Below are positions 1 through 64,000 of a stretch of 64,000 nt of DNA, piece after piece. The notes under the pieces are model-generated. The model was not told the origin of the DNA and searched no databases. It saw only the letters and a list, made by a program, of their open reading frames with translations. How positions within the stretch are numbered: position 1 is the first letter of the stretch; each line of letters begins with the position of its first letter. The translations under genes were made by a program, and so were the position numbers. Source of the stretch: an uncultured virus (IMG/VR IMGVR_UViG_3300007344_000002) (Duplodnaviria > Heunggongvirae > Uroviricota > Caudoviricetes); the IMG/VR virus record IMGVR_UViG_3300007344_000002; one strand, written 5' to 3'.

Positions 1-213
1 AATGTCATAGATTTCAAATTCACTCTTTTGGGTTCTTCTGTCGCAGGGTACACAATAAGAGAAATAGGTATTTTTAATAAAGCATATGACAATGTGGCGG
101 AAACTTCGATAGCAGAATACACTGAAATGCTATCTAGGATTACATTCGATGGAATAGGGCCATTTGCCTCCGGAGAAGAAATTGATTTTTACATTACCAT
201 AGAGGTTGAGTGA
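1..213 (+). CDS. C-terminal part of a tail/baseplate-associated protein (5' truncated)
   Basis: Frame is open from base 1 (NVIDFKFTLLGSS...). The GYTIREIGIF motif resembles tail-collar/fibre proteins, and the gene precedes a fibre-like gene. Confidence 0.45.
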   Translation, partial: NVIDFKFTLLGSSVAGYTIREIGIFNKAYDNVAETSIAEYTEMLSRITFDGIGPFASGEEIDFYITIEVE

Positions 214-1789
214 TATGACAGACAGCAGAAATATAGGACAGTACAGTAGATTCCATTCCAATCCAGCAGGTAGCGGGTTAGTTGATGGTGTAGATTTTCC
301 CCACAGTGGGTTGCTTAAGGCACTATCAGTAGGGTTGCAGAACAGTTATGCTATTCTAAATGGAACTACAGCAGACGCAACTAAGAACTTTAGTATCGTA
401 CAAACAAACTCCAGTGGAAATACGCAATTCGTAGTGAGGGCGGGTACAGTCATTAGAGATGGAAAACTAATGCCAGAAATCGCTACTGCTACTTTCACTC
501 AAGGAACTCCTTCTACCTTCGATGAACCTGCCTCCGGAAACGCATACTTCGTCTTAGTGGTGACTAGTGACTCTACAAATGTATTGGCCATTAGAGGAGA
601 TAAGGCCGATACTGATGTAGTGCCACAACTAACTGCGGGTGATATTCCTGTTGCTATAATCAAATTAGATGCAAGCGGAACTGTAGATGGTAGGTCTATC
701 CAGTATTTGACTACGGCTAAGAGTGAAAATTCAGTGAGTATTGGTTATGATGCTGGAAGTACTACCTACACAGAAACAAGTGCTATTACTGGAACAAGTG
801 CGGGTTTATTTATTTCAGGTATAGGTGACCATACAAGTTCATTAGCAAGTGACGATAAAGTCATTATTCAAGATACTAGTGCTTCCAATGTAATTAAATC
901 AGTCACAGCCGCTTCTATTGCCGCATTAGCCCCACAGGGAGATATTACATCTGTTGTGGCTGGTAGTGCTTTGACAGGTGGAGGAACAACAGGAGATGTT
1001 ACACTAAATGTTGGCGTTGATGATTCTACTATTGAAATTAATTCGAATGCTTTAAGATTAAAGGATGGTGGAGTGACAGTTGGAAAGATGGCCGCTAATT
1101 CTGTCGATTCCGACCAATATGTAGACGGTTCTGTTGACAATATACATTTGGCAACAGGAATAGATGCAGTTAAAATTGCTGATGGTACGGTTACAAGTGA
1201 AGAATTTCAAAGAATAAATACGCTTACTTCAAACGCACAAACACAATTAGACACTAAATTACAAGTGGGACAGTTTAGTATGTGGATTCCAGCAGAAGCA
1301 ATAAGCCCCCAATCAGTAAATCCTTGTGGTAGTTTAACAACAACTGCTAACGCTAACGCTACTCAACCGGATTTTAGAACCTTAGCATTCGACGCAGGTA
1401 CTGATGAATTTGCTCAGTTTTCAATTGCTATGCCAAAAATGTGGAACGAAGGCACAGTTTTATTTACTTTCTATTGGACACATGCTGGTAGTGCAGGTAA
1501 TGATGTAATTTGGACTATTGCTGGAACTTCTGTTTCTAATGATGAAGCCATAGGTGGGGTTATTTTTGGAACTGCTGTTAATTATCAAGATACAGCACTA
1601 ACCGCTAAGGATTTACATATTATCAGTAGCGATACTGCTCTCACTATTGCAGGTTCTCCGGCGGCAGGAGATGTTTGCTTTTTCCAAATATCAAGAGATG
1701 CTAATAATGGTAATGATGATTTCGCTAGTGATGCTTTGCTTATGGGCGTTAAAATGACATATACTGTTGATGGATTAAATGATGCGTGA
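206..1789 (+). CDS. Tail fibre-like virion protein
   Basis: 527 aa, rich in G/S/T/D/A. Contains GDITSVVAGSALTGGGTTGDVTLNV and VTVGKMAANSVDSDQYVDGSVD repeats typical of fibres. Confidence 0.65.
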   Translation: MSDMTDSRNIGQYSRFHSNPAGSGLVDGVDFPHSGLLKALSVGLQNSYAILNGTTADATKNFSIVQTNSSGNTQFVVRAGTVIRDGKLMPEIATATFTQGTPSTFDEPASGNAYFVLVVTSDSTNVLAIRGDKADTDVVPQLTAGDIPVAIIKLDASGTVDGRSIQYLTTAKSENSVSIGYDAGSTTYTETSAITGTSAGLFISGIGDHTSSLASDDKVIIQDTSASNVIKSVTAASIAALAPQGDITSVVAGSALTGGGTTGDVTLNVGVDDSTIEINSNALRLKDGGVTVGKMAANSVDSDQYVDGSVDNIHLATGIDAVKIADGTVTSEEFQRINTLTSNAQTQLDTKLQVGQFSMWIPAEAISPQSVNPCGSLTTTANANATQPDFRTLAFDAGTDEFAQFSIAMPKMWNEGTVLFTFYWTHAGSAGNDVIWTIAGTSVSNDEAIGGVIFGTAVNYQDTALTAKDLHIISSDTALTIAGSPAAGDVCFFQISRDANNGNDDFASDALLMGVKMTYTVDGLNDA

Positions 1790-2796
1790 TTAAGATGTGG
1801 ATAAGTAGAGTATCGGGAATGGGGTCTTATGCGAATAGGACTACCCCTGTAAATGCTAATCTTTATAATTTGGCTTCTGTAAAATCCATTCACCAGACTA
1901 ACTCTAATGATGGCGTTGGAATAAATTTTAATGCTGGTGCGGCTGATTCGGCTTGGATGACAGGTGTTCAAGTAATAGGGACTGACATGTATATTTCAAA
2001 TAGAGGAAATAACAACAGTTTTGATAGCACTAATGTTTTTATTACGAAAATAGCAATAAGTTCTACCGGAAGTGGAAATGCGGTTGCCCAAAATGCCGCA
2101 GGTTTAGGGCTAAACAGTTGTGATGGATTTGGACTTAATGATGATGCCACCAAGATTATACTTGCTGATTTTCATGGGAATCAAATAAGAAGTGGAACGA
2201 TGGATGTTAATTTAGCCATAACTCTCAATGGTAGTGCTTTAAGTGCGGGGGGTGGAGTAAGATTTGCTCGATGGAATAATGACGGTTCTAAGTATTATTT
2301 TGGATATGGTGTATCGGGTGGAAACAGTATAATTAAACAATATACTGCTGGAACTAACTACATAGTGGCTTCCGGTGATAGTGCTGGAACTTCTCAAACT
2401 CTATCAATAGGAGCGGCTAGTGATTTAGTCTTCAATAGTGATGGAAGTAAAATGTATATTCCTGACGCACTAACCGCCGAAGTTTTTGAATATGATTTGT
2501 CTACTCCTTACGATACTTCAACAGAAACATTAGTCACTACTTTAGACATAAGAAATTTCTTTACCAATAGTAGCAGTTCTACTAATACTCCTTGGAGGTC
2601 GGCAAGTAGTAGTAGTAGTACGCCTTGGATTTCAGGTTTGTCTTGGAATGACGATGGAAGCAAATTATATGTCATTAGTTTATGGGGGACTACAATACAA
2701 TCTAAAGTTAGTGGAACGGTTAATCCTTCAACTGTCACAGGAGAAGGCGGAACTAGAACAAATACTATGCCAATAATTGAGTTTAGAGTACAATGA
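1786..2796 (+). CDS. Beta-propeller receptor-binding/tail protein
   Basis: Repeated blades: WNNDGSKYY, FNSDGSKMY, WNDDGSKLY, LNDDATKII. Confidence 0.6.
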   Translation: MIKMWISRVSGMGSYANRTTPVNANLYNLASVKSIHQTNSNDGVGINFNAGAADSAWMTGVQVIGTDMYISNRGNNNSFDSTNVFITKIAISSTGSGNAVAQNAAGLGLNSCDGFGLNDDATKIILADFHGNQIRSGTMDVNLAITLNGSALSAGGGVRFARWNNDGSKYYFGYGVSGGNSIIKQYTAGTNYIVASGDSAGTSQTLSIGAASDLVFNSDGSKMYIPDALTAEVFEYDLSTPYDTSTETLVTTLDIRNFFTNSSSSTNTPWRSASSSSSTPWISGLSWNDDGSKLYVISLWGTTIQSKVSGTVNPSTVTGEGGTRTNTMPIIEFRVQ

Positions 2797-2900
2797 GATT
2801 TAAAGAAACTATAGTAAAAGTTTTGCTTTTTATAATAGCACTATCTTATTTCTTTTTTCTTTGGATAGGGCCTACACTAGTAGGTAATCGCTATTCTTAA
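2793..2900 (+). CDS. Small membrane protein (35 aa)
   Basis: Manual translation gives MRFKETIVKVLLFIIALSYFFFSWIGPTLVGNRYS. ATGA overlap with the upstream stop. Confidence 0.4.
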   Translation: MRFKETIVKVLLFIIALSYFFFLWIGPTLVGNRYS

Positions 2901-2948
2901 AAAAATAGTATTTTTTCCAAATCGTTTTCGGATACCAGAAAAATTCAT

Positions 2949-2998
2949 AAAAAAAATGACCACTCGATTCGCCCAAAATAGAGCGAGCCGAGTGGCCA
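2949..2998 (-). terminator. Hairpin plus T-run between convergent gene arms
   Basis: TGACCACTCG...CGAGTGGCCA stem preceded by an A-run on + (T-run on -), at the convergence point. Confidence 0.5.
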
Positions 2999-3000
2999 AA

Positions 3001-3132
3001 TTATTTCCAAATGTAGCCGCATGAGCGACATTCCCACAACTTTACCTTCTTGTCCGAGCCTAGATAGAAACCCTGTAGCCTAAGTGCAATAGTGGATTCA
3101 CCACATTTAGAACACTTCTGCTTTAGCGTCAT
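3001..3132 (-). CDS. Zinc-ribbon protein, TFS/TFIIS C-terminal-like (43 aa)
   Basis: Manual translation gives MTLKQKCSKCGESTIALRLQGFYLGSDKKVKLWECRSCGYIWK. Confidence 0.5.
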   Translation of the reverse strand: MTLKQKCSKCGESTIALRLQGFYLGSDKKVKLWECRSCGYIWK

Positions 3133-3281
3133 TTCTTTTCTTCTACACTGTCTTTCATCAGCCGTTGCATGTATTCCTCAACGCTTTGTTCTGTTAAGTT
3201 CGAGCCACCAAAAGCGGCAAAGAACAACAGAATTACAACGATAAGGAAGGCAAACAAACCAATCCATTCCCATGTATCCAT
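3129..3281 (-). CDS. Small membrane protein (50 aa)
   Basis: MDTWEWIGLFAFLIVVILLFFAAFGG...; overlaps its neighbours at start and stop codons. Confidence 0.55.
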   Translation of the reverse strand: MDTWEWIGLFAFLIVVILLFFAAFGGSNLTEQSVEEYMQRLMKDSVEEKK

Positions 3282-3892
3282 CACCAATCAACCTCCATAT
3301 CTAAAAATTCTTCTTTCTCTATTGAGAACGCTTTGACTAAGCCATTCTCTTGACCATACTTCCAAAGGTCATATACGATTTGAGTATCTTTCATACAGTA
3401 CTCTACAACCTCTTCATATCTACCCATCTTCCAAAGTTTAGGTGCTTCTGCACTCTCCATCAACTTATCTTGTTTTAGAGTATTTTCCGCCAAGTTCTGT
3501 AACTTGAATCTCTCTCCAAAACTGCTAGTCAAGTATCGGCTGGTATCAATATACTGCTTATTATCCAAATACTTTCTAACACAGTATATGTCCAAAGAGT
3601 TCTTCAAAATAGGCAAATCGAAAGCCCCAATATTATGACCCAACAAACGACCACCTTTTTCTAAATGGCTTTCTAAGTCATACTTTAACTCGGACATATC
3701 CTTCACGCTAAATCCAGACTTAGTTAGTGTGTCTACGCTCTCTCCTACTTCTTCTTTAGAGAGATAGACTGTACCATTTGACCCGTCCCAAGTCGCTACA
3801 GTAGACACTTGGAACATGTGAGTATTACCAAACCCACCTATCTCATGGGACATATTCTTAGTTTCTATGTCCAACGCTAGCACACTAGACAT
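3281..3892 (-). CDS. DEDD 3'-5' exonuclease (RNase H-like, YprB-like)
   Basis: ExoI LALDIET, ExoII GHNIGAFDLP, ExoIII YCMKDT. Start moved to MSSVLALD. Confidence 0.8.
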   Translation of the reverse strand: MSSVLALDIETKNMSHEIGGFGNTHMFQVSTVATWDGSNGTVYLSKEEVGESVDTLTKSGFSVKDMSELKYDLESHLEKGGRLLGHNIGAFDLPILKNSLDIYCVRKYLDNKQYIDTSRYLTSSFGERFKLQNLAENTLKQDKLMESAEAPKLWKMGRYEEVVEYCMKDTQIVYDLWKYGQENGLVKAFSIEKEEFLDMEVDW

Positions 3893-3896
3893 GGAA

Positions 3897-4130
3897 TCAC
3901 TTACCGCCATCAGTAGCCCAAAGTTTGTTGATTTTTTCCGTAGTAGGGTCAGCCTTAGTTTCTTCTTCACCAATGCTTCTCTTTAGGAAAGCAACAATGT
4001 TCATATTCCCTACAGTAATCATTGTAGAGCATTCCCATCCTTCTTCGCCGTATGTGTTCAACGCTTCAATAATAACTTTCGGTCCCTTTGTCACATCGAA
4101 AACGATGAATGTATTTTCGTATTTTTTCAT
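3897..4130 (-). CDS. Small protein, DUF4177-like
   Basis: ALNTYGEEGWE...FLKR motif. Confidence 0.5.
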   Translation of the reverse strand: MKKYENTFIVFDVTKGPKVIIEALNTYGEEGWECSTMITVGNMNIVAFLKRSIGEEETKADPTTEKINKLWATDGGK

Positions 4131-5710
4131 TTTCTTTCACCTTCTTTTTTTAATCTAACGAATACTGCTCGGTTGTCTTTTGTTTCCTCAAAATATCCTT
4201 CGACTTTATCCCAATGATTGTACCCTGTTGCTGGACTTACATTTTTTGTAGTTCGGTAGTTCTCCATCATAGATTTCTTTGGAACCCAACCGTCTACATC
4301 ATTGATTCTACGAACTTGAGTTTTCTTCAAATTTTCATAGACTTCTAAATATCCCGCTCCAATCGTTTTTGCCATACCGGACTTAGTGACCCGTAGGCTT
4401 TGAGCAAACCACGAAATCAATGATTTATAGCAGTTGCGGATAATAAAAGCAGATTGATTAACATTTCTAGCAGTGACTATAAACTGTTTCTTAGGGTCTT
4501 TTATGTCCTTAGCCTCCACTACAGAACATAGGTAGGCAATCCTACCCATCATTATGTTCATCCTTGTTAAGAAGGTTCTAGCGGCCTCTCTAGTCAACCC
4601 TTCTTCTGCCTTTACCATTCTTCTCAAGTCGTGCATTCTTAGCCGCATAGCATCTCTAAAGTCTGCTCCTCTTCTAATTACCTTAGTAGGGTTGGGGGCT
4701 TCTATTTCATTCCCTTGTTCGTCGTACTTAGCAGTTGAGAGATAACGGGCTTGAGTTAATTTGTAAATCTCGAATAGTTCTTCTGTGTATTTCTCAATAG
4801 GAAGGTTCACATCTTCAAATGTTCCGAAGTTATCAACAATCATCTCATCAATTTCATCCTTAATATATTCGGGTACTTTCCAAATATAGACCGTCGCTCT
4901 TTGGAATAGTCCGGTTTCTGTAATTGCTTTATCTAGTTCATCGGGTGGGAAAGTAGTTGCCATAATAGAACGCTCGGAATGGCATTCTACTACTGGACCT
5001 TCCTTCAACTTCTTAGTAATTACTTGAGAGGAGCCACCAATAGAATTCATTAGAGTGTTCAAATAAGTGACAATTGAATTCTTGTGTTGTGTCTTACTGA
5101 AAACTCCGGAATTAGTGAACTCATCCCATCGGGCTAAACCGTGTCCATCTAAAGAACCCTTGACAGGTTCCCATACTTCATCTCCAACTTCAACATCTAC
5201 ATTTTCTTCTGCAAAGGTTTCGTTAGCAATTACTATTTTTTGGTATCCAATCAAAGCCGCATCAGTGTACTCAACAACTTCAAAGTTATCAAATTGCTCT
5301 AGTTTATCGTGCGGTCCTATGTACTTGTGTTCCCTGTAATTATGATGTGCGTTAATCTTATCCCATAGCCCCTTTGAAACAGGAATTACAAAATTCATCA
5401 ATTCACTCTTTCCCGTACCGGAGGTTTGAATCCAAATGAAATGTACTCTAGAATCTATGATAGAGGATTTAATTGGTATCCTAACAAAGCCTTTGCACAT
5501 TTGCCCGACTAGAACTAAGGCAGTCATGGCCGCAGGTATTTCATTGTAGTGAGAAACATTGGTTGCTTCTTTTACCCATCCTTCTAAGAATTTAGGTAAT
5601 TTAGTATCTCCTATAATTCTATCCGGCTGTTCTCTCGCTTCTTCCGTAGGAAGGGCGTGTAATTCTTCGTCTTCGTATTCGGGTGTTGTCACCCAATCTT
5701 CATCATTCAT
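4127..5710 (-). CDS. Divergent MCM-like AAA+ ATPase, putative replicative helicase
   Basis: Walker A QTSGTGKSELM, Walker B WDEFT, sensor-1-like SIMATTFP, Arg-finger-like GLFQR. Lies in the replication cluster. Confidence 0.6.
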   Translation of the reverse strand: MNDEDWVTTPEYEDEELHALPTEEAREQPDRIIGDTKLPKFLEGWVKEATNVSHYNEIPAAMTALVLVGQMCKGFVRIPIKSSIIDSRVHFIWIQTSGTGKSELMNFVIPVSKGLWDKINAHHNYREHKYIGPHDKLEQFDNFEVVEYTDAALIGYQKIVIANETFAEENVDVEVGDEVWEPVKGSLDGHGLARWDEFTNSGVFSKTQHKNSIVTYLNTLMNSIGGSSQVITKKLKEGPVVECHSERSIMATTFPPDELDKAITETGLFQRATVYIWKVPEYIKDEIDEMIVDNFGTFEDVNLPIEKYTEELFEIYKLTQARYLSTAKYDEQGNEIEAPNPTKVIRRGADFRDAMRLRMHDLRRMVKAEEGLTREAARTFLTRMNIMMGRIAYLCSVVEAKDIKDPKKQFIVTARNVNQSAFIIRNCYKSLISWFAQSLRVTKSGMAKTIGAGYLEVYENLKKTQVRRINDVDGWVPKKSMMENYRTTKNVSPATGYNHWDKVEGYFEETKDNRAVFVRLKKEGERK

Positions 5711-6402
5711 ATTGTCACCTTATCTTCTGTGTTTAGGACTTCAAGTACTCTTTCAGCAAGGGTAGTCCCAAATCCCTCTACTGCTTTTATCTCGGATAGT
5801 TTGGCATAGGAAATTTCAACAACAGAGCCAAATTTCTTCAAAAGGGCTTTGGCTTTCTTGACTGAAATTCCTTTAATCGAAGTCAGTACATCGACTCTCA
5901 TATCATCAGTTGCTATCCTTTTTATCAACTGAGGATTCAACGAGGGTCTTTCTATTGGCTTCATTTTACAAATAGTTGTGATTATCAAAGATGCTTCTAT
6001 TTCACTAGGAACCCAAAAGGCTCTTGTGTCTGTATCTAAGGTAATCCTACCTATTGCTCCTAAGAATCGCCTTCTTAGATTGTGTTTGCTGAATACAAAA
6101 TTAGTATTCTTAGAGTTATCTATTAGGGATTGAATATCTTTTTCTAAATCACCATAAATAATTACTATGTTATGTTTGTAATGGCGGTCCATATTATCTA
6201 TTTGAGTCCAAATTCTTTTGTTTAGAATAGACTGAATAAAGTCTAGACAAGATTTTGCTTCAAAACAAACATCGTCAAATACATAGTCCCCTACTTCTAT
6301 CCACTTTTTCTCATTTGATATTCCTAGGGCCTCGGCTTTCTTGATAACTAAATCGACTAATTTAGAACCCTTTCTTTCCCTACTATCAATTGTCAACATC
6401 AT
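5707..6402 (-). CDS. ERCC4/XPF (Hef-like) structure-specific nuclease with HhH domain
   Basis: IDSRE, VGDYV, FEAKS..DF; C-terminal IKGIS...VEGFG HhH pair. Confidence 0.85.
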   Translation of the reverse strand: MMLTIDSRERKGSKLVDLVIKKAEALGISNEKKWIEVGDYVFDDVCFEAKSCLDFIQSILNKRIWTQIDNMDRHYKHNIVIIYGDLEKDIQSLIDNSKNTNFVFSKHNLRRRFLGAIGRITLDTDTRAFWVPSEIEASLIITTICKMKPIERPSLNPQLIKRIATDDMRVDVLTSIKGISVKKAKALLKKFGSVVEISYAKLSEIKAVEGFGTTLAERVLEVLNTEDKVTI

Positions 6403-6743
6403 TCCAACTCCAACTTTTGTTGCTTAGAGTCTTCGTTTATAGATGTGGTGAGAACTTTAGTTTCTTTATCCGAGTATCCCCAAACATAGTCTATGAAATC
6501 AAAGAGCAACCAATCCGGCCACTCTTTGGGATATTCATTTCCTTCATCATTCCACTTCTTAGGAGAGAACTCAAAAGACCCCATCATCCTACTTTTAAAT
6601 CTCCAAAAGACTTGTCTTCCTTCCATTCTAACTTCCCATCTCCAAGCAGATAAAATAAGTGGAGCAGGTTCTTCCTGTTCTCCTTCATCGTAATAAGCAG
6701 GGCCATATATCATTTGATTCCATTTTACATCATCGTATTTCAT
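6399..6743 (-). CDS. Hypothetical Trp-rich protein
   Basis: Operonic ORF coupled to its neighbours. Confidence 0.5.
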   Translation of the reverse strand: MKYDDVKWNQMIYGPAYYDEGEQEEPAPLILSAWRWEVRMEGRQVFWRFKSRMMGSFEFSPKKWNDEGNEYPKEWPDWLLFDFIDYVWGYSDKETKVLTTSINEDSKQQKLELE

Positions 6744-7789
6744 TTCTTTTCCTCCAAATAGTCGGGGTATCTCCAACATTTACCAGCACAATACCCTTCG
6801 GGTATTAACTTGGTTTTACAGTTGGGAGTATTGTAATTACCATATACGGTAAATTTTGCATGTTTTCTTGTTGTCGCCTTATCCCAATCAAGCCAAACTT
6901 CATCGGAACTAGTAGCAATCTTTTCTATCTCATCTACAATAGTATTGAGTATTGATTCTTTTTGTTTTTGGTCTTTCAAATCTTGTCTTCCTGTTAGTAA
7001 ATCTCGGAACCAAGATACCAAATAAACTCTAGCCATGTGCGAAGGGTTCTCAACCATTATGGCATTGTAAATGCAGGGGAGAACAGGGAGCGAACCCTCA
7101 ACGACTACAGGCTCAATTTCCCCTTCGACTTCATCAATGGGGGGTGCGGAAGGCCATACTGCTAACTTGCTACCGGAGAACTTCATAGGGACAAGACGAG
7201 GGGCCATAGCCAAATCTAGTATGTGGTCGATTCCCTTCTCTATATCTTCTTCAAAAATTGGAATGCAATAGTAGGGTATGCCGTGTCCATTGTCGCTGGC
7301 TAGATTTACAGTATTTGGTACTCTTCTTAGTCTAGTAGTTTGACCTACTCTTTCATCTAAGGTTAGTGAATAAGGTTTTTGTTTTTGTAAGTAATCTCTT
7401 ACTTCTCTAAAATAAAACTGTAGGTTTCTTGGTTCATCGGTCACTTCTCCAAAGACAAACAAGTGGAACCCTCTTCCGGAAAAGAAGATAGTGTGTTTGG
7501 TGTCGCCAATGTACCTCAAAGTATCTTTTAAATCTGCATAAGCATACCAAATACCATCTTCTCCATGAGCATCAAAGTCAAAGAATACTCTATCTAAGAT
7601 AACAGAAGATTCCACCTTTGCTGTTTCTGCGAACTTAGCAAAGTCGTAGACTGTAGTGTAGACATTGGTTCTATTATTGTGACTTCTCACAAATTCAATG
7701 TAGTCACTCTTCTTCTGTACTACTCTTCTCTTCATCTGTGGGGCGTTCTTGATGTGACTTCCCGCCCACACTTCTCTCGGATATTTCAT
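6740..7789 (-). CDS. Archaeo-eukaryotic primase, PriS catalytic domain fused to a PriL C-terminal Fe-S domain
   Basis: Catalytic motifs FFDFD, FSGRGFH and RLRRVPNT, followed by LPC...HMARVYL...PNC...GYC..KC (PriL-CTD cysteines). Confidence 0.8.
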   Translation of the reverse strand: MKYPREVWAGSHIKNAPQMKRRVVQKKSDYIEFVRSHNNRTNVYTTVYDFAKFAETAKVESSVILDRVFFDFDAHGEDGIWYAYADLKDTLRYIGDTKHTIFFSGRGFHLFVFGEVTDEPRNLQFYFREVRDYLQKQKPYSLTLDERVGQTTRLRRVPNTVNLASDNGHGIPYYCIPIFEEDIEKGIDHILDLAMAPRLVPMKFSGSKLAVWPSAPPIDEVEGEIEPVVVEGSLPVLPCIYNAIMVENPSHMARVYLVSWFRDLLTGRQDLKDQKQKESILNTIVDEIEKIATSSDEVWLDWDKATTRKHAKFTVYGNYNTPNCKTKLIPEGYCAGKCWRYPDYLEEKK

Positions 7790-8069
7790 TTTTATTTCCT
7801 CCAAAATCAATCTTTGCTGTTTCTAGCATTTTAGTAAAAACTTCTGCAATCATTCCAGTCAATTCTATTTTAACTGCTTTCTTCATACTCTCTTCATAGG
7901 TTTTAGAAGGATAAACTTCCGCATCTCTAACTAAAGAAAACCTTTCCATTAAATTCATTTCATGGTAAATTTCGTCACCTAGTGCAGAAATAGTACTTCT
8001 TAAATTAGAGAGTTCCGAGAACGACCAATCTCTATTTCTAACAATAATTTCTATATCTTCTTCATTCAT
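7704..8069 (-). CDS. Hypothetical protein
   Basis: 121-aa ORF within the operon. Confidence 0.45.
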   Translation of the reverse strand: MNEEDIEIIVRNRDWSFSELSNLRSTISALGDEIYHEMNLMERFSLVRDAEVYPSKTYEESMKKAVKIELTGMIAEVFTKMLETAKIDFGGNKNEISERSVGGKSHQERPTDEEKSSTEEE

Positions 8070-8174
8070 CTAATCTCTCCAAACGGTTTAGTAATGGCAT
8101 TGCGTATTGCGTATATCCTAACGAATGCAAAATAGTAATTGCATCTAAAGCAACCTTCTTCACATTATCGTTCA

Positions 8175-9092
8175 TCATAGCCACCCACTATCTTGTGCCG
8201 CATCACAAAGACCAAAGAAGGAACAGTGTGTGCAAGTCTTGTAGTAAAACTTAGTCTCAAATATTTTTTGCTCGTAAGCGTGAATCAACTTAGCAATGTT
8301 TTTCATAACTCCATTTACATTATTCACACGGTATCTACTAGTAGCGTCTTCGCAATGGAAATGATTGGAGATTGGATAATACCAAGCCCAATGACTAACG
8401 GGAATGTTAGGTTCTAATCCAGCATTTTTCAAAACCAAGTCACTAGAGTTTTCAATTAGAATCTTGTAGAATGCCATTTCCTTTCTCATAGAGGTCGCTT
8501 TGTAATCCTTCCAAGGTCCGGTCTTGAATTCCATAGGAATGTAGCCGCCGTCTTCCAAAAATATCCTATCAATAATACCTTGTAGATGGACAACATAATC
8601 TCTACTAAGTAGGTAGTCGGGGTTTTGGTCTGCACGAATTACAATCTCACAATCGAATTTACCTTCATTACAAGCAGGTAAAAATTCGTTTAGTTTTTCG
8701 TCACTTCTAGCATCTACAAATCGCTGTGCTTCAAATGCAATAATAGTTTGGTAGTCGTCAAAGTAATCATCTACAGGGAAGAGAGTAGCGCAGTAGTCTA
8801 GCACTTCACTATGGGACATATCTTCTGCCTTCTTAATGTCGAAGTCGTTAAAGAAGTCCTCTCTAGCATTGTGCATGACAGTACCCTTTCTCATTGCTTC
8901 TGTTTGGTCTTGAGGTAGCCTCTTGACATAACTGAATTCGTACTTCTTTGGACACCAATCGAATGTTCCAAGAGAAGACTTACTTATCTTCAAGATAGGT
9001 TCGGTTGGGTCGTCGGAGTTTTCCGGCAAAAACTGATAAGTGTATTCTGCCATCGCTTCTATTTCTATTTCGTATTCTGTTTTTTCGGTCAT
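8175..9092 (-). CDS. Cas4-like PD-(D/E)xK exonuclease with Fe-S cysteines
   Basis: WCPKKY, GIIDRI, EFKTG, CTHC...LC. Confidence 0.8.
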   Translation of the reverse strand: MTEKTEYEIEIEAMAEYTYQFLPENSDDPTEPILKISKSSLGTFDWCPKKYEFSYVKRLPQDQTEAMRKGTVMHNAREDFFNDFDIKKAEDMSHSEVLDYCATLFPVDDYFDDYQTIIAFEAQRFVDARSDEKLNEFLPACNEGKFDCEIVIRADQNPDYLLSRDYVVHLQGIIDRIFLEDGGYIPMEFKTGPWKDYKATSMRKEMAFYKILIENSSDLVLKNAGLEPNIPVSHWAWYYPISNHFHCEDATSRYRVNNVNGVMKNIAKLIHAYEQKIFETKFYYKTCTHCSFFGLCDAAQDSGWL

Positions 9093-9094
9093 AA

Positions 9095-9979
9095 TTACCA
9101 CCACTCGTCAAAGTTTCTATGCTGTACTTTTATTTGTTTAGTATTCCAACCCATAGCATCGAAAATGGGCTGGACTTTACTCACTACTTGTTCGGCGTAG
9201 TGGGGCCAATCGGGTTCAAAACCCTCTATCTCGGAAAAAGTATTTCCGGAAACATAAGTTGCTTCCTTACGAACCCCGCTTAGTGGGTCAGTAAAGAAAC
9301 CGCTTGGTCTTATTCTTAGGAAGACATAAGAATCTTCAAAGGTAATATTTCTTTCTTGCATAGAGTACAACACTCCTACAATTCCTTCGCTAATTGTTGG
9401 TTTCTTTCCCTTAGTTGTTAAGAAAGTAGATGGGTGCTTGGCACACTTGCTACAATAGAACTCACCATCAGTCCAAGAAATTTCCCTAATGTCGTACTTC
9501 TTATTACAGGTACACTTGACTAGAAATCTCTCTTTCTTTAGTCTAGTTCTTTTTGCCACTTCTTGGTAATCAAGTTCACCATTCAGTACTTTCATGTAGA
9601 CAGACTTAGCATAATCGACTATTTCTTTTTCCGATTTACCGGAAACCCACATATTGAGTGCCACTGTTTGAACTTCCTTTGCCATTGTTGTTTCGGAAAT
9701 TCTCTTAGAAGTAAATCCTGTTAGGGTAAATTTAGGCTCATCTAACCAAACTCCATCTTCCCAAGAAATCAATCCAGCGTTTCTATTCTTTGTAATTCCT
9801 ACACCCAACGATTCAAAGTATTTTTCAAACTCTAGAATAACAGGGTGTTCTTCTAGTCCTAGTAAATTAGGAAAGATAGTTCTAACTTCTTCATTTATTT
9901 TTTCAAGAGATGAAAAGGCCGACTCTATAGAATCTACCTTGACATAGATTGAGTCTGTGTGTCCATAAACTACTTCCAT
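9095..9979 (-). CDS. polB: Family B DNA polymerase, C-terminal half (motif C and thumb)
   Basis: MEVVYGHTDSIYV, KNRNAG. GGAGGTGA RBS just upstream of the ATG at 9979. Confidence 0.85.
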   Translation of the reverse strand: MEVVYGHTDSIYVKVDSIESAFSSLEKINEEVRTIFPNLLGLEEHPVILEFEKYFESLGVGITKNRNAGLISWEDGVWLDEPKFTLTGFTSKRISETTMAKEVQTVALNMWVSGKSEKEIVDYAKSVYMKVLNGELDYQEVAKRTRLKKERFLVKCTCNKKYDIREISWTDGEFYCSKCAKHPSTFLTTKGKKPTISEGIVGVLYSMQERNITFEDSYVFLRIRPSGFFTDPLSGVRKEATYVSGNTFSEIEGFEPDWPHYAEQVVSKVQPIFDAMGWNTKQIKVQHRNFDEWW

Positions 9980-9980
9980 A

Positions 9981-10575
9981 TCATTCACCTCCAAAAGCAT
10001 CTTCCCAACTAAAATCTGCATTGTTTTCTTTGGAAGTTTTCATGGCCCATTTAACATCACAATAGCACTTATCAAAAAACCAAATGAGAGTCACTAGCCA
10101 AATGAACATTAATGCAAATACTAGAAGAGTTAGCATCAAAGTACCACCACCAATAAGGTGACGATAGTAGCAATGTTGACAATATTAACCATCATCAAAA
10201 TCTTATTGCTTCTCTTGACATTGGCCAATAGTTCGCTGAGTGTTCCGTTTGTTGTTTTTTGTACTTCTATCAATTCATCTAAATTAAACATTTTTCATTC
10301 CTCTTTTATTTTTATCTACTACAGTTGCCCTATAGTATTTAACATAACATGAAAAGCAATAGTTCTTGGAAGGGTGAATCACCCTAACAAGCCTATGACA
10401 CCTAACACATCTACTCATATTATCACCTTTGATATTTCTAGGGCGAAAGTTTTTACTATTTTAATCATTCTTCTTCACCTGTTATTTCCTTGATGATTCG
10501 TTCTGCTTCACATAACTTGCAGTGATGCTTGCTTTCAAATTCGGGCCTGTGTATCATTGGTTTTATGCAATTCAT
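9981..10575 (-). CDS. Five tiny coupled ORFs between the PolB halves (10575-10465, 10468-10415, 10418-10284, 10291-10136, 10136-9981)
   Basis: Manual translation gives 36, 17, 44, 51 and 51 aa. Two are Cys/His-rich and two have a TM helix. Start and stop codons overlap. Confidence 0.5.
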
Positions 10576-12296
10576 CCTTCCATCTCCCTTGCTGTAAATG
10601 CGGCCTTACGAATAGCCTCTCTTGCACTAGCAGTAATACTAGCGGCTAGGTCTACATTCGCCCAACCGAATCCCTTGAAGGCAAGGATACCATAGAAGGA
10701 AGCCATCAAACGCTTTACAGCCATTTGGTTGTTGTTCCACTTAACGACAGCCTCCTTATCTCCAGCCTTCCTAGACTCCTTCATGTACTTCTTGTACTCG
10801 CCTCTCAACTCTTTCAAGTCGATAAGAGAGCGAGGCAATAATCCCAATTTGTCAGTCTTGAAATAGCGCATATCTTTCTCGTAGTCTTCTGCTACAGGTT
10901 GTAGATTCTGTGGAGTATTCAAGTCAGCACTGAATAGTGTTGGTTCTTCTGTAAGAGTTTCAAACGAGATATTCCTAGCAATAATCATACTAGGATAAAG
11001 ACCAGCAAAATCAAAGGCGGCTACATTGTAGTGCAATCCGTTAGTACCTTCGTCAGTAGGATTGTAAATCATAGCACCCGAATAAGATAGGCTCGCTCCA
11101 CACTTCTTACACTCTCTTAGTGTCTTCTCGTTTGGGTTCTTATGGCTACACTTATCGCAGACCTTGAACTTGGGCTTCTCTCCAGTTGGGGCTTTCCACC
11201 AAGCATTTCGCATAAAGTAGATTGAACCCATGTTAGAAGCAAAGAAGCAAGCATCGAAAGGAGCAATTAGTAATCGCTGTAAAGAAAGAATGGCTTCACT
11301 ACAGAAGTTAGTTTCATCAATCTTTACTAGTAGTTCTACATCTATCAAAGCATACTTCAAGTACGCCTCAGTATCTTCTAACCAACCTCTACGATAGAAC
11401 TCGTTAGCGTCTTCAAATTTGGTTTCCTTAGATTTACCTTCACCAAATAGAGCAGTAGAAACATACTCTAGAGATAGACTAGGTAGTGTGCCTTTCTGTG
11501 CATCATTCCATTGTCTTTCAAAGGCCATGTCCAAGTTTAGCGTAATTCTACCTCGGATAGGTTGAGCAGTAGCATGATAGCCATTCTCTTCTTTCGTAAA
11601 TCTTACCTTACCATCTTTGACCTTTATTCCATCAACAACTCCCAAAGGAGAAATAATACTAGGGTCAATATCGTAGAAGGCGCATCTAGAAAATAACTTA
11701 GGAAGGTCAGCCCAATTACCAAACCACGCAATTAACATGTCGGGGTCTTTGTCTACCATAGTCGCTAAGAAATGTTCTATCATATCTTTTTCATTCCTAA
11801 AAAAGTACTGATGTGCTGAATCACATATCATATTATCTTCGGGAAACCACGCCCATTGGATATAATCTCTATCGTAATTATCATACATTACAATAGTAGT
11901 AATCTCATCATGGTGTTCTCCGCCTTGTTGCCATTCCATATCCCAATACCACTTACGCATATCGTACTCTTTGATTTCTTCTAATCGGTCTACACAATAT
12001 CTGTAGGTGTAAGGTACATCAGCCTCGTAAGTTCTAGAAAAAGTATTCTTCAAATTCCTCAAGTCTTCCGGCATTTCTGCATAGACTTTCTTCAATCGAG
12101 TACCTTCAAGATTAACCCAATCGCCTCTCTCGTATTCTATTTCCCTAGTAATGTACTTACTAGGCTGGTAAGTAGGTGGTTCCTTACTAGTCTCTTCCAC
12201 AAAAAAGTATGGACGAAACGGAATAGTAGAACTGTGCTTAGTACCATTTTCTCTCCACGATAAATAAATATTTGAATTGTTATGTGAGATTATCAT
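10572..12296 (-). CDS. polB: Family B DNA polymerase, N-terminal half (exonuclease, motifs A and B)
   Basis: ExoI WDME, ExoIII YALID, motif A DFAGLYPS, motif B KRLMASFYG. Stops just before motif C. Confidence 0.9.
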   Translation of the reverse strand: MIISHNNSNIYLSWRENGTKHSSTIPFRPYFFVEETSKEPPTYQPSKYITREIEYERGDWVNLEGTRLKKVYAEMPEDLRNLKNTFSRTYEADVPYTYRYCVDRLEEIKEYDMRKWYWDMEWQQGGEHHDEITTIVMYDNYDRDYIQWAWFPEDNMICDSAHQYFFRNEKDMIEHFLATMVDKDPDMLIAWFGNWADLPKLFSRCAFYDIDPSIISPLGVVDGIKVKDGKVRFTKEENGYHATAQPIRGRITLNLDMAFERQWNDAQKGTLPSLSLEYVSTALFGEGKSKETKFEDANEFYRRGWLEDTEAYLKYALIDVELLVKIDETNFCSEAILSLQRLLIAPFDACFFASNMGSIYFMRNAWWKAPTGEKPKFKVCDKCSHKNPNEKTLRECKKCGASLSYSGAMIYNPTDEGTNGLHYNVAAFDFAGLYPSMIIARNISFETLTEEPTLFSADLNTPQNLQPVAEDYEKDMRYFKTDKLGLLPRSLIDLKELRGEYKKYMKESRKAGDKEAVVKWNNNQMAVKRLMASFYGILAFKGFGWANVDLAASITASAREAIRKAAFTAREMEG

Positions 12297-12300
12297 TTAA

Positions 12301-13131
12301 TCACTCTTCTAGTCTTGGTGTTTTAATCAATAGTCGGTCTTCTCCCACCAAAAGAAGTGGGAAGGCATCTTTCAAATAGAACTCAATAGTTCCGCTTTTG
12401 AAGAATTTATGGATAGGTCCACTGAAAAGAACAGTAGCAGACTGTCCTGTTGAGTGTAGTAGTTCTTCTGTGGTTAATTCATGTGAGTAAGACTTTCGGC
12501 CTCTATCAGTAGATGAAAAACGAACAGAAGGAGATTCTAATGTAGGTGTATCGGAAACAGCCATGAAGTCTATTTCATAAATTCCCGTACCTACCAATTC
12601 ACAAAAGTCCATTGTCCTAGTGAACACTTTAGAGTCCATAGAAATGTGACCCTCATATTGTGTAGTGTTAAAGTATGGCATTCCTTCTTCTACGATTAGG
12701 CGATTCATTGCAGAAACCCTATGAATTACATCTAAACTAGGATGAGCCTGTACTGTATTTAGAGTAAATTGGTTAGAACTAGTGTCTGTAATTGTTAGTC
12801 TAGTACCACCTTCAATAGTAATCTGCCCTTTGAATTTCTTCAAGATTGGAATTATCTCTGATATTCTTAGCGTTGCATTAACGCCCAAATCTTTAGTTTG
12901 TGTCCAAACTGTGTTTGCATCTTCTTGAGAAACCTCAACTAGAGGAATAGAAACTCTAAGGATGAAACCAGCATCAGCATTCCAAACTTCTAACGAATCA
13001 TTTAGTTGTACTAAGAAAGTAAAGTCACCAATGCTATCGCCCTTAAGGCCACTAGCAACAGAGTACTTACCAGCACCCTTTACACTTGTAATTGCATCTA
13101 GAAGTTCTTTTGATTCAACTCTAAGTTGCAT
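12301..13131 (-). CDS. pcn: PCNA-like sliding clamp
   Basis: About 276 aa, two-domain pattern, C-terminus FPLLL...TPRLEE as in PCNA (APRIE). Adjacent to polB. Confidence 0.6.
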   Translation of the reverse strand: MQLRVESKELLDAITSVKGAGKYSVASGLKGDSIGDFTFLVQLNDSLEVWNADAGFILRVSIPLVEVSQEDANTVWTQTKDLGVNATLRISEIIPILKKFKGQITIEGGTRLTITDTSSNQFTLNTVQAHPSLDVIHRVSAMNRLIVEEGMPYFNTTQYEGHISMDSKVFTRTMDFCELVGTGIYEIDFMAVSDTPTLESPSVRFSSTDRGRKSYSHELTTEELLHSTGQSATVLFSGPIHKFFKSGTIEFYLKDAFPLLLVGEDRLLIKTPRLEE

Positions 13132-13919
13132 CAAATATCACCACTCTTAACGCAGTCCAATCCCTTCCATGTCACTTCACCCTCTCGGCTAACAGTTAAG
13201 ACATTGAATCTCTTATTCAAAAGACTAGGGAAGTACTTACTGCTCTTAACATAGGCTTCGTATTCCATACCTTTGACAGTACTTCTTTGGGTAGTTCGTA
13301 TTACACTCCAAAGATGAGAGTCCCACTTATTCCAAATTGGTTGGGGGTCTTCATCTCTAAAGGGAGGCTTAGTGTGAGTGATGTAAATTTGGTCACAGTC
13401 AATCGCTTTCGCTTCCTTTAGAACTTGCCTAAATGGATTGTTTCTTTGCCACCAATCTTGTTGCTTTGCTGTCTTCATTGGTCGCATTCTTGCGTTCTCC
13501 ATTCCAGTCATGTAAAGAGTACAGTACTCAAGCCATGTATCAATTCCATCCCAAACAAAGAGAATCTCTTCTGTCTTAGCCGCTTCTCTTGCTAGAGCAA
13601 TGAAAGACCTAATGTTTCCTTGTGTTTGGTAAGGTAGTAGTTCTCCATCTTCTCCGTATTCTGCTGGATTGTAGATAGTAATTCTATCAGTAGAATCATG
13701 GTTTGCTTTCCATGTAGGTACTCCACCATCATCTACATCTAAGTAGAAAGTTCGCTTATCAGTATCCATTGCTATTCCGCTCTTGCCGGTCTTAGCATCG
13801 CCTTCTATTCCTAGTCGCATTCTCCTAGGAGCATCCTTGGCCATCTTAGTCTGCGCTAGAATCTTAGCCCTCATGCTATCAATGTCAATCTCCGTTTGTT
13901 CTTCTTTTCTTTTTTGCAT
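13131..13919 (-). CDS. RecA-superfamily/AAA_24 (Sak4-like) ATPase
   Basis: Walker A GDAKTGKS, Walker B FVWDG, YITH motif. Confidence 0.65.
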   Translation of the reverse strand: MQKRKEEQTEIDIDSMRAKILAQTKMAKDAPRRMRLGIEGDAKTGKSGIAMDTDKRTFYLDVDDGGVPTWKANHDSTDRITIYNPAEYGEDGELLPYQTQGNIRSFIALAREAAKTEEILFVWDGIDTWLEYCTLYMTGMENARMRPMKTAKQQDWWQRNNPFRQVLKEAKAIDCDQIYITHTKPPFRDEDPQPIWNKWDSHLWSVIRTTQRSTVKGMEYEAYVKSSKYFPSLLNKRFNVLTVSREGEVTWKGLDCVKSGDI

Positions 13920-13932
13920 TTTTATTCACCTT

Positions 13933-14679
13933 TCAAATAAGATAATTGATTATAAGGCCAATTACCAAAACGCCTATTGTTATGCCAAACTTCTTTAGAT
14001 TCTTCATTGGGTCTAAATCTAACATCGTTCCTGTGACTAAATTATCCATAAGGAAACTTTGGTCGTCAATTGTAAAACTATTCCATTCTAAAACACTATC
14101 TACAGTAGGTAGGCAAAAATGATACCAATATCCATCAGTCACGACAAACCTGTACTCATTTACATTAGGGACTTCCGCTAAAAAATCTTCAACTTGTTCA
14201 ATTCCCTTATGCGTTTGATTTGGTGCTTCTGCTTCAACCAACCACTTAACAGGAGATTTATGCCCCTTGAACGAAACTGTCAATAGATAATCTAGATATT
14301 TGTTTCTATTATCTACTGTTTTAAAGTGAGGTTCTCTGCTAAAGTTAGTTTTACAAGATTCGCTTTTAGCCCTAGTAGAAAGAGTTTCAAACATAGGCTC
14401 AACTAAGTTTTCTTGAATAGCAGTTTCGGGTTTAGTTTGAACTAGGAAATGCTGACTTCTCATAAAACCATTATTCATTAGCAATACTTTGCCTTCTTCT
14501 GTTAATTTATTCATAAACCCCGAAAGTTTTTTAGAATTACTATAGTAGAATCTCTTTGCTTGTTTTCTCCTAGCCTTTCTTTCTTCCTTAATCACACTTT
14601 TCTTTTTGTCTTCACAGGTTCTAGCAGTGTGTCCTATAACACCACAAAACCCACATTTCATATTCTTTACTGTTTTCAT
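13933..14679 (-). CDS. Zn knuckle + HsdR-N-like PD-(D/E)xK domain + C-terminal TM helix
   Basis: CGFCGVIGHTARTC; YLDYLL..LVEAE..GIEQV..VVTDG..Y; hydrophobic C-tail. Confidence 0.55.
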   Translation of the reverse strand: MKTVKNMKCGFCGVIGHTARTCEDKKKSVIKEERKARRKQAKRFYYSNSKKLSGFMNKLTEEGKVLLMNNGFMRSQHFLVQTKPETAIQENLVEPMFETLSTRAKSESCKTNFSREPHFKTVDNRNKYLDYLLTVSFKGHKSPVKWLVEAEAPNQTHKGIEQVEDFLAEVPNVNEYRFVVTDGYWYHFCLPTVDSVLEWNSFTIDDQSFLMDNLVTGTMLDLDPMKNLKKFGITIGVLVIGLIINYLI

Positions 14680-14681
14680 AT

Positions 14682-14903
14682 CTATTCACCTTTTGTTCTT
14701 GTCCATTCTTGGACTAGTTCTTCCACTTCTTCTTCTGTATCTAATTGTAGTCTTGTTTCCTTATCTCCGATATGGAGTTTAACGAAATAACTGCCATTCT
14801 CATAGTTTTCCTTCCATGTAATAAACTGAATATCAGTTAGGCACACAGTCCAAGTATTAGCCTTGGTAAGGAAGCCGTCTTCAAAAGTAATAGTATCACT
14901 CAT
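14682..14903 (-). CDS. Small beta-rich protein, paralog of the upstream ORF
   Basis: IQFITWK...YFVKLH aligns with IAHMSWK...YSVKIY. Confidence 0.5.
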   Translation of the reverse strand: MSDTITFEDGFLTKANTWTVCLTDIQFITWKENYENGSYFVKLHIGDKETRLQLDTEEEVEELVQEWTRTKGE

Positions 14904-15123
14904 TAGCATCAACCCATTTGATATAGTTTGTCGTTAGTTTGATAAATTCTTCTTCGCTCATATGCTGTTGAATAAGGTTAGCATTGGAGTAAATTTTAAC
15001 AGAGTAGAATATTTCGCCATTGTCTATTCTATCTGCTTTCCAAGACATATGAGCAATATTTCTATATGAAATAATAGCCCTATGTGTTTTAATCATCGTT
15101 TTAGTTATCGTTAGTTTATTCAT
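14896..15123 (-). CDS. Small beta-rich protein, paralog of the downstream ORF
   Basis: See the paralog above. Start at MNKLTI. Confidence 0.5.
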   Translation of the reverse strand: MNKLTITKTMIKTHRAIISYRNIAHMSWKADRIDNGEIFYSVKIYSNANLIQQHMSEEEFIKLTTNYIKWVDANE

Positions 15124-15214
15124 AGTTTTCACCGAGTTAGTGGGCTTTGCACCCACTTGAGCAACATTATATGGTAACTTGCTTGCACACGCACATTAGA
15201 GTTAATCAGCCGAC

Positions 15215-16414
15215 TCAAAACCAATCAAGGTTTTCTTCTTCGTCGTCAGCAATCTCAACGACTTGACCCTTTCTTTCAGTCACTAAAAGGCCGGACAGGT
15301 TGATTGTAGATGGCTCCATACCATCATCACCCTCTCGCATAGAAGTACGACCAACAACAACCACTTCGGAACCAATACCAAAGTCAACTTCGATATGTTG
15401 TGGAACCCAACAAGTAGTCATGCCGTCAGTATCGTAGTCAAAGTCTGCATTAAGGTCAGTAATGTTCAAGATTCTATTTCCATTGGAAGTAGGAGTCATG
15501 TTCATATTACAAACTGTACCCATAGTAATCACAAATCGTTCAACTGCTGGTAGGTCACGCTGTTCCATGTGTCTATCATCAAGAAGAGATAGTGATACTA
15601 CCTTGTCTGCTAGAATACTGCTGGCCAAGTTGTAAGGGGTCATTGGTGTGTCCCGATGAGTATCTCCTTCGGGGTCTAGTTCTGCGTTGTATTCCCAACC
15701 CTCTAGAGTCTTCTTAGTGTAGCCGTAAATGTAGCCTTCTCTATTACTATCCTTAATGACCGGCATGTGGATAAATTCAAAGGTTCTTGGTAAGAAGTCA
15801 ACGCCGTTTTGGTTCTTGTAAGAGAAGTGGTACATTTGGTAGTCGGCATCATCGCCAACCTTACCAACGAATACTCCGCTTCGGCGCATTAGTTCCTTAG
15901 CCAATGGCTTACCGTAGTTCTTATTCTCTCCTCCGTTAGTGTATCGCTTTGTCACATCTAGAGGAATAACAATAGTGCCGTCTTCCAATGTTTCTGCTCC
16001 GTCTGCTAGAACACTTAGGGTTCTCGTTTGTTCTTCACCATCAAATACACGACTAACTGTGTAGTGTCCGTCTTCTGTTTCTTCAACTGTAGCAACAAAG
16101 CCTTCTTGGTAAGCCTTGTAAGCATCACGCTTCCATTCTTCAATCGCTCGTCGTCGGTTGTAAGCCATCATATCTCTTGGTTCCTCTAGAGAAACAAAGA
16201 AACCAAAGGCACTGTCACCAAAGGATTTACGCTCCGTATTGTTCGTTCGCTTTTTCATGCTAAGTTGTTGACTAGCGTAGGCTCGCCATAGACCCTTTGC
16301 TAGGGTCGAGTCGGTTCCAACACCATTCGTCTTGCATATCTCTTCAAATTTCAGTTGTGCATCTTCTTCCGAGATGCCTAACTTCTCTGCCGCTTTATTT
16401 ATTTCGTTTTGCAT
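15215..16414 (-). CDS. RPA/SSB-like OB-fold ssDNA-binding protein
   Basis: RPA-like N-terminal helix, C-terminal OB-like strands (FGIGSEVVVVG), acidic tail ending DWF. Confidence 0.55.
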   Translation of the reverse strand: MQNEINKAAEKLGISEEDAQLKFEEICKTNGVGTDSTLAKGLWRAYASQQLSMKKRTNNTERKSFGDSAFGFFVSLEEPRDMMAYNRRRAIEEWKRDAYKAYQEGFVATVEETEDGHYTVSRVFDGEEQTRTLSVLADGAETLEDGTIVIPLDVTKRYTNGGENKNYGKPLAKELMRRSGVFVGKVGDDADYQMYHFSYKNQNGVDFLPRTFEFIHMPVIKDSNREGYIYGYTKKTLEGWEYNAELDPEGDTHRDTPMTPYNLASSILADKVVSLSLLDDRHMEQRDLPAVERFVITMGTVCNMNMTPTSNGNRILNITDLNADFDYDTDGMTTCWVPQHIEVDFGIGSEVVVVGRTSMREGDDGMEPSTINLSGLLVTERKGQVVEIADDEEENLDWF

Positions 16415-16426
16415 TTTTTTTACCTC

Positions 16427-17332
16427 CTATTGTAGGTTTCCCACCATCCATGATACGAGTAATTTAGGGGTCATGTTGTGGGAACGCCATTCTCCTTCAC
16501 CAATTACTCGTAGGAATTTCAGTTTTTTGTTGCTATCCATTTCCGAAGAAACGATATAATCGTGCAACCCTATGCAAATCTCCTTAGTGGAGATTCCTTC
16601 ATAGATTAGATTGTGTAGATTTTTCAGTGCTTCGTTTGGATTGTTATTCAATATGTTCATTGTAATCTGTTCGTACTTTTTGAGTCCTTTTTCGATTTGA
16701 GTCGTCAGTCGTATGCCGGATGCGACGGATGCTTGCAGTTCGGTAAGTGTCCTTCTCATATCACCGTTGAAGGCATATATAAACGACCTAATTTCTTCGG
16801 GGACCGGATACTTTTCTGCCCCTAGGATTTTGACAATTGCTTCTTCAATTACTTCAAAGGTGAGATTTTTGAAGAAGTAATTAGCACAACGAGATTGTAG
16901 AGCATAGATAATTTTGTTTCGATTATTACAGGTAATGATGAATCTTATGTTTGATTCATAACGCTCCATCAATCTCTTAAGTGCGTTTTGTGCATCATTA
17001 GTCATACCATCCATCTCATCTAGTAAGACTATTCTAAAGGGTACATCTCCAATAGAAGACTCCTGTGCAATGTTTTTGATTTTAGTCCTAACTGTTTCTA
17101 GCCTTCTATCATCGGAAGCGTTTATCTCAAAGAAATTTGAGAGCGCATCCTTTCCTAGAATAGCATTTGCTAGGGCAACTGCGGCTCCTGTTTTACCAGT
17201 TCCCGAATTACCATAAAGCAAAAGGTTAGGGCATTCTTTATTCAAAACCCAATGTTCAGCATCCATAACAAAATGTTCTTGACCTAGTACATCGGATAAT
17301 TTACTTGGTCTGTACTTTTCAGTCCATAGCAT
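16427..17332 (-). CDS. rfcS: Replication factor C small subunit
   Basis: WTEKYRP, GNSGTGKT, EINASDDR, LLDEMD, SRC, GDMR. Confidence 0.95.
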   Translation of the reverse strand: MLWTEKYRPSKLSDVLGQEHFVMDAEHWVLNKECPNLLLYGNSGTGKTGAAVALANAILGKDALSNFFEINASDDRRLETVRTKIKNIAQESSIGDVPFRIVLLDEMDGMTNDAQNALKRLMERYESNIRFIITCNNRNKIIYALQSRCANYFFKNLTFEVIEEAIVKILGAEKYPVPEEIRSFIYAFNGDMRRTLTELQASVASGIRLTTQIEKGLKKYEQITMNILNNNPNEALKNLHNLIYEGISTKEICIGLHDYIVSSEMDSNKKLKFLRVIGEGEWRSHNMTPKLLVSWMVGNLQ

Positions 17333-17609
17333 ACGCTACACCTCGCAATCCCCAAACTGTAGTTTTAGTTTCACCATCGAAACCTAACTTGTTAAATTGT
17401 TTTCTTTTCATAATTTGACTCACAACCCTTTTGTTCTGTTGCCAAAAAGTAGTTTCCGATTCGTATTGATAAATAGTACCTATGTCACTCTTAACAACTT
17501 GAGTTGTTTTCAAGGTAGATAAATGGTCTACGATTTGTTTTGTGTTCAATGGCCTTCCTTCGTTTTCTAATAGTTTAATTATTTTATTTTGTAGTCTTTT
17601 GTGTTTCAT
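17319..17609 (-). CDS. Winged-helix DNA-binding protein (paralog 1)
   Basis: KHKRL..KI..LL..EG.PL.T..I.DHL...F.K.G...W pattern. Confidence 0.55.
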   Translation of the reverse strand: MKHKRLQNKIIKLLENEGRPLNTKQIVDHLSTLKTTQVVKSDIGTIYQYESETTFWQQNKRVVSQIMKRKQFNKLGFDGETKTTVWGLRGVAYAMD

Positions 17610-17869
17610 TTGTATTCCTCCTTTACTTCCCAAATATCTAAAGCGGCTTTTTTATTGTGTCCAACCTTTACGAAGTATTTTCTTCGCATTAGGTTTCCAA
17701 TAACATTTATACTTTGAATGTAGAAATGGTTAGACTTAGAGCCGGTCCTATTATTCTTAAAATTATTACAATAGTCGTGTATTTCTCTAGTATCTTTAGG
17801 GCCGCTCTCTATCAAATATTTTCTTATTCTCTCTGTTAATCTTTTGTGTTTCAATTCATATTCCTCCAA
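17606..17869 (-). CDS. Winged-helix DNA-binding protein (paralog 2)
   Basis: KHKRL..RI.KYL..SGPKDT.EI.DY...IGNLM...F.KVG...W pattern. Confidence 0.55.
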   Translation of the reverse strand: MEEYELKHKRLTERIRKYLIESGPKDTREIHDYCNNFKNNRTGSKSNHFYIQSINVIGNLMRRKYFVKVGHNKKAALDIWEVKEEYK

Positions 17870-18039
17870 CCTTCTTCGATTGAAATTAAACTAGCATATC
17901 TAGGTAATATCTTACTGAGTTCGGACATAGTAATGCCCCACTTGAGTTTAGAATTAAGATGATTGTAAATCTCATCTGTTGTCTTAGGGCCACTCTTCAA
18001 GTATTTTTTCAAGTGCCTAATGGCTACAACATTTGCCAT
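17851..18039 (-). CDS. Winged-helix DNA-binding protein (paralog 3)
   Basis: KKYLKSGPKTTDEIYNHL pattern. Confidence 0.55.
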   Translation of the reverse strand: MANVVAIRHLKKYLKSGPKTTDEIYNHLNSKLKWGITMSELSKILPRYASLISIEEGWRNMN

Positions 18040-18884
18040 TAGAATTCCCCCAAAGCCATTGGCTTTACTGTTTTCTTTTTTGTCTTTCTTTTCTTTTTCT
18101 CACCAAGACCTAGTATTCTGCATTCTGCATTATTCAACTTGGTCTTAGCGAACTTGGCAAAGTCTTCATCTTTGAGCAACTGCCTAAGTAAGCGTTCATC
18201 TCCACCTTTCAATCCTAATCTTCTACAGAAACTAGGTACTTTGGAGTAGGCTCTACGCTGTGGCATTCGAGGTCTAGTGAATGATTTACCACTATGAGAG
18301 TAGGCTAACATCTCTTGAAAATAAGCGAGTGACCATCTTCTCTTCACAATAGTATCTATGAAGAGTAGTCGATTAGGATGAATGTTTTCAGCCAGCCAAC
18401 TTATGAATTGAACATCGGAAGGTTTGTTGAATTTGATTAGTTCTAATACTTTCTCTCTATCGCTTTCTCTTAGATAGTCCAATACTAAAGAGAATACATC
18501 TCGTTCTAAATTATTAGGTTCTTGACTTCTAGGAGCGAGTTCTGCAAATTGCTCTTGTCTGTAATTTATATTACCCGCTCTTTTTATCTTAACCATATTT
18601 TTAATTTCATTAGGTATTGATTTTTGATTTATACTTGTTAGTATGATAGTACCTCGGTACTTTCTCAAGACATTTAGAATTTCATCAGTCTTTGGTTTGT
18701 AATGAACATCTTCAATTATAATTCCTAGTTCTAATGGAAAGGAAAGTACATCTCGTATTTTCATTTCATCAGCATACAACACCATAGCATTAGGCAACAT
18801 TTCCTTTGCCTGTGTGCTTTTTCCTGTTCCTGTCTTCCCGACAATTATTATCGGTTTCTTCTTTTCAATCGTAGTCAGTGCCAT
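18039..18884 (-). CDS. Shortened RFC large subunit-like AAA+ protein
   Basis: GKTGTGKST, IIIEDVH, IILTS; basic C-terminus with a PIP-like end. Near rfcS. Confidence 0.55.
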   Translation of the reverse strand: MALTTIEKKKPIIIVGKTGTGKSTQAKEMLPNAMVLYADEMKIRDVLSFPLELGIIIEDVHYKPKTDEILNVLRKYRGTIILTSINQKSIPNEIKNMVKIKRAGNINYRQEQFAELAPRSQEPNNLERDVFSLVLDYLRESDREKVLELIKFNKPSDVQFISWLAENIHPNRLLFIDTIVKRRWSLAYFQEMLAYSHSGKSFTRPRMPQRRAYSKVPSFCRRLGLKGGDERLLRQLLKDEDFAKFAKTKLNNAECRILGLGEKKKRKTKKKTVKPMALGEF

Positions 18885-19281
18885 CTATAATTCCTCTAAT
18901 TTTCATTATGTTTTCTATCCCATTTAGCGTTAGGTGTTCCTTTCTAACTAGCATTTGAACAACATCATTGTGTTCTTGAATATGATTTTGTAGTTGTAAT
19001 AGGTGTTCGGGAATAAGAGCCATCGTCTTTGCATTGTTTTCAATGCCCCTAATTACCAATATTGGTTTTGGTCTTTTTTTGTTTTCGACTTCTTTTACAG
19101 AATTGACTATTCCGTAGAGAGAAAGAGTTCTATTGATTTGATGAAGAAGAGGCAAATTACCTCTTATTATTATGAGAGGTCTAACACTATAGCCTAGTCT
19201 AGAATTTGGACTTCTAAACAATTCTATGTTATATGCTGGCTTGCACAAAAGAATACCCACCAAGATATTCTTATTCAGCAC
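18865..19281 (-). CDS. Degenerate LAGLIDADG-like DNA-binding domain
   Basis: C-terminal KEHLTLNGIENIMKIR signature. The N-terminal helix LVGILLCKP lacks the catalytic acidic residue. Confidence 0.5.
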   Translation of the reverse strand: MLNKNILVGILLCKPAYNIELFRSPNSRLGYSVRPLIIIRGNLPLLHQINRTLSLYGIVNSVKEVENKKRPKPILVIRGIENNAKTMALIPEHLLQLQNHIQEHNDVVQMLVRKEHLTLNGIENIMKIRGIIDGTDYD

Positions 19282-19519
19282 TACGAACCACTGCCCCTAT
19301 GTATTCGTATTTCTGTTGTATTGTAGAGACAATATTGGCTAGGATAAAGGCTTCTGCATCTAGTTGATTTCCGGATATTGTGACCACCATGTATCCTTCA
19401 TAAGAGCCATATTTGCCACTTATCTCTTCTAGATGGATAGTACTCTTGACTGCCATTTCTCTTCTTCCCATCATTTCTTTATTGACTTGCCCTATTAGAA
19501 AGGCATCCTTAGTCTTCAT
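19271..19519 (-). CDS. Hypothetical protein (may start further upstream)
   Basis: The frame stays open back to 19594. Confidence 0.5.
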   Translation of the reverse strand: MKTKDAFLIGQVNKEMMGRREMAVKSTIHLEEISGKYGSYEGYMVVTISGNQLDAEAFILANIVSTIQQKYEYIGAVVRSAE

Positions 19520-19594
19520 TTCTCTATCTAAACTAAAGACAAATTGAGTTGCCTCACCAAATTCACGAATTAAATCTTCTGCGCTACAGTTAAT

Positions 19595-21100
19595 TTAAAA
19601 GCCCCCTATTGCATCGACTTCTTGTATTGTAGTAGCGTCTATTGCATACTTATCACTTCGTATTGCGTGTATCCTAGGCAATCTTAGAGAATATTTGTCG
19701 TCCCTTTTCATTATCATTTCTGCTTTCACATGCAGGACTACTCTAGGTAGGAAAGAATATTTTTCATTCTTAAATGAAGAAACTAGTTTTCTCAGCATAT
19801 TAGAAAGAAGTTTATGATTTATCGCTGAAAGCCCAGAAACAAATCCAAGAGAAACATATCCACTTTCCTTTCTACATGCTATTTCAAAACTCGAAAAGTC
19901 ATTCTTAGAATTTATTTTCGCTCCTATGACTACCAAGTTTAAATCTATTCTAGGTGGGGAATGTATCACCACTGCTACGCTCTTTTCATTAGGAAGATAC
20001 TTAGCATCTAAGTCCCTAATGATGATGCCATCAAACCCTTCACTAATTGCTTGGTTGTAGAATGCCTTAGAGTCTTCGTTTTCATCCGACCTAGTGGGAG
20101 GGGAGGGTAGGTCTTCCATTGCCTTGAGCCTATCCACAAAGGGCAAATTCAGCATACATCTCCCATCCTTTGATAGGCAGTCTAAAATTACACACCTTAG
20201 ATTGTCCTGTGTTTGAGTATGGTTGTTGTGAAGCACCTTCAAGACTTCATAGTAGTCCATTGGTTTTTCGTCCGAGTCTACGCAATAGAGTTCTGCGTCC
20301 AAAATAAAGTCGGATGATGAATCGCATATGTAGTTTTTCATTTTCAATGGTAAGGTGAGTATTTTGCCTTTTCTGTTGAAGAAGATAGTGTTATCTTTTT
20401 TCTTGTGAATCTGTATTCTTATTCCACCATATCTATATTCACAAATAGAATTAGTAGGTTGTTTATACACGCTCCATTTAGTATTAGACTTTGCTAACAT
20501 AGGTGGAATAAATAATCCATGAGTAGAAACATTCCTAAGTTTTCTTTTATTAGAATAAGCATGGTACATAGTATCTAGTTCGTGCATTTTAGAATCCTTT
20601 TCAACAGAAGCCCGTTCTAAGTTGAAATATTTGCTTAGGCAATTAATTACAATTCTATTTTTGTCCATCTTCAATCTAGGTTCTCTTAACCAAAAAGAAA
20701 TGAACCATTTTCTCTCAAGTGAAGAAAGACTTTCTAGTACTTCGGAGAATAATTCAAAGGAACCTTTCTGTCTGCAATCTAATTCTAGAAGTCGCATGAC
20801 CATGTTTAGGCTATAGTCGGCTGTCTTCTGTTTATCTCTTTCTAGATTGAATACACCCTTTCCTAAGTCATCGCCGTATATCTCTAACTCTTCTAGAAAT
20901 ATACCAAAGTGTTCACAAATCCACTTCTTTGTTTTATGCTTACCAATATGGGAACTATCCAAGTCTAGAGTTAGAATCTTTAGTAATTGTAAAGGTTGAA
21001 TATGCTTATTTCCAAATGCTTGCAGAATTAGACGAGTCTGTTGTGCTGATGTTTTCTTCTGCATAGTTTCGCAAAGTCTTGCTAAGTGGCTCATCGTCAT
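19595..21100 (-). CDS. ATP-dependent DNA ligase homolog, predicted catalytically inactive
   Basis: Ligase architecture (DBD, PMLAK, ILDAEL, SLRLPRI..IRSDK), but motif I reads EYRYGGIR instead of KxDGxR. Confidence 0.8.
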   Translation of the reverse strand: MTMSHLARLCETMQKKTSAQQTRLILQAFGNKHIQPLQLLKILTLDLDSSHIGKHKTKKWICEHFGIFLEELEIYGDDLGKGVFNLERDKQKTADYSLNMVMRLLELDCRQKGSFELFSEVLESLSSLERKWFISFWLREPRLKMDKNRIVINCLSKYFNLERASVEKDSKMHELDTMYHAYSNKRKLRNVSTHGLFIPPMLAKSNTKWSVYKQPTNSICEYRYGGIRIQIHKKKDNTIFFNRKGKILTLPLKMKNYICDSSSDFILDAELYCVDSDEKPMDYYEVLKVLHNNHTQTQDNLRCVILDCLSKDGRCMLNLPFVDRLKAMEDLPSPPTRSDENEDSKAFYNQAISEGFDGIIIRDLDAKYLPNEKSVAVVIHSPPRIDLNLVVIGAKINSKNDFSSFEIACRKESGYVSLGFVSGLSAINHKLLSNMLRKLVSSFKNEKYSFLPRVVLHVKAEMIMKRDDKYSLRLPRIHAIRSDKYAIDATTIQEVDAIGGF

Positions 21101-21251
21101 TGTCTTCCACCTTTGCTTCTTCTATTCCAGCAGTAAATATTTTAGCATTGACAAGTCTAATCAGTTCTTCTATGTGTTCGTATTTGCCTTGCTTCATTTT
21201 TTTAAGAAACCAAAGATAACTCGCTAGTTCAATCCATTCACTCTTCTTCAT
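21006..21251 (-). CDS. Hypothetical protein
   Basis: MKKSEWIELAS..., coupled ORF. Confidence 0.4.
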   Translation of the reverse strand: MKKSEWIELASYLWFLKKMKQGKYEHIEELIRLVNAKIFTAGIEEAKVEDNDDEPLSKTLRNYAEENISTTDSSNSASIWK

Positions 21252-21597
21252 TTTCTTCCCCATCCGAAAGAATCTCATTATGTATTCTAGGTATGTTAGC
21301 AATCATAGTATTGATTGTATTCGATAGGTCATTAAGACCTTGTTGTTCTGCGGCGTACTGCATAAAGGTTAGAGTTCCAATAGTCACAGGCAATGCTATG
21401 TGATTTATTTCTCCACCTAGAATTAGACTCCAATGGGAAACAAACGCTCCTCTTATCAAATCATTTGAATTGGCAACCACTGGCCAAGATTCAGTGAAGG
21501 CCATTCTTTCCTTATGTGGTAATTCTGCTGATACTTCTACAGTCTTACACCAACTTACAAAGTTCTTCTGCTTAGTTCTGTTTCTCAATGTCCTCAT
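21238..21597 (-). CDS. Hypothetical protein
   Basis: 119-aa coupled ORF. Confidence 0.5.
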   Translation of the reverse strand: MRTLRNRTKQKNFVSWCKTVEVSAELPHKERMAFTESWPVVANSNDLIRGAFVSHWSLILGGEINHIALPVTIGTLTFMQYAAEQQGLNDLSNTINTMIANIPRIHNEILSDGEENEEE

Positions 21598-21800
21598 TAG
21601 TCTTCCTCCAATATTTCTCCTAGCATATGATATAGAAGTAAGGCTTCCTCTTTGTTCATTCGTATCCCTTTCTTAGTAGGCTTATCATTTTTATACCAAC
21701 GAAAATCTATTACATCAATCTTCCAATAGTTTCCTTGGTAGACTCTTATCGAGTCTTCGCTGTTTCTAGGTATCTCTCCTACGAATGCTAGTTCACTCAA
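21597..21800 (-). CDS. PC4/YdbC-like ssDNA-binding protein
   Basis: IDFRWY...KPTKKGIRM signature. Confidence 0.75.
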   Translation of the reverse strand: MSELAFVGEIPRNSEDSIRVYQGNYWKIDVIDFRWYKNDKPTKKGIRMNKEEALLLYHMLGEILEED

Positions 21801-22192
21801 TTTGCATTCCCTCCTTGAAGGTAGTAAGGGCCTTTCTACTAGTGAAGTATTGAGGGGATTCTAAATTAGATAGGCAGTTGGCAATCCAACAAGCCCCACC
21901 CATACTTGAAATTTGAACAATCTCGTATTGCTCTCCATTGACCTCAACCATTTCAGTAGTGTTTATCTCCGGAACTAAACCGTACATTCTTGTGACTTCT
22001 GCGGATACCTCTACTAAGTTATCAACCACATACTTGATGATGTGCGCTCTTTGTATTGGTATCTTTGGTGCGACCTTAATCTTCATTGTCCCTGTCATTT
22101 TACAGACAAGGCACTTGTTCCCCTCACATATAGGACAGGCTATTTCTGCCGCATAAGGGGCAGGTAAGGTCACGGTCACGGCTCTCTTCATA
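21793..22192 (-). CDS. Zn-finger protein (DnaJ-like CxxCxG repeats)
   Basis: CPICEGNKCLVCKMTG; directly after the chaperonin gene. Confidence 0.45.
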
Positions 22193-22195
22193 GTA

Positions 22196-23734
22196 TCACT
22201 CAAGAAGTACTGCTACATCGGTTGTTAAAAACATCATCGCAATAGAGAAGGCCGCAGAAATGCTACTCTTTGTGACAAGAGTTGGGTCAATAATTCCATC
22301 GACCAATAAATCACTAACAGCAACTTTCTTGGCATTGAATCCTTGCCAACCTTGCTTACCTTCAATCCAACGATTTATTACAATGTCATAATTGGCTAGA
22401 GGAAACTCACTATTACCCATGAGGGTATCTATTGGAGATAGGAGTGTTGCCATTGACATTTCATGGTCAATATTTTTTTCTTGAGGCCAATGTTGTTGGA
22501 ACCTTAGGATAGTGAGTCCACCGCCCACAATATAACCGCCGTCTAGTGCGGCCTTGGTTGCGTTAAGCGCATCGTCAAGCCTCTCCTTAGTATCTCTCAT
22601 TTCAACAGAAGAACCAGCACCTACACGGATTACTGCGATACCCCCACTAAGTCTAGAGATTCTTTTAGAGATGCTTTCTTTCACAAAGTCATTCGTACCC
22701 AATTCGTGAAGTTTTCTCAAGGCTTCTATTCTTTCAACAACTGCCTCTCCTCCGTCCCCACCAATGATAGTAGTCTTGACTTTATCAATCACAACTTTAG
22801 TGCAACTACCTAGAGTATTCTCATTGACTATTCTTAGGTCGTCGTCTGCTTCTTCTGCATAGGCTTTACCACCCACTACTGCAATCAAATCCTTTAGTTC
22901 GTCTAGTTGGGCGTCACCATAGTTTGGAGTTTCAATTACTCCTACATCGAGCCTACCTTGTGCTACATTCAATAGTACATTTTGTAGTGCTAGGTTCTGC
23001 AATCCTCTACAGACTAATAGTAGAGGCCTTCCTTTCTGTGAAGCATATTCACAAGCAGGTAAAATGTCTTGGAACTTTCTAATGATTTTGTTAGTGGATA
23101 AGATGAGTGGATTCTCTAGAACACAATCTCCATTATCTCGATTAGCAAACAAGTGACTAATGTAGCCGCTCTCTAATTCTAATCCTTCTTTAATTTCAAA
23201 AGAAGTATTCAAGTCTAAACTTTCTTCGACAGAAACTACTCCGTTTCTGCCAACTGCTTTGAAAACCTCGGCAATAAGTTCGCCCAGTTTTTCATCGTTG
23301 TTGGCCGCAATAGTAGCAATCTTTTGAATATCATCATCAGCGACGGGGATACTTCTACTATCCAAATAACCAAGAAGACCATCTCTAACCTCTGTTAGGT
23401 AGTTTCTCCATTCGTGAATACTTCTAGCATCTCTAAATCTATGTAGAGACTTACACAATGCTCTAGCCAAAATACAGGCGGTAGTAGTACCATCACCCGC
23501 CTTTGATTGGGCTTTCGATGCTAGGTCTTGAACTAGTTGTACCCCCAATTGAACATAGGGGTCCTCGGAACGAACATATTTAGTGATAGTCACTCCGTCA
23601 TTTATGACAACCGGAGGGTTGCCTTGTAGAATAACTGTCTTCGCTTGTGGCCCAAATGTTGGGGCTACAGTATCAGCGACTAAACTAATACCCTCCAGTA
23701 GTTTCTCCCCTACTTCATTTCCGTTTAGAATCAC
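22196..23734 (-). CDS. groEL: Group I chaperonin GroEL
   Basis: TFGP, NDGVTI, AGDGTTT, IAANND, KERLDDALNAT, GGG, GIIDP. Confidence 0.95.
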   Translation of the reverse strand: MILNGNEVGEKLLEGISLVADTVAPTFGPQAKTVILQGNPPVVINDGVTITKYVRSEDPYVQLGVQLVQDLASKAQSKAGDGTTTACILARALCKSLHRFRDARSIHEWRNYLTEVRDGLLGYLDSRSIPVADDDIQKIATIAANNDEKLGELIAEVFKAVGRNGVVSVEESLDLNTSFEIKEGLELESGYISHLFANRDNGDCVLENPLILSTNKIIRKFQDILPACEYASQKGRPLLLVCRGLQNLALQNVLLNVAQGRLDVGVIETPNYGDAQLDELKDLIAVVGGKAYAEEADDDLRIVNENTLGSCTKVVIDKVKTTIIGGDGGEAVVERIEALRKLHELGTNDFVKESISKRISRLSGGIAVIRVGAGSSVEMRDTKERLDDALNATKAALDGGYIVGGGLTILRFQQHWPQEKNIDHEMSMATLLSPIDTLMGNSEFPLANYDIVINRWIEGKQGWQGFNAKKVAVSDLLVDGIIDPTLVTKSSISAAFSIAMMFLTTDVAVLLE

Positions 23735-23949
23735 TCAATCACCGCCATAATATCTTCCATCCTAACGATAGTAAATTCATTGTAAGTAAAATGCTTATTT
23801 TCTGCATTGTAAATCGCTTTCTTTCCAATTAGGCTACCGTCTTTTTGGCAGTCATGTACCAATGCAATGTTGTCATTGATAGAAACAATGCCACTTTCGC
23901 TAAGAACTTCTTCTGTTTTCAGTATAACCCATTCTCCAATTGCTCTCAT
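23731..23949 (-). CDS. groES: GroES-like co-chaperonin
   Basis: AIGEWVIL...SGIV...IVRMEDIMAVI; overlaps the groEL start. Confidence 0.75.
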   Translation of the reverse strand: MRAIGEWVILKTEEVLSESGIVSINDNIALVHDCQKDGSLIGKKAIYNAENKHFTYNEFTIVRMEDIMAVIE

Positions 23950-23986
23950 AATTATCTCATCTCCAATCAGTATTTAACCTACAATA

Positions 23987-24220
23987 TTAAGCAGTCATTC
24001 CATTGTCGGCTTCCATTTCCATTTGAAATTCCCAAGTGTGAAATGAAGCATGGCCAGCAATAAACCCACCTGCTTCTCTAATAGTTCCTATGAAAGAAGC
24101 ACCACAAACACTACAGTAAGTAGTGACTATTCTCTCATCAATGTAATGTCCGTTTTCTGTTTTTATTTCTACAATCTTTCCAATATCTTCATGTGTGTAT
24201 TTCATTTCAATTGCCTCCAA
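23987..24220 (-). CDS. C2H2-like zinc-binding protein
   Basis: CSVCG...H...H. Confidence 0.45.
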   Translation of the reverse strand: MEAIEMKYTHEDIGKIVEIKTENGHYIDERIVTTYCSVCGASFIGTIREAGGFIAGHASFHTWEFQMEMEADNGMTA

Positions 24221-24797
24221 AGGGCTTTCTGTTTTTTATCATGTTATGGTAGTGGTTTTCAGGCCACCATTCCGGCCTTCTATTCTTTTTCCAAGTGGCG
24301 AAGTCCCACTTACCTTGTAGGTAGTAGTGGCGATATGACTTGATAACAAAGTCCCAACTGTGTTTTTCTTTAGGTAAGCGGTAAATATCAGCCATAGCAA
24401 TAGATACAGGAGTCAAGTCTTCTTCGTCATAAGAGAAAGTAAAACTATCTCCAATTCTTTTTTCTGCTCCGTGAATCTTACCATACCTAAATGTATATTC
24501 TTTACAAAGCGCAACAGCATGATTGTATAGCCACATGTAATTTGCTTTGTTCTGTCTAGCCCAAATAGTACTAGGGTGATTTAACATAGCAGGTTTCATC
24601 AACTTAGAATTGAGGTGTGCATGAAACTTCTTCAACTCTGCAAGAGTTGGCTTAACACCATAGATACTTACATAGTGGAAGTAAAGAGTATTGGTGTGCA
24701 ACATTTGACAACTTTCTGTTGGCATTTTTACTACATGCTTGTCCAGCATTTGCTGTGCTGATAGTACTGGGTCTTTAGTTAGTGCAAATATATTCAT
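24207..24797 (-). CDS. Pyrimidine-dimer DNA glycosylase (DenV-like family)
   Basis: MNIF..DP..SA...DKHVVKM..E..QML, HPST.W, EYT.RYGK.H. Confidence 0.75.
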   Translation of the reverse strand: MNIFALTKDPVLSAQQMLDKHVVKMPTESCQMLHTNTLYFHYVSIYGVKPTLAELKKFHAHLNSKLMKPAMLNHPSTIWARQNKANYMWLYNHAVALCKEYTFRYGKIHGAEKRIGDSFTFSYDEEDLTPVSIAMADIYRLPKEKHSWDFVIKSYRHYYLQGKWDFATWKKNRRPEWWPENHYHNMIKNRKPFGGN

Positions 24798-25015
24798 TCT
24801 TCATCACTCCACCATTCTGCGAGTTCCTCATCACTTACTAATTCAGTCATCTTGATGTATCTGTTTTTGTATTTGTTTAGTTCTTTACGCAAACGCTTGA
24901 CTTCTGCGTGTGCCTTTTGATATTCTACAAATAGGAATTCTTGAAAAGAACCCATTGGTTCTTCCATCAAAATCCATTCTTCATAGGCTTTTTCGTATTT
25001 GTCTGTGTCAATCAT
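24794..25015 (-). CDS. Small coiled-coil protein (MIDTDKYE paralog)
   Basis: Shares MIDTDKYE and EVKRLR with the adjacent ORF. Confidence 0.55.
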   Translation of the reverse strand: MIDTDKYEKAYEEWILMEEPMGSFQEFLFVEYQKAHAEVKRLRKELNKYKNRYIKMTELVSDEELAEWWSDEE

Positions 25016-25209
25016 TCAATCACCGCCAATAGGTCTTTTGTTATGTGTTCAGCCCATGCTTTAGTTGGTCCGACATAACCGTTGGTTATCCCTGCTATCC
25101 TCTCGATTTCTTCACGCAACCGCTTGACTTCTTGTATCAGTTCCCATGCTAAGTGATTGAATGGTTGCGCCTCTCGAAGTCTTCGTTCGTATTTGTCTGT
25201 GTCAATCAT
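25012..25209 (-). CDS. Small coiled-coil protein (MIDTDKYE paralog)
   Basis: See the adjacent paralog. Confidence 0.55.
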   Translation of the reverse strand: MIDTDKYERRLREAQPFNHLAWELIQEVKRLREEIERIAGITNGYVGPTKAWAEHITKDLLAVIE

Positions 25210-25796
25210 TCTTCTTCGCCTCTATCCCAATTCTTCTCTAGTAACATCTCATTAATACTAGTCTTAATCTCTTTAGGTGCGTAGGCTCGCTTAATCTGCT
25301 TTCGCTCCCACTCAAAGTCACGATAGATGTGTAGTTGTTCGGGGTGCTTATTATTCCAAATACCATAGTGGCCTATGCCGCCTAGAACAATAGCGTTGTG
25401 CATCAAAGGCTCCCACTTACCAACAGTATTCCAATCAGTACCACTAAAGTAAGCAGAGCCGAAAGGATGGGTGTGAATCCAACACTTAATTGGTAGAGTC
25501 ATTCCAACAGGGTCAACTTTGAAGGAAACAAAGCCAGCCGTGCCAAAGGAAATGTGTAGATTATCCTTACCATCCACAACGACTTGTACTTCTAATCCAT
25601 TAAGGATTTCAGTAGATGCCTTCCAAATGGCATTGAGAAACTCTGTCTCGGACCAAACTCCATTGAAACTAGGGCGAATCAAGTTCTCTATTAGACCTTG
25701 ACAGTGTGCTTCGTGGTCTGCTTCTGCTTCGCCCCAATCATGTCTATCGTCGTCTTCTCCATGTACTCTAATGTACCAATCTCCAGTTTTGCTCAT
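25206..25796 (-). CDS. JAB/JAMM (MPN+) metallo-isopeptidase
   Basis: Upstream Glu (GLEVQ) plus WIHTHP-x5-FSGTD, matching E...HxH-x7-S-xx-D. Confidence 0.85.
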   Translation of the reverse strand: MSKTGDWYIRVHGEDDDRHDWGEAEADHEAHCQGLIENLIRPSFNGVWSETEFLNAIWKASTEILNGLEVQVVVDGKDNLHISFGTAGFVSFKVDPVGMTLPIKCWIHTHPFGSAYFSGTDWNTVGKWEPLMHNAIVLGGIGHYGIWNNKHPEQLHIYRDFEWERKQIKRAYAPKEIKTSINEMLLEKNWDRGEEE

Positions 25797-26038
25797 TCTT
25801 CTTCCTCTCCGTTTTTTTTATTACTTGTTCTAGCCATTTCTATAGTTATCAGCCTTTGTTCTTCAAAATCTAAAGTTGGGCCACTAATACAGAATATTCT
25901 AAAACCAACAACATAACCATTACAAGTGTCACAACAACGGCCATCTACCAAAGGTTGTGCGTTATGTCCTTCGCTCCAATAGACTTTACCGTTGTGACTA
26001 TGCGCTTGTATTTCGCCTTTACAAATACAGCACTTCAT
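25793..26038 (-). CDS. Zn-finger protein
   Basis: CCIC...HNAQP...CCDTC. Confidence 0.55.
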   Translation of the reverse strand: MKCCICKGEIQAHSHNGKVYWSEGHNAQPLVDGRCCDTCNGYVVGFRIFCISGPTLDFEEQRLITIEMARTSNKKNGEEEE

Positions 26039-26628
26039 ACATTCACCACCATAAACGGATTAACGCTCTCTCCAGCAAACCATCGTTGCATCCACTGTGC
26101 CCCAATACTAGCGATTACAGAGTGCATGAAATGGATACCTTCCTTGCTACCATCCCAAGAATCTCCTTGACATGAGAAGGAACCATCCGGACCTGCTAGT
26201 AGCGTATCATAGGAAGAAGGCTCTGCTTGATAAGAAACAAGTGCGGCATTCCTTCCTTGAGAGCGAAGGTCTAGCCACTTTACTTCTTCTACATTGGCCT
26301 TGTATAACATTCGTCGTGTGTTTAAATTATCAACACAACAAACTACTAAGTCATATCCTTTCAGTTGGTCGTCAACTAGAATTGGATACTTGTTTCCAAC
26401 TACTACCTGCTCATAGTTCTTCTTCATAAAGAACGCTTTATTTTGCCCAACACTATCTGTAGTGAAACGCTGGTATGTCACATTCTTTTCTTCAATAGTA
26501 TCGGGGTCACTTACGGTAATCTCGTAGAGTTCCCGCTCATAACTTCCGTTCCCTGTTAGGTTGTTCAAGGTGTCAATGAGATAACTCCCAATTCCACCGG
26601 CTCCGATTATCAATATTTTTCTAGGCAT
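26035..26628 (-). CDS. E1/ThiF-family ubiquitin-like activating enzyme
   Basis: GAGGIGS, DPDTIEEKN..YQ, NKA, CVDN..RR, candidate catalytic Cys in FSCQ. Confidence 0.85.
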   Translation of the reverse strand: MPRKILIIGAGGIGSYLIDTLNNLTGNGSYERELYEITVSDPDTIEEKNVTYQRFTTDSVGQNKAFFMKKNYEQVVVGNKYPILVDDQLKGYDLVVCCVDNLNTRRMLYKANVEEVKWLDLRSQGRNAALVSYQAEPSSYDTLLAGPDGSFSCQGDSWDGSKEGIHFMHSVIASIGAQWMQRWFAGESVNPFMVVNV

Positions 26629-27476
26629 TCTATTCCTCTTCCTTTTATTTGTTTTTTATTGGTATTAATTATTTTCAAAAGCCTCTTGACTTCTCGACCA
26701 ATGGCATCATACCCAATACCACTAACCGATTCTATTTTCTTGTTCGTTATGTTCATGTTCTCCATAGTAGCCACAATAGAACAATATGCGGCTGGAGTAC
26801 TTGGCTTGATATTCTCGTTAGATTTCGAGAGAATATTATCAAAGTGAATTGATAGCAGGGAAACCTTTCCTAAGTAAGAAGGGTAGTGTTCTAGTTCGTC
26901 TGCTAATAACATAGCATATTTTTCAGCGAATGGTCTACATTCCTTTATTAGAAAAACTCCGGTATTGTTCTCTTCCTTTGCTATCTTCCTAGCCAACCTA
27001 AACACAGACTTCTTGTTGCATTCGTATTCAGCACAAACTTCTTTCAGTGTGAAGGGAAGTGACTCATTTTTCAAACAGTAGTAGACAAGTGCCGCCGCTC
27101 TATTTTCAAGAGGGGCAGTAGAAAATGTGTGCTTTCTGTAGAGCATCAAATACAATTCCTCTACAGTAGTAAAGATTGTAGAAGTTCTTGGTATCTTTAG
27201 TGATGCCATCAGTAGTCTACACATTGAAACTCCTTTATACACTGCCTTATTTTCAATTTGAGCGAAGGACAGGGATTTAGGTTTTATCGTCTGTAATCCC
27301 ATTTCATGTAAATTGGAAGACCAACGCTCTCTAATAATTGAGCCTTGGCTGTCCTGTAGATAAGTCCCTTGCTCAAAGGGTTCAGTCACTAGAACTAAAC
27401 CACACTCTTCACAAATTAGTTCTCCTAAGACTTCATCGAATTTATTCTTCAATGATTGGCATTCTAAGCATTTCAT
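26610..27476 (-). CDS. tfb: Transcription initiation factor TFB/TFIIB
   Basis: Zn ribbon CLEC...GELICEECGLV and cyclin repeats (AAALVY...TLKEV; PAAY). Confidence 0.85.
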   Translation of the reverse strand: MKCLECQSLKNKFDEVLGELICEECGLVLVTEPFEQGTYLQDSQGSIIRERWSSNLHEMGLQTIKPKSLSFAQIENKAVYKGVSMCRLLMASLKIPRTSTIFTTVEELYLMLYRKHTFSTAPLENRAAALVYYCLKNESLPFTLKEVCAEYECNKKSVFRLARKIAKEENNTGVFLIKECRPFAEKYAMLLADELEHYPSYLGKVSLLSIHFDNILSKSNENIKPSTPAAYCSIVATMENMNITNKKIESVSGIGYDAIGREVKRLLKIINTNKKQIKGRGIECLEKY

Positions 27477-28818
27477 TTTTTTCACCTTTATTACACATTA
27501 ATTCAAATTTAGAACTGAATGGATTATTTACATCAATCTTAGTACGAGTGAATATCTTAGAACTCATAACCAATCTAGGTTTAGATGCCGTCACTTCACT
27601 TCCTAAAGTGCTGACTCTACTCATAGTCATTCTGTCATTCAATAGGGAGAGAATCCTTGAGGCAAATTGGTCGCCAAGGGAGGGGTTCTTTCCTCCAGTG
27701 TTTATGCAAATACTATGACCCCAGTACATTATATCTCCGGTATCTTCACTCTTAACTCTAAGCATTTGAGTACTAACTGCTTGAACTCCTATGCTTTCTC
27801 TTTTGAGATTAGACTTAGAGCCACAGAGTAGCCAATCGGAGGTTTGTCCGGAAACAATGATTCGTATTGCTTCTTCACTATCCTTTCTTTTTACCCTGTC
27901 CGGATATTGAACCAATAAATCATCAAGAAGCGTCATGGCTCTTTCTTGCACTAACTTCTCCGAGCGATTCTGTTCTAAGAAGGCCATCATCAATTTAGTT
28001 TCTGCTTCCGTAGGTTCCTTATTCATTAAACGAGTAAAGAGGGTTTTAGGACTAAGGAACTTCCAGTTCCCTACTCGCTTACCATGACGATAAAAACCAA
28101 TCATAGTCATTAGGTCTTTTTGGGATATTTTACCCCAAACATTTGAACTGATTTCTATTGCATAGTCGTCATCGGAAATTTGCATTACTTGTAATCTAAC
28201 ATTGATTGTTCGACCCTCTTTCATATATTGAAAAGGTAGTCTAGTAGTAAGAACATATCTAATGTCTTCCGGAACTAGAATAGAACTAGCCACAATATCC
28301 CTCAACTCTTTCCTAGATAGCGGAACCTCTTTTCTTTTTGTTTTAGCATCAATATCCAAAAGAATTCTAGCGAGAATAGGGGCGATGTGTTTTCTAGGGG
28401 TGGCCATGCCGTTAATTGAATAGGAACTGCCCTTCTTAGAAATAACGACTTCTACTTCCCTAGAAGCCTCACTATCCAAGCCAGCATCGCATTTGGAAGT
28501 AAAAGTAATTACGAAAAACAAATTATCGCTTTCCGGATATTCCGTGTGTGTAGTGCCGTTCTCATCGACAATATTCATTCTATAGTATTGATGTCTATTA
28601 TATGCCCCCTTTAGGATTTCATTAAATGCCTCGGAAGTTTTTTCTAAAATAGGGTCTGCTGAATACAATACCCTAGAATCTATTCGGTGTCTGTTGGGGC
28701 AAATATGTTCTCTGAACACAACTTCTCTTCCATCCTTTTCAAAATGCACACTGCATCTTAGGGTTTTCGTATTCTCTTGTGTATATATTTCAAAATTTAT
28801 TCTTCTCATCGTAATCAC
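27442..28818 (-). CDS. Uncharacterised 458-aa protein in the Ubl cluster
   Basis: Long ORF with a C-terminal SICI...GDQFASRILSLLND segment. Confidence 0.6.
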   Translation of the reverse strand: MITMRRINFEIYTQENTKTLRCSVHFEKDGREVVFREHICPNRHRIDSRVLYSADPILEKTSEAFNEILKGAYNRHQYYRMNIVDENGTTHTEYPESDNLFFVITFTSKCDAGLDSEASREVEVVISKKGSSYSINGMATPRKHIAPILARILLDIDAKTKRKEVPLSRKELRDIVASSILVPEDIRYVLTTRLPFQYMKEGRTINVRLQVMQISDDDYAIEISSNVWGKISQKDLMTMIGFYRHGKRVGNWKFLSPKTLFTRLMNKEPTEAETKLMMAFLEQNRSEKLVQERAMTLLDDLLVQYPDRVKRKDSEEAIRIIVSGQTSDWLLCGSKSNLKRESIGVQAVSTQMLRVKSEDTGDIMYWGHSICINTGGKNPSLGDQFASRILSLLNDRMTMSRVSTLGSEVTASKPRLVMSSKIFTRTKIDVNNPFSSKFELMCNKGEKNEMLRMPIIEE

Positions 28819-28973
28819 ATCATATATGTTTTTGATTTGTATTGTTTGAGGCAGTTTTCATGCGCCTCTAATTTCATGTCTTGTGGTGTCATTAAAGAGC
28901 CACCACATACTCTACATTTAGTCGCTATTGGGCGACCTCGGTTGTTCTTGGTATAGTCGGGGTTTTTACTCAT
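28815..28973 (-). CDS. Small Zn-binding protein (52 aa)
   Basis: Manual translation includes KCRVCGGSL...AHENC. Confidence 0.5.
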   Translation of the reverse strand: MSKNPDYTKNNRGRPIATKCRVCGGSLMTPQDMKLEAHENCLKQYKSKTYMM

Positions 28974-29256
28974 CTTCGTTCACCTCCTTATATCCAATAA
29001 TGAATCGCTTTTCGACTACCTTTCTTTCTAGGTAGGCGTGGAACCCTATGTCTACTGCCATAGGGCTTTGCCACAGGGCTTGTTTCAGTCTAGAAACAAC
29101 CATGTAGCACTTACCTCTACTTTCTCTTCCGCTTGTCTCTTCGTAGCGGATTTTTTCGACTACTCCTATGTAATCGGGGTGACTCTCTTCCAAGAAATCG
29201 TCAAGAATAAGAACAGCGAGTTTCTTACACTCATCGAAATCTCGGAAGAGAGCCAT
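28966..29256 (-). CDS. Hypothetical protein
   Basis: 96-aa coupled ORF. Confidence 0.5.
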   Translation of the reverse strand: MALFRDFDECKKLAVLILDDFLEESHPDYIGVVEKIRYEETSGRESRGKCYMVVSRLKQALWQSPMAVDIGFHAYLERKVVEKRFIIGYKEVNEDE

Positions 29257-29301
29257 AGTTTCACTTTTGGGAAAGTTGTAGTTATGGGAGAGAGGACAAC
29301 C

Positions 29302-29508
29302 TCAAAGAGAGCCTCCGACGATAGCGGGGGTTAGGTCAACAGATTGAACAGTGTCCCAATTGATACTGTTAATTCCTTCTCGGCTAACCATTTCTCCATT
29401 GACAAAGACCCAATGCGTAGGGTGATTGTCAATCTGTTCAATGACTTCCGAAAAAGCCATCTCAACTTGTGTGTGTCCTGTTTCATTTAAAATTCGTAGT
29501 GTAATCAT
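29302..29508 (-). CDS. Ubiquitin-like beta-grasp protein (ThiS/MoaD/SAMP-like) with a GG-SL C-terminus
   Basis: 68 aa, VFVNGE and VDLTPAIVGG followed by SL. GGTGA RBS. Confidence 0.8.
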   Translation of the reverse strand: MITLRILNETGHTQVEMAFSEVIEQIDNHPTHWVFVNGEMVSREGINSINWDTVQSVDLTPAIVGGSL

Positions 29509-29520
29509 AATATCACCTTC

Positions 29521-30591
29521 TTATTTCTCCCATGTCCTACCACTATTTAAGCGGTCACTTTCCCTTGCTTGTTTGCCTTGCTCTAGAGCAATAGCCCGTC
29601 CTAGTTGTAGTTTGGAGAATCTTTCTATGTCGCTGTTCTCCATGTTCAACTCTTGCGCCTTTTCGATTTGCTCCTGTGAAGGAGATTCAATAAAACGCTT
29701 GATAGTAATAATGTCATTTGCAGTCAATGACATAAAAGAAGAGTTTCTATGTGCCATCACATAATTTTGATGCAACTTCCTAATGAAATCTTTTTCGGAT
29801 GGAGTTAGGAATTCCCAATTTTGTAAATATCCTTTATTAGAAAAACCATACCATTCTAACATTTCGCTAGTAGTCCACTTAGTTCTTTTATCTTCTAGTG
29901 ACTTCCTATAGTCAGCATATTCTTCTTCTGTAAAAGAGCGGCCATTGATAGTCGCTCCTCCAACAAATCTGTAAAAGTAATCTAGGTCGGCTAATAATGA
30001 CTTGTTAGGATAACCCCTTCCGTTTATCTGCGCTCTACGATTATTGGGATGGTTCCATCTCCATACAATAGAAGCCATACCTTCACTATTGGCCCTCTTT
30101 CGTAATTTAGAACCTTTCCAATTATTAGTCACATTCAGCCTTAAGTCCAATTCTCGTACTGCTGTGAACTTCTCAACAAAGTCCTCACCGTGTTTAGACC
30201 ACCATGCTTCATTCTTCATTCCCTCAATACGAACAGAAATCCATTCTTCAATCATAGCGTCTGTAATAAGTTCTCTATCAATTCCCGTACTCTTTTCAAT
30301 CTCTTTCAAGATAAGATATGAGTTGATGTGGTCGGAACCAACAGCCATAGTAAGTCCAGTGATAGTATTGCGAATAGCGAAATGATAAACAATGCTGTGA
30401 CCACAAAGACAGTAGCCATAATCTCTAACCCATTCGGGTATTTCAGTATCATCTTCACCATTCCACCACCAACACTCACCAGTGGCCTCCCACTCTAGTT
30501 TAGCATCATCGTAGTTATCAGCCTCGGATAAGAAAGTAAGTTCTCTCTTTAGTGTTTGGTCCCATCGACCATTACCTAGTTCTCTCTTGAA
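29521..30591 (-). CDS. Hypothetical protein with a CxCGH...GSDH metal-binding motif
   Basis: YCLCGHSI...VGSDHI. Start approximate. Confidence 0.5.
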   Translation of the reverse strand, partial: FKRELGNGRWDQTLKRELTFLSEADNYDDAKLEWEATGECWWWNGEDDTEIPEWVRDYGYCLCGHSIVYHFAIRNTITGLTMAVGSDHINSYLILKEIEKSTGIDRELITDAMIEEWISVRIEGMKNEAWWSKHGEDFVEKFTAVRELDLRLNVTNNWKGSKLRKRANSEGMASIVWRWNHPNNRRAQINGRGYPNKSLLADLDYFYRFVGGATINGRSFTEEEYADYRKSLEDKRTKWTTSEMLEWYGFSNKGYLQNWEFLTPSEKDFIRKLHQNYVMAHRNSSFMSLTANDIITIKRFIESPSQEQIEKAQELNMENSDIERFSKLQLGRAIALEQGKQARESDRLNSGRTWEK

Positions 30592-30593
30592 CT

Positions 30594-31795
30594 TCAAGCC
30601 CATTCCTCCGTATCCATCTTTTCATTCTGTCGTTGTTCCAATAAGAATCCAGTAAGAATCTCGTCCATTTTGTCTTGTAGGTTATCAATAATACCTGCAA
30701 TAACTCGACGGTTAAGACTAATCCAAATCCTATGGTGGGTATTCAATACCACCTTTGGTTCATCGTTCTCATTCATGCTAATTACCATAGGCGGCATGTG
30801 TTCATTATCAATCAATTTAAATTCTACTTGTGTTTTATTCATTTTTATTCCTCTTTATTTTTGCTTTTTCTTTTGTATGTTTATTTCCATCGGCAGAGAA
30901 GAAGTAGGTTTTCTTGTAGTAGGTTTTCCATCCATAGCGGTTAATCCTACTTTCTTTGACGCACTGCGCCACTCTTCTGTAAGTATCTTTTCCACCCTTC
31001 CTAGCGAATTGACGGACTTCTCCTCGGTATCCTATTCTCTCTCTACCTAGTCTCCGATAGTGGTGTATAATAATGTCATAGAATTCTGTCTTATCATATT
31101 CCTTGTTTTCGTCTAAAGAATCGAAGGTCAATTCAATACTTTCCTTCATCAAAGGCCAATTGATTCTCCTTACTGCTCCCCTTCCCATAGTCATTCTTCC
31201 TGTGTTGAGAAGGGAGGATAGAGTATAGTCAAACCGACCATAGCACCATTTTCATCATATTCGGGTTCCGAATAGTTATCCAATAAGAATTCGTAGGCTT
31301 CTTCAGTAATTCCGTAGTCAGTGCCAGCAGGACCGCCAATGTTGATTGTGTATAGTTCAAAGCCCAAATGCTTGCATTTAATCTTCAAAGCAATCATTCC
31401 TGCTCTAACTGAATTCTTCGCCGGTAGTGGGTCTAATCCACAATGTCCGTTAGCAATCAAAGCATCTACTAGCATTTGTCTACTTACAGATTGGCGGTTC
31501 ACTAGTTCGTTTAACAGTATTCGTTGTTCAATTTGTGGTATGTTCATATTCATTCCCCGATAGTATCACATTCAATTTCCATAGTGATTGTTCTTCCATC
31601 ACTGCGGCCTTCGATAACTTCTGCCCATTCTCCACAATCGCACCAAACAGAATAACTTGCTAGGATAATGCCTTTCATTTTCAATTGAGTTTCATGATAA
31701 TCTACTTTTGCTAAAAGTGACAAGTGTTCGCCACAATCGCAAAAAGCACCATTTCCAATTACTCTTTTTGCTTCGTTCGTTATTTTATTTTTCAT
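30594..31795 (-). CDS. Four small early-type ORFs (30842-30594, 31194-30835, 31553-31191, 31795-31550)
   Basis: Translationally coupled. The last has two CDCG motifs, and two look HTH-like. Confidence 0.5.
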
Positions 31796-31867
31796 ATTTA
31801 TTCCTCATTATCGGGCATTGCACCCTCTCGGTAGTCATTGATAGCACTACTACACTATTTGAATGAG

Positions 31868-31942
31868 TGGAACAAACAGGATTTGAACCTGTGGTCACTC
31901 GGTTATGAGCCGAGAGCATTAACCAAACTATGCTATTGTTCC
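31868..31942 (-). tRNA. tRNA with CAT anticodon (Ile2 or elongator Met)
   Basis: GGAACAA/TTGTTCC acceptor, CTCGG-CTCATAA-CCGAG anticodon arm, ACAGG-TTCAAAT-CCTGT T arm. Confidence 0.9.
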
Positions 31943-31947
31943 GTAGG

Positions 31948-32030
31948 TGTCGAAGGCAGGATTTGAACCTGCGAACCATTTAGGACAGGAGTTTAAGCCC
32001 TGCGTGTTTGACCTACTCCACCACTTCGAC
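31948..32030 (-). tRNA. tRNA-Leu(TAA)
   Basis: GTCGAAG/CTTCGAC acceptor, CAGGG-CTTAAAC-TCCTG anticodon arm, long variable arm, TTCAAAT T loop. Confidence 0.9.
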
Positions 32031-32032
32031 AT

Positions 32033-32107
32033 TGGCGAGCGCAACAGGAATCGAACCCGTATCACCGGCTTAGAAGGCCGGTATGCTATCCATTACACCA
32101 TGCGCTC
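32033..32107 (-). tRNA. tRNA-Arg(TCT) with encoded CCA
   Basis: GAGCGCA/TGCGCTC acceptor, CCGGC-CTTCTAA-GCCGG anticodon arm, TTCGATT T loop, GCCA end. Confidence 0.92.
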
Positions 32108-32342
32108 ATTTGTCAATTTCCATACATTGACAGAATAACTGTACTGACTAAAATCAGCAGTCACTTTTTCGGTTCCAATCTTTTCAAATTGTTTGTGACT
32201 AGATAGTAGATTACCAATCTTGCTACCCCCCGAAGCCTCCTTCGGCCAGCGTGTTCGATACTCGTCTAGTATCTCTGCTGTGTTTTTGCTTCCATTTTTT
32301 AGTATTTTTTCTAATCTTTCGATAGTCCTCTTGTTTGCCATA
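32093..32342 (-). CDS. Winged-helix protein related to the 17.3-18.0 kb paralogs
   Basis: LKNGSKNTAEILD...IGNLL...FEKIG...VW. Confidence 0.55.
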
Positions 32343-32355
32343 GTGTCACCATGCT

Positions 32356-33552
32356 TCACATGATGCTCCAATTCAAAAGATATTCGGCGTTGCCATTAGC
32401 AACACTATATTCTAAGGCTCTAACGGATTCTTCTTCGTGGTGGTTCCTTTCCACTATAATAGAAGCAAGACAGAGACTTAGCCTCTCTTTAGAAAGTTTC
32501 TCGGCTAGTACATTAGCAATCTTAATTGCTAGTTCTTCTTTCAAACGCTCCTCCCACAATAAACAGTAGCAGGGTTCCTTATAGAGAACATCGTGGGTAT
32601 AACATTCTACGATTCGTTCTCCGGTTCCATTACATTCAGCACATTCGCTCATTCTTCCTCATCTCCAAATACATCAGCATAAGAGCCGTCTTCTGCATGT
32701 GCTTCACGCAATATACTTTCATAGTCTCGCATTCCAACTTGGTATGCAATTGGGTCCATTCTATACAATGCTAATGAAGAACTGCATTCAATACCGCACA
32801 CATCAATTGTGCCATGTATTTCATCAAGCATTTCATCGTAGTATTCTTTCATAATTACTTCATTCATTTTTATTCCTCGTTATTGGTTCGGGTATCCATT
32901 CCGGATTGTATAGTATATGAATATCTTCCATGCACCCGTAGCATAGTCGAGTTAGTATTTTCTGTTCAATCTCCTCCATATCTAGAGTTTGAAATTCAAT
33001 TAGCATATTGACGGAAGCACCAAGCCCACACTTGTTGCACTTTATTTTCCCGCCAATCCTTTCATCGCTAACAAAGAATGATTTAATCCAATTTATCATC
33101 GGAATCACTCAACTGTCCAGAAAAGAAAGTTTCGTAGGCATCAACTAATACCTTGGTATTGTTGTAGTTATGTGTAGAAGCAGTAATCATCCATTGATAA
33201 TATTCTTTGATTAGTCTAACCAAGTATTCGGGGTCTTTATTCCACTTTCTCTTATCTTTCATTCTTCTCGCCTCTTCCATCTAGCACGATAGTCTGCTGA
33301 TTGTCTGTGGGGGATTGTTCCATCTTGTATGTTAGACTTAGCGTAGTGTTTTTTCAATAGTGAACCTACTGCATGAACATTTCTTGGCATGTGGTTAGGG
33401 TGAATCATATTCTTAATTTCCATGAATAGTTCGCTGGCATACCATTCTTCTTTCTTATCGAAGCACTCATCCATAGCAGAAAGGGCATAGCAATTCTTAC
33501 CTCTAAACTGGCTTCGGTTTCTTCTGTGTGTCACTGTAGTATATCTAGCCAT
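32356..33552 (-). CDS. Five small early-type ORFs (32652-32356, 32867-32649, 33108-32860, 33262-33083, 33552-33259)
   Basis: Coupled ORFs; two contain CxxC pairs. Confidence 0.5.
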
Positions 33553-35026
33553 TTTGCACAACTCCTTCGGCTGGCTTAGGGCCAACATAGTAAAGATTCT
33601 TTTTAGCCCTTGTAATAGCAACATAGCAGATGTTCATTTCTTCACGCATGTTAATTGCCCTTGGGTGTGGCATTCTTTCAGTAGCAAGAATATACACATT
33701 GTCTGCTTCTAGTCCCTTTGCCTTGTGAACAGTAGAGAGCATAATATCTCCCTTACCGTCTTTGTAAGGAAAGACCCTTTCGATTTCAGCAATGAGTTCT
33801 CTTACAGTATTCGTCCTATAAACGAATAGACAAATACATTCGTGTCGGTCTTCAAGAGTATTAAGTTGTGCTAACTTCTCTTGTTCCATCAACTTGTTTC
33901 GTTGTCTTTCGTATTCTTCGTCTAACTTTTCAGCAAACATTTGAGTTGTCATGTTCATGTCCTTTGTGATTTTCTTCACACTTTGAACAAGTCCCTTCCC
34001 TAAGTCACGACCTAGAATATAGGCCGATTTGCCCTTACCAATCAATCGGTAGAAAGCACCGACAAGGGGAGCATTGTACCGGCATAGCACCATATCACCC
34101 TTGACAGGTTCAAAGTCAGCATGGGTCATTACATTGCCTTTCTTAGCCCCCTCTACAGCATGGAAGTCTACAACAAATCGGTTGGCTTCTTCGACCACAC
34201 TAGTTGGACAACGCCATGTTAAAGAAAGGGGATACTTACTTACTGTACGGCCCAGTTGTTTTAGACTGTTTTCAAACAAAGACATAGAAGAAGAGTCTGC
34301 TCCTCGGAATCCGTAAATTGCTTGATTTGGGTCGCCAACAATAACGCATCGAGCGTTTTCATCTAGGCATTTTAGTATGAGCATTCGTTGGACTTGATTG
34401 AAGTCTTGTGCTTCGTCTACAAAGACAACATCATATTTCTTCAATGGAAGATTCAATGTAATTGGTAGCCAAATCATATCATCGAAATCAATGACATTGG
34501 AAGACTTAATCTTCTGCATAATCATTGGTAGATTCTTCAAAGCCATCACCTCATCACTGTCTGTATTAAATTGAATGTGGTGAACATCAATCAATCGCTT
34601 AATTGATTTCCTATCAGTGGCTTCTACTAGCCCACCCTTCATCAAACTAATTAGTTTAACTAACGGTAAAGCGTAGTAGTTCTCTCCAATCACTTCACGG
34701 ATAATATTGGAACTCTTCCACTTATCCATCTTACGGTATCCTAGATTCTCACGAATTGCAGAATTACCCATAGAGTGAAAGGTAGCAGTATAAACATTGT
34801 CTGGCAATCTCTTACCTAGTTCAGTAGCAATGGATTTATTGAAGGCAAAGAACGCCATATTACCGGACATTCGATTTGCACCTTCTACGATTGTGAAAGT
34901 CTTACCAGTGCCAGCACCAGCGTCAACCATAATGTCTCCACTACCGTTTTGCATTTCATCCCAAATTGCTTCTTGTTGAGCAGTTCCTTGAATCAAGAAA
35001 CCATCCCCAATGTTTTGTAGACCCAT
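33545..35026 (-). CDS. UvrD/Rep-like superfamily 1 helicase
   Basis: AGAGTGKT, FNKS, TFHS, VDEAQD, VGDPNQAIYGFRGA, STVHKAKGLE, YVAITRAKK. Confidence 0.93.
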   Translation of the reverse strand: MGLQNIGDGFLIQGTAQQEAIWDEMQNGSGDIMVDAGAGTGKTFTIVEGANRMSGNMAFFAFNKSIATELGKRLPDNVYTATFHSMGNSAIRENLGYRKMDKWKSSNIIREVIGENYYALPLVKLISLMKGGLVEATDRKSIKRLIDVHHIQFNTDSDEVMALKNLPMIMQKIKSSNVIDFDDMIWLPITLNLPLKKYDVVFVDEAQDFNQVQRMLILKCLDENARCVIVGDPNQAIYGFRGADSSSMSLFENSLKQLGRTVSKYPLSLTWRCPTSVVEEANRFVVDFHAVEGAKKGNVMTHADFEPVKGDMVLCRYNAPLVGAFYRLIGKGKSAYILGRDLGKGLVQSVKKITKDMNMTTQMFAEKLDEEYERQRNKLMEQEKLAQLNTLEDRHECICLFVYRTNTVRELIAEIERVFPYKDGKGDIMLSTVHKAKGLEADNVYILATERMPHPRAINMREEMNICYVAITRAKKNLYYVGPKPAEGVVQNG

Positions 35027-35184
35027 GCTCTAGCCGCATAAATGTCTTCACTAGTAAAGGGTCGGTATGCGTACATTTCCCACTCAAAGTTGACCACTTC
35101 GAGAAGATAAGGAGTTTCACGGTTCATTCCTTCTTCGATGATTAGGCTTGCGAGAGTTTTGATATGCTTAGTGACTCTCTTCAT
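34993..35184 (-). CDS. Hypothetical protein
   Basis: 63-aa ORF with a GGTGAGG RBS. Confidence 0.45.
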   Translation of the reverse strand: MKRVTKHIKTLASLIIEEGMNRETPYLLEVVNFEWEMYAYRPFTSEDIYAARAWVYKTLGMVS

Positions 35185-35373
35185 TCTTCCTCACCTTTCC
35201 AGTACCAAGTCTGTTCTCCAAGTTCATCCATTGTCATTCCCAATTGCTCGGCAATGACATTCATTGGTACACACATGTACCAACCAATGTCTTTACTCAT
35301 TCCGTTATATCCTTTGTAGTGCTTTCTCATAAATTCAATTATTTTCATTTGTATTCCTCATTTATATTTTGTG

Positions 35374-35450
35374 TGGCGAGGCCCTTGCGAGTAATGATTG
35401 AAGAATCAATCGTTGTCGTTAGGCCCCCTACTCAAGCAGAAGGCCCCGCC
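35374..35450 (-). ncRNA. Candidate small structured RNA or leader
   Basis: On -, GGCGGGGCCTT...AAGGGCCTCGCC(A) closing stem with inner GAGTA/TACTC pairing. TTTAAATA box upstream. Confidence 0.35.
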
Positions 35451-35579
35451 GGTTATCTCATCGAGATGCTCTAACACCTGTGATTTATTTAAAAGGGGCC
35501 GTCAAACAGTCCTATGTGACTTTGTTTATATTTGAAAATACTAAAATGAAATTAGTGTTTTGAAAATAGCATTTCACAC

Positions 35580-35990
35580 ATAGCATTCGACCCTTCAAAT
35601 CCGTCAACAGCATTCGACCTCCTCGAAATCCCATTATTCTAATTCTAATTTTCGTTTCCAAATCCCAAACGCTATACTGCGCCCAAGTTTCCAACTTTCT
35701 AAGTTTCTAACCCCTAGATACTTATAGAGAGTGTGATAGATAGATTCACACTCTCATAGATAGAATAGATATTAGAATAATTAGAATATTAGAATAATGT
35801 ATAAAAACAGGGTTTTTAACCCTTTCAGGCCACTTTTCGATTCTAATTCAAGTTGGAATCACGCTGGAAAGTTCAAACTTATCATCTATAGTATATGTAA
35901 TATAAGGCCAATTGAAGTACTCTAGTATTAAATCAATAATTACTTTACTAGTGTTATCACTACCTAAAAAATAGGGTTGAGGCGTGTTTA
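35580..35990. other. AT-rich non-coding tract with inverted and direct repeats (origin- or terminus-like)
   Basis: GAGAGTGTGA/TCACACTCTC inverted repeat at 35727-35755, ATTAGAATA repeats, two copies of AGCATTCGACC. Sits at the strand switch. Confidence 0.4.
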
Positions 35991-36086
35991 AATTAGGTCG
36001 TGTGCTTTGTTAGAGGCCCTATAACCGAAATGGAGCCGTTAAAGCAGTCGAGGAGTAGAGCAACCGACCAAAGGAAGTGAAAAAAC

Positions 36087-36596
36087 ATGCCAAAAACAGC
36101 AACAGACACAGAGAAGAAACAGTGGGACGCACAAGCGGAAATTAACCGCTTCGCACCACTTGAAGAAGCCATTGAGAGTCCATCGGAAGATTGGACTTCT
36201 CTAACAGAACGAGCACAAGGACAAATCACCGACGCCCTTGAAGGACTCAAAGACGACACACAACAAGACGCTTACCGTAAGGCCGATGCGTCCCACTTGA
36301 AGTCTCTCTTGAAGCGATACAACGCCGACCACTTGATGGTTCAGCGCATGCGCTCCAACGACCCCAACCGACAACACTACGACAACATGGTTGAATCCAA
36401 AGCAAAGCATTTCATTGCTACCGGCGAAGGTGCTACAAATTTCAACCCAATCCGCAAAACGAAGGGTGGCGATGCCCACCTTTCAATGACCGCCCTTGTC
36501 GATTTCGTGTGCGGCAAATGGATTGCCGACTACGACAAAAACACCGACTACAGCCCTGCTGAAGACGACAACGAGGAGGCCACTCAAGACGAGTGA
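36087..36596 (+). CDS. Cassette gene 1, hypothetical (169 aa)
   Basis: Own promoter-like element, RBS and hairpin. Visibly C-rich codon usage. Confidence 0.7.
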   Translation: MPKTATDTEKKQWDAQAEINRFAPLEEAIESPSEDWTSLTERAQGQITDALEGLKDDTQQDAYRKADASHLKSLLKRYNADHLMVQRMRSNDPNRQHYDNMVESKAKHFIATGEGATNFNPIRKTKGGDAHLSMTALVDFVCGKWIADYDKNTDYSPAEDDNEEATQDE

Positions 36597-36660
36597 GCCA
36601 CTCCGGAAGCCCGCCGCTCTACTCCTCGGCCCCCCTTGGGGGGTCGGGGTTTTACACCAC

Positions 36661-36713
36661 GAAAGAACAATTCACAACCATATGGTATTAACTTTGGAGA
36701 TACCCTTATGAAA
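36661..36713 (+). promoter_or_regulatory. Palindromic ACCATATGGT box + CTTTG + CCCT-TATA (copy B)
   Basis: 25 bp identical to copy C. Confidence 0.7.
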
Positions 36714-36734
36714 ATAATAGAGGTGCTAGGGTGT

Positions 36735-36893
36735 ATGACACGATACGACATAACAGCAATGAAGGCAATGACTAAGACTCTAGACGCTATCCTAGAAACA
36801 ATTTCAATAAATCCTATTCCTAAACGGATTGAGTTGGATGGGAGTAGTGGGGATGGTGGCCCCACTACCCCTCCTTCCCATGACCGAGCATGA
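36735..36893 (+). CDS. Possible short leaderless ORF of cassette 2
   Basis: ATG lies about 29 nt after the TATA box, and the ORF runs into a structured region. Confidence 0.3.
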   Translation: MTRYDITAMKAMTKTLDAILETISINPIPKRIELDGSSGDGGPTTPPSHDRA

Positions 36894-37178
36894 CAAGAAC
36901 ACCCCCATACGCTGATGTATGGGATTTCCTAGTAGTAGAACTACCACCCAAGAAAAGTACTACTGCTAAAACACTCCCTGCCGACAAGGTTTCTTAAAAA
37001 GACCCTAGGGCAGACCTTACAATGGATAGGGGGGGAATGGCGCAGACGAGCGTACGGACTGAAGTAAAAAGATACTGTTGACTGACACAATTCTAGACAT
37101 GATGTTTTTCAACCTAGCGAATAGACCTTAGTGCCTTGTATCCGAGTCGGCCTCCCCTCCTATCCCTCTAGGGTCTAG

Positions 37179-37225
37179 CAAAGTACAACCATATGGTATT
37201 AACTTTGGAAAGACCCTAATAAAAA
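37179..37225 (+). promoter_or_regulatory. Palindrome-TATA element (copy C)
   Basis: CAAAGTACAACCATATGGTATTAACTTTG...CCCTAATAAAAA. Confidence 0.7.
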
Positions 37226-37273
37226 TAAGGTGGGGGTTTAGGTGTCGCTCAAGACCTTAATGGAGATGATATT

Positions 37274-37774
37274 ATGACCAAAGCAGAAGAAAACGAAAAC
37301 AAACTAAACCGGTTGTCTACGCACTTAGAACACAACCCTAACCCCGACGCAAAGATACAGAACCGATTGATTAACGCAATTGAAGACGCTGTTGACACAG
37401 AAGCAACTGACAAAGAACTCACGATGTACTACACCTATGCACGAAAACAAGCGAAGCGATTTGGCTATGGACAATATCTTTCACAAGGTTCCATTCCTAC
37501 AGTTCCCGATGAACTAGTGGACGCATATCAATTCATTGATACTGCGGTGGCCATGATTGTTCCCGAAGACCCAACTCATCCAATCTACGATGTACTACGA
37601 CGAAAGAAAAACAAGGAAGGCATTATTGCTTACACTCCCGAAACTCTACGAAAGACTTTGAGTAGCCAATCCAAGCGATGGCATCTCGAAGCCTACAACA
37701 AAGGCTCTTGGGACGGTAGTATTGTAGGTATGCAAGCCTACAGAACAGGTACTACTCTACAGGAGGATGCCTGA
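37274..37774 (+). CDS. Cassette gene 3, hypothetical (166 aa)
   Basis: GGAGATGA RBS; flanked by 14-bp inverted repeats. Confidence 0.7.
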   Translation: MTKAEENENKLNRLSTHLEHNPNPDAKIQNRLINAIEDAVDTEATDKELTMYYTYARKQAKRFGYGQYLSQGSIPTVPDELVDAYQFIDTAVAMIVPEDPTHPIYDVLRRKKNKEGIIAYTPETLRKTLSSQSKRWHLEAYNKGSWDGSIVGMQAYRTGTTLQEDA

Positions 37775-37817
37775 TTAGGCAAAATAAGGTCTTGAGCGGC
37801 CCCCTTATGGGGGTCTG

Positions 37818-37862
37818 CAAAGCATACCATATGGTTGTGTTCTTTGGAATAACCCTAATTAG
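37818..37862 (+). promoter_or_regulatory. Palindrome-TATA element (copy D)
   Basis: CAAAGCATACCATATGGTTGTGTTCTTTG...CCCTAATTA; 21 bp identical to copy F. Confidence 0.7.
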
Positions 37863-37882
37863 TGCAGTGTGGTGGTTTTGGT

Positions 37883-38266
37883 ATGCAAATACCAGCAGGA
37901 ATAACATGGCATGAAATTGAAGTAAAGGTTCCCAACCTTACCAGCGAAATCCCAACCGTATTGGGATGGATGAGAGATGTATTGAACCGAGTTGGTCCAG
38001 TTGGACCCGCTATGATGGGGCCTTACCAAGCATGGATTGAAATGGTTGAAGGAATGGATTTCACTCAAGAAGAATACGAGCAGAAAAGCCGCCGCCTTAT
38101 GGAAACTCACGCAATCGCAAGGAATGACACTTATGACATGGCTACCCGAACCGTCACCCTCAATGAGTATGGTTTTGATGATGGTAAAGACTACACCGTG
38201 TCAAGGAAGGAATCGGACATTAGAATGTTGCTTTACATGTACCACAACAGGCTAAAAGACCTTTGA
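37883..38266 (+). CDS. Cassette gene 4, hypothetical (leaderless)
   Basis: ATG about 28 nt after the TATA box; followed by a GC hairpin at about 38284-38319. Confidence 0.6.
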   Translation: MQIPAGITWHEIEVKVPNLTSEIPTVLGWMRDVLNRVGPVGPAMMGPYQAWIEMVEGMDFTQEEYEQKSRRLMETHAIARNDTYDMATRTVTLNEYGFDDGKDYTVSRKESDIRMLLYMYHNRLKDL

Positions 38267-38331
38267 AATCCCCGCTTATGACCCCCACTCTATCGGTTCC
38301 TATCCCCGATAGGGTGGGGCGAGGCACACCA

Positions 38332-38385
38332 CAAAAGAACACCGCCATATGGTTGTGACTTTGCTCTACAACCCTTATAAAAAAA
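38332..38385 (+). promoter_or_regulatory. Palindrome-TATA element (copy E)
   Basis: GCCATATGGTTGTGACTTTG...CCCTTATAAAAAAA. Confidence 0.7.
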
Positions 38386-38401
38386 GAGCAGGGCCTAGGT
38401 T

Positions 38402-39576
38402 ATGCTAACAGAAAAGCAATTTATAGAATTAATGATGGAACTAAAAGAACAGACTAGGGAGATTATGCAGATTAACAAGCGTTTGATTCATATTCATATT
38501 CTATTAGCGAGGGAGGGAGGAGAATGACTACACTAAGAGAATTTGCAGACGAACTAAAATATCTAGGAAGACTAAACAAATTTTCCTTCAAGATGCTTTT
38601 ATTCCCCGACGCTACAGAAGATTATCTTGACGCTAAGTGGAAGCACTTTCAAGATAGTCCACTCTATTTTCTTTGGACTTGTTCTAGCGATAAGTTGGAA
38701 TTAATCACAGGTTGGTTTTTGGCTAACGGCTATACAGACATTTTCACTATGGAGGAAGATGAATGAGAAAGATAACAGAAGTAAGCACTAGAGCCTTTTT
38801 TACAGACCGCACTATGAAGATAGGAAACACAGAAGTTAGACAAGTTCCTTCGGGACATTTGGTGATAACTGAACTAGTACTTCACGGAAACCGAATCGCT
38901 TGGAAGCCTACAGGATGCACTAACAACATTATGATTAGTGCAGGTGGTTGGACTAGCCACACAACAAAGGAACGCCTTAATGGTGTTCTTTGGCGTTCCA
39001 ATACTAGCGTTAGGTTAGTGCAAAAGAATTGGCTATGGTATTTAGTGAACAACGATACCTTTCAACAGTGGGATGGTACTCCCATTCATTTGAATGATTT
39101 TAGTGCCAGCATATGAGGGAGAAGAATGAGATTTAGTGCTGAATGTATTTGTGGTTACCAAACACCACTTGTTGAATGGCAAGAAGACATTGATTGGGAT
39201 TTACTTTATGCCCATCAAGAGTTTTGTACCGTAATGGAGGAAGAAGAATGAACGAAGAAGAAATGATTGAAGAAGCAACACAACGAGCCTTACTGAATCC
39301 AATATCGAATGTCCTTGAGTTCGATGTGGACCTTTACCTTGGCATCATTAGAGGTGAACAAGAATGACTAAAATTTGCGTTGAACATAACGGTGAATTTG
39401 ACGATAACGACGGCAAGGACATTTGTAAGACTTGCGAAGATTGGTTGAGTGTGCCGGAGAAGTGTGCTATCTGCGAACTTGATGATTATCACGATTCGGA
39501 GCAATACATTTGCGATGATTGCCACAACGAACTTGAGGCACTAAAGGCAGACCAATTGGCTTCAGCATGGGACTGA
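38402..39576 (+). CDS. Operon of small early ORFs (38402-38527, 38524-38766, 38763-39116, short ORFs, 39364-39576)
   Basis: ATGA-coupled ORFs. 38763 has the GW.S.TTKERLN motif seen in phage proteins, and 39364 is Cys-rich. Confidence 0.55.
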
Positions 39577-39657
39577 GCCGGAAACAACTCCACATAGAGG
39601 AGTATTAAGAAAGATAGAGGGGGGCTTAACGGCCCCTCTCTTCCTTTGCGGGGTAGT

Positions 39658-39711
39658 CAAAGCATACCATATGGTTGTATAACACTATTTTTACACAACC
39701 ATATGGCTTTG
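39658..39711. promoter_or_regulatory. Double palindrome box (copies F and G) closing the array
   Basis: CCATATGGTTGT...ACAACCATATGG inverted pair, with no following TATA or gene. Confidence 0.6.
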
Positions 39712-39719
39712 TTTCAAAT

Positions 39720-40130
39720 TTTTTTTATTATTTTAACAGTAATAGTGCTGTTTTTCCACTATTACTATTAGAATTCCTGTTAAATAGAGTACTATTCGGC
39801 GCACTACTAACAGGCTTGCAGTACTGCGTTTTTAGTAGTTGGCACATTACTAAATATGCAAAGTTTAGCGCATTAAACGGTAGCGAAATTACTATTAGTA
39901 CGATACTCTTAGCCATGAATAGGCAGAAGGGGGGCGAAAACTACCAAGACACTATAGTATTGTGCTAAGGCTTACCTAATTAGTACAGTACTGCGGGGCT
40001 ATTACTAATGTCCCAAATAGCATTTACAAAAATAGTATTATTCTTATTCTGGGAATACATTTACTATTAAAATAAAATTTTGCGTAGTCCCGAACAAATT
40101 CCGCCAAAAATTTTGAGAAATTTTTTTTTG
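39720..40130. repeat. AT-rich tract with many TAGTA/TACTA/ATTACTA words
   Basis: More than ten short iterations in both orientations, and no credible ORF. Confidence 0.45.
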
Positions 40131-40141
40131 GAGAAATTGGC

Positions 40142-42014
40142 ATGACTTGGAAAGATGAATTAAGAAAGATACTTGGCGAAGACCCCGAAGACATGACGAG
40201 TTTTATGAATGTCAGTCCTCGGATGAAGAGAGAGGCTGAAGAGAGAAGGGGTTCTAAAGATAGTTTAGAGATGGCTATGAAAGTAGATAAAAAGAACATT
40301 GAAGGTTTCATTAAGGCAGTATCGGATTATGCCTACTATGGTAGAGAGTTAGAAAATTCTCTAAAGGAAATGCCCGAACTGGGTCGTAAGTTATTAAAAA
40401 TAAGCGAAGATGCTTTGGATGAGTTGTATGACTTGGGCGAAGAATGGCGTGAAGCAGAAGAACAATTACGGTGATTATTGATGAACAGCAAAGATTTTAG
40501 AAATATCCGTGAAGCAAAGAAACTCTTGAAAGAGGCTGAAATAAAGAAAGGTCTAATGACGATGGGACCAATGGATTTTATCACGGCAACACTATTCCAT
40601 GAATACGACATTACACAAGATGTAATTGAGATGGCAGTAGAAAAAATTCAAGCATTTAACGCCAGTGAAGAACAACTACAAAGCGCAATGGAACTCGCCG
40701 GTAAGAAAAGGATTGGGCCTTTGTATGCTTTGCGTTTAATTATGAGTGAAGCAGAACCTGTTTAAAATTAGGTGATTACTATGGAAGCAGAAGTAAAGAG
40801 AGTACTGTCCCTCCTAAGAGAAATGGAGAAGACTATGAATTCTGTCAATACTTCCAAACTATCACAAGAAGAAAAGGAAATTGTAGATAGGGAAATTTCC
40901 CTATTCAAGAACGCCCTACAAATGATGGGCGGCTCTTTGAAAGTTATTGCTAGGCAGGTTAATATGCCAAACAGCGAATCGTTTTATGCGGAGGTTTGAT
41001 TATGTCTTGGAGAACTATCCTCAAGAGAGATAAGAATTGGACACCTCATAAGAGGGAAGCACCAAGGCCAATGTCACGGCCAGCAGTAGATACTAGAACT
41101 GCTGAACAAAGAACAAGTCAGCGCAGTCAAGAAACAGGTGGAGAAAAAGGTAAGGCAGACCGAAAAAGAACGAGGGAAAATAAAGAGGCAGTACTCAAAG
41201 AACTTAAGGCTCTAGAATCTCTTGTTGGAGAAGCACAGTTTCGAGAACAGCAAAAACAAGATGCTGAAGATATAAAGGAACAATATCCCGAAGCCGCTCA
41301 AGAGATGATGGAAAATTACGAAGGAGTGACAGAAGAGATGAAAAATGAAATGTCCTCTATTATTTTGAGAATTGATAAATATTTAAACAAGGTGAATTAT
41401 GTTCCGGCTCTTAGAGAACTTGATAGGGAAATATATTCCATAAGTACGGCAGGGTACTATGTCGATACTCAACTTTCTAAAAGAAACCGAGATAAGTTTC
41501 CTATGCTAAGAAAATCTATTTTGAAATTCTTCGGACCTAGAGCATTCCTAGAACACTTCCAAGAAAAACTAGGAGGAGAGATTTATTCTAGCCATACATC
41601 TAGTCGGGCAAAGGGTAATCCCGAATTAAAATTAGACTATGGTAAGGATTTCTTGAAAGTTAAATCGCATGGTGGACAATATCATATCAGCAAAAGAAAT
41701 GCTGTCATTGCATCTAGCCCATCATTAAAAGAATTGGTTCCCATCATTGAAAGAAATTTGAGGTTGTAGTTATGTCTTGGAAAGACACTCTAACACATGA
41801 GGGCATTCGCACTAGCATAGTGAAAGCCGTCGCTGACACTTTAGAGAATGTAGATGAAATTGCTTTGGGAGGAATTAAGTCTTCATTGGCACAAAGAGGA
41901 ATTGGTAGATTCAAAGACGCTACTTTAAGGAAATTCTTGAACAATGCCGATTGGATTAACAAAAGACAACCCTATCTATCTCCTACCTATTACTATTCAT
42001 TAAAGAGGGATTGA
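40142..42014 (+). CDS. Five small head-arm ORFs (40142-40474, 40478-40765, 40772-40999, 41002-41769, 41772-42014)
   Basis: Three start with the MxWxxxL tag. Confidence 0.6.
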
Positions 42015-42015
42015 A

Positions 42016-42474
42016 ATGTGGCAAGATATTCTCAAGGAAGTCAAGGTTCTAACTGAATCTGCGGTTTCGGAGAATATGCCAAATTTTAGAACTGCTAGTG
42101 ATAAAGGCTATCCAACTAAGGTAAGCCCACTAAACCTCGTTAGTGAAGTAAATGATGAGGGTGAAGTTTTGGGCTTTACTTCCTATAAGGACATGGGAGC
42201 ATTCTTTTTCGTAGGAAACTCCTATGTTAGCCCCAACCACACAGGACAGGGAATTTATGGAAAGTTATTACAAGAGAGGAATAAGCATACTAGAGGTAAG
42301 CCTAGAATTACATTATTGAATCCTCTAGATGAAGAGTCTAGGAAAAAGGTAGAAAGGGTGGCGGCTAGGCTAGGGGATAAGGTGACTTCTTATTCTCAAG
42401 TACAGGATATAATGAACAAGCCTATGTATGCTGAACTTAGTAAATTGCCGATGTTTAGGTATCCGGTGATTTGA
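42016..42474 (+). CDS. GNAT acetyltransferase with MWQDILK tag
   Basis: Acetyl-CoA motif A YVSPNHTGQGIYGKLL. Confidence 0.7.
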   Translation: MWQDILKEVKVLTESAVSENMPNFRTASDKGYPTKVSPLNLVSEVNDEGEVLGFTSYKDMGAFFFVGNSYVSPNHTGQGIYGKLLQERNKHTRGKPRITLLNPLDEESRKKVERVAARLGDKVTSYSQVQDIMNKPMYAELSKLPMFRYPVI

Positions 42475-42475
42475 A

Positions 42476-42742
42476 ATGAGTTGGAAAGATACACTAAAGG
42501 CATATGACCCCGATAAGATGGATGCCAAGAGAGAAAAAATTCAAAGGCGTAATGAGTACCTAAAAAGGGAAGAAAAGCGTCGGGAAGAATTTCGTCGAGA
42601 TATGGGTGCAAAGATAGCAAGAAGAGAAGCAGATGCTAACTTAATTCGTGATTTAGAAACTGATAAAACACCTACCAAAAGAAGAAAGAAACCAAAGAAA
42701 GGAAGACTACCTCCTAAGCCACAAAGAGGTCGAAAGAAATGA
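42476..42742 (+). CDS. Basic tagged protein
   Basis: MSWKDTLK start; K/R-rich. Confidence 0.6.
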   Translation: MSWKDTLKAYDPDKMDAKREKIQRRNEYLKREEKRREEFRRDMGAKIARREADANLIRDLETDKTPTKRRKKPKKGRLPPKPQRGRKK

Positions 42743-43485
42743 GTTGGCAAGATATATTAAAAATAAAACTGAGTCGTAGAGATGCTACAACATATGGCGT
42801 GTGGGTTCCTAATAGTCTCGAAGACCCTGCTATGAAAAAGGCTTGGGAAATTTTAAAGAGACCGAATGATTTCCAAAGGTTTCTTGTAGAGGTATTTGGT
42901 ATTCCAATAGCAGATTCTAAAAAATTATCCCCTTCCAGAAGTTTAACTAATGCTCTTAATAACAAATTAACAGAAGCGATTACTGAAAATCAATTTAAAG
43001 CACTTATAGATTTAGCAGAATCAAAACAATATGAAGCATTTATAACAAAATTGGAGCAAATAAATTCAGAATATCTGGAACAAACTAATAAAAGAACATA
43101 TGAAAGAAGAAAAGAAAGATATGCTAATGACCCCGAATATAGGAAAAGAATATTACAGTATAACAGGGAAGCATTGAAAAGGAAATATGCTAATGACCCC
43201 GAATATAGAGAAAACCGGCAAAGGCTGGAAAGGGAAAGAAAAAGAGAAAACCGGAATGACCCCGAATATAGAGAAAGGAAAAATCAGCGAAGCAGAGAAA
43301 GGTATGCTGAAAGAAAAAAAGGGCCAGTTAGAGAATATAGGCGTAAAAAGGAAGAGAATTCTAAGGAAGATGTTAATAGTGAAAACCTTGAGAGAATGGC
43401 AGGGGCCGTGACTACTACTGCTCCAGCACATGCTAAATTATTCAAACCTACTTATGGCAGAAGAAAGAAAAGGAAGGATGAGTAA
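42739..43485 (+). CDS. Tagged protein with three NDPEYR repeats
   Basis: MSWQDILK start; AATGACCCCGAATATAG occurs three times. Confidence 0.65.
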   Translation: MSWQDILKIKLSRRDATTYGVWVPNSLEDPAMKKAWEILKRPNDFQRFLVEVFGIPIADSKKLSPSRSLTNALNNKLTEAITENQFKALIDLAESKQYEAFITKLEQINSEYLEQTNKRTYERRKERYANDPEYRKRILQYNREALKRKYANDPEYRENRQRLERERKRENRNDPEYRERKNQRSRERYAERKKGPVREYRRKKEENSKEDVNSENLERMAGAVTTTAPAHAKLFKPTYGRRKKRKDE

Positions 43486-44459
43486 TGCCTAAAGATGTGA
43501 ATAAGAATACTGCCAGCATCGGTGACGCTGTTATCGAAACCGTTGGTGGAGTTATCAAATTCAAGAAAGATTTTGAGGATTGGGAGAAAAAATGCAGAGG
43601 TGCAAACTCCGGCATGAAGAAAGGTTCTTTACTGTACGCAGTTGAAAACCATGTCACTAGTCCTAGAAAGGGTTCTCCTAATGATGGAAATTCCGGCGCA
43701 CATACCATGCTTAGAAGAATTAGGAAGATGTTAGTTGACAGGGCTAACGGAATTTTCTTTGAAGAGGATGCTGAAACTCTAGAAGCAATTGTTAATGACC
43801 TCGAAGGGCTAAAAGACGATGCTAGTTTGAATCCTCAAAATATCGTATTCTCAATTCCTAAGAAGTATAACCGACAGACAGGGGCTTACGCTAGAGGTGT
43901 AGAAATGGAGAAAGTCTATGGACACTACCTTTCTACATTCTACGCTAAGAAACACGGTACTGCCGATAGACAAAAAGATGGGTGGGTTAGTGATAAAGTA
44001 AATACCGCTACTCCGCCAATTTACCAAGCCCTTTATGGAGGAGATTTAGTTCCTGTTGGATTGGTTGATGTTTTGAATAAAGCAATTGAAGATATTGACG
44101 ACCAAAACTACATCGCTACGATTACAACTTCTAAACCTGCCGCAACTCTCCAAACCATTCCCGATTTTAAAAAGAGATTGGGTCGTGCTATTTCTACTTC
44201 AAGAACAGAAGAAGGAGTAAGTACAGGGAGAGTTATGAGGCTACTGTCCGGTAAATCATTCAAGGTTCCACCTACAGGTAAGGCACAAAAGATGCTATCT
44301 AGATACATGAAAGTTCCCGACTTGGGAGGAACTATTACTGAATTCACAATCGAGTTGACTCCGGCTAAGACTCGTAAATTGATTAAAGATTACATGAAGT
44401 CGAACATGAGAGTAAAGGTTAGTCCAGTTATTAAAAGTTGGAAGGAAGTGTTGCTATGA
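43485..44459 (+). CDS. Hypothetical head-arm protein (tag-like SWKEVLL at the C-terminus)
   Basis: 324-aa ORF. Confidence 0.65.
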   Translation: MPKDVNKNTASIGDAVIETVGGVIKFKKDFEDWEKKCRGANSGMKKGSLLYAVENHVTSPRKGSPNDGNSGAHTMLRRIRKMLVDRANGIFFEEDAETLEAIVNDLEGLKDDASLNPQNIVFSIPKKYNRQTGAYARGVEMEKVYGHYLSTFYAKKHGTADRQKDGWVSDKVNTATPPIYQALYGGDLVPVGLVDVLNKAIEDIDDQNYIATITTSKPAATLQTIPDFKKRLGRAISTSRTEEGVSTGRVMRLLSGKSFKVPPTGKAQKMLSRYMKVPDLGGTITEFTIELTPAKTRKLIKDYMKSNMRVKVSPVIKSWKEVLL

Positions 44460-45223
44460 GTTGGAAACATATATTGAAAAGAGTTGATTATAACGATTTA
44501 GATGATAAATCTAAACAGGAAATAAAATATTCCTTGATAGGAAGAGATTATCTTGAACCTACCCTAAATGACTTTTTTGGGGATTTCCCTATTTATGATG
44601 AATCAGCCACTAGTTCGATAAAAGAATTGGATATGGGGTTCCCCGACTATTTTGAATTATTTGCCATTGGAAGTATGCAACTAGATGAAATGTTTTTAAT
44701 TACAAATGTTGATGTTTTTATTAGAAATAAAAGGAATAAAAAAGAAAGTTATTATTTTGGAGGTTTTAGAGGAGATGAGTCTGTGAAAGATGTACTCGAA
44801 ATAACAGGGGATTTAGATATTCAAACAATAGAAGAACAAATGTTAGTGCCCGATTTTGAGCATGAAAAAATAAGTAGAATGTTTGAGGGAGCCGACTATA
44901 ATAAACTAGTTGGCTATCTAAAAGAAACTAACAAATGGGAAGAGATTAGCCACATCGAAGATAAAATGATGAAACTTCCCAAAGTCAGTCACAGTAAAGA
45001 AGTTGATAACTGGCTAGAAGATGCAGAAGATTATGCTAGTCAAAATTTTGAACAGTCTTATTCTAGAGATGATGAATCGTCTATAGGAACGGCTCAAGAG
45101 TTTTACAAACTTCTAGAATACTTGAGAACAAATAAGGAAACTTCATGGAATGAAGGTGATTTGAAAAGAAAATTCCCTACTGCTATGTTGATTGTTTCGG
45201 AAACTTTAGGTGGACTACCATAA
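44456..45223 (+). CDS. Tagged acidic protein, paralog of 55848-56378
   Basis: MSWKHILK; shares DYNDLDDKSKQEI and ADYNKLVxYLKETxKWEEIS. Confidence 0.65.
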   Translation: MSWKHILKRVDYNDLDDKSKQEIKYSLIGRDYLEPTLNDFFGDFPIYDESATSSIKELDMGFPDYFELFAIGSMQLDEMFLITNVDVFIRNKRNKKESYYFGGFRGDESVKDVLEITGDLDIQTIEEQMLVPDFEHEKISRMFEGADYNKLVGYLKETNKWEEISHIEDKMMKLPKVSHSKEVDNWLEDAEDYASQNFEQSYSRDDESSIGTAQEFYKLLEYLRTNKETSWNEGDLKRKFPTAMLIVSETLGGLP

Positions 45224-45233
45224 GGTGATTATT

Positions 45234-45614
45234 ATGAATTGGAAAAAAATATTAAAGAACGATTTAGAAAGCGATTTAAAAGAAGATTTACTAGAGATGA
45301 TTGCCACCGAATTAGAAAGATTCGGTGAAGATAAAATGCGAGAAGATTATGAAGATGGTTATTTTGAATCTGGAGTAGTTGAAACCATAATTGATTTTCA
45401 AGACATGTATGAAGGCGAGGAAGATTTAACAGAAGAAGAAATTTTTGAGATGGATGAAGGGTACTATACTATAGAATTCAAAGACGATGCTGGAGATTTT
45501 GCCTTAGCAGAATACACATACAATGATGGGTATAAAGTTGTTGAAAATGATTTAGACAAAAAACATAGCCTTGAAATGTTGAGAAGAATACAGAAAGGAC
45601 TAAAATATCTTTGA
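45234..45614 (+). CDS. Tagged, very acidic protein
   Basis: MNWKKILK start; D/E-rich. Confidence 0.6.
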   Translation: MNWKKILKNDLESDLKEDLLEMIATELERFGEDKMREDYEDGYFESGVVETIIDFQDMYEGEEDLTEEEIFEMDEGYYTIEFKDDAGDFALAEYTYNDGYKVVENDLDKKHSLEMLRRIQKGLKYL

Positions 45615-45623
45615 GGAATTATT

Positions 45624-46277
45624 ATGAGAAGAAAGAGTTGTGCCTTTTGTCAACACAGTGATGTTGATTCTATGGAGGCCGATTTAGAATCTCTTACTAT
45701 TACTCCCGATGAATTAGATGAAAAGATGAACTGGAGAAGCGGTACTTCCGCACAGCATCAAAGGAATCACATGGGAGAATATGTGCAAAGTAGTAATCCA
45801 AAGTGTGCCATTTGTGTAGACCCAATGAGGTCGGAATACGAGAGACAATTACATGAGGGTCTTATCACAGCCGAGGAGGTCAGTGTAGGGCTTGGAATTT
45901 CTAAGGCTCAAGTCCATCGCCATGTTAAGCACCATTTACAGCCCGTTGTTCAAAAGTCTGCGGCGGCTATTATTGCCAAGAAGGATTTGAATGAGGTGGA
46001 TATGCTATCAAATAACATTCAATTGCTCGATGATAAAATCACCGAGATAGCATCTAGAGATGATTTAGATGCTAAGGAATTAGACGCTCTAGTGAAGTTG
46101 GCTAGAGAAGTTCGTGAGTCTTTGAAATACATGATGGAGTTCAAAGGAAAACTTGTCCACAAGCGACAAGATACAATTATTGTTGCACAGATGCAAGTTG
46201 TTCAAGAAGTGCTAGCACAGAACAATCCTGAGATTTGGCTTGATATTAAACAGAAGATGCAGGAGAGATTACAATGA
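45624..46277 (+). CDS. Putative terminase small subunit (tandem Zn-HTH plus coiled coil)
   Basis: CAFCQH...HQRNH and CAIC...HVKHH repeats, then a helical oligomerisation region. Upstream of TerL. Confidence 0.45.
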   Translation: MRRKSCAFCQHSDVDSMEADLESLTITPDELDEKMNWRSGTSAQHQRNHMGEYVQSSNPKCAICVDPMRSEYERQLHEGLITAEEVSVGLGISKAQVHRHVKHHLQPVVQKSAAAIIAKKDLNEVDMLSNNIQLLDDKITEIASRDDLDAKELDALVKLAREVRESLKYMMEFKGKLVHKRQDTIIVAQMQVVQEVLAQNNPEIWLDIKQKMQERLQ

Positions 46278-46591
46278 GTTGGAAAACCATATTGAAAAGT
46301 GCTTGGTATGTTAGGGACGGGGATGCTCCTTTGCACGCCCATGTTCATGAACTACTTTTCTTTATGACTTACAATGAAGACCCTAAATTAAAACAAGCAG
46401 GTGAGGCTCTATTGAATAAATTTGATGAATACTACGAAAGGGTGGAGGATAAGGATAAGTTAAGTGACCTTTACTCTCCTGAATTTTTTAGTTTTCAAAA
46501 CAATTTGAAGAAACTCGCAAAGGCTGTGACTTCAAAGATGGGATTAAGAGAACAGTATTTACATTTGATTGAAACAAAGAGATTGATGTAG
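46274..46591 (+). CDS. Tagged hypothetical protein
   Basis: MSWKTILK start. Confidence 0.6.
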   Translation: MSWKTILKSAWYVRDGDAPLHAHVHELLFFMTYNEDPKLKQAGEALLNKFDEYYERVEDKDKLSDLYSPEFFSFQNNLKKLAKAVTSKMGLREQYLHLIETKRLM

Positions 46592-46602
46592 GAGAAATTA
46601 CA

Positions 46603-46764
46603 ATGAGTTGGAAAAGTGTTCTCAAAAGACAAACCAAACTCCCCAAAAAACTTACAGAAGGTGCCACCGTATCTACAATTCCAGCAGAAGAATGGGGAAA
46701 TGAACCCAAGAAAACTCCGCCGCCGAAGGAAGATACTTCAACAAGGCAGACAAAGTTAGATTGA
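46603..46764 (+). CDS. Tagged micro-protein (53 aa, not in the ORF track)
   Basis: MSWKSVLKRQTKLPKK...RQTKLD; GGAG RBS. Confidence 0.6.
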   Translation: MSWKSVLKRQTKLPKKLTEGATVSTIPAEEWGNEPKKTPPPKEDTSTRQTKLD

Positions 46765-46813
46765 CAGTTCATTTATTATAGAGTGGACTATTGCCTTTAT
46801 TCGGGGAAACGAT

Positions 46814-48685
46814 ATGACAATAAGGAAAGCACCTAGAAGCGAAAACATCTCCGGTGTTCCTTATACTCCTCGTACACTATTTAGAACCTTAGCAAGAGAA
46901 GGTGGAGAGGAGCCTTTGATTGCTCATCTACAACAAAAGGGACAAAGAGGCCCTAGTGGAGATGCTGGTAAAATAATGGATGCTTTGAAAACCATTACAA
47001 TTAGTGGTGGGGTTCGTTCATCTGTTAGTGATGCTCTCAAAAATCAAGAAGAATTTACTAGCGTCATTGAACCCCTCGCTGAAAAACTAGGAATGAAGCC
47101 TACCAAACTAAGGAGAATTTTGACTCCAAAAATAGCCATGCTATTTCAAGCACAACCGAAGGCTGAAAGCAATGCTGAGTTCTTCAAAAGAATTACCAAT
47201 GAGGGTCTTAATGAAGAAGACATAGACAAGTTAATGACTTATGTTTTGAATGATGATGCCCAAAACCTATCAAGAGAACTAGGCAAGGCAAAAATAGACA
47301 AGTATGCTTTGTTTGATTCTGTCGAAGACTACTACGGGAATCCTAGTAGACATAAACCACAGAGCGATGAAGAGTTTCAATCCTCGGCTCAAGTTAGTTG
47401 GGGGAGATATACAGCATCTTACGGCACTGGCCAAGAAACTCCCGAAGGTAGGCCAACAGGCTCAGGTAAGAAAACCGGATTTATTTTACTAGAAGAGATA
47501 GACGACGATGATAGTGTCAAGGAAAGAGAGGCTCAAGTTAGAGAGGCTATAGAAGAGGAAGAAGACTTGACACAATTCGACAGAGTAGTTTATGAGTTTG
47601 AATATCCTCCCTTCTATGAAAAACTATTTGGAAAGAGTGATTTGAAGATAGTTATAGAGGGTAGTGATTTGCGACCTAAAGATACATTAGAGGCTAATGA
47701 TGTAGCCGCATACCTAAATGCAATAGGTAGGATGAAAAAGAAATCCTTACTTTTGCCAAAATTAGGACCGCACAATGTTGCTTCTTCATTTTTTAGCAAA
47801 GCCACTGTTAATCCTGTTTTGTTAAAACTTTTAATGACAGGTGGAGATGAAGTCCTTGAATCTACTCTTGCCTCTGTTAGAGAAGAATCATACATATCCA
47901 ATGAAGACATTGAAGAAGCCTTTGGTGGAGATAGGGGCGATTTTTTCTATCTAAGAAGGGATATGTGGGGAGTTATCGAGCCTTTATTAGAAGGGAAATC
48001 ACCCAAATGGTTGAAAAAACTAGAAGAAATTGATAGAGAAGAGTTGGAAGATGAAATCAAAGAGTTGCCTTCTGATTATGCAAACGAAATTACCACTGAA
48101 TCCGGAATTACTAAAATGCCTAAAAATGAATTCACGGATAAAATCGAAGAACTAATGTCAACTATTGAATCTTTAACAGGGATACCTTCTTCAATTCCAA
48201 TCAAAAATCCCGAAGTTTCCTTTGCTCTAGACGACCCAACAGATAGGCAAATCTTTTCTTTATTCGCTGATAAAATTGATAGAGCCAAGGAGGGCGAAAC
48301 GAGAGGAGTCTTTGAATTCGATGAATATGCTATGGATATGGCATACAAAGCCCGACTACAGCCTATCGAAGGTTTGAGCGTCTTAACCAATTTCAGTTAT
48401 CTACTAGATGATACTATGGAATCTATCACTGTTGACTTGGATAAGACAATAGATGAATACCTAACAAACGCAGACAAACAATTACTAACAAAAATAGAAT
48501 CCGATATTGGAAAATTCAAAAACAGTTTGTCTAGTTCTTTAGATGGAGTTCTTTCTGTTATGATAGAAGGAGTTCGAGATAAATTACAAGACATTGCTAC
48601 GAGGCGTAGGTTCTATGTTAATGAAGTTGGAGAAGAACTTTACGAGGCATTGCAGAATAACGATTTACTGGAGGGAGTTGAATGA
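46814..48685 (+). CDS. Large hypothetical protein (623 aa), possible internal virion protein
   Basis: Long helical, acidic ORF in the head arm. Confidence 0.6.
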   Translation: MTIRKAPRSENISGVPYTPRTLFRTLAREGGEEPLIAHLQQKGQRGPSGDAGKIMDALKTITISGGVRSSVSDALKNQEEFTSVIEPLAEKLGMKPTKLRRILTPKIAMLFQAQPKAESNAEFFKRITNEGLNEEDIDKLMTYVLNDDAQNLSRELGKAKIDKYALFDSVEDYYGNPSRHKPQSDEEFQSSAQVSWGRYTASYGTGQETPEGRPTGSGKKTGFILLEEIDDDDSVKEREAQVREAIEEEEDLTQFDRVVYEFEYPPFYEKLFGKSDLKIVIEGSDLRPKDTLEANDVAAYLNAIGRMKKKSLLLPKLGPHNVASSFFSKATVNPVLLKLLMTGGDEVLESTLASVREESYISNEDIEEAFGGDRGDFFYLRRDMWGVIEPLLEGKSPKWLKKLEEIDREELEDEIKELPSDYANEITTESGITKMPKNEFTDKIEELMSTIESLTGIPSSIPIKNPEVSFALDDPTDRQIFSLFADKIDRAKEGETRGVFEFDEYAMDMAYKARLQPIEGLSVLTNFSYLLDDTMESITVDLDKTIDEYLTNADKQLLTKIESDIGKFKNSLSSSLDGVLSVMIEGVRDKLQDIATRRRFYVNEVGEELYEALQNNDLLEGVE

Positions 48686-51096
48686 GTTTTAAATTAGAAC
48701 TAGAGAAGAGAGTGGCTTCCCAAGAAAAGACCATATTTCAAAAGGCTAAGTTAATCGAAGATAGAGGGAAGTCTCCTTTTCCTACTATGAAGAGAACCAT
48801 TACTAAAATTGGAGAAGACTTGGCCACTGAATTTAGAGAGAATGACAAACCAGTAGGGGCGACTGAAAAAAAGACCGCTATCAAAGAAGTCAACCTAGCC
48901 ACTAAAAGGAAGTACAGGGATTTGGTTAGGGATAGGGCCGATGAATTAACTCCGGATTATGTTGAAGAAGATGGAAAGAAAGTAATTGAAGATGGAGAAG
49001 TTAGAGAGTTGGATGAAGCCCTATTCCAAAATAAAATTCTATCGAAGGTATTTTCCGGAATCACCATTAAAGGAAAAAACATTACTGTTGAAGTATTGAA
49101 TCAAACTTTCTCCAACAAAGATATTATTGTCAAGAAGCCTTTTACACGACAGAAACCAAACAAGTCTTCGGATAGAATTAGAGCAAGAATTGATTCTCTA
49201 GACGAGGACGATACTGAACTTTTGAGTAAGTTAATGCCGGAAGTAGAAAAAGTGTTGGAAGGAATAGACGCTTACTACAGCGAAGTACTGGAATCACAAT
49301 TTGATGAAGAAGGTGAGCGTATTGTTGTAGACATTAGAGATGATGTGCTATCTTTTATTGGAAATGAACCTTACATTAGTAAGAGCAAAAGAATTTCTAT
49401 TTATTCTGCATGGAAAGAGGTAGCCCCTAAACACGCTGATGTGTATAAGTCGGTTGAATCTCTAATTACCTCTCTAAAATCCGGAGGAATGGAAGAGTAC
49501 GGGGCTAAATTAAATACTGCTAATGAATTGTTTAAGGCAAATGGTCAGTATGTGGTGAAATTAGGTAAGGCTACAGTTCAACAACAAGGAGCGGATGATG
49601 CTGTCTTTAGTTTATTCGAGGGTCTAGGCAAGGCAAGTATAGAAATTGAAGGAGATAGTGGAAAAAGCGGAAGTGAAGTTGCAGAACAATTAGAAGAGGA
49701 TGTACTTGACAACATTAGGGAGGATGCAACAGAATTTTCTAATCTAATAACGACTGAAATAGACCCGCTTGGCTACAGTTATTTATCTAAGTACACCTAT
49801 GGTATTCTAACCGATTCTACAGAACTAAACAAAATAAAAGAAGCGGCAGACACCATGAAAATTATTTATCTCATAGAGTCTAGAGCCGAAATAGAAAGGT
49901 TGGATAAAGCCATAGAAAGAATGGGACAAATACAGCCTGTTTCCGGTTCTTCTTTTTATTTGCCAGCGCAGATATTAGATAGCGCAGACCTCGCTAGAAA
50001 GTTTGGTGCGGGTATTCGCCCAGTTAAAATAAGTGGGGCTATACAATCTCTTCTTATGACTCTAGAAGAAATAACAATGCAACAAAAAATGTCTACTGGC
50101 GGAACTGTAGTTGGGCCTAGAGGGGGTCAAGGCGGAAAGGGAGATGGTAGAGGAGGTGACTCATATGTTTCTGCATATCCTTCTGCTAAGGGTATTCCTA
50201 GAGAATTAGGTAAAGAAGCGCAGAAGAAACTAGATAGCGTTCTTGAGGCTCTAGACGACTATTTGTATAAGCCGCTTTTGAATCCGGCTATGACTTTAGA
50301 TTTAGACTTTAGAATAAAAAATACTACTGCCTTTAAATCTATTAAGACTTTGAGTTCTAGTGATTTTGCTAAAGTCTATACAAAATTAGTGAAGAGGTCT
50401 AACACTAGAAGAGGCCGACTACTAAGAGATGTAGACTTGAAAAACATTCAAACATTTTTGAAATCAATCAATACTCCTAACATAGAACACGAAGAAGTTT
50501 TCAACGCCGCTAGATTACTAGCATCTTCTCTCAAAAGAATCTTTAGAGATAAGGATATAATTAAACAATACAATGAAGAGATGGCTCAGTTTCTTGGCAG
50601 AATCAACCTTAGAGGTCAAAATCCTCAACAAGGACTCCGCTTTGCAGGTGTGCCTTATCCGGAATTTGATGATGTAACTAGGGTCAGTAGAGAAAGAATA
50701 GAAGCCACTTCATTGACAGTAATGGCAGCATTAAAAGAATTTTTATTAGACAAAGGAAACACTCAGCAGATAAGTTCCAAGGGTTCCGGTAGAGCCAGAA
50801 ATATTAAGCAAATACTGAATGAATTGAGAAAGTCGGAAATAGAAGAGAAGATTTTAGAGATACACGATTCTCTTAGAATACTCAAAGGGTTGCCTATCTA
50901 TTATGGACAAGGTTCCCTTTCCTCTATTGATGATATGGACTCAATTATTACCTCCTCTAGAGAAAGATTCAACTTAGATTTAACCTCGATGGATATTGTA
51001 AAGATGGTTGAAGAGGTAGACTCCTTCTCTAATATTTCATCTAATGTTGGCGTTTCCGAAGAAGTAGTTTATTTCGTCAAGGCTAATTTTAGGTGA
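48682..51096 (+). CDS. Large hypothetical protein (804 aa), possible internal virion protein
   Basis: Long helical ORF with a Gly-rich linker. Confidence 0.6.
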   Translation: MSFKLELEKRVASQEKTIFQKAKLIEDRGKSPFPTMKRTITKIGEDLATEFRENDKPVGATEKKTAIKEVNLATKRKYRDLVRDRADELTPDYVEEDGKKVIEDGEVRELDEALFQNKILSKVFSGITIKGKNITVEVLNQTFSNKDIIVKKPFTRQKPNKSSDRIRARIDSLDEDDTELLSKLMPEVEKVLEGIDAYYSEVLESQFDEEGERIVVDIRDDVLSFIGNEPYISKSKRISIYSAWKEVAPKHADVYKSVESLITSLKSGGMEEYGAKLNTANELFKANGQYVVKLGKATVQQQGADDAVFSLFEGLGKASIEIEGDSGKSGSEVAEQLEEDVLDNIREDATEFSNLITTEIDPLGYSYLSKYTYGILTDSTELNKIKEAADTMKIIYLIESRAEIERLDKAIERMGQIQPVSGSSFYLPAQILDSADLARKFGAGIRPVKISGAIQSLLMTLEEITMQQKMSTGGTVVGPRGGQGGKGDGRGGDSYVSAYPSAKGIPRELGKEAQKKLDSVLEALDDYLYKPLLNPAMTLDLDFRIKNTTAFKSIKTLSSSDFAKVYTKLVKRSNTRRGRLLRDVDLKNIQTFLKSINTPNIEHEEVFNAARLLASSLKRIFRDKDIIKQYNEEMAQFLGRINLRGQNPQQGLRFAGVPYPEFDDVTRVSRERIEATSLTVMAALKEFLLDKGNTQQISSKGSGRARNIKQILNELRKSEIEEKILEIHDSLRILKGLPIYYGQGSLSSIDDMDSIITSSRERFNLDLTSMDIVKMVEEVDSFSNISSNVGVSEEVVYFVKANFR

Positions 51097-51101
51097 TTGA
51101 C

Positions 51102-51572
51102 ATGAGTTGGAAAAACATATTGAAAAACACGCAACCTCAAGAAGTAGGGGTTTGGTATAGTCCTCAAGGATGGACTAATACAAACAGTGGCGACCTTGAA
51201 TATGTTTGGAATATGGCTCGCAAATCAAAACTAATGCAAAAACCGGAATCTAAAGAAACTGATTGGTATGATGTTGGGATTAAATTTTTAGGTAAAACTA
51301 TTCTTTTTAAGAACGAATACCAAGACAATAACCATAAACAACAGGCTAGAGGAATGGCCGGAAAGTTCGGATTAGTAGGAAATTATGATAAAGAACATGA
51401 AACTCTATTAGATTCTATTATGAGGATTGTTGATAACGCTGGAATGGAAAGCGTAGAATTTGCTAATTCTTATTTTGATATAAACGCCGCACAAAACTAC
51501 CTAAATAGATTAAAACAACAAGTGCAAAAGCCACAACCCAAAAAAGGAATGTTTGGTAGATTTAGGCGGTGA
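51102..51572 (+). CDS. Tagged hypothetical protein
   Basis: MSWKNILK start. Confidence 0.6.
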   Translation: MSWKNILKNTQPQEVGVWYSPQGWTNTNSGDLEYVWNMARKSKLMQKPESKETDWYDVGIKFLGKTILFKNEYQDNNHKQQARGMAGKFGLVGNYDKEHETLLDSIMRIVDNAGMESVEFANSYFDINAAQNYLNRLKQQVQKPQPKKGMFGRFRR

Positions 51573-51577
51573 TTGAC

Positions 51578-51904
51578 ATGAGTTGGAAAGGGATATTAAA
51601 GTTTGAAACCAAAGAAACCCTATTAGAAAGATACGAGGATTTAGAAAACAAAATCCGACAAGGACATAATCAATATGGCGGTCATTGGGAGTCGTTTGCA
51701 GGTAGGTTATCGGATATTAAAAGAGTACTTGAAGAAGAAAACTACGAAGAAGACATTGAATTTTTTATTCTTAGGCAAATTACCAAGATGGAAGATTATA
51801 TGGACGATTGGCCATTCGATGAGATTTTTGATACTAGACAGGCTTTGTCGAATTTTTATGTTGCTTTTAAAAGAAAGGTCGATTTCATAAAAGAACAAGA
51901 ATAG
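51578..51904 (+). CDS. Tagged hypothetical protein
   Basis: MSWKGILK start. Confidence 0.6.
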   Translation: MSWKGILKFETKETLLERYEDLENKIRQGHNQYGGHWESFAGRLSDIKRVLEEENYEEDIEFFILRQITKMEDYMDDWPFDEIFDTRQALSNFYVAFKRKVDFIKEQE

Positions 51905-51924
51905 TAGAAGAAGGGGTGAACGAT

Positions 51925-53349
51925 ATGTCTGACATTGCAGGGTTAAACTTAGAACGGCAAATGGACTTAGAACTATCTAAGAATTCATTTCCTTATTTCT
52001 TTGAAAATGTTCTAGGTTGGGATTTCGCAAGCCATCAACAAGAATGGCTTGAGTTAATGGGACAAACCCAAAGAACAGTAATTATTTGTAGTCGGGGTCA
52101 CGGAAAGTCTGTCTTCATGCACTCATGGGTTGTTTGGAATTTAATATTTCAACCTCCTCCATACCAAATGCTCTACATTTCCTCTAACCAAAAGCAGACT
52201 ATGGTTCACATGAGGGACATTGATAAGGTATTCAATAACCCTACAATTAAACATTTCAAACCTGCTAAGGGTTGGGCTATTGGAAACATTACCCTCACCA
52301 ATGGAAATCAAATTCTTGAGCGTTCGGTTGGTTCACAGATTCGTGGTCTTCACCCTCAAGAGATTATTATTGACGACCCTTTGAAGGAGTTTAGTTTGAC
52401 TGCAATTCAAAAAGTCACTGATTGGTTTTATGGTGACATGATACCAACTTTACACCACTCCGCTTCCCTTAGAGTCATTGGAACTCCGTTCAGTTATACA
52501 GATATTTACACTCAACTAGAGGAGAACGAAGCATATACCGTTAGAAAGTATCCTTGCTTTAACGCTCTTAATGAACCTCTTTGGCCTAATCGTTGGGACT
52601 ATGATGCTCTCATGGCTAGAAAGGCAGAAATAGGCTCTCTTAAATTTACAAGAGAGTATCTTTGTGTTCCTGTATCTACAGGTACTTCTCTATTCAATCC
52701 CGAATATTTAGAGCGAGCCAAGAATAAAAACTTGGTATTGAAACCTACTCGTAGAGAGGGCTACAAGTACTATGTTGGTATTGACCCTGCTATTTCTACA
52801 GATGGTGACTACAATGTAATCACAGTATTGGAAGTAGATGAGAATGATAACAAAAATGTCGTTTATATTGATAGGGCTAAGAATGTAGAATTTAGAGAAA
52901 ATTTACAGAAGGTTAGGCTAATAGGAAAAATATTCCAACCCGAAGTAATCTTATTTGAAACAAATGTATTCGCTAAATCCTTTACTCAAGAACTTAGAAA
53001 TATTTCCGATTTGAATGTTCACGATTTTAATACTACAAGGAAAAAGAAACAGGACATTATTTTGAATCTACAGATGAATTTTGAGAATGAGAAGATACAC
53101 CTACCTTATGCTAATGAAGAAAGTAGAAGAGTCACTTCTGCTCTAATAGAAGAACTCTCTATGTTTTCTATTACTTCTAAGGGCAAATTTGAGGGAGTTG
53201 GGGCGCACGACGATATGGTAATGAGTTTAGCATTGGCTAATGCCGCTACTAAGACCATCAGTGAAAACTTCTTATTGTTAGATGATTTGGGGATATTTGA
53301 TGCGCCTATAAATAATAGGGGCATGGGTATAATGGGACTGAACTTTTGA
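51925..53349 (+). CDS. terL: Terminase large subunit
   Basis: SRGHGKS, Walker B IIIDD, motif III IGTP, nuclease GIDPA and HDDMVMSLALA. Confidence 0.92.
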   Translation: MSDIAGLNLERQMDLELSKNSFPYFFENVLGWDFASHQQEWLELMGQTQRTVIICSRGHGKSVFMHSWVVWNLIFQPPPYQMLYISSNQKQTMVHMRDIDKVFNNPTIKHFKPAKGWAIGNITLTNGNQILERSVGSQIRGLHPQEIIIDDPLKEFSLTAIQKVTDWFYGDMIPTLHHSASLRVIGTPFSYTDIYTQLEENEAYTVRKYPCFNALNEPLWPNRWDYDALMARKAEIGSLKFTREYLCVPVSTGTSLFNPEYLERAKNKNLVLKPTRREGYKYYVGIDPAISTDGDYNVITVLEVDENDNKNVVYIDRAKNVEFRENLQKVRLIGKIFQPEVILFETNVFAKSFTQELRNISDLNVHDFNTTRKKKQDIILNLQMNFENEKIHLPYANEESRRVTSALIEELSMFSITSKGKFEGVGAHDDMVMSLALANAATKTISENFLLLDDLGIFDAPINNRGMGIMGLNF

Positions 53350-53358
53350 GGGAAAATT

Positions 53359-54975
53359 ATGCCAACGCCAGATGAATTAAGAGAGGCTAGCACTAGATTA
53401 GAACAGGTCGCCGCTTTAGAAGAAGAGGCAGAGAATGACTTGGAAGATGCTAAGAGTCTATTAGATGATAAAATCGCTCTCAGTTTATCGAATGAACTTT
53501 CTATTGTTTCCGAACATGAACTAGTTTCTAAAATTTCTACAGAATTTAAACTCAATGCTTCTCAAGCAAAAAGACACATTGAATCTTTCCCTAAGAAGCA
53601 GATGTATTATGGCGAAGAAGTTCCTAATGTTGTCAAGGCTCTAAGAAAAGAGCGCAGAAGTCTAAAAGGAGAATCAAGAGATAGAATGACTAAGAGCATT
53701 GATGCTATTATTGATGGCTACTCCGAACACATTACAAAGTGCGTCAAGAGTATTTATTGGCTTACTCCATACAGAGAGCCATTTATGAAAATGAAGTTTG
53801 ATGAGAATGACCTTCTAAAATTACACAGCATGAAAGAAGCATCTCAAAGAAGGAGAGTTATTGACTCAATATGCAAGTATTGGGAAGCAGAATTAGATTT
53901 GAAAGACACTAGTTATGGAAAACAATACTCACTATTATCGAAAGAAATGAATTTGGCTAAGAGAGAGTTTAGGAAACATATCAAGGACATATCATCTTCT
54001 TCTCTAAAGAAATCAATCAAGGAAGAAACTAGAGAGTATATCGTGAAGCAAGTCAAAGACAATCAAGGAATATCAGCGAGAGAACTACATGATAGGATGC
54101 CTTCTAAATTATACGACAGGAATTCATGGCACTCTATTTCTAAGATGGCTAAGTCTTTAGAAGTCACTTCTGTTTCGGGAAGATACTTCACCTTAGATTC
54201 GGAAATAAAGAAGAATGTTTGGGCTTATACTGCCGCTTTTATTGATTCGGACGGCTATATTACTATGGATAGGAATCACAACCCTAGAGTTGGTCTAGTA
54301 GCCACAGGAGATAGAGGCAAGGCATTTATGACTGAAATACACAAGGCTTTGGGAGGTATTGGTAAATTACACTTAGACCAAAAATCTCCACAAGACACAC
54401 GGCCAGTGAATCGTCTAAATTTCTATTCTCAAAGTGATGTGACAGAACTATTAACTAAGTGTCTGCCTCACTTTAGAATGAAGAAAGGTAATGCTAATCT
54501 TTTATTGGAACTTATTAGAATGAAGAAATCTTACAAGAAGGCGGAATGGTACAAAAGCCGTTGTGATGAGATTTTCAAGTTAATGAAATGGGAGAATCAC
54601 AAAGACCATGTAGGTTTTGATTTTGCTAAAGAAGGTATTTATGTAGACGATATTTCAAAATACCAAGATAATTGTAAAATGTCTGTTATGGATGAAATGG
54701 AAAACATTGGCGGAATGATTGCTAAGAAAGAATTTGGAGATACTTCATTCAAAGCCTACTATAGAAAAGTAAAAGAAATACTAAGAAAGACAGTTATAGA
54801 TAAAGATGATGAAGATGTTATCATGTCTTTCTTAGATGCTGGTATGAAAGATGAAGAAAGTAGCGAAGATGAAATGACAATGATTAGTGCTGGTTTTGCT
54901 AAAAATAAAATTGAAGAAGTTTTGTCCAAATATGGTAAAAGTCAAAAGCAACTATTTACAGAGGAAAATCGTTAG
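53359..54975 (+). CDS. Multidomain protein with wHTH and LAGLIDADG endonuclease domains
   Basis: GISARELH (HTH-like) followed by YTAAFIDSDGYI...LPHFRMKK. Confidence 0.7.
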   Translation: MPTPDELREASTRLEQVAALEEEAENDLEDAKSLLDDKIALSLSNELSIVSEHELVSKISTEFKLNASQAKRHIESFPKKQMYYGEEVPNVVKALRKERRSLKGESRDRMTKSIDAIIDGYSEHITKCVKSIYWLTPYREPFMKMKFDENDLLKLHSMKEASQRRRVIDSICKYWEAELDLKDTSYGKQYSLLSKEMNLAKREFRKHIKDISSSSLKKSIKEETREYIVKQVKDNQGISARELHDRMPSKLYDRNSWHSISKMAKSLEVTSVSGRYFTLDSEIKKNVWAYTAAFIDSDGYITMDRNHNPRVGLVATGDRGKAFMTEIHKALGGIGKLHLDQKSPQDTRPVNRLNFYSQSDVTELLTKCLPHFRMKKGNANLLLELIRMKKSYKKAEWYKSRCDEIFKLMKWENHKDHVGFDFAKEGIYVDDISKYQDNCKMSVMDEMENIGGMIAKKEFGDTSFKAYYRKVKEILRKTVIDKDDEDVIMSFLDAGMKDEESSEDEMTMISAGFAKNKIEEVLSKYGKSQKQLFTEENR

Positions 54976-55072
54976 GTGTTTTATTTGAAATATTGTGGTC
55001 AATGTTATACTTGTGATGTTATAGATTTAAGACCATTTGGATACTGCAAAAAATGTTGGGAGGTGAAAGGAA

Positions 55073-55851
55073 ATGACTTGGCAAGAGATTCTAAAAGTTA
55101 AGGCCACTGCCACCCATAATAGTAAAGGCGAGCCTAAAGATAGGTGCGCTAAACTAGCAGATAAAAAATACGGAATGAAAGGTTCAGCCTACAAATCCGG
55201 CTTTATGGTTCAATGTAGAAAGGGAACTAAAGGAAAAGTCAAGAAAGGTGGAGATAATTTCAAAGCAGAAAAAGAATCAGGATTACATGGCTGGTTCAAC
55301 AGAAGAGGAGGAAGTGGTAAAGCAAAGGGTTGGGTTTCTTGTCAATCATGTGAAGATGATAAAAAGGGAACAAAACCTTGTGGTCGTAAAGACGCTTCTA
55401 AAGGAACTAAACAAAGATGTAGGCCAACCTGTGCCGCATGTAAAACATACAAAAGGAGAAGAGGGGCATGAGTTGGAAGGACATAGTAAAGGCACACTGC
55501 GGAACAGAAAAGATGGGTAAGCCATGCAACTGTGAAGAATGTGTAAATAAGAAATTGACACCTAAACAAAGTAAGCACTTAGATAGAAATAAAGATGGCA
55601 AAATCAGCCGTGAAGATTTTGATTTGTTGAATAAAGGAGAATTAGCAAAGGTGGAGAAATTGATTCTCGCTGAAATTAAGAAAGAAGGTGGTGCTTTAGG
55701 TATGAAAAATCTAAAGAGTATTGCTGACACTAAAACTCTAAAAAGAGCCATAGATGGCCTCGTTAGAAGAAAGAAAATTTACATTCACACTGATGGAGAT
55801 ATTTACACTCACAAACCAAGTAGTAAAAGAAGGGGGCCATTTACAGCATGA
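55073..55851 (+). CDS. Two tagged basic, Cys-rich proteins (55073-55471, 55468-55851)
   Basis: MTWQEILK and MSWKDIVK starts. The second has an EF-hand-like LDRNKDGKISREDF. Confidence 0.6.
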
Positions 55852-56378
55852 GTTGGACTAATATTTTGAAAAAAACTGACTATAATGATTTAGATGATAA
55901 ATCTAAACAGGAGATAAACAAGGCTTTGCTAGGAAAGGGCTTTCTTAAACCTAGCCTACTGTATTTTTCTCATTTCCCGCACAATGGGGATTTTTATTTA
56001 TTTGAGGAAAAAGCAGACAGCCATATTCCAATAGAAAAGTTTGATATGGGTTTTCCTAAAGACTTTGAATTAAGTGCTTCGGGAGAAATAGAAATATATA
56101 ACGGCAATGTATTTACAGATGTTAGTATCTATATTCGACACAGAAATATGGATTACGAAGACAGGTATTATATTGGGAATTTTAAAGGAAAGAAAACTAT
56201 ATCTAAAGATGTTGAGAAGGATATAATCGAATCAAGAGATTTGCGTAAATTAAAAGAGTATCTTCCGGAATTCAATCCTGAACAAGAAAGGTATTTATTT
56301 GCACAAGCAGACTACAACAAATTAGTTTCTTACCTAAAAGAAACCAAAAAATGGGAAGAGATTAGCGATACACTTTAA
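55848..56378 (+). CDS. Tagged protein, paralog of 44456-45223
   Basis: MSWTNILK start; shared blocks with the paralog. Confidence 0.65.
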   Translation: MSWTNILKKTDYNDLDDKSKQEINKALLGKGFLKPSLLYFSHFPHNGDFYLFEEKADSHIPIEKFDMGFPKDFELSASGEIEIYNGNVFTDVSIYIRHRNMDYEDRYYIGNFKGKKTISKDVEKDIIESRDLRKLKEYLPEFNPEQERYLFAQADYNKLVSYLKETKKWEEISDTL

Positions 56379-56387
56379 GGTGATATT

Positions 56388-56789
56388 ATGGATTGGACTA
56401 TTATTCTAAAAAAACTAGAATGCCCTTTGGCTACTCAAGATTTGAAACTCAATACTAAGAATAGAGATAGGGCAGTAAAAGAAAAGCATATTCAATACGG
56501 TCCTCTCAATCTAAGCGACGAAAAGTATTGGGAAGAATATGCTAAGAAGTGGAATACTACTGCTGATGTTGCTAAGGAATCTAATTGCAGTAATTGTATT
56601 GCGTTTGACATATCTCCAAGAATGGACGAATGTATGCCACTAAACACAGATGAAGATGGTCGATTAGGCTACTGTTGGATGCACGATTTCAAATGTCATT
56701 CTGCAAGAACTTGCTACACTTGGGCTAAAGGTGGCCCAATTGATGATGATAAGACTTCTAAAGAAAACCAATTGAGGAAAGAAAAATGA
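56388..56789 (+). CDS. Tagged Cys-rich protein with HiPIP-like cysteine spacing
   Basis: CSNCIAF...GYC...C...TCYTW. Confidence 0.5.
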   Translation: MDWTIILKKLECPLATQDLKLNTKNRDRAVKEKHIQYGPLNLSDEKYWEEYAKKWNTTADVAKESNCSNCIAFDISPRMDECMPLNTDEDGRLGYCWMHDFKCHSARTCYTWAKGGPIDDDKTSKENQLRKEK

Positions 56790-57812
56790 GTTGGGAAGAA
56801 GTAATTAAGCGGGGGGGCGCAAGGAAAATCGACTACGGCTTTCTAAACAGGGTTGCTATTCAAGAAGCCCAACGATTAAAAGGGAAAGTCCTAAATCCAA
56901 ATGAATTCCATACATTCATAGAAGATGTAAGAGACAGGTATGCTAAACTACATAAAAATATTAAATCAGATAGGATAAGAAATTATATCATAAATCATTT
57001 GAAGAAAAGAAATCTGTTAGGAACTAAACGAAAAAAGCAAAGAATTGTTATTGATGGTAAATTTATTGGGTATAAACCAGTGACTATTTATGAGTTTTTG
57101 TGAGGAATTGTTATGAGTTGGGAAGAAGTACTAAAAAACGACAATGAAGAAACAGTCCCGCATAAGGGAATACCAACAAATAGAGATGAGTTTTATCGCT
57201 CTACCTTTTTGAATCAAGCCGAGTACCATGAAAAGGAATTAAAAAGAGTCAAAGAATTTGACTATAAAATTAGGGTGTATTATTATGACAGAACAGGTAG
57301 GCGATTGCAGACCTATGGGGGAGGTCAAAAAAGAAAAATATGGGGACCTTATGTTCGATTTCACAAGGCCATGATGGATAGGGCTATGGTAAGTCATAGA
57401 GATAGGCGAAAAAGCAAGAAGCCTTACTATAATATGAATGACATGCCCGATGGCGGTAAGAAATTCGAGAGTGAAAGGTACGATAATCTTCCAGATTATA
57501 GTGAAGAGATTTGAGGGATATGCTATGAGTTGGGAAGAAGTACTAAAGAAAGACAAAAAGGATATGAGAGTAGGCCGTGTTTATCGTTCCGATAGAAAAG
57601 GTAAGAAAATTATGATGCTTACTCACGAAGGTAAAAAGATTCATGCAGGTGCTAAAGGATATGGCAACTACAAACGCAAGGGAAAAAATCGTGGTGGAGG
57701 GACTCATAAAGACCCCGCCCGTAGGAAAAATTTCCGAGCAAGGCATAATTGCGACCAATGTAAAGGAAGAATTACTACTCCAAAATGTCTAGCCTGTAAG
57801 AAATTATGGTGA
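56786..57812 (+). CDS. Three tagged basic proteins (56786-57103, 57113-57514, 57525-57812)
   Basis: MSWEEVIK, MSWEEVLK and MSWEEVLK starts. The last has RRKNFRARHNC. Confidence 0.6.
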
Positions 57813-57861
57813 GATACGGTTATTAAATAGGCCGATAAACAAAAGGTGAGAGGGAGTTCAT

Positions 57862-59505
57862 ATGGCGGAAAAGCGACGGTTTGGCATCAGTGGATTGTTT
57901 AGAAGGTCTACACCTAAGCCAGCAGACCGCAGGGTGTATAACATTGGGATACAGGAAAGAGAGCAGTCGTACATGATGACGGCTCCAATGGTCTACAACA
58001 TAACTCAACAATCTGTTATTGTCCGTACTTGTATAACTCAATTGAAGCAAGAAATTTTCCGAAGAGGATACATTTGGGAGAAGGCTTACGAGGCTCGATG
58101 TAATGCTTGTCAAAAGACTCATCAAAGACCTGTCAGTGAATGTGCTAGATGTGGCTCTACTGATTTAGTGAAGCCAGACCCTAAGCAATTGGAATATGCT
58201 GAGAAATTTATTGAAGGATATATTAACAAGTCCGAGCAACTCTTTATTGATGTTTTAAAAGAATTAGAAGACGACCTAAATATCATGGATGATGCCTACA
58301 TTGTTCTTGTGAAAGAATATTACTTGGATGGCAATGGTAAGATTAGGATGCACAGAATCAAAGAACTATTCCGAGGCGACCCAGTGACTATGGCAATTTA
58401 CGCTGATGAGTTGGGAGTTAGAGGAAATAAAGGATTTACTTGTATCAACCACAGGCAATTTGTAGCACAAGAGCCGCACGAACTATGTAGCGAATGTGGT
58501 AGCAACTTGCATCCGATACACTATGTCAACCGAGCAAACGGAGAGGAACAATTCTACATAAAAGGAGAAATACTTCACTTTAGTAAATACAGTCCTAGTA
58601 GACTATACGGCCACTCTCCGGTTATGACACTATTTAATCACATAATGACTCTTATTGCTATGGAAAATTATGTCAATTCTTCTTACACTAAGAGCAGAAT
58701 GCCTAGAGGTTTGTTAGCAGTACAGACTAGAAACATGGACTCTATGGCCGCATTTTGGAGAGGAGTCAAAGAAAGAATGGAACAAGACCCTCACTATATT
58801 CCAGTTATGGGAATCGAAGCCGACAATGGTAAGGGTTCAGTTGAGTGGATTAAGTTCATGGACAGCCTCAAAGAAATGGAATATGTTTCTGTTAAGGATG
58901 ATTTGAGAGATAGAATTTCTGCTTTCTATGGAGTTAGTAAGGTCTTCATGGCAGACAATACTACGAGTGGAGGACTTAACAATGAGGGTATGCAAATACT
59001 TGTGACAAATCGTGCTGTTCAAATGGCACAGAATGTCTACAATAATTATGTCTTCCCGTTCCTAACAAAACAATTTGGTATTACTGATTGGAATTTGAAA
59101 CTGCCTCCTTCGGAAGAAGAAGATGAAATTGCTGGACTTAGACGAAGAGAATTAGAAGTCAATATTGCGGCTTCTGTTAAGAACTTAGGATTTGAAGTAG
59201 AAATGGATGAGGATGGAAACTTTACTTTCAATAAACCGGAGCCTAAAGAGGAACCTCCTCAAGAAGGAGAAGAGGCTAAGTCACAATCCGGTGTAGATGG
59301 ATTAGTAGGTTCTAACTTCGACCAAAGAGATATTGATGAGATGAATAGAGAAATGTTAGAGGGAGGAGGTAAGCCTCAAGAGAATCCCGCTACCACAAGA
59401 AATAAACCATCCATGAGCGTAGGCCCCGATAAGCGCATGACGGGATTGCCTACTGATGCTGGCAATCAAAATGTCGATAGAAGAAGCGAAAGGAGAATAC
59501 CATAA
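57862..59505 (+). CDS. Portal protein with zinc-ribbon insertions
   Basis: ILHFSKY...LYGHSPV, MPRGLL, ISAFYGVS (HK97-like portal motifs). Downstream of TerL. Confidence 0.8.
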   Translation: MAEKRRFGISGLFRRSTPKPADRRVYNIGIQEREQSYMMTAPMVYNITQQSVIVRTCITQLKQEIFRRGYIWEKAYEARCNACQKTHQRPVSECARCGSTDLVKPDPKQLEYAEKFIEGYINKSEQLFIDVLKELEDDLNIMDDAYIVLVKEYYLDGNGKIRMHRIKELFRGDPVTMAIYADELGVRGNKGFTCINHRQFVAQEPHELCSECGSNLHPIHYVNRANGEEQFYIKGEILHFSKYSPSRLYGHSPVMTLFNHIMTLIAMENYVNSSYTKSRMPRGLLAVQTRNMDSMAAFWRGVKERMEQDPHYIPVMGIEADNGKGSVEWIKFMDSLKEMEYVSVKDDLRDRISAFYGVSKVFMADNTTSGGLNNEGMQILVTNRAVQMAQNVYNNYVFPFLTKQFGITDWNLKLPPSEEEDEIAGLRRRELEVNIAASVKNLGFEVEMDEDGNFTFNKPEPKEEPPQEGEEAKSQSGVDGLVGSNFDQRDIDEMNREMLEGGGKPQENPATTRNKPSMSVGPDKRMTGLPTDAGNQNVDRRSERRIP

Positions 59506-59729
59506 TGAAAGAAGACATTGCACAAAAAGAAAGAAGATTGGCAAAGGAACTAGCACAAGTTCGTTCCCAAAGGGCCGCAGACGATAGAACTACTAAGAAA
59601 TCTAGAGACTATTCTGTAGGGGGACTACCACCCGATACTACTCATCGCCCTACTAGAAGTAGTGCAGATACTCCCGATGTAGTTCAACTACCTGCTAAGA
59701 AAAGAAGAAGGACAGAAAACAAGTGGTGA
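59505..59729 (+). CDS. Small basic protein
   Basis: Coupled to the portal stop codon. Confidence 0.5.
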   Translation: MKEDIAQKERRLAKELAQVRSQRAADDRTTKKSRDYSVGGLPPDTTHRPTRSSADTPDVVQLPAKKRRRTENKW

Positions 59730-61612
59730 TTTCTTTGCTTCTTTTGAAAGTAGACCTTACTGAATCTGAAAAAAAGAGATTCGAGGAACTAGTAAAAAGA
59801 GACATAAAAGCGGCTGAGGCCCTCTCTAAGAATTTTATTTTTGAAATTAAAGAAGTTAAGAAACCATATTCACATTCTATATTGGTCAAACCCAATGACT
59901 ATGCAAAGCAAGAAGACATTCTTGTGAATGATTTGAGAGACACTCTTAGTGAAAATAATTTGGATTTGGATAAGGAATATTTTAATGCGTTAAATGAAGT
60001 TGAAGATACTGATTCTGAAATTTCTTTTCTACTTAGAAAATATACCAAGACTCTAGATGAGGAAGGTAAGAAAGAAGCCAAGATGCTATTTACACAAAAG
60101 GATGGAATAGAAGATTTGAGCAAGGACTTGAAAACACAAGTAAAGGAACTCAATAAGGTAATAGAGAAAAATCTTGAGATTAGACTTGATGCTTACATTA
60201 AACTAATGGAAGAAGAATTAGCCGCCGTTAAAGTAAAAGATAAAAAGGACTTTTCCTCTTTTTCGGAAAAAGAAATCTTACAACCGGAAAAAAAAGATTC
60301 TATTCTAAATGCTTACTACAGTAAGAAAAAGAAGAGTATAGAAAATACAATGAAAACTATAGAAAAGTTGATTAAAAGACTAAAAGAAAAGGAAGGCTCT
60401 CCTAGGAGTTCTTTGCTCGACAATTTTAGAAACATTACTGATTATCTTGATAATCCTAGAGAGATTAGACCTGTCGGCACTACGGAAGTAGATGGAAAAG
60501 AAATACCTAACATAGATACGGCTTTTGATAGACATAAAAAAGTTCTTACTAGCCTACTAAAAAATATGCTGACGCTTGTGGGTTCTTACGAGGACGAAGG
60601 AGACTTAGAAGACCGAATCAATGCGCTACAAGAATTGTTAGGCGAAGGTGAATTAGGACTTATTGAAGACTTAATGGTTAAAAAGGATACAATGAATACC
60701 ACTAATAAAATGACAAAGGCCATAAAATACAAAGGCAGTTTGGCTAGTTTTGTCAAAAAAACATTGTTGGAAAAGAATGAAAACGCTGTGCGAAGAAATA
60801 ACAAAGAAATTAGAAAGAGGCTAGAAACTATTCTTGGAAAGGAGGTTACAGTAATTGACTCTAGAGTTAGATTTTTGGAACAAATGAAAACTAATGCAAA
60901 TAAAATAAAAGGTTTCGATGTTAGGGATAACAGGTTTGTCGATTACGAAGCGGGAAAAAAGAAATTAGGGGAGGCTGGTGGAGATTCCCTTAACTATTAT
61001 ACTCCTTTGTTTAAAGGATATACTGTTTTGATGAAAAACGGAGAAAGGATGAATCAAGAGTTAAACAAGAGAGTTGATAGTAGAACTCTATTTGAATACA
61101 TTTTAGATTATGCTGGAGAAAAGGGGTCCTCTGCTCTTAGAACTAGGACACAGAAGAAAAGAAAGGCATTGGGTAAATTATCTAGGGCTGAAATAGTAAG
61201 GCTAAGAAATAAAGTTTCCGAGAAAATAAAGGAAAGTCCATTGATTAAAAAATATGGATTTGACAAACTACAAAATCTACTGCTTTCCGACTATAGTGTG
61301 ATAGAAGAGGCCGTTGACGAAATGAAAACTAGGGGTATTACTAGTGTAGAAAGCATGGAAAGGATGAGTGTAGATTTTACCAGTCCGGAAGATATTGTTG
61401 ATTATTTGATTGGAAAAATTGATTCTACTTATTTCCCAAATCTTCCCCCTACATTTTATCCAATGTCCGAGGGACAAAATAGAAGAATAACTATTTTGAT
61501 AACTAGAAATATATTGAAAATTATGACAAAGTTAGGAATAGAGAGCAACTTTTCCGAAGAAGAAAGAGCAACAATTCTACAAAGATTAGAACAAAATGAG
61601 GAGGAAGAATAA
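59723..61612 (+). CDS. Large coiled-coil hypothetical protein (629 aa)
   Basis: K/E-rich ORF after the portal. Confidence 0.6.
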   Translation: MVISLLLLKVDLTESEKKRFEELVKRDIKAAEALSKNFIFEIKEVKKPYSHSILVKPNDYAKQEDILVNDLRDTLSENNLDLDKEYFNALNEVEDTDSEISFLLRKYTKTLDEEGKKEAKMLFTQKDGIEDLSKDLKTQVKELNKVIEKNLEIRLDAYIKLMEEELAAVKVKDKKDFSSFSEKEILQPEKKDSILNAYYSKKKKSIENTMKTIEKLIKRLKEKEGSPRSSLLDNFRNITDYLDNPREIRPVGTTEVDGKEIPNIDTAFDRHKKVLTSLLKNMLTLVGSYEDEGDLEDRINALQELLGEGELGLIEDLMVKKDTMNTTNKMTKAIKYKGSLASFVKKTLLEKNENAVRRNNKEIRKRLETILGKEVTVIDSRVRFLEQMKTNANKIKGFDVRDNRFVDYEAGKKKLGEAGGDSLNYYTPLFKGYTVLMKNGERMNQELNKRVDSRTLFEYILDYAGEKGSSALRTRTQKKRKALGKLSRAEIVRLRNKVSEKIKESPLIKKYGFDKLQNLLLSDYSVIEEAVDEMKTRGITSVESMERMSVDFTSPEDIVDYLIGKIDSTYFPNLPPTFYPMSEGQNRRITILITRNILKIMTKLGIESNFSEEERATILQRLEQNEEEE

Positions 61613-62417
61613 TGTGGGAAAGAATACTAAAACAATCCGATATGATAGAAAAAGAAAACAGTCCAATTTTGGACTCACTAGATGAAAAGAAGAGAAAGCG
61701 ATTGAAGAAGACTCTACAATCGGCAGAACCAACTGAATACTTTGGTCAAGATTTCACTCGAATGGGTGAACTCATTGACATGTTAAGAGAGTTAGACTTG
61801 GTTAAATCCGATGATAAGATGAAAAAGAAGTTCGACGGCATTGACGAAAGGAACATTGATATGGTGGCCCTATCTAGCAAACTTCGTAAGGAGTACGAAG
61901 TCTTGTATCGTCAACTACGAGAAGTCGTATATCCAAAGAGAAAGGGGGACTTGAGAGATGAGTGAAAATAATGAAGACATGCTGATTATTCTAAAGGAAT
62001 TAGTCGGTAGAATTAAGACTCTAGAACAAGCAGTCTACAACAAAGATAACCTGCTTATGAAGTCGGGCTTTGTTGTTGTCGATGGCCCTACTCCATCCAT
62101 GTCAAATCAATCTGTACCGGATGCTGATGCTATCCATAAGATGAGTTGGAATGACATTGAAAAGTTCGTAAATGGGAGGAACTGATATGCCGGAAAAAAT
62201 GACAAAAGAGGAAGCACAAATTAGTCGAGCAATTAGATTGGTCCGTAAAGCAAAGGAAGTTCTTCAAGAAGAAGGTAGAGAAACTCTACCATTGGAAATA
62301 GAAGACCCCGATGTTAAGACTAAGAAGCCAAAGGCAGAAAAAGACGATACTAAGATTGAGAATGATACAGGTACTCATTCCGGATATGGTCTTGCTGGAG
62401 ATATTAACGACGCTTGA
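61612..62417 (+). CDS. Three small head-arm ORFs (61612-61965, 61958-62185, about 62187-62417)
   Basis: MWERILK tag on the first; internal MSWNDIEK in the second. Confidence 0.55.
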
Positions 62418-62425
62418 GTGATTCG

Positions 62426-64000
62426 ATGGCGACCACTGGCCTAATGTTCGAGAAGGATAAGGCTCCTTTATCTAACGAAATTTTATCTCTCTTCGAGGAA
62501 ACTAGAGTCGCTTATCTATCTGCAAAATCCGACCCCAAAGAGTATGGAGGTCGGTGGAGAAATATACTTGAGAAGATTAAAGAATCGTATGATAGCCTTA
62601 GTCCTCTTGGTAAAGAACTCAAAGAATATTTAGATGAGCGTCACCTTGAGGCTGATGATACAGGCAGTCCTACAAGTGGCTCTGCTAAAATCGTCTATGA
62701 TTCTGTTAAGCAAATGAGATTCGACTCCGAGAATGTCAACGACCCATTCTCTAAGAAAATGAAAGGTAATGTACTAGAATCTCTACTATCGAATGTAGAT
62801 GTTTTTATGAAGTTCATTCACTATGCTATTAGAAATGGTGATGATGCCTTATCTTCTAAACTCTATAATGAATTAGAATATCAAGGTGACGAGATAACTG
62901 ATGGTTTGGAAGGACTAGACTTGGCATTAGATGATGTTCCTCTTTTTGTTATTGAACACTACGGCGATGATAAAGATAGTAAGAAGGTGAATTTTAAATT
63001 CAAGAATGCGCTAAAGGAACTCAAGAAGGTATTTTTATCCGGACACTCCGAAGAGGACTGGAGTAAATTAGTTGGAGTAGAATTAAAGAAATCAATGAGT
63101 GCTATGATGGCTCAAGAATTAAAATTCAAAGAAAGAATGGAAAACCCTACTATGAGAGTAGAAGAAAAACCCGATGTGACTCAAAATGTAGCAGTAGTTG
63201 AAATGGATGCTGATGTTTCGGGAGATTGTTGCGAGCAGTTAAAACAGGACTACATAGAACTCAAACGAGAAATGTTTGAATCGTTTATTGCTCATCATGG
63301 TTCTTGGGAAAAATTTACACAGGAAACTGGCCGCAGGTATGAAGATACTCCGGAAAATGAATTAAAAGAATTAACGGAATACTTTAACTCACTTGACTGT
63401 GAGGCATTGTATGAATTTATTAGTGACATATTTAGCGAGAATACTAGACCCAAAGAACAAGAAATTCTTGATAGATACGAAAGTTGTAATTCCTTTGGTT
63501 CGGACTTTTCGGATAAATACGCTATGCTTAAATCTAAAAAGTCCGAGGAAGAGAAGGCCATCTCCAACTTCCTAACTCCCAACAAACCAATGTATCGTAT
63601 ATTCGATATTGAAGATATGAATGAATTGATGGGATTCTCCGGAGATTATGTCGTACAAGAAAAGTACGATGGAATGAGAATACAAATTCATAAGATTGAT
63701 GATAAAGTTGAAATCTTTTCATTTAACGGTAAGGACATTACTGAAAAATGTACTGAACAAGTAGCAGAAATGAAAAAGAAATCTTATGGCGACTGTATTC
63801 TAGATGCAGAACTAATTCTATTCGATGGTGATAAAGCCCTACATAGAGCAGATACAGTTGCCCATGTATTCAAAAATAAATACCCCGAAGCAAAACTAAG
63901 AGCGCATGTTTTTGACATAATGCGACACGAAGAAAAGAACTTGATGGATGATGAATTACAGATTAGGATTAACATTCTATTCAATAATTACTCGGCAAAG
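62426..64000 (+). CDS. lig: ATP-dependent DNA ligase with an N-terminal extension of about 380 aa (3' truncated, not in the ORF track)
   Basis: Frame is open from ATG 62426 to the window end. Intact motif I QEKYDGMRIQIHK (Lys codon 63662-63664), motif III ILDAEL, motif IIIa HVFDIM. Confidence 0.85.
   Translation, partial: MATTGLMFEKDKAPLSNEILSLFEETRVAYLSAKSDPKEYGGRWRNILEKIKESYDSLSPLGKELKEYLDERHLEADDTGSPTSGSAKIVYDSVKQMRFDSENVNDPFSKKMKGNVLESLLSNVDVFMKFIHYAIRNGDDALSSKLYNELEYQGDEITDGLEGLDLALDDVPLFVIEHYGDDKDSKKVNFKFKNALKELKKVFLSGHSEEDWSKLVGVELKKSMSAMMAQELKFKERMENPTMRVEEKPDVTQNVAVVEMDADVSGDCCEQLKQDYIELKREMFESFIAHHGSWEKFTQETGRRYEDTPENELKELTEYFNSLDCEALYEFISDIFSENTRPKEQEILDRYESCNSFGSDFSDKYAMLKSKKSEEEKAISNFLTPNKPMYRIFDIEDMNELMGFSGDYVVQEKYDGMRIQIHKIDDKVEIFSFNGKDITEKCTEQVAEMKKKSYGDCILDAELILFDGDKALHRADTVAHVFKNKYPEAKLRAHVFDIMRHEEKNLMDDELQIRINILFNNYSAK

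Follow-up and report, generated by a model that had tools for sequence, protein, structure and literature searches.

Magrovirus-like viruses of marine archaea encode a conserved ubiquitin-like protein, E1 enzyme and JAMM protease that probably conjugate proteins

Does a virus of marine archaea carry its own machinery for tagging other proteins with a ubiquitin-like protein (Ubl) and for removing it again? The question is raised by a gene cluster in a 64,000-nucleotide stretch of DNA (the window; IMG/VR record IMGVR_UViG_3300007344_000002), which derives from a magrovirus-like archaeal tailed virus. The initial annotation had placed a Ubl, an E1 enzyme and a JAB protease here, with a TFB, zinc-finger proteins and a 458-aa ORF between them. 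All of these ORFs are present, on the minus strand, at the positions given below. Among prokaryotes, Ubl conjugation has been described for archaeal SAMPs and, more recently, for the anti-phage defences of bacteria (CBASS Cap2/Cap3, Bil, and Bub). Here the whole set is viral. The Ubl/E1/JAMM module is real and is conserved across related viruses, which are globally abundant and infect marine group II archaea. We consider it fairly probable that a virus-encoded Ubl protein-conjugation system is common to magrovirus-like viruses of marine archaea.

Ubl, E1 enzyme and JAMM protease

The Ubl precursor (29302..29508, minus strand) is composed of 68 residues. Its mature form of 66 residues ends in TPAIVGG and is followed by a two-residue tail, SL. 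The protein adopts a beta-grasp fold in the structure model, and its structural neighbors include the bacterial Ubls 8tyx/8tyz and BubA. Its sequence matches none of the Pfam families ThiS, MoaD, ubiquitin, and Prok_Ub at E ≤ 0.1 and nothing in the PDB at E < 0.2, by phmmer or with a profile. The ESM Atlas contains only viral hypothetical clusters and a single ThiS-family lead at 0.84. The ORF is matched by 47 other distinct sequences with 54–99% identity. This conservation in relatives, together with SD-like purine-rich motifs ahead of most starts in the cluster, indicates that the Ubl cluster exceeds chance. No RNA run is listed as containing the stretch.

All 62 Ubl homologs possess the VGG end, which is followed by two residues in 51 of them, by none in eight, by one in two, and by nine in one. 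The tails are of 22 different kinds, and the LTPAIVGG segment just before them is nearly invariant. Such an ending, TPAIVGG with zero to two (once nine) variable residues behind it, is what marks a Ubl precursor. The mature Ubl is devoid of lysine in 22 of the 62 homologs, making chain formation unlikely.

The 197-aa protein (26035..26628, minus strand) is a minimal E1-like adenylating enzyme with a GxGGxG motif, a DPD motif, K64, D100-N101, and C153. It matches Pfam ThiF (PF00899) with an E value of 1.1e-14, its 54.7 bits lying above the cut-off of 28.1, and PF00899 is assigned in the precomputed Pfam column to all 120 proteins among the E1 matches listed. Ten residues do not vary across 46 sequences, namely G9, G11, G12, G14, D41, D43, K64, D100, N101, and R105; we take their adenylation-site roles to be those of the corresponding residues in MoeB/ThiF. 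C153 is also invariant in the 46 sequences and lies 53 residues past D100, a spacing by which it may be the catalytic cysteine of the crossover loop. Enzymes of the MoeB/ThiF/UbaA subfamily hold a structural zinc site made of two CxxC pairs. The 197-aa sequence contains no CxxC zinc motif, rhodanese domain, or UFD, and falls about 50 residues short of the MoeB chains deposited in the PDB (249 aa). Profile matches in the PDB include UBA3, MccB, Cap2 (structure 7tsx), UBA5, and MoeB. hhalign relates the protein to the E1 domains found in Cap2-like E2-E1 fusions (probability 97.2%, E 4.2e-11), and the E1 part of PADLOC E1-E2 models also matches it, with E values down to 2.1e-7.

The JAMM/MPN+ metalloprotease (25206..25796, minus strand) is composed of 196 residues. 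Its catalytic set, E...HxH-x7-S-xx-D, is intact, and 46 sequences share E69, H108, H110, S118, and D121 without exception. The window protein itself scores below the Pfam cut-off for Prok-JAB (PF14464; 16.8 bits versus 25). The same family is matched by 40 of the 46 members at E ≤ 0.01, the best value being 1.7e-4, and no other family is matched. In the PDB, the JAB profile matches AMSH-LP at 3.3e-3. All eight viruses whose Ubl already ends in Gly-Gly keep the JAMM gene, pointing to a role of the protease beyond trimming. The three components are what the initial annotation had taken them for, and the virus encodes a Ubl with a Gly-Gly end, an E1 with intact adenylation motifs and an invariant cysteine, and a JAMM protease with an intact site.

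Conservation and gene order in related viruses

The three genes are also linked in relatives. Two findings that would have counted against the initial annotation, a 68-aa protein lacking the beta-grasp and genes unlinked in relatives, are thus not seen. Among E1-seeded loci with enough flanking sequence, the Ubl is present in 48 of 48, the JAB in 79 of 79, and the 458-aa gene in 61 of 61; the order on one strand is identical in 60 of 60. When loci are seeded with the 458-aa gene, the E1 (79/79), JAB (76/76), and Ubl (51/51) are likewise found wherever the flank is sufficient. No locus in the two sets contains one of Ubl, E1, and JAB without the others.

Synteny carries little weight as evidence of function here, since magrovirus genomes as a whole are collinear. 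GroEL occurs in 76 of 80 loci and a 136-aa gene in 74 of 80. Unrelated genes separate the Ubl, E1, and JAB genes in relatives, and in some of them genes such as ribonucleotide reductase lie between the Ubl and the rest. The tightest block is not the Ubl-E1-JAB set; it joins the 458-aa gene to a 52-aa gene on one side and to TFB on the other. These three are always contiguous, whereas the distances to the Ubl and E1 vary. The 81-aa Cys-rich protein (25793..26038, minus strand) occurs at just 11 of the 80 related loci and is regarded as accessory, outside the conserved core. The Ubl/E1/JAMM genes are located in the replication and early arm, and the terminase and portal genes on the opposite strand. 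A role in tail assembly was considered and dropped, as the genes lie outside the structural module.

IMG/VR contains 113 relatives of the E1 and 191 of the 458-aa protein, and a large protein collection contains 721 E1 proteins. The GenBank phage records contain only distant E1 relatives, which are ThiF genes of crAss-like and Bacillus phages, and no close one. When 185,579 species genomes were scanned for the pattern, just three loci turned up, on 12–43 kb contigs of bacterial MAGs; these contigs are probably viral and mis-binned.

The literature searched contains no account of a Ubl, E1, or JAB from magroviruses; gene tables may exist in supplements outside that search. The words ThiF, JAB, and ubiquitin do not occur in PMC5434244, PMC10160649, or PMC11706807 (main texts), nor in two supplements of PMC5434244. 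Searches combining archaeal viruses with ubiquitin-like and JAMM returned nothing on magroviruses, and those combining Marine Group II viruses with ThiF returned only RaFAH.

A candidate E2 next to a viral TFB

The gene at 26610..27485 (minus strand) encodes a viral TFB/TFIIB homolog composed of a zinc ribbon and two cyclin repeats (Pfam Zn_Ribbon_TF, 1.1e-6). Translation of the homolog probably begins at the ATG of residue 4. A profile built from 41 sequences matches human TFIIB at 1.9e-14 over positions 21–266 and the Pyrococcus TFB core at 6.4e-14 over positions 88–273, in agreement with the first assignment of this gene as a TFB. The zinc-ribbon cysteines C6, C9, C25, and C28 are invariant. 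The 52-aa protein (28815..28973, minus strand) is zinc-ribbon-like, with a C-x2-C ... H-x2-C pattern conserved in 53 distinct sequences. Of 80 loci, 64 contain its gene, which always lies immediately upstream of that for the 458-aa protein.

The 458-aa protein (27442..28818, minus strand) is a candidate E2. No fold can be assigned to its N-terminal two thirds, and its C-terminal domain (residues ~285–418) appears UBC/RWD-like. C371, the only invariant cysteine of the family, comes immediately behind the last strand (361–370) and precedes a long helix (381–393) by ten residues. It is embedded in a W-x-G-[PS]-I-C-I-[DN] motif, with the conserved helix next; no HPN motif is present before C371. 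The non-catalytic RWD and UEV domains score equally with E2s against the domain, and its weak structural matches include Mediator subunits.

Sequence comparisons return no E2 family for this protein. Among the 25 Pfam families listed for 46 members of the family at E ≤ 5, there is no E2, UEV, or RWD family. The UQ_con, Prok-E2_A, Prok-E2_B, and RWD models match none of four related records at E ≤ 10 in six frames, and PADLOC, run on the cluster proteins, gives no E2 match for the 458-aa protein. An hhalign comparison of the candidate domain with six Prok-E2_B domains yields a probability of 0.54%; its sole local alignment pairs C371 with the E2 cysteine, without significance. A HMMER profile of the domain matches 154 proteins at E ≤ 0.001 among 1.84 billion representatives. 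Among the 150 of these that were listed, full-length proteins align C-terminally like the query, most others are short pieces, one protein of 1617 residues matches in ten short stretches, and no other known family is recognizable. The domain has no usable match in the ESM Atlas and none in the PDB by Foldseek; in BFVD, it finds three homologs and nothing else. Complex prediction for residues 275–425 with Ubl residues 1–66 scored 0.34, 0.09, and 0.07, the mark being 0.32; these uncontrolled values speak neither way on binding. On balance, we lean slightly toward the view that the C-terminal domain acts as an E2 via Cys371.

Protein conjugation and other readings of the module

The module resembles archaeal sampylation (SAMP/UbaA/JAMM1 of Haloferax volcanii) in its small GG-ended beta-grasp protein, single ThiF-type E1, JAMM protease, and archaeal setting. 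However, it is virus-encoded, its 197-aa E1 lacks the CxxC zinc motifs, and its Ubl has no sequence match to the ThiS/MoaD Pfam families. Sampylation has no E2, whereas the magrovirus module always contains a UBC-like protein with an invariant cysteine. A set of Ubl, E1, E2-like protein, and JAB is shared with bacterial Ubl operons, namely type II CBASS Cap2/Cap3, Bil, and Bub/6E (Iyer et al. 2006, PMC1779556; PMC11601596; 10.1101/2023.09.26.559546). Those operons serve host anti-phage defence, whereas the magrovirus set is carried by a virus. In contrast to Cap2-like E2-E1 fusions, the magrovirus E1 and candidate E2 are separate genes, and the latter matches no Prok-E2 or UQ_con model. The module conserves cysteines, unlike the Tyr/Ser chemistry that part of PMC11601596 describes for Bub. 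PADLOC found no CD-NTase or other CBASS effector among ten cluster proteins, its matches being the E1 and one weak Csf1.

Viral genes of these kinds have been reported before. The RaFAH study (PMC8276007) counts a gene of the MoeB/ThiF family with the most prevalent archaeal-virus auxiliary genes and ties it to ubiquitination, and three E1-like genes are reported for Nidhogg, a virus of Helarchaeota (bioRxiv 10.1101/2021.07.29.454249). In the portions of the two reports available to us, an E1 alone is named and host Ubl systems are supposed, with no viral Ubl, JAMM partner, or E2 candidate. The lambda TAPI/TAPK pair likewise combines a virus-encoded beta-grasp protein bearing a conserved C-terminal glycine with a JAB peptidase, according to part of PMC1779556. 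That pair belongs to the tail module and has no E1, and its JAB is fused to NlpC/P60, whereas the magrovirus genes belong to the replication/early arm.

We infer the following chemical steps for the magrovirus module. The JAMM would trim the 68-aa precursor to a 66-aa Ubl with a Gly-Gly end, whose terminal glycine would be adenylated by the E1, probably with a thioester on Cys153. The Ubl may then be transferred to lysines of target proteins, either directly, as in sampylation, or through Cys371 of the 458-aa protein, and the JAMM would also remove the tag. The initial annotation had credited the virus with its own tagging and untagging machinery, possibly for modifying TFB or host proteins or for countering a Ubl-based defence of the host. 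The parts, Ubl, E1, and JAMM, are indeed encoded and linked; the formation of conjugates, their placement on TFB or host proteins, and action against a host Ubl defence are predictions of that proposal.

Conjugation is favored over sulfur carriage because the 458-aa ORF is a candidate E2. In systems such as QbsE/QbsD and CysO/Mec+, a JAMM protease matures the precursor of a sulfur carrier. By analogy, a Ubl thiocarboxylate could feed a host enzyme of tRNA 2-thiolation, molybdopterin/thiamine, or cysteine synthesis, with the JAMM serving only maturation. We regard this as unlikely. No NcsA/TtuA-type PP-loop ATPase (ATP_bind_3), MoaE, or rhodanese occurs in four related records, which include a CheckV-complete one, and ThiG does not reach its cut-off there; the same searches found matches in 11–14 of 14 control genomes. 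A Pfam scan of 58 window ORFs likewise contains no thiamine, molybdopterin, or thiolation family, as first noted, and an auxiliary-metabolic-gene reading along thiamine/molybdopterin lines was dropped for lack of these partner enzymes. The E1 carries no rhodanese domain, the JAMM persists beside bare-GG Ubls, and a UBC-like protein with an invariant cysteine is present in every locus with sufficient flank. The s2U34 modification is carried by Lys, Glu, and Gln tRNAs, whereas the viral tRNAs are Met-CAU, Leu-UAA, and Arg-UCU. An MccB-like reaction, in which the E1 adenylates the small protein to yield a modified peptide rather than a protein tag, is most improbable. MccB is among the better E1 profile matches in the PDB (7.1e-8), but the match is limited to the shared N-terminal Rossmann part (positions 3–64), and, at 66 aa with a beta-grasp fold and a GG end, the small protein is no short peptide.

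A very unlikely reading is that the genes are functionally unlinked neighbors in collinear genomes, the JAMM, for instance, stripping host SAMPs off proteins of the virus or the host while the E1 and the small protein act separately. The equal conservation of GroEL and the 136-aa gene and the non-adjacency of Ubl, E1, and JAB are consistent with it, as are the many JAMM deSAMPylase-like genes that, in the part of PMC12660748 available to us, Borg elements of archaea carry without a full system. However, no locus retains one of the three genes without the others. We also know of no use of a GG-ended beta-grasp protein with a disposable tail in the absence of an enzyme to activate it or a protease to process it. 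It is possible, if somewhat doubtful, that Ubl, E1, and JAMM conjugate alone, with the 458-aa and 52-aa proteins forming a non-catalytic, RWD-like partner of TFB in a transcription module. Archaeal SAMP conjugation needs no E2, and the constant 52-aa/458-aa/TFB block, the equal RWD/UEV scores, the Mediator matches, and the missing E2 signal in the Pfam, six-frame, and hhalign searches all fit this arrangement. Against it stand the lone invariant cysteine at the E2 cysteine place, with its motif and conserved helix, the non-significant pairing of C371 with the Prok-E2_B cysteine, and the constant company of E1, JAMM, and Ubl. The fullest version of the conjugation reading, a complete E1-E2-Ubl-deconjugase cascade with a sequence-orphan UBC-fold E2, missed by current E2 models, in the 400–460-aa protein, that works with the viral TFB in host transcription takeover, is a tentative and rather doubtful proposal. 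If true, takeover could proceed through tags that mark host TFB, TBP, or RNA polymerase to be removed; the host SAMP system of Haloferax tags the transcription factor TBP2 (part of PMC4895103). It would then be the first full ubiquitin-type cascade of a prokaryotic virus, used for attack instead of defence.

The hosts are uncultivated, and all parts are small enough for testing by co-expression. If the module conjugates, its very small E1 and perhaps new E2 family would inform minimal pathway chemistry, and Ubl tagging would serve archaeal viruses for attack or regulation. Magroviruses, which are widespread in the ocean, likely tag proteins inside infected cells.

Genome layout and conservation of the module

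The 64-kb window belongs to an archaeal tailed virus of the magrovirus kind. Its minus-strand arm (~3–35 kb) encodes a split family-B DNA polymerase, an RFC-like clamp loader, an ATP-dependent DNA ligase, an ERCC4 nuclease, a UvrD-type helicase, and a GroEL-type chaperonin, and the terminase and portal genes lie on the plus-strand arm, from ~36 kb. Three tRNA genes (Met, Leu, and Arg) are located at 31867–32107. GroEL has been described for magrovirus groups B, B1, and C, and tRNA-Leu and tRNA-Arg for group B (PMC5434244). The nearest relative record is a 66.8-kb viral contig with a CheckV completeness of 75%. The polymerase, spanning 9095–12296, is divided into two ORFs (10572–12296 and 9095–10021) with a gap of ~550 bases. 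Each arm carries one ATP-dependent DNA ligase gene (19595–21100 and 62414–64000), the second being incomplete and continuing past the window end. Positions 36001–38000 have a G+C content of 0.47, compared with ~0.38 elsewhere, and the GC skew switches sign where the divergent arms meet. An origin or a control region may lie in this segment.

The Ubl, E1, and JAMM genes form a real and conserved module. The ORFs named in the initial annotation were all confirmed in the window on the minus strand: the 68-residue Ubl (29302–29508), the 458-residue protein (27442–28818), TFB (26610–27485), the 197-residue E1 (26035–26628), and the 196-residue JAMM (25206–25796). A 52-residue zinc-ribbon-like ORF (28815–28973) lies upstream of the 458-residue gene. 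Relatives of the E1 number 113 in IMG/VR, of which the best 80 loci were kept, and 721 in a large protein collection; among the 120 listed of the latter, the proteins are 184–202 residues long and the longest contig never exceeds 98 kb. The proposed linkage holds in these relatives. In E1-seeded loci with enough flank, Ubl is present in 48/48, JAMM in 79/79, and the 458-residue gene in 61/61. Loci seeded by the 458-residue protein (best 80 of 191 relatives) likewise contain E1 (79/79), JAMM (76/76), Ubl (51/51), and TFB (79/79). In neither set of the best 80 loci was one seen that had one module gene but lacked the others. All 60 loci possessing the six genes keep them on one strand, within 4.3–9.6 kb, in the order Ubl, 52-residue gene, 458-residue gene, TFB, E1, and JAMM. 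Magrovirus-like genomes are collinear overall, with GroEL present in 76 of the 80 related loci, so gene order alone says little. The module genes are not adjacent. In the related locus L010, a ribonucleotide reductase gene separates Ubl from the 52-residue gene, a pyrimidine-dimer glycosylase gene separates TFB from E1, and a 355-residue ORF separates E1 from JAMM. Only three cellular-genome matches of the viral E1 were obtained (L082–L084), in MAGs of Maricaulis and Altibacter. They lie on contigs of 12–43 kb that most likely come from magroviruses and were placed in bacterial bins.

In the window, a pyrimidine-dimer DNA glycosylase domain is N-terminal in a 196-residue protein (24207–24797; Pfam Pyr_excise, 1.8e-6; PHROG 624, 7.5e-48), whose gene shifts relative to the Ubl module among relatives. 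The gene immediately upstream of Ubl in the window (29521–30603) encodes a 360-residue protein that matches no family; it occupies the same place in many relatives (45/80 loci) and a different one in others. The chaperonin gene (22196–23734; PHROG groEL, 1.2e-102) is preceded by a 72-residue ORF, whose L010 homolog matches Cpn10 weakly (3.7e-3), and followed by a 136-residue protein with two CxxC motifs reminiscent of the DnaJ zinc finger. Together, these three (21793–23949) may constitute a viral chaperone set; the founding magrovirus paper supposes that the chaperonins act without GroES, as in phages (PMC5434244). Across 25190–31800 on the minus strand, most genes overlap by 4 bases or sit a few bases apart, and most are preceded by a purine-rich GGAG, GAGG, or GGTG inside the 3′ end of the preceding gene, which suggests translational coupling. 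Several small proteins of the cluster end in Glu runs because these motifs lie in the 3′ ends of their genes.

The Ubl precursor, E1, JAMM, and TFB

The 68-residue protein has no sequence match to any named family in Pfam, or in the PDB by sequence or profile. Its small AlphaFold2 model, built from a 48-sequence alignment, is confident (pLDDT 82.6) and is sequentially composed of two strands, a helix, two strands, a short helix, and a final strand, followed by a floppy C-terminal tail. Foldseek returned ubiquitin, NEDD8, and relatives nearly throughout, with a best row of only E 0.028. The fold agrees with the β-grasp Ubl proposed at the outset.

The strongest single result of the analysis lies at the C terminus. 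All 62 Ubl homologs gathered from the 80 related viral loci end in (L)TPAIVGG, followed by a two-residue tail in 51 cases; 8 homologs have no tail, 2 have a single residue, and 1 has nine residues. These tails occur in 22 variants, while the preceding eight residues are near-constant, and the mature Ubl is 66 residues long in 60/62. An invariant Gly-Gly with a short, freely varying tail is the mark of a protease-trimmed Ubl precursor. The JAMM gene is nevertheless kept in all eight viruses that encode a tail-less, GG-ended Ubl, and the role of the protease is therefore not trimming alone. The mature Ubl contains no lysine in 22 homologs and one, mostly at position 3, in 39; lysine-linked chains are unlikely.

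The E1 is assigned by Pfam to ThiF (E 1.1e-14; 54.7 bits against a cut-off of 28.1), in line with its earlier identification. Its invariant residues comprise the glycine-rich loop, D41-P-D43, K64, D100-N101, R105, and C153, which lies 53 residues past D100. The protein lacks CxxC pairs, a rhodanese domain, and a ubiquitin-fold domain, and is ~50 residues shorter than MoeB. The single sequence matches only the Cap2 E1 domain in the PDB (E 2.1e-3, aligned up to residue 184). The family profile matches a ThiF-type protein, UBA3, MccB, Cap2, UBA5, MoeB, Uba4, and ThiF; these matches score similarly and are confined to the N-terminal 60–100 residues. For comparison, six bacterial Cap2-like proteins carrying Prok-E2_B were collected, five of which have ThiF domains as well; hhalign aligned the viral profile with their E1 domains over 145 columns (97.2% probability, E 4.2e-11). 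In addition, 24 PADLOC CBASS E1-E2 models match the E1, the best at 2.1e-7.

The window JAMM alone scores below the Pfam threshold (Prok-JAB, 16.8 bits). Among 46 distinct family members, 40 match Prok-JAB, and no other family, at E ≤ 0.01; the family profile matches AMSH-like proteases in the PDB (3.3e-3), and the catalytic set E69, H108, H110, S118, and D121 shows no variation, which supports the JAB/JAMM call. The TFB in the cluster (291 residues) is genuine: its four zinc-ribbon cysteines are invariant, and its profile matches TFIIB (1.9e-14) and the Pyrococcus TFB core (6.4e-14).

The 458-residue protein as a candidate E2

The 458-residue protein has no sequence match in Pfam, PHROG, PADLOC, or PDB. 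In its AlphaFold2 model (46 sequences, pLDDT 80.1), the C-terminal domain consists of a long helix (288–304), a β-meander (309–370) with a variable insertion, a loop, and helices from residue 381. C371, the single invariant cysteine of the family, is positioned immediately past the last strand, in the context W-x-G-[PS]-I-C-I-[DN], then G-D-Q, then a helix ending in L-L-N-D. This motif resembles G-x-[IV]-C-[LI], the core of the signature of E2 active sites, with the preceding HPN missing.

The protein is a candidate E2, with the chances roughly balanced, and the assignment is a tentative new lead. The leading competing reading makes it an RWD-like partner of TFB without catalytic activity, consistent with the 52-residue gene, the 458-residue gene, and TFB being the only block never interrupted. 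The 25 families listed at E ≤ 5 for the 46 members include no E2, UEV, or RWD family, and six-frame searches of four related records for UQ_con, Prok-E2_A, Prok-E2_B, and RWD gave none at E ≤ 10. Foldseek with the model found nothing. A HMMER scan of 1.84 billion representatives recovered only the family itself, plus one 1617-residue protein matching in ten short stretches. Alignment of the domain with the six Prok-E2_B domains by hhalign gave a probability of 0.54%, and the single 14-column alignment, not significant, pairs C371 with the Prok-E2_B cysteine.

Predicted function and possible targets

A less likely alternative to conjugation is that the Ubl forms a thiocarboxylate that feeds host enzymes; MoaD and ThiS top its fold neighbors. 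Such sulfur carriage finds no virus-encoded partner: six-frame searches of four related virus records, one rated complete, detected no NcsA/TtuA-type PP-loop ATPase, MoaE, or rhodanese; for ThiG, a single record contained one stretch of 14.8 bits, below the cut-off. Of 14 control genomes, 11 to 14 were positive in the same searches. These families are also absent from the 58 window ORFs scanned, as the initial annotation had noted of thiamine, molybdopterin, and thiolation partners. The absence of sulfur partners, the retention of JAMM where the Ubl is already GG-ended, and the presence of the UBC-like 458-residue protein together favor conjugation over sulfur carriage. A role in tail assembly, for which lambda TAPI/TAPK is the precedent (PMC1779556), was rejected, since the module lies in the replication/early arm rather than the structural arm.

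Iyer et al. 2006 (PMC1779556) were the first to predict prokaryotic Ubl/E1/E2/JAB operons, and such operons conjugate in the bacterial defence systems Bil, Bub, and type II CBASS (PMC11601596; 10.1101/2023.09.26.559546). Counting the candidate E2, the viral parts list is the same as theirs; it also matches that of archaeal sampylation. Unlike both, the magrovirus module is virus-owned and has a very small stand-alone E1, a Ubl outside any sequence family, and a candidate E2 that fits no E2 model. Archaeal viruses were already known to carry E1-like genes, from the RaFAH study (PMC8276007) and from the Nidhogg virus, and Borgs carry many JAMM deSAMPylase-like genes, one Borg also having a SAMP (PMC12660748). 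No published description of the Ubl of magroviruses, of the accompanying JAMM, or of the 458-residue protein was found in the literature consulted, which included supplements for PMC5434244 only. In Bacteroides phage crAss001 (locus L171, 81394–83792), gp76 contains a ThiF domain (8e-16, residues 162–357 of 383) and the adjoining gp77, annotated as a metalloprotease, matches Prok-JAB (4.9e-4); an E1-JAB pair thus also occurs in the replication region of a crAss-like phage.

The proposal of virus-owned protein-tagging machinery is partly supported, in that the module is real and conserved and conjugation is favored; every chemical step is inferred. The module is probably, though by no means certainly, a protein-tagging system. 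The precursor Ubl would be trimmed by JAMM, and Gly66 would be adenylated by the E1 and then taken onto C153. The Ubl would be handed to C371 of the 458-residue protein, or straight to target lysines, and JAMM would reverse the mark. The transcription machinery is an attractive guess for the target, because TFB sits inside the module and TBP2 is sampylated and degraded in Haloferax (PMC4895103).

Follow-up and report, generated by a model that had tools for sequence, protein, structure and literature searches.

Two adjacent genes of a virus of Marine Group II archaea are each enclosed by a pair of perfectly complementary untranslated arms, and we suggest, at a probability of about one half, that these arms form an end-to-end clamp which buries both termini of the mRNA and thereby stabilises the message. 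Each gene would have its own TATA-type promoter and give a leadered mRNA bearing a Shine-Dalgarno (SD) sequence, the first nucleotides of which (GUCG...) would pair with the 3' UTR just ahead of a C-run/G-run hairpin (Table 1). The clamp helix could stack on this hairpin and unite both message ends in one stack at least some 20 bp long, while the SD, start codon and ORF would remain open as a loop of 520-590 nt. Such a structure would keep beta-CASP-type 5'-to-3' exonucleases away from the 5' end and would shield the 3' UTR against 3'-to-5' degradation or attack by endonucleases, so that messages with both ends hidden may be long-lived; the stop codon would also be brought beside the start region. 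The window referred to throughout is the whole stretch of viral DNA analysed, 64,000 nucleotides in length.

Table 1. Features of the two clamped units in window coordinates
Feature	Coordinates	Strand	Sequence	Remarks
Promoter-like motif, unit 1	36006..36023	+	TTTG ... CCCTATA	Heptamer 36017-36023; read as a putative archaeal BRE/TATA-type element
5' arm, clamp 1	36047..36061	+	GTCGAGGAGTAGAGC	Begins at predicted transcript start
SD-like sequence, unit 1	36073..36080	+	GGAAGTGA	Taken by us to resemble the SD consensus; unpaired in centroid, between clamp and start codon
Gene 1	36087..36596	+		169 aa, helical, without known family
3' arm, clamp 1	36616..36630	+	GCTCTACTCCTCGGC	19 nt past stop codon
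GC hairpin, unit 1	36628..36645	+	GGCCCCCC-TT-GGGGGGTC	Outer GGC common with the clamp's outer three pairs
Palindrome	37188..37197	.	ACCATATGGT	Upstream of unit 2 promoter-like motif; 10 strand-hits of CCATATGGT versus 0.23 expected
Promoter-like motif, unit 2	37204..37220	+	TTTG ... CCCTAAT	Heptamer 37214-37220
5' arm, clamp 2	37244..37259	+	GTCGCTCAAGACCTTA	
SD-like sequence, unit 2	37262..37270	+	GGAGATGAT	
Gene 2	37274..37774	+		166 aa, helical, without known family; distant paralog of gene 1 by profile comparison
3' arm, clamp 2	37785..37800	+	TAAGGTCTTGAGCGGC	10 nt past stop codon
GC hairpin, unit 2	37798..37815	+	GGCCCCC-TTAT-GGGGGTC	

Complementary arms around two adjacent genes

A repeat finder identifies two perfect complements, one of 13 nt between CGAGGAGTAGAGC (36049-36061) and GCTCTACTCCTCG (36616-36628), with 554 nt between them, and one of 14 nt between CGCTCAAGACCTTA (37246-37259) and TAAGGTCTTGAGCG (37785-37798), which can be extended to 19 nt at 89%. 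GT stands directly before both 5' arms and GC directly after both 3' arms, giving a 5' GUCG and 3' CGGC with a U.G wobble; with this conserved wobble included the stems comprise 15 bp (36047-36061 / 36616-36630) and 16 bp (37244-37259 / 37785-37800). The 5' arms lie 26 and 15 nt ahead of the AUG, and each 3' arm continues directly into the C-run/G-run hairpin with an overlap of 3 nt, as is likewise the case in the related loci L019, L141 and L147; in L080 a spacer lies between the two. No clear T-run follows the unit 2 hairpin, and its message could thus belong to a longer transcript. An initial annotation of this DNA had described the complementary flanks of both genes together with the GTCG start, the CGGC end and the hairpin that follows, all of which are present in both units.

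The minimum free energy and centroid folds of both units include the clamp and the hairpin, and the SD is unpaired in both centroid folds. The further helix that the annotation had drawn at the ribosome-binding site of unit 1 (GGAAGTG with CACTCC) can be formed on paper, but is absent from both the centroid fold and the RNAalifold consensus. A weak outer helix in the fold of unit 1 (36031-36037 with 36648-36654) is not conserved among the relatives, as judged by reading their sequences.

We scored the longest perfect complement between the 70-nt 5' and 3' flanks of 90 window genes; the two clamped genes stand out with 14 and 13 nt, and the next best gene has 8. In a null set of 7832 mismatched flank pairs a complement of 13 nt was reached by one pair and one of 11 nt by 12.

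Conservation and covariation of the clamp

In an alignment of unit 1 from nine loci (A3) all 135 of the 135 cells are paired, with three pairs changed on both sides and a single one-sided change of G-C to G.U. These three are the only double changes in the alignable family, and two of them occur in one distant sequence. Just 33-53% of cells pair in slid controls, the observed values were reached by one of 500 shuffles, and RNAalifold recovers the clamp helix of unit 1 unaided. The stem interior is wholly different in L019 (33% and 36% amino acid identity) and the stem is nevertheless kept; wholly different interiors are also seen in L080/L141, L142-L147 and L055. Smaller changes include a single A-U pair that becomes U-A between L142 and L144, and a bulge that is closed between L080 and L141. 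The arms are invariant in the close relatives of unit 2.

Pairing is present in all 13 distinct units compiled, with 215 bp in total made up of 201 Watson-Crick and 14 G.U pairs on the sense strand. Stem length in the relatives ranges from 8 to 22 bp, the short stems being those of L146 (8 bp) and L055 (9+2 bp), and the GUC/GGC closing pairs are missing from L142-L146 and L055. These comparisons indicate that the clamp pairing is under selection, its stems having been kept by compensatory substitutions in all of the homologous loci fetched; the conserved architecture with covariation that had been claimed at the outset is thus borne out by the orthologs and by the paralog. The helix is evidently a feature of the sense-strand RNA, because its non-Watson-Crick pairs are nearly all G.U on that strand and the 14 G.U pairs turn into mismatches on the other. 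Of the compiled units L142 alone folds marginally better as the opposite strand (-32.3 versus -32.0 kcal/mol), with a marginally lower value there in L146 too (-16.2 versus -15.8).

Promoter-like motifs and cassette organization

The cassettes of this region lie head to tail with one promoter-like motif apiece, copies of which are found at 36006, 36693, 37204, 37843 and 38360. The distance from heptamer to GTCG is 23 nt in unit 1 and in unit 2. Across all 13 units, counted by eye, heptamer and arm are 22-26 nt apart, and three clamp-less neighbour genes have 23-25 nt between heptamer and ATG. The motif presumably serves as a promoter, and from its spacing, together with the assumption that the neighbour genes are leaderless, we infer that transcripts start at the GTCG of the 5' arm, which is where the initial annotation had predicted the start to be. 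Genes 1 and 2 are the sole leadered, SD-bearing genes among the promoter-motif cassette genes. A scan for sigma-70 promoters and intrinsic terminators had no match at the cassettes, consistent with a host outside the bacteria, and the palindrome upstream of the unit 2 motif is probably a regulator site.

Cassette content varies among the relatives: tblastn detects gene 3 in 4 of the 11 loci searched, the gene is missing in L007, and its insertion or deletion is bounded by the repeated promoter motif rather than by clamp arms. A pattern scan of viral contigs with the 14-nt promoter-side motif gave 119 loci, mostly single chance matches, in which tblastn with genes 1-3 found none of these genes; an HMM search of the same loci recovered L080, L071 and L055 only, at weak E-values (3e-4 to 1.3e-3), and a blind search for inverted repeats of at least 12 nt yielded 89 pairs, nearly all due to chance.

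Pieces of both ORFs occur in Logan contigs from four marine metatranscriptome runs of one study, though RNA libraries can contain DNA. The pieces span 36060-36614, 36760-36895 and 37262-37429, none spans an arm or a hairpin, and no joint or circular junction is reported in these contigs, which are without coverage of arms or hairpins. Three of their ends (36060, 36614 and 37262) come to within 1-3 nt of an arm's inner edge, although contigs cannot show transcript ends.

The clamped genes and their products

Past the divergent switch of the genome, genes 1 and 2 come first, and their products are hydrophilic, helical and soluble-looking. BLASTP of gene 1 against gene 2 is not significant and a first hhalign comparison gave 19.8%; the relationship became convincing only once the alignments were widened (A4 versus A5, probability 86.2%, E 4.9e-6, 125 collinear columns), and this comparison identifies the two genes as distant paralogs. 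Searches of Pfam and PHROGs with genes 1-3 gave nothing useful, Foldseek searches of the PDB with models of both proteins gave no match at E 0.001 or better, and a VIA wide search with gene 2 gave generic helical-bundle matches only (Z up to 7.4, residues 1-65). There was no usable match in the ESM Atlas and none in a nucleotide search of a phage collection.

Virus and host

By its gene content the window is a group-B-type magrovirus; the literature assigns magroviruses to Marine Group II archaea as hosts. Archaeal-type genes include those for ERCC4, a family B DNA polymerase (PolB) split over two ORFs (9095-10021 and 10572-12296), RFC, an ATP DNA ligase and a TFIIB Zn-ribbon protein; a GroEL matching phrog_5725 is also present, as are tRNA-Met, tRNA-Leu and tRNA-Arg. 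Rfam returned only three tRNAs at the gathering threshold, plus one sub-threshold match to MicX. In the available part of the description of the group B magroviruses, whose host is uncultured, they are characterised by a split family B DNA polymerase, a bacterial-type GroEL, tRNA-Leu and tRNA-Arg, and an archaeal-type replication module (PMC5434244), and the window shares the split PolB, the GroEL, the tRNA-Leu/Arg pair and the replication module with them. The initial annotation had assumed a bacterial setting, which this gene content contradicts; with an archaeal host, other nucleases and another promoter logic become relevant.

Alternative functions

The helix could instead be a processing stem that exists only in a precursor and, like the helices flanking rRNA, marks the sites of endonucleolytic cutting from which a trimmed mRNA is released. 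We regard this as unlikely, although read-through transcripts are possible at the unit 2 hairpin, which is without a canonical T-run, and the cassettes lie head to tail with a promoter-like motif each. Double-strand-specific nucleases need a certain length of helix, which 15-22 bp and a stacked hairpin would attain. The bulge-helix-bulge motif is an archaeal processing signal that is carried by the archaeal rRNA helices, which enclose non-coding RNAs, whereas the clamps are perfect, continuous helices around ORFs, in which inspection by eye found no such motif (two 3-nt bulges with a 4-bp helix between them, inside a flanking helix). With the 5' arm at the predicted transcript start there would be almost nothing to trim on the 5' side, and we give less weight to RNase III because the host is archaeal, this enzyme being, to our knowledge, generally absent from archaea. 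The precursor in question might be a longer early transcript running through several cassettes.

A translational device is a further candidate, and an improbable one in our estimation: the clamp would set the stop codon near the SD and start codon for ribosome reloading in a closed loop, or would tune initiation. The arms lie just outside the path of the ribosome, and the clamp is confined to the leadered, SD-bearing members of the promoter-motif cassette genes. Such a device would be a physical form of the 5'/3'-UTR cooperation of haloarchaea, since in Haloferax volcanii translational control depends on both UTRs acting jointly (Brenneis and Soppa 2009, PMC2636863); that dependence is functional and genetic, and the available text of the study shows no base pairing between the UTRs, in contrast to the predicted, covarying pairing of the clamps. 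The device is also compatible with a role of the clamp in stability.

The clamp and hairpin might also form a ligation scaffold for a covalently closed circular mRNA, for which we see only a slim chance. An RNA ending after the G-run and UC of the hairpin would have its 3' end abutting the paired 5' terminal G, leaving a nick that a cellular or viral ligase could seal, and the GUC common to the 5' end and the 3' side of the hairpin would let the junction slide into register. Abutting ends in a helix are the geometry used by ligases, and in archaeal rRNA-flanking helices and circular RNAs long-range inverted repeats unite the 5' and 3' flanks. A circular mRNA of this kind, if real, would be proof against exonucleases and could be translated from the SD within it.

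Control of termination or of the 3' end would have the 5' end compete with the base of the hairpin, or keep an unprotected 3' UTR out of reach of the archaeal termination factor. A single GGC is indeed contested by the 5' GUC and the 3' GUC of the hairpin, in the two units as well as in L019, L141 and L147, and the available part of PMC8501993 describes the archaeal FttA/aCPSF1 as cleaving exposed nascent RNA after translation ends, which fits. The reasoning is purely geometric, the overlap is 3 nt only, and L142-L146 and L055 are without the GUC/GGC closing pairs; we therefore consider this role very doubtful. Such control would set the amount of read-through into the next cassette.

It is highly improbable that the arms act in DNA, as ends of a mobile cassette, borders of an invertible segment or a cruciform. 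Each pair does bracket one gene, and cassette gain or loss does occur in the region, but it is the promoter motif, and not an arm, that borders the gene 3 indel. The arms vary in sequence from unit to unit and from ortholog to ortholog yet stay complementary, unlike the sites of recombinases or transposases; they are located within the transcription unit, the window ORFs searched against Pfam and PHROG include no neighbouring transposase or invertase, and the 14 G.U pairs function on the sense strand only. Neither variants in gene orientation nor target-site duplications beside the arms were seen in the loci read. Chance complementarity, finally, is refuted by the 90-gene flank test and the unit 1 covariation test, for although 64 kb of sequence can readily contain one inverted repeat of 13 nt spaced within 600 nt (about 0.5 expected, by our own estimate) and the repeat finder reports other 13-14 nt pairs elsewhere in the window, both stems are placed exactly in the UTRs of adjacent genes and persist with compensatory change in every relative examined.

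Comparison with known systems

The closest known case of a message whose ends might be protected by mutual pairing is the hbs mRNA of Bacillus subtilis, in which a 14-nt pairing between 5' and 3' UTRs just upstream of the terminator controls mRNA decay (Braun, Durand and Condon 2017, PMC5737220). The available part of that study describes a 5'-UTR segment of about 14 nt whose full complement lies in the 3' UTR, immediately ahead of the terminal hairpin; the pairing encloses a short ORF and modulates the access of nucleases, namely RNase Y and RNase J1. The clamps likewise have complementarity of about 14 nt and a 3' partner directly upstream of the hairpin, and their pairing covaries. They differ in that hbs is a bacterial cellular gene with its 5' arm within a long structured leader rather than at the 5' terminus, whereas the clamps, known here from sequence alone, belong to an archaeal host, have an arm at the predicted transcript start and occur in two paralogs.

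A second comparison is with hok, where the tac/fbi fold-back pairs the ends of the full-length mRNA into a compact, stable RNA; by the account in the available part of PMC9841398 the SD is sequestered in this closed form, which is not translated before its 3' end has been trimmed. A small toxin ORF and an antisense RNA characterise hok, unlike the clamped units, with their hydrophilic proteins of 166-169 aa and an SD in the open loop. A hok-type SD-sequestering helix is absent from the centroids and the RNAalifold consensus, no antisense partner was seen, and the cassettes have no Rfam match; the suggested likeness to type I toxin mRNAs consequently does not hold, given also the helical nature of these proteins.

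The cassettes also recall the PeSL of T4-type phages, in which small early genes with their own promoter and terminal stem-loop are shuffled by recombination between the repeats of their promoter regions, and with which the gene 3 indel may be compared. Those stem-loops are local hairpins in bacterial phages and not 5'-3' pairing across an ORF.

Implications

Direct pairing of mRNA ends has so far been known from a few bacterial messages (hbs and hok), and archaea have offered only a functional hint; we found no 5'/3' end-paired mRNA in the literature on archaea and their viruses. End-joining of eukaryotic mRNAs is assumed to be protein-mediated. The clamps would represent RNA-RNA closure of whole messages, kept by compensatory evolution across paralogs that have diverged beyond BLAST alignment, and their carriers are abundant, uncultured viruses of the ocean. 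As a by-product, the analysis offers a model of promoter and transcript start for magrovirus early genes, and the clamp may be of use in engineering as a compact natural design for stabilising messages. Should the circular form be real, Archaea would have a protein-coding mRNA that is naturally circular, or closed at least by base pairing. The proposed protective clamp provides a concrete, mutable element with which to study what shields archaeal mRNAs against decay in the 5'-to-3' and 3'-to-5' directions, and also lets one ask whether joined ends aid translation.

Two adjacent genes enclosed by paired arms

Genes 1 (36087-36596) and 2 (37274-37774), both on the plus strand, are each bracketed by a 5' arm upstream and a 3' arm downstream that pair across the open reading frame to form what we call a clamp, the gene and its arms together making up a unit. 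The initial annotation had placed these four arms and described them as perfectly complementary, and sequence inspection together with a repeat finder confirms both points: 36049-36061 pairs with 36616-36628 over 13 nt in unit 1, and 37246-37259 with 37785-37798 over 14 nt in unit 2. Each stem has two extra outer pairs, with 5' GU meeting 3' GC as a G-C pair and a U.G wobble. A hairpin was likewise predicted directly after each 3' arm and is present in both units, its outer GGC also serving as the pairing partner of the clamp's 5' GUC. RNAfold recovers clamp and hairpin in the MFE and centroid structures of unit 1 (z = -3.3) and unit 2 (z = -1.4). The SD, AUG and ORF lie in the loop; the 5' arms end 26 nt (unit 1) and 15 nt (unit 2) before the AUG, and the 3' arms begin 19 nt and 10 nt, respectively, past the stop codon.

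The clamps stand apart from the rest of the window when each gene's two 70-nt flanks, upstream of the start and downstream of the stop, are scored for the longest perfectly complementary antiparallel run they share. From 91 non-overlapping ORFs, 90 were scored; unit 2 (14) and unit 1 (13) rank highest and the third-ranked gene scores 8. Mismatched flank pairs (n=7832) reach 13 nt in one instance, 12 nt in none, 11 nt in 12 and 10 nt in 22. Because two adjacent genes top the list of 90, the complementarity of these neighbours cannot be chance.

Locations and stem lengths of the clamps, related stems and selected genes
Feature	Coordinates	Strand	Description
Clamp 1 stem	36047-36061 / 36616-36630		15 bp including outer pairs
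Hairpin, unit 1	36628-36645		C-run and G-run, continuous with 3' arm
Clamp 2 stem	37244-37259 / 37785-37800		16 bp including outer pairs
Hairpin, unit 2	37798-37815		C-run and G-run, continuous with 3' arm
Small ORF between units	36747-36893		Behind promoter motif, apparently leaderless
TFIIB zinc-ribbon protein	26610-27485	minus
Family B DNA polymerase, two ORFs	10572-12296 and 9095-10021	minus	About 550 nt between
L080 unit 1-like stem			21 bp with one-nucleotide bulge
L141 unit 1-like stem			21 bp; bulge closed by one-side substitution and other-side deletion
L147 unit 2-like stem			16-17 bp
L142 and L143 unit 2-like stems			18+3 bp
L144 unit 2-like stem			20 bp, one mismatch; an A-U pair of L142 is U-A here
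L145 unit 2-like stem			11+3 bp
L146 unit 2-like stem			8 bp; too short to stand alone
L055 unit 2-like stem			9+2 bp; too short to stand alone

Conservation and covariation of the stems

Database homologs number 22 for gene 1 and 16 for gene 2, and the DNA of relatives was drawn from viral and metagenome contigs. Several of the resulting loci (L-numbers) duplicate a contig already sampled, as with L007, L010 and L018, and across the unit L011 does not differ from the window. Loci L012 to L018 (72-83% amino acid identity) have the unit 1 arms GTCGAGGAGTAGAAC / GTTCTACTCCTCGGC, where a double change has turned a G-C pair of the window into A-U. L019 (33% identity) has GTCGAGTAGTAGAAAGGCC / GGCCTTTCTACTACTTGGC, a stem of 19 bp that is four pairs longer and differs by two further double changes and one G-C pair turned G.U. 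In A3, the nine-sequence alignment of unit 1, all 135 of 135 cells are paired over 15 pairs, three of which have changed on both sides and one on one side, with 11 invariant. Sliding the partner by 1-3 columns leaves 33-53% pairing, the observed values are matched in 1 of 500 shuffles, and RNAalifold recovers the helix unaided. The conserved, covarying pairing that had been proposed is thus upheld in unit 1 by compensatory changes. More distant gene-1-like genes, matched at a weak HMM score (E = 0.0013), occupy the same first place past the divergent region in L080 and L141, with wholly different arms.

The unit 2 arms are invariant among close relatives and are uninformative on selection either way; in L019 (36% identity) they are replaced by GTCGAATAGGAGAACGAC / GTCGTTCTCCTATTCGGC, an 18-bp stem. 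The stems of more distant gene-2-like genes, in L147, L142 to L146 and L055, are listed in the table. A stem is present at all homologous loci for which both flanks are available. In L019 (1975-2030), CGGCCCC follows the unit 2 3' arm, and behind it comes a longer hairpin containing two G.U pairs (GGCCCTCCGGC ... GTCGGAGGGTC); the arrangement resembles a partial duplication of the module formed by clamp end and hairpin.

Promoter motif, transcript start and expression

The motif TTTG-N(6-8)-CCCTWAT occurs at 36006, 36693, 37204, 37843 and 38360, preceded at four of the five sites by the palindrome ACCATATGGT. Three clamp-less genes behind the motif have 23-25 nt from heptamer to ATG, with no space for a leader. 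The position of an archaeal TATA box relative to the start fits a 23-25 nt spacing before a leaderless mRNA, and we infer that geometry for these genes. In units 1 and 2, GTCG comes 23 nt after the heptamer, and across all units (13 of 13, counted by eye) the gap from heptamer to 5' arm is 22-26 nt. This gap matches the clamp-less spacing, and thus the 5' arm would start no more than about 3 nt from where transcription is expected to begin, in agreement with the earlier placement of the arm at the predicted TSS. Units 1 and 2 are leadered exceptions, with an SD-like GGAAGTGA or GGAGATGAT between arm and AUG; SD-like motifs also precede most other window genes, within operons. A scan for bacterial promoters and terminators returned nothing at the motif and clamp sites.

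Copies of the palindrome lie in the early region at 36677, 37188, 37826, 38345, 39666 and 39698, usually about 7-10 nt upstream of TTTG...CCCTWAT, with those at 39666 and 39698 facing each other; CCATATGGT has 10 strand-hits against 0.23 expected. A dimeric regulator probably binds this palindrome. Gene 3 (37843-38340), a cassette with promoter motif and hairpin whose real start is probably ATG 37883 and not GTG 37862, was found by tblastn in 4 of 11 loci searched (L011, L012, L015, L016). It is absent from L007, where the junction (3540-3600) falls inside a repeated CCATATGGTTGTG promoter segment, so cassettes seem to be gained and lost by recombination between promoter repeats.

Contigs from four marine metatranscriptome runs of one study match parts of the stretch; on 35800-39900 they extend over most of gene 1, the first third of gene 2 and some of the small ORF between the units, which documents presence in RNA libraries and nothing more. 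Besides the small ORF, 36747-37243 includes about 350 nt with no plus-strand ORF of 50 aa or more, and this inter-unit stretch is partly conserved in L007, with an insertion of about 260 nt there. One RNA contig (36760-36895, depth 9.7) has adapter letters on both sides, marking a fixed 136-nt insert, and could represent either a PCR artefact or a small stable RNA.

The clamp as a sense-strand RNA feature

The 13 distinct units compiled contain 215 pairs, 201 of them Watson-Crick and 14 G.U, with one conserved second-position U.G accounting for about nine of the latter. Read on the opposite strand, the G.U pairs become A.C mismatches, and folding there is no better in 11 of the 13 units and only marginally lower in L142 (-32.3 vs -32.0 kcal/mol) and L146 (-16.2 vs -15.8). 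The helix thus belongs to the sense RNA and not to the DNA. It is also under selection. A DNA-level origin of the inverted arms is rejected on this strand asymmetry, on the finding that the arms lie within the transcription unit, and on the one cassette indel seen, that of gene 3, whose borders are promoter repeats and not arms.

Genes 1 and 2 show no significant BLASTP match to each other and a first profile comparison was weak (19.8%). With A4 and A5, protein alignments of the two families widened with distant members, hhalign gives a probability of 86.2% (E = 4.9e-6, 125 collinear columns), a match by which the clamp probably predates the duplication of the two genes and has outlived their recognisable protein similarity. 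AlphaFold2 models are all helical (pLDDT 71 and 86); neither protein has a Pfam or PHROG family, and structural searches gave no convincing match.

Virus identity and genome context

A nucleotide search of a phage collection with the window gave no match. The window encodes a terminase and portal, archaeal-type genes (a family B DNA polymerase in two ORFs, RFC, ERCC4/XPF with HhH, a TFIIB zinc-ribbon protein, and an ATP-dependent DNA ligase with its N-terminal domain), a bacterial-type GroEL, and tRNA-Met, Leu and Arg. The combination of split DNAP, GroEL, tRNA-Leu and tRNA-Arg is exactly that described for group B magroviruses in the available text of Philosof et al. 2017 (PMC5434244), where the assigned hosts are uncultured Marine Group II Euryarchaeota. 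Haloarchaeal tailed viruses supply the best full-length PolB matches from deposited viruses, with identities near 25%. A second DNA_ligase_A_M protein, making two ligase-domain proteins in this virus, lies beside structural genes at 62414-64000 and runs off the end of the window; its domain spans residues 409-524, and the approximately 400 residues at its N terminus match no family.

Strand bias and GC skew change over at about 35500-36000, and the rightward arm opens with genes 1 and 2 as its first two genes. The divergent intergenic region 35480-36000, which coincides with the GC-skew turn, is AT-rich with many short direct repeats (such as tagaat/attagaat and agcattcgacc units) and may be a replication origin or regulatory hub. 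The 2-kb bin 36001-38000 has a GC of 0.469 vs 0.343-0.411 in the other 31 bins, and both clamped genes are distinct in composition from the remaining genome.

Possible roles and known counterparts

A selected sense RNA helix, adjoining a GC hairpin, ties the 3' UTR back to where the transcription unit starts and keeps SD, AUG and ORF in its loop. Presumably the 5' terminal nucleotides themselves are paired and the clamp stacks on the hairpin, which would bury both RNA ends. The most economical function would be to protect the message against beta-CASP family exonucleases acting 5'-to-3' and against decay in the 3'-to-5' direction. A protection-type job of this kind is done by the 14-nt 5'/3' interaction of Bacillus subtilis hbs, where, in the available text of PMC5737220, compensatory mutations demonstrated that the pairing exists and that it affects cleavage and stability. 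Two other roles, bringing stop and start codons together (cf. the available parts of PMC2636863) and keeping the archaeal termination factor off the untranslated tail (cf. those of PMC8501993), could be compatible side effects of the clamp or rivals to protection. A processing stem is a weaker reading because inspection by eye shows no bulge-helix-bulge motif in the clamps and the 5' side would offer almost nothing to trim. The suggested likeness to type I toxin mRNAs did not hold: hok, as described in accessible portions of PMC9841398, sequesters its SD and encodes a toxin, whereas the clamped units do neither.

For archaea, the literature on mRNA UTR pairing yielded only the functional UTR cooperation without base pairing that Brenneis and Soppa report in the available text of PMC2636863. 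The accessible text of the magrovirus papers PMC11706807 and PMC10160649 (and, for part of the terms, PMC5434244) mentions no promoter, inverted repeat, UTR or hairpin, and a search of open-access full texts yielded nothing relevant on such pairing in archaeal viruses. Pairing of 5' and 3' UTRs within an mRNA is an element of a kind already known from bacteria, in hbs and in hok tac/fbi (PMC5737220 and PMC9841398, in their available parts); the covariation, strand-asymmetry, promoter-spacing and paralogy evidence presented here comes from the window's own relatives.
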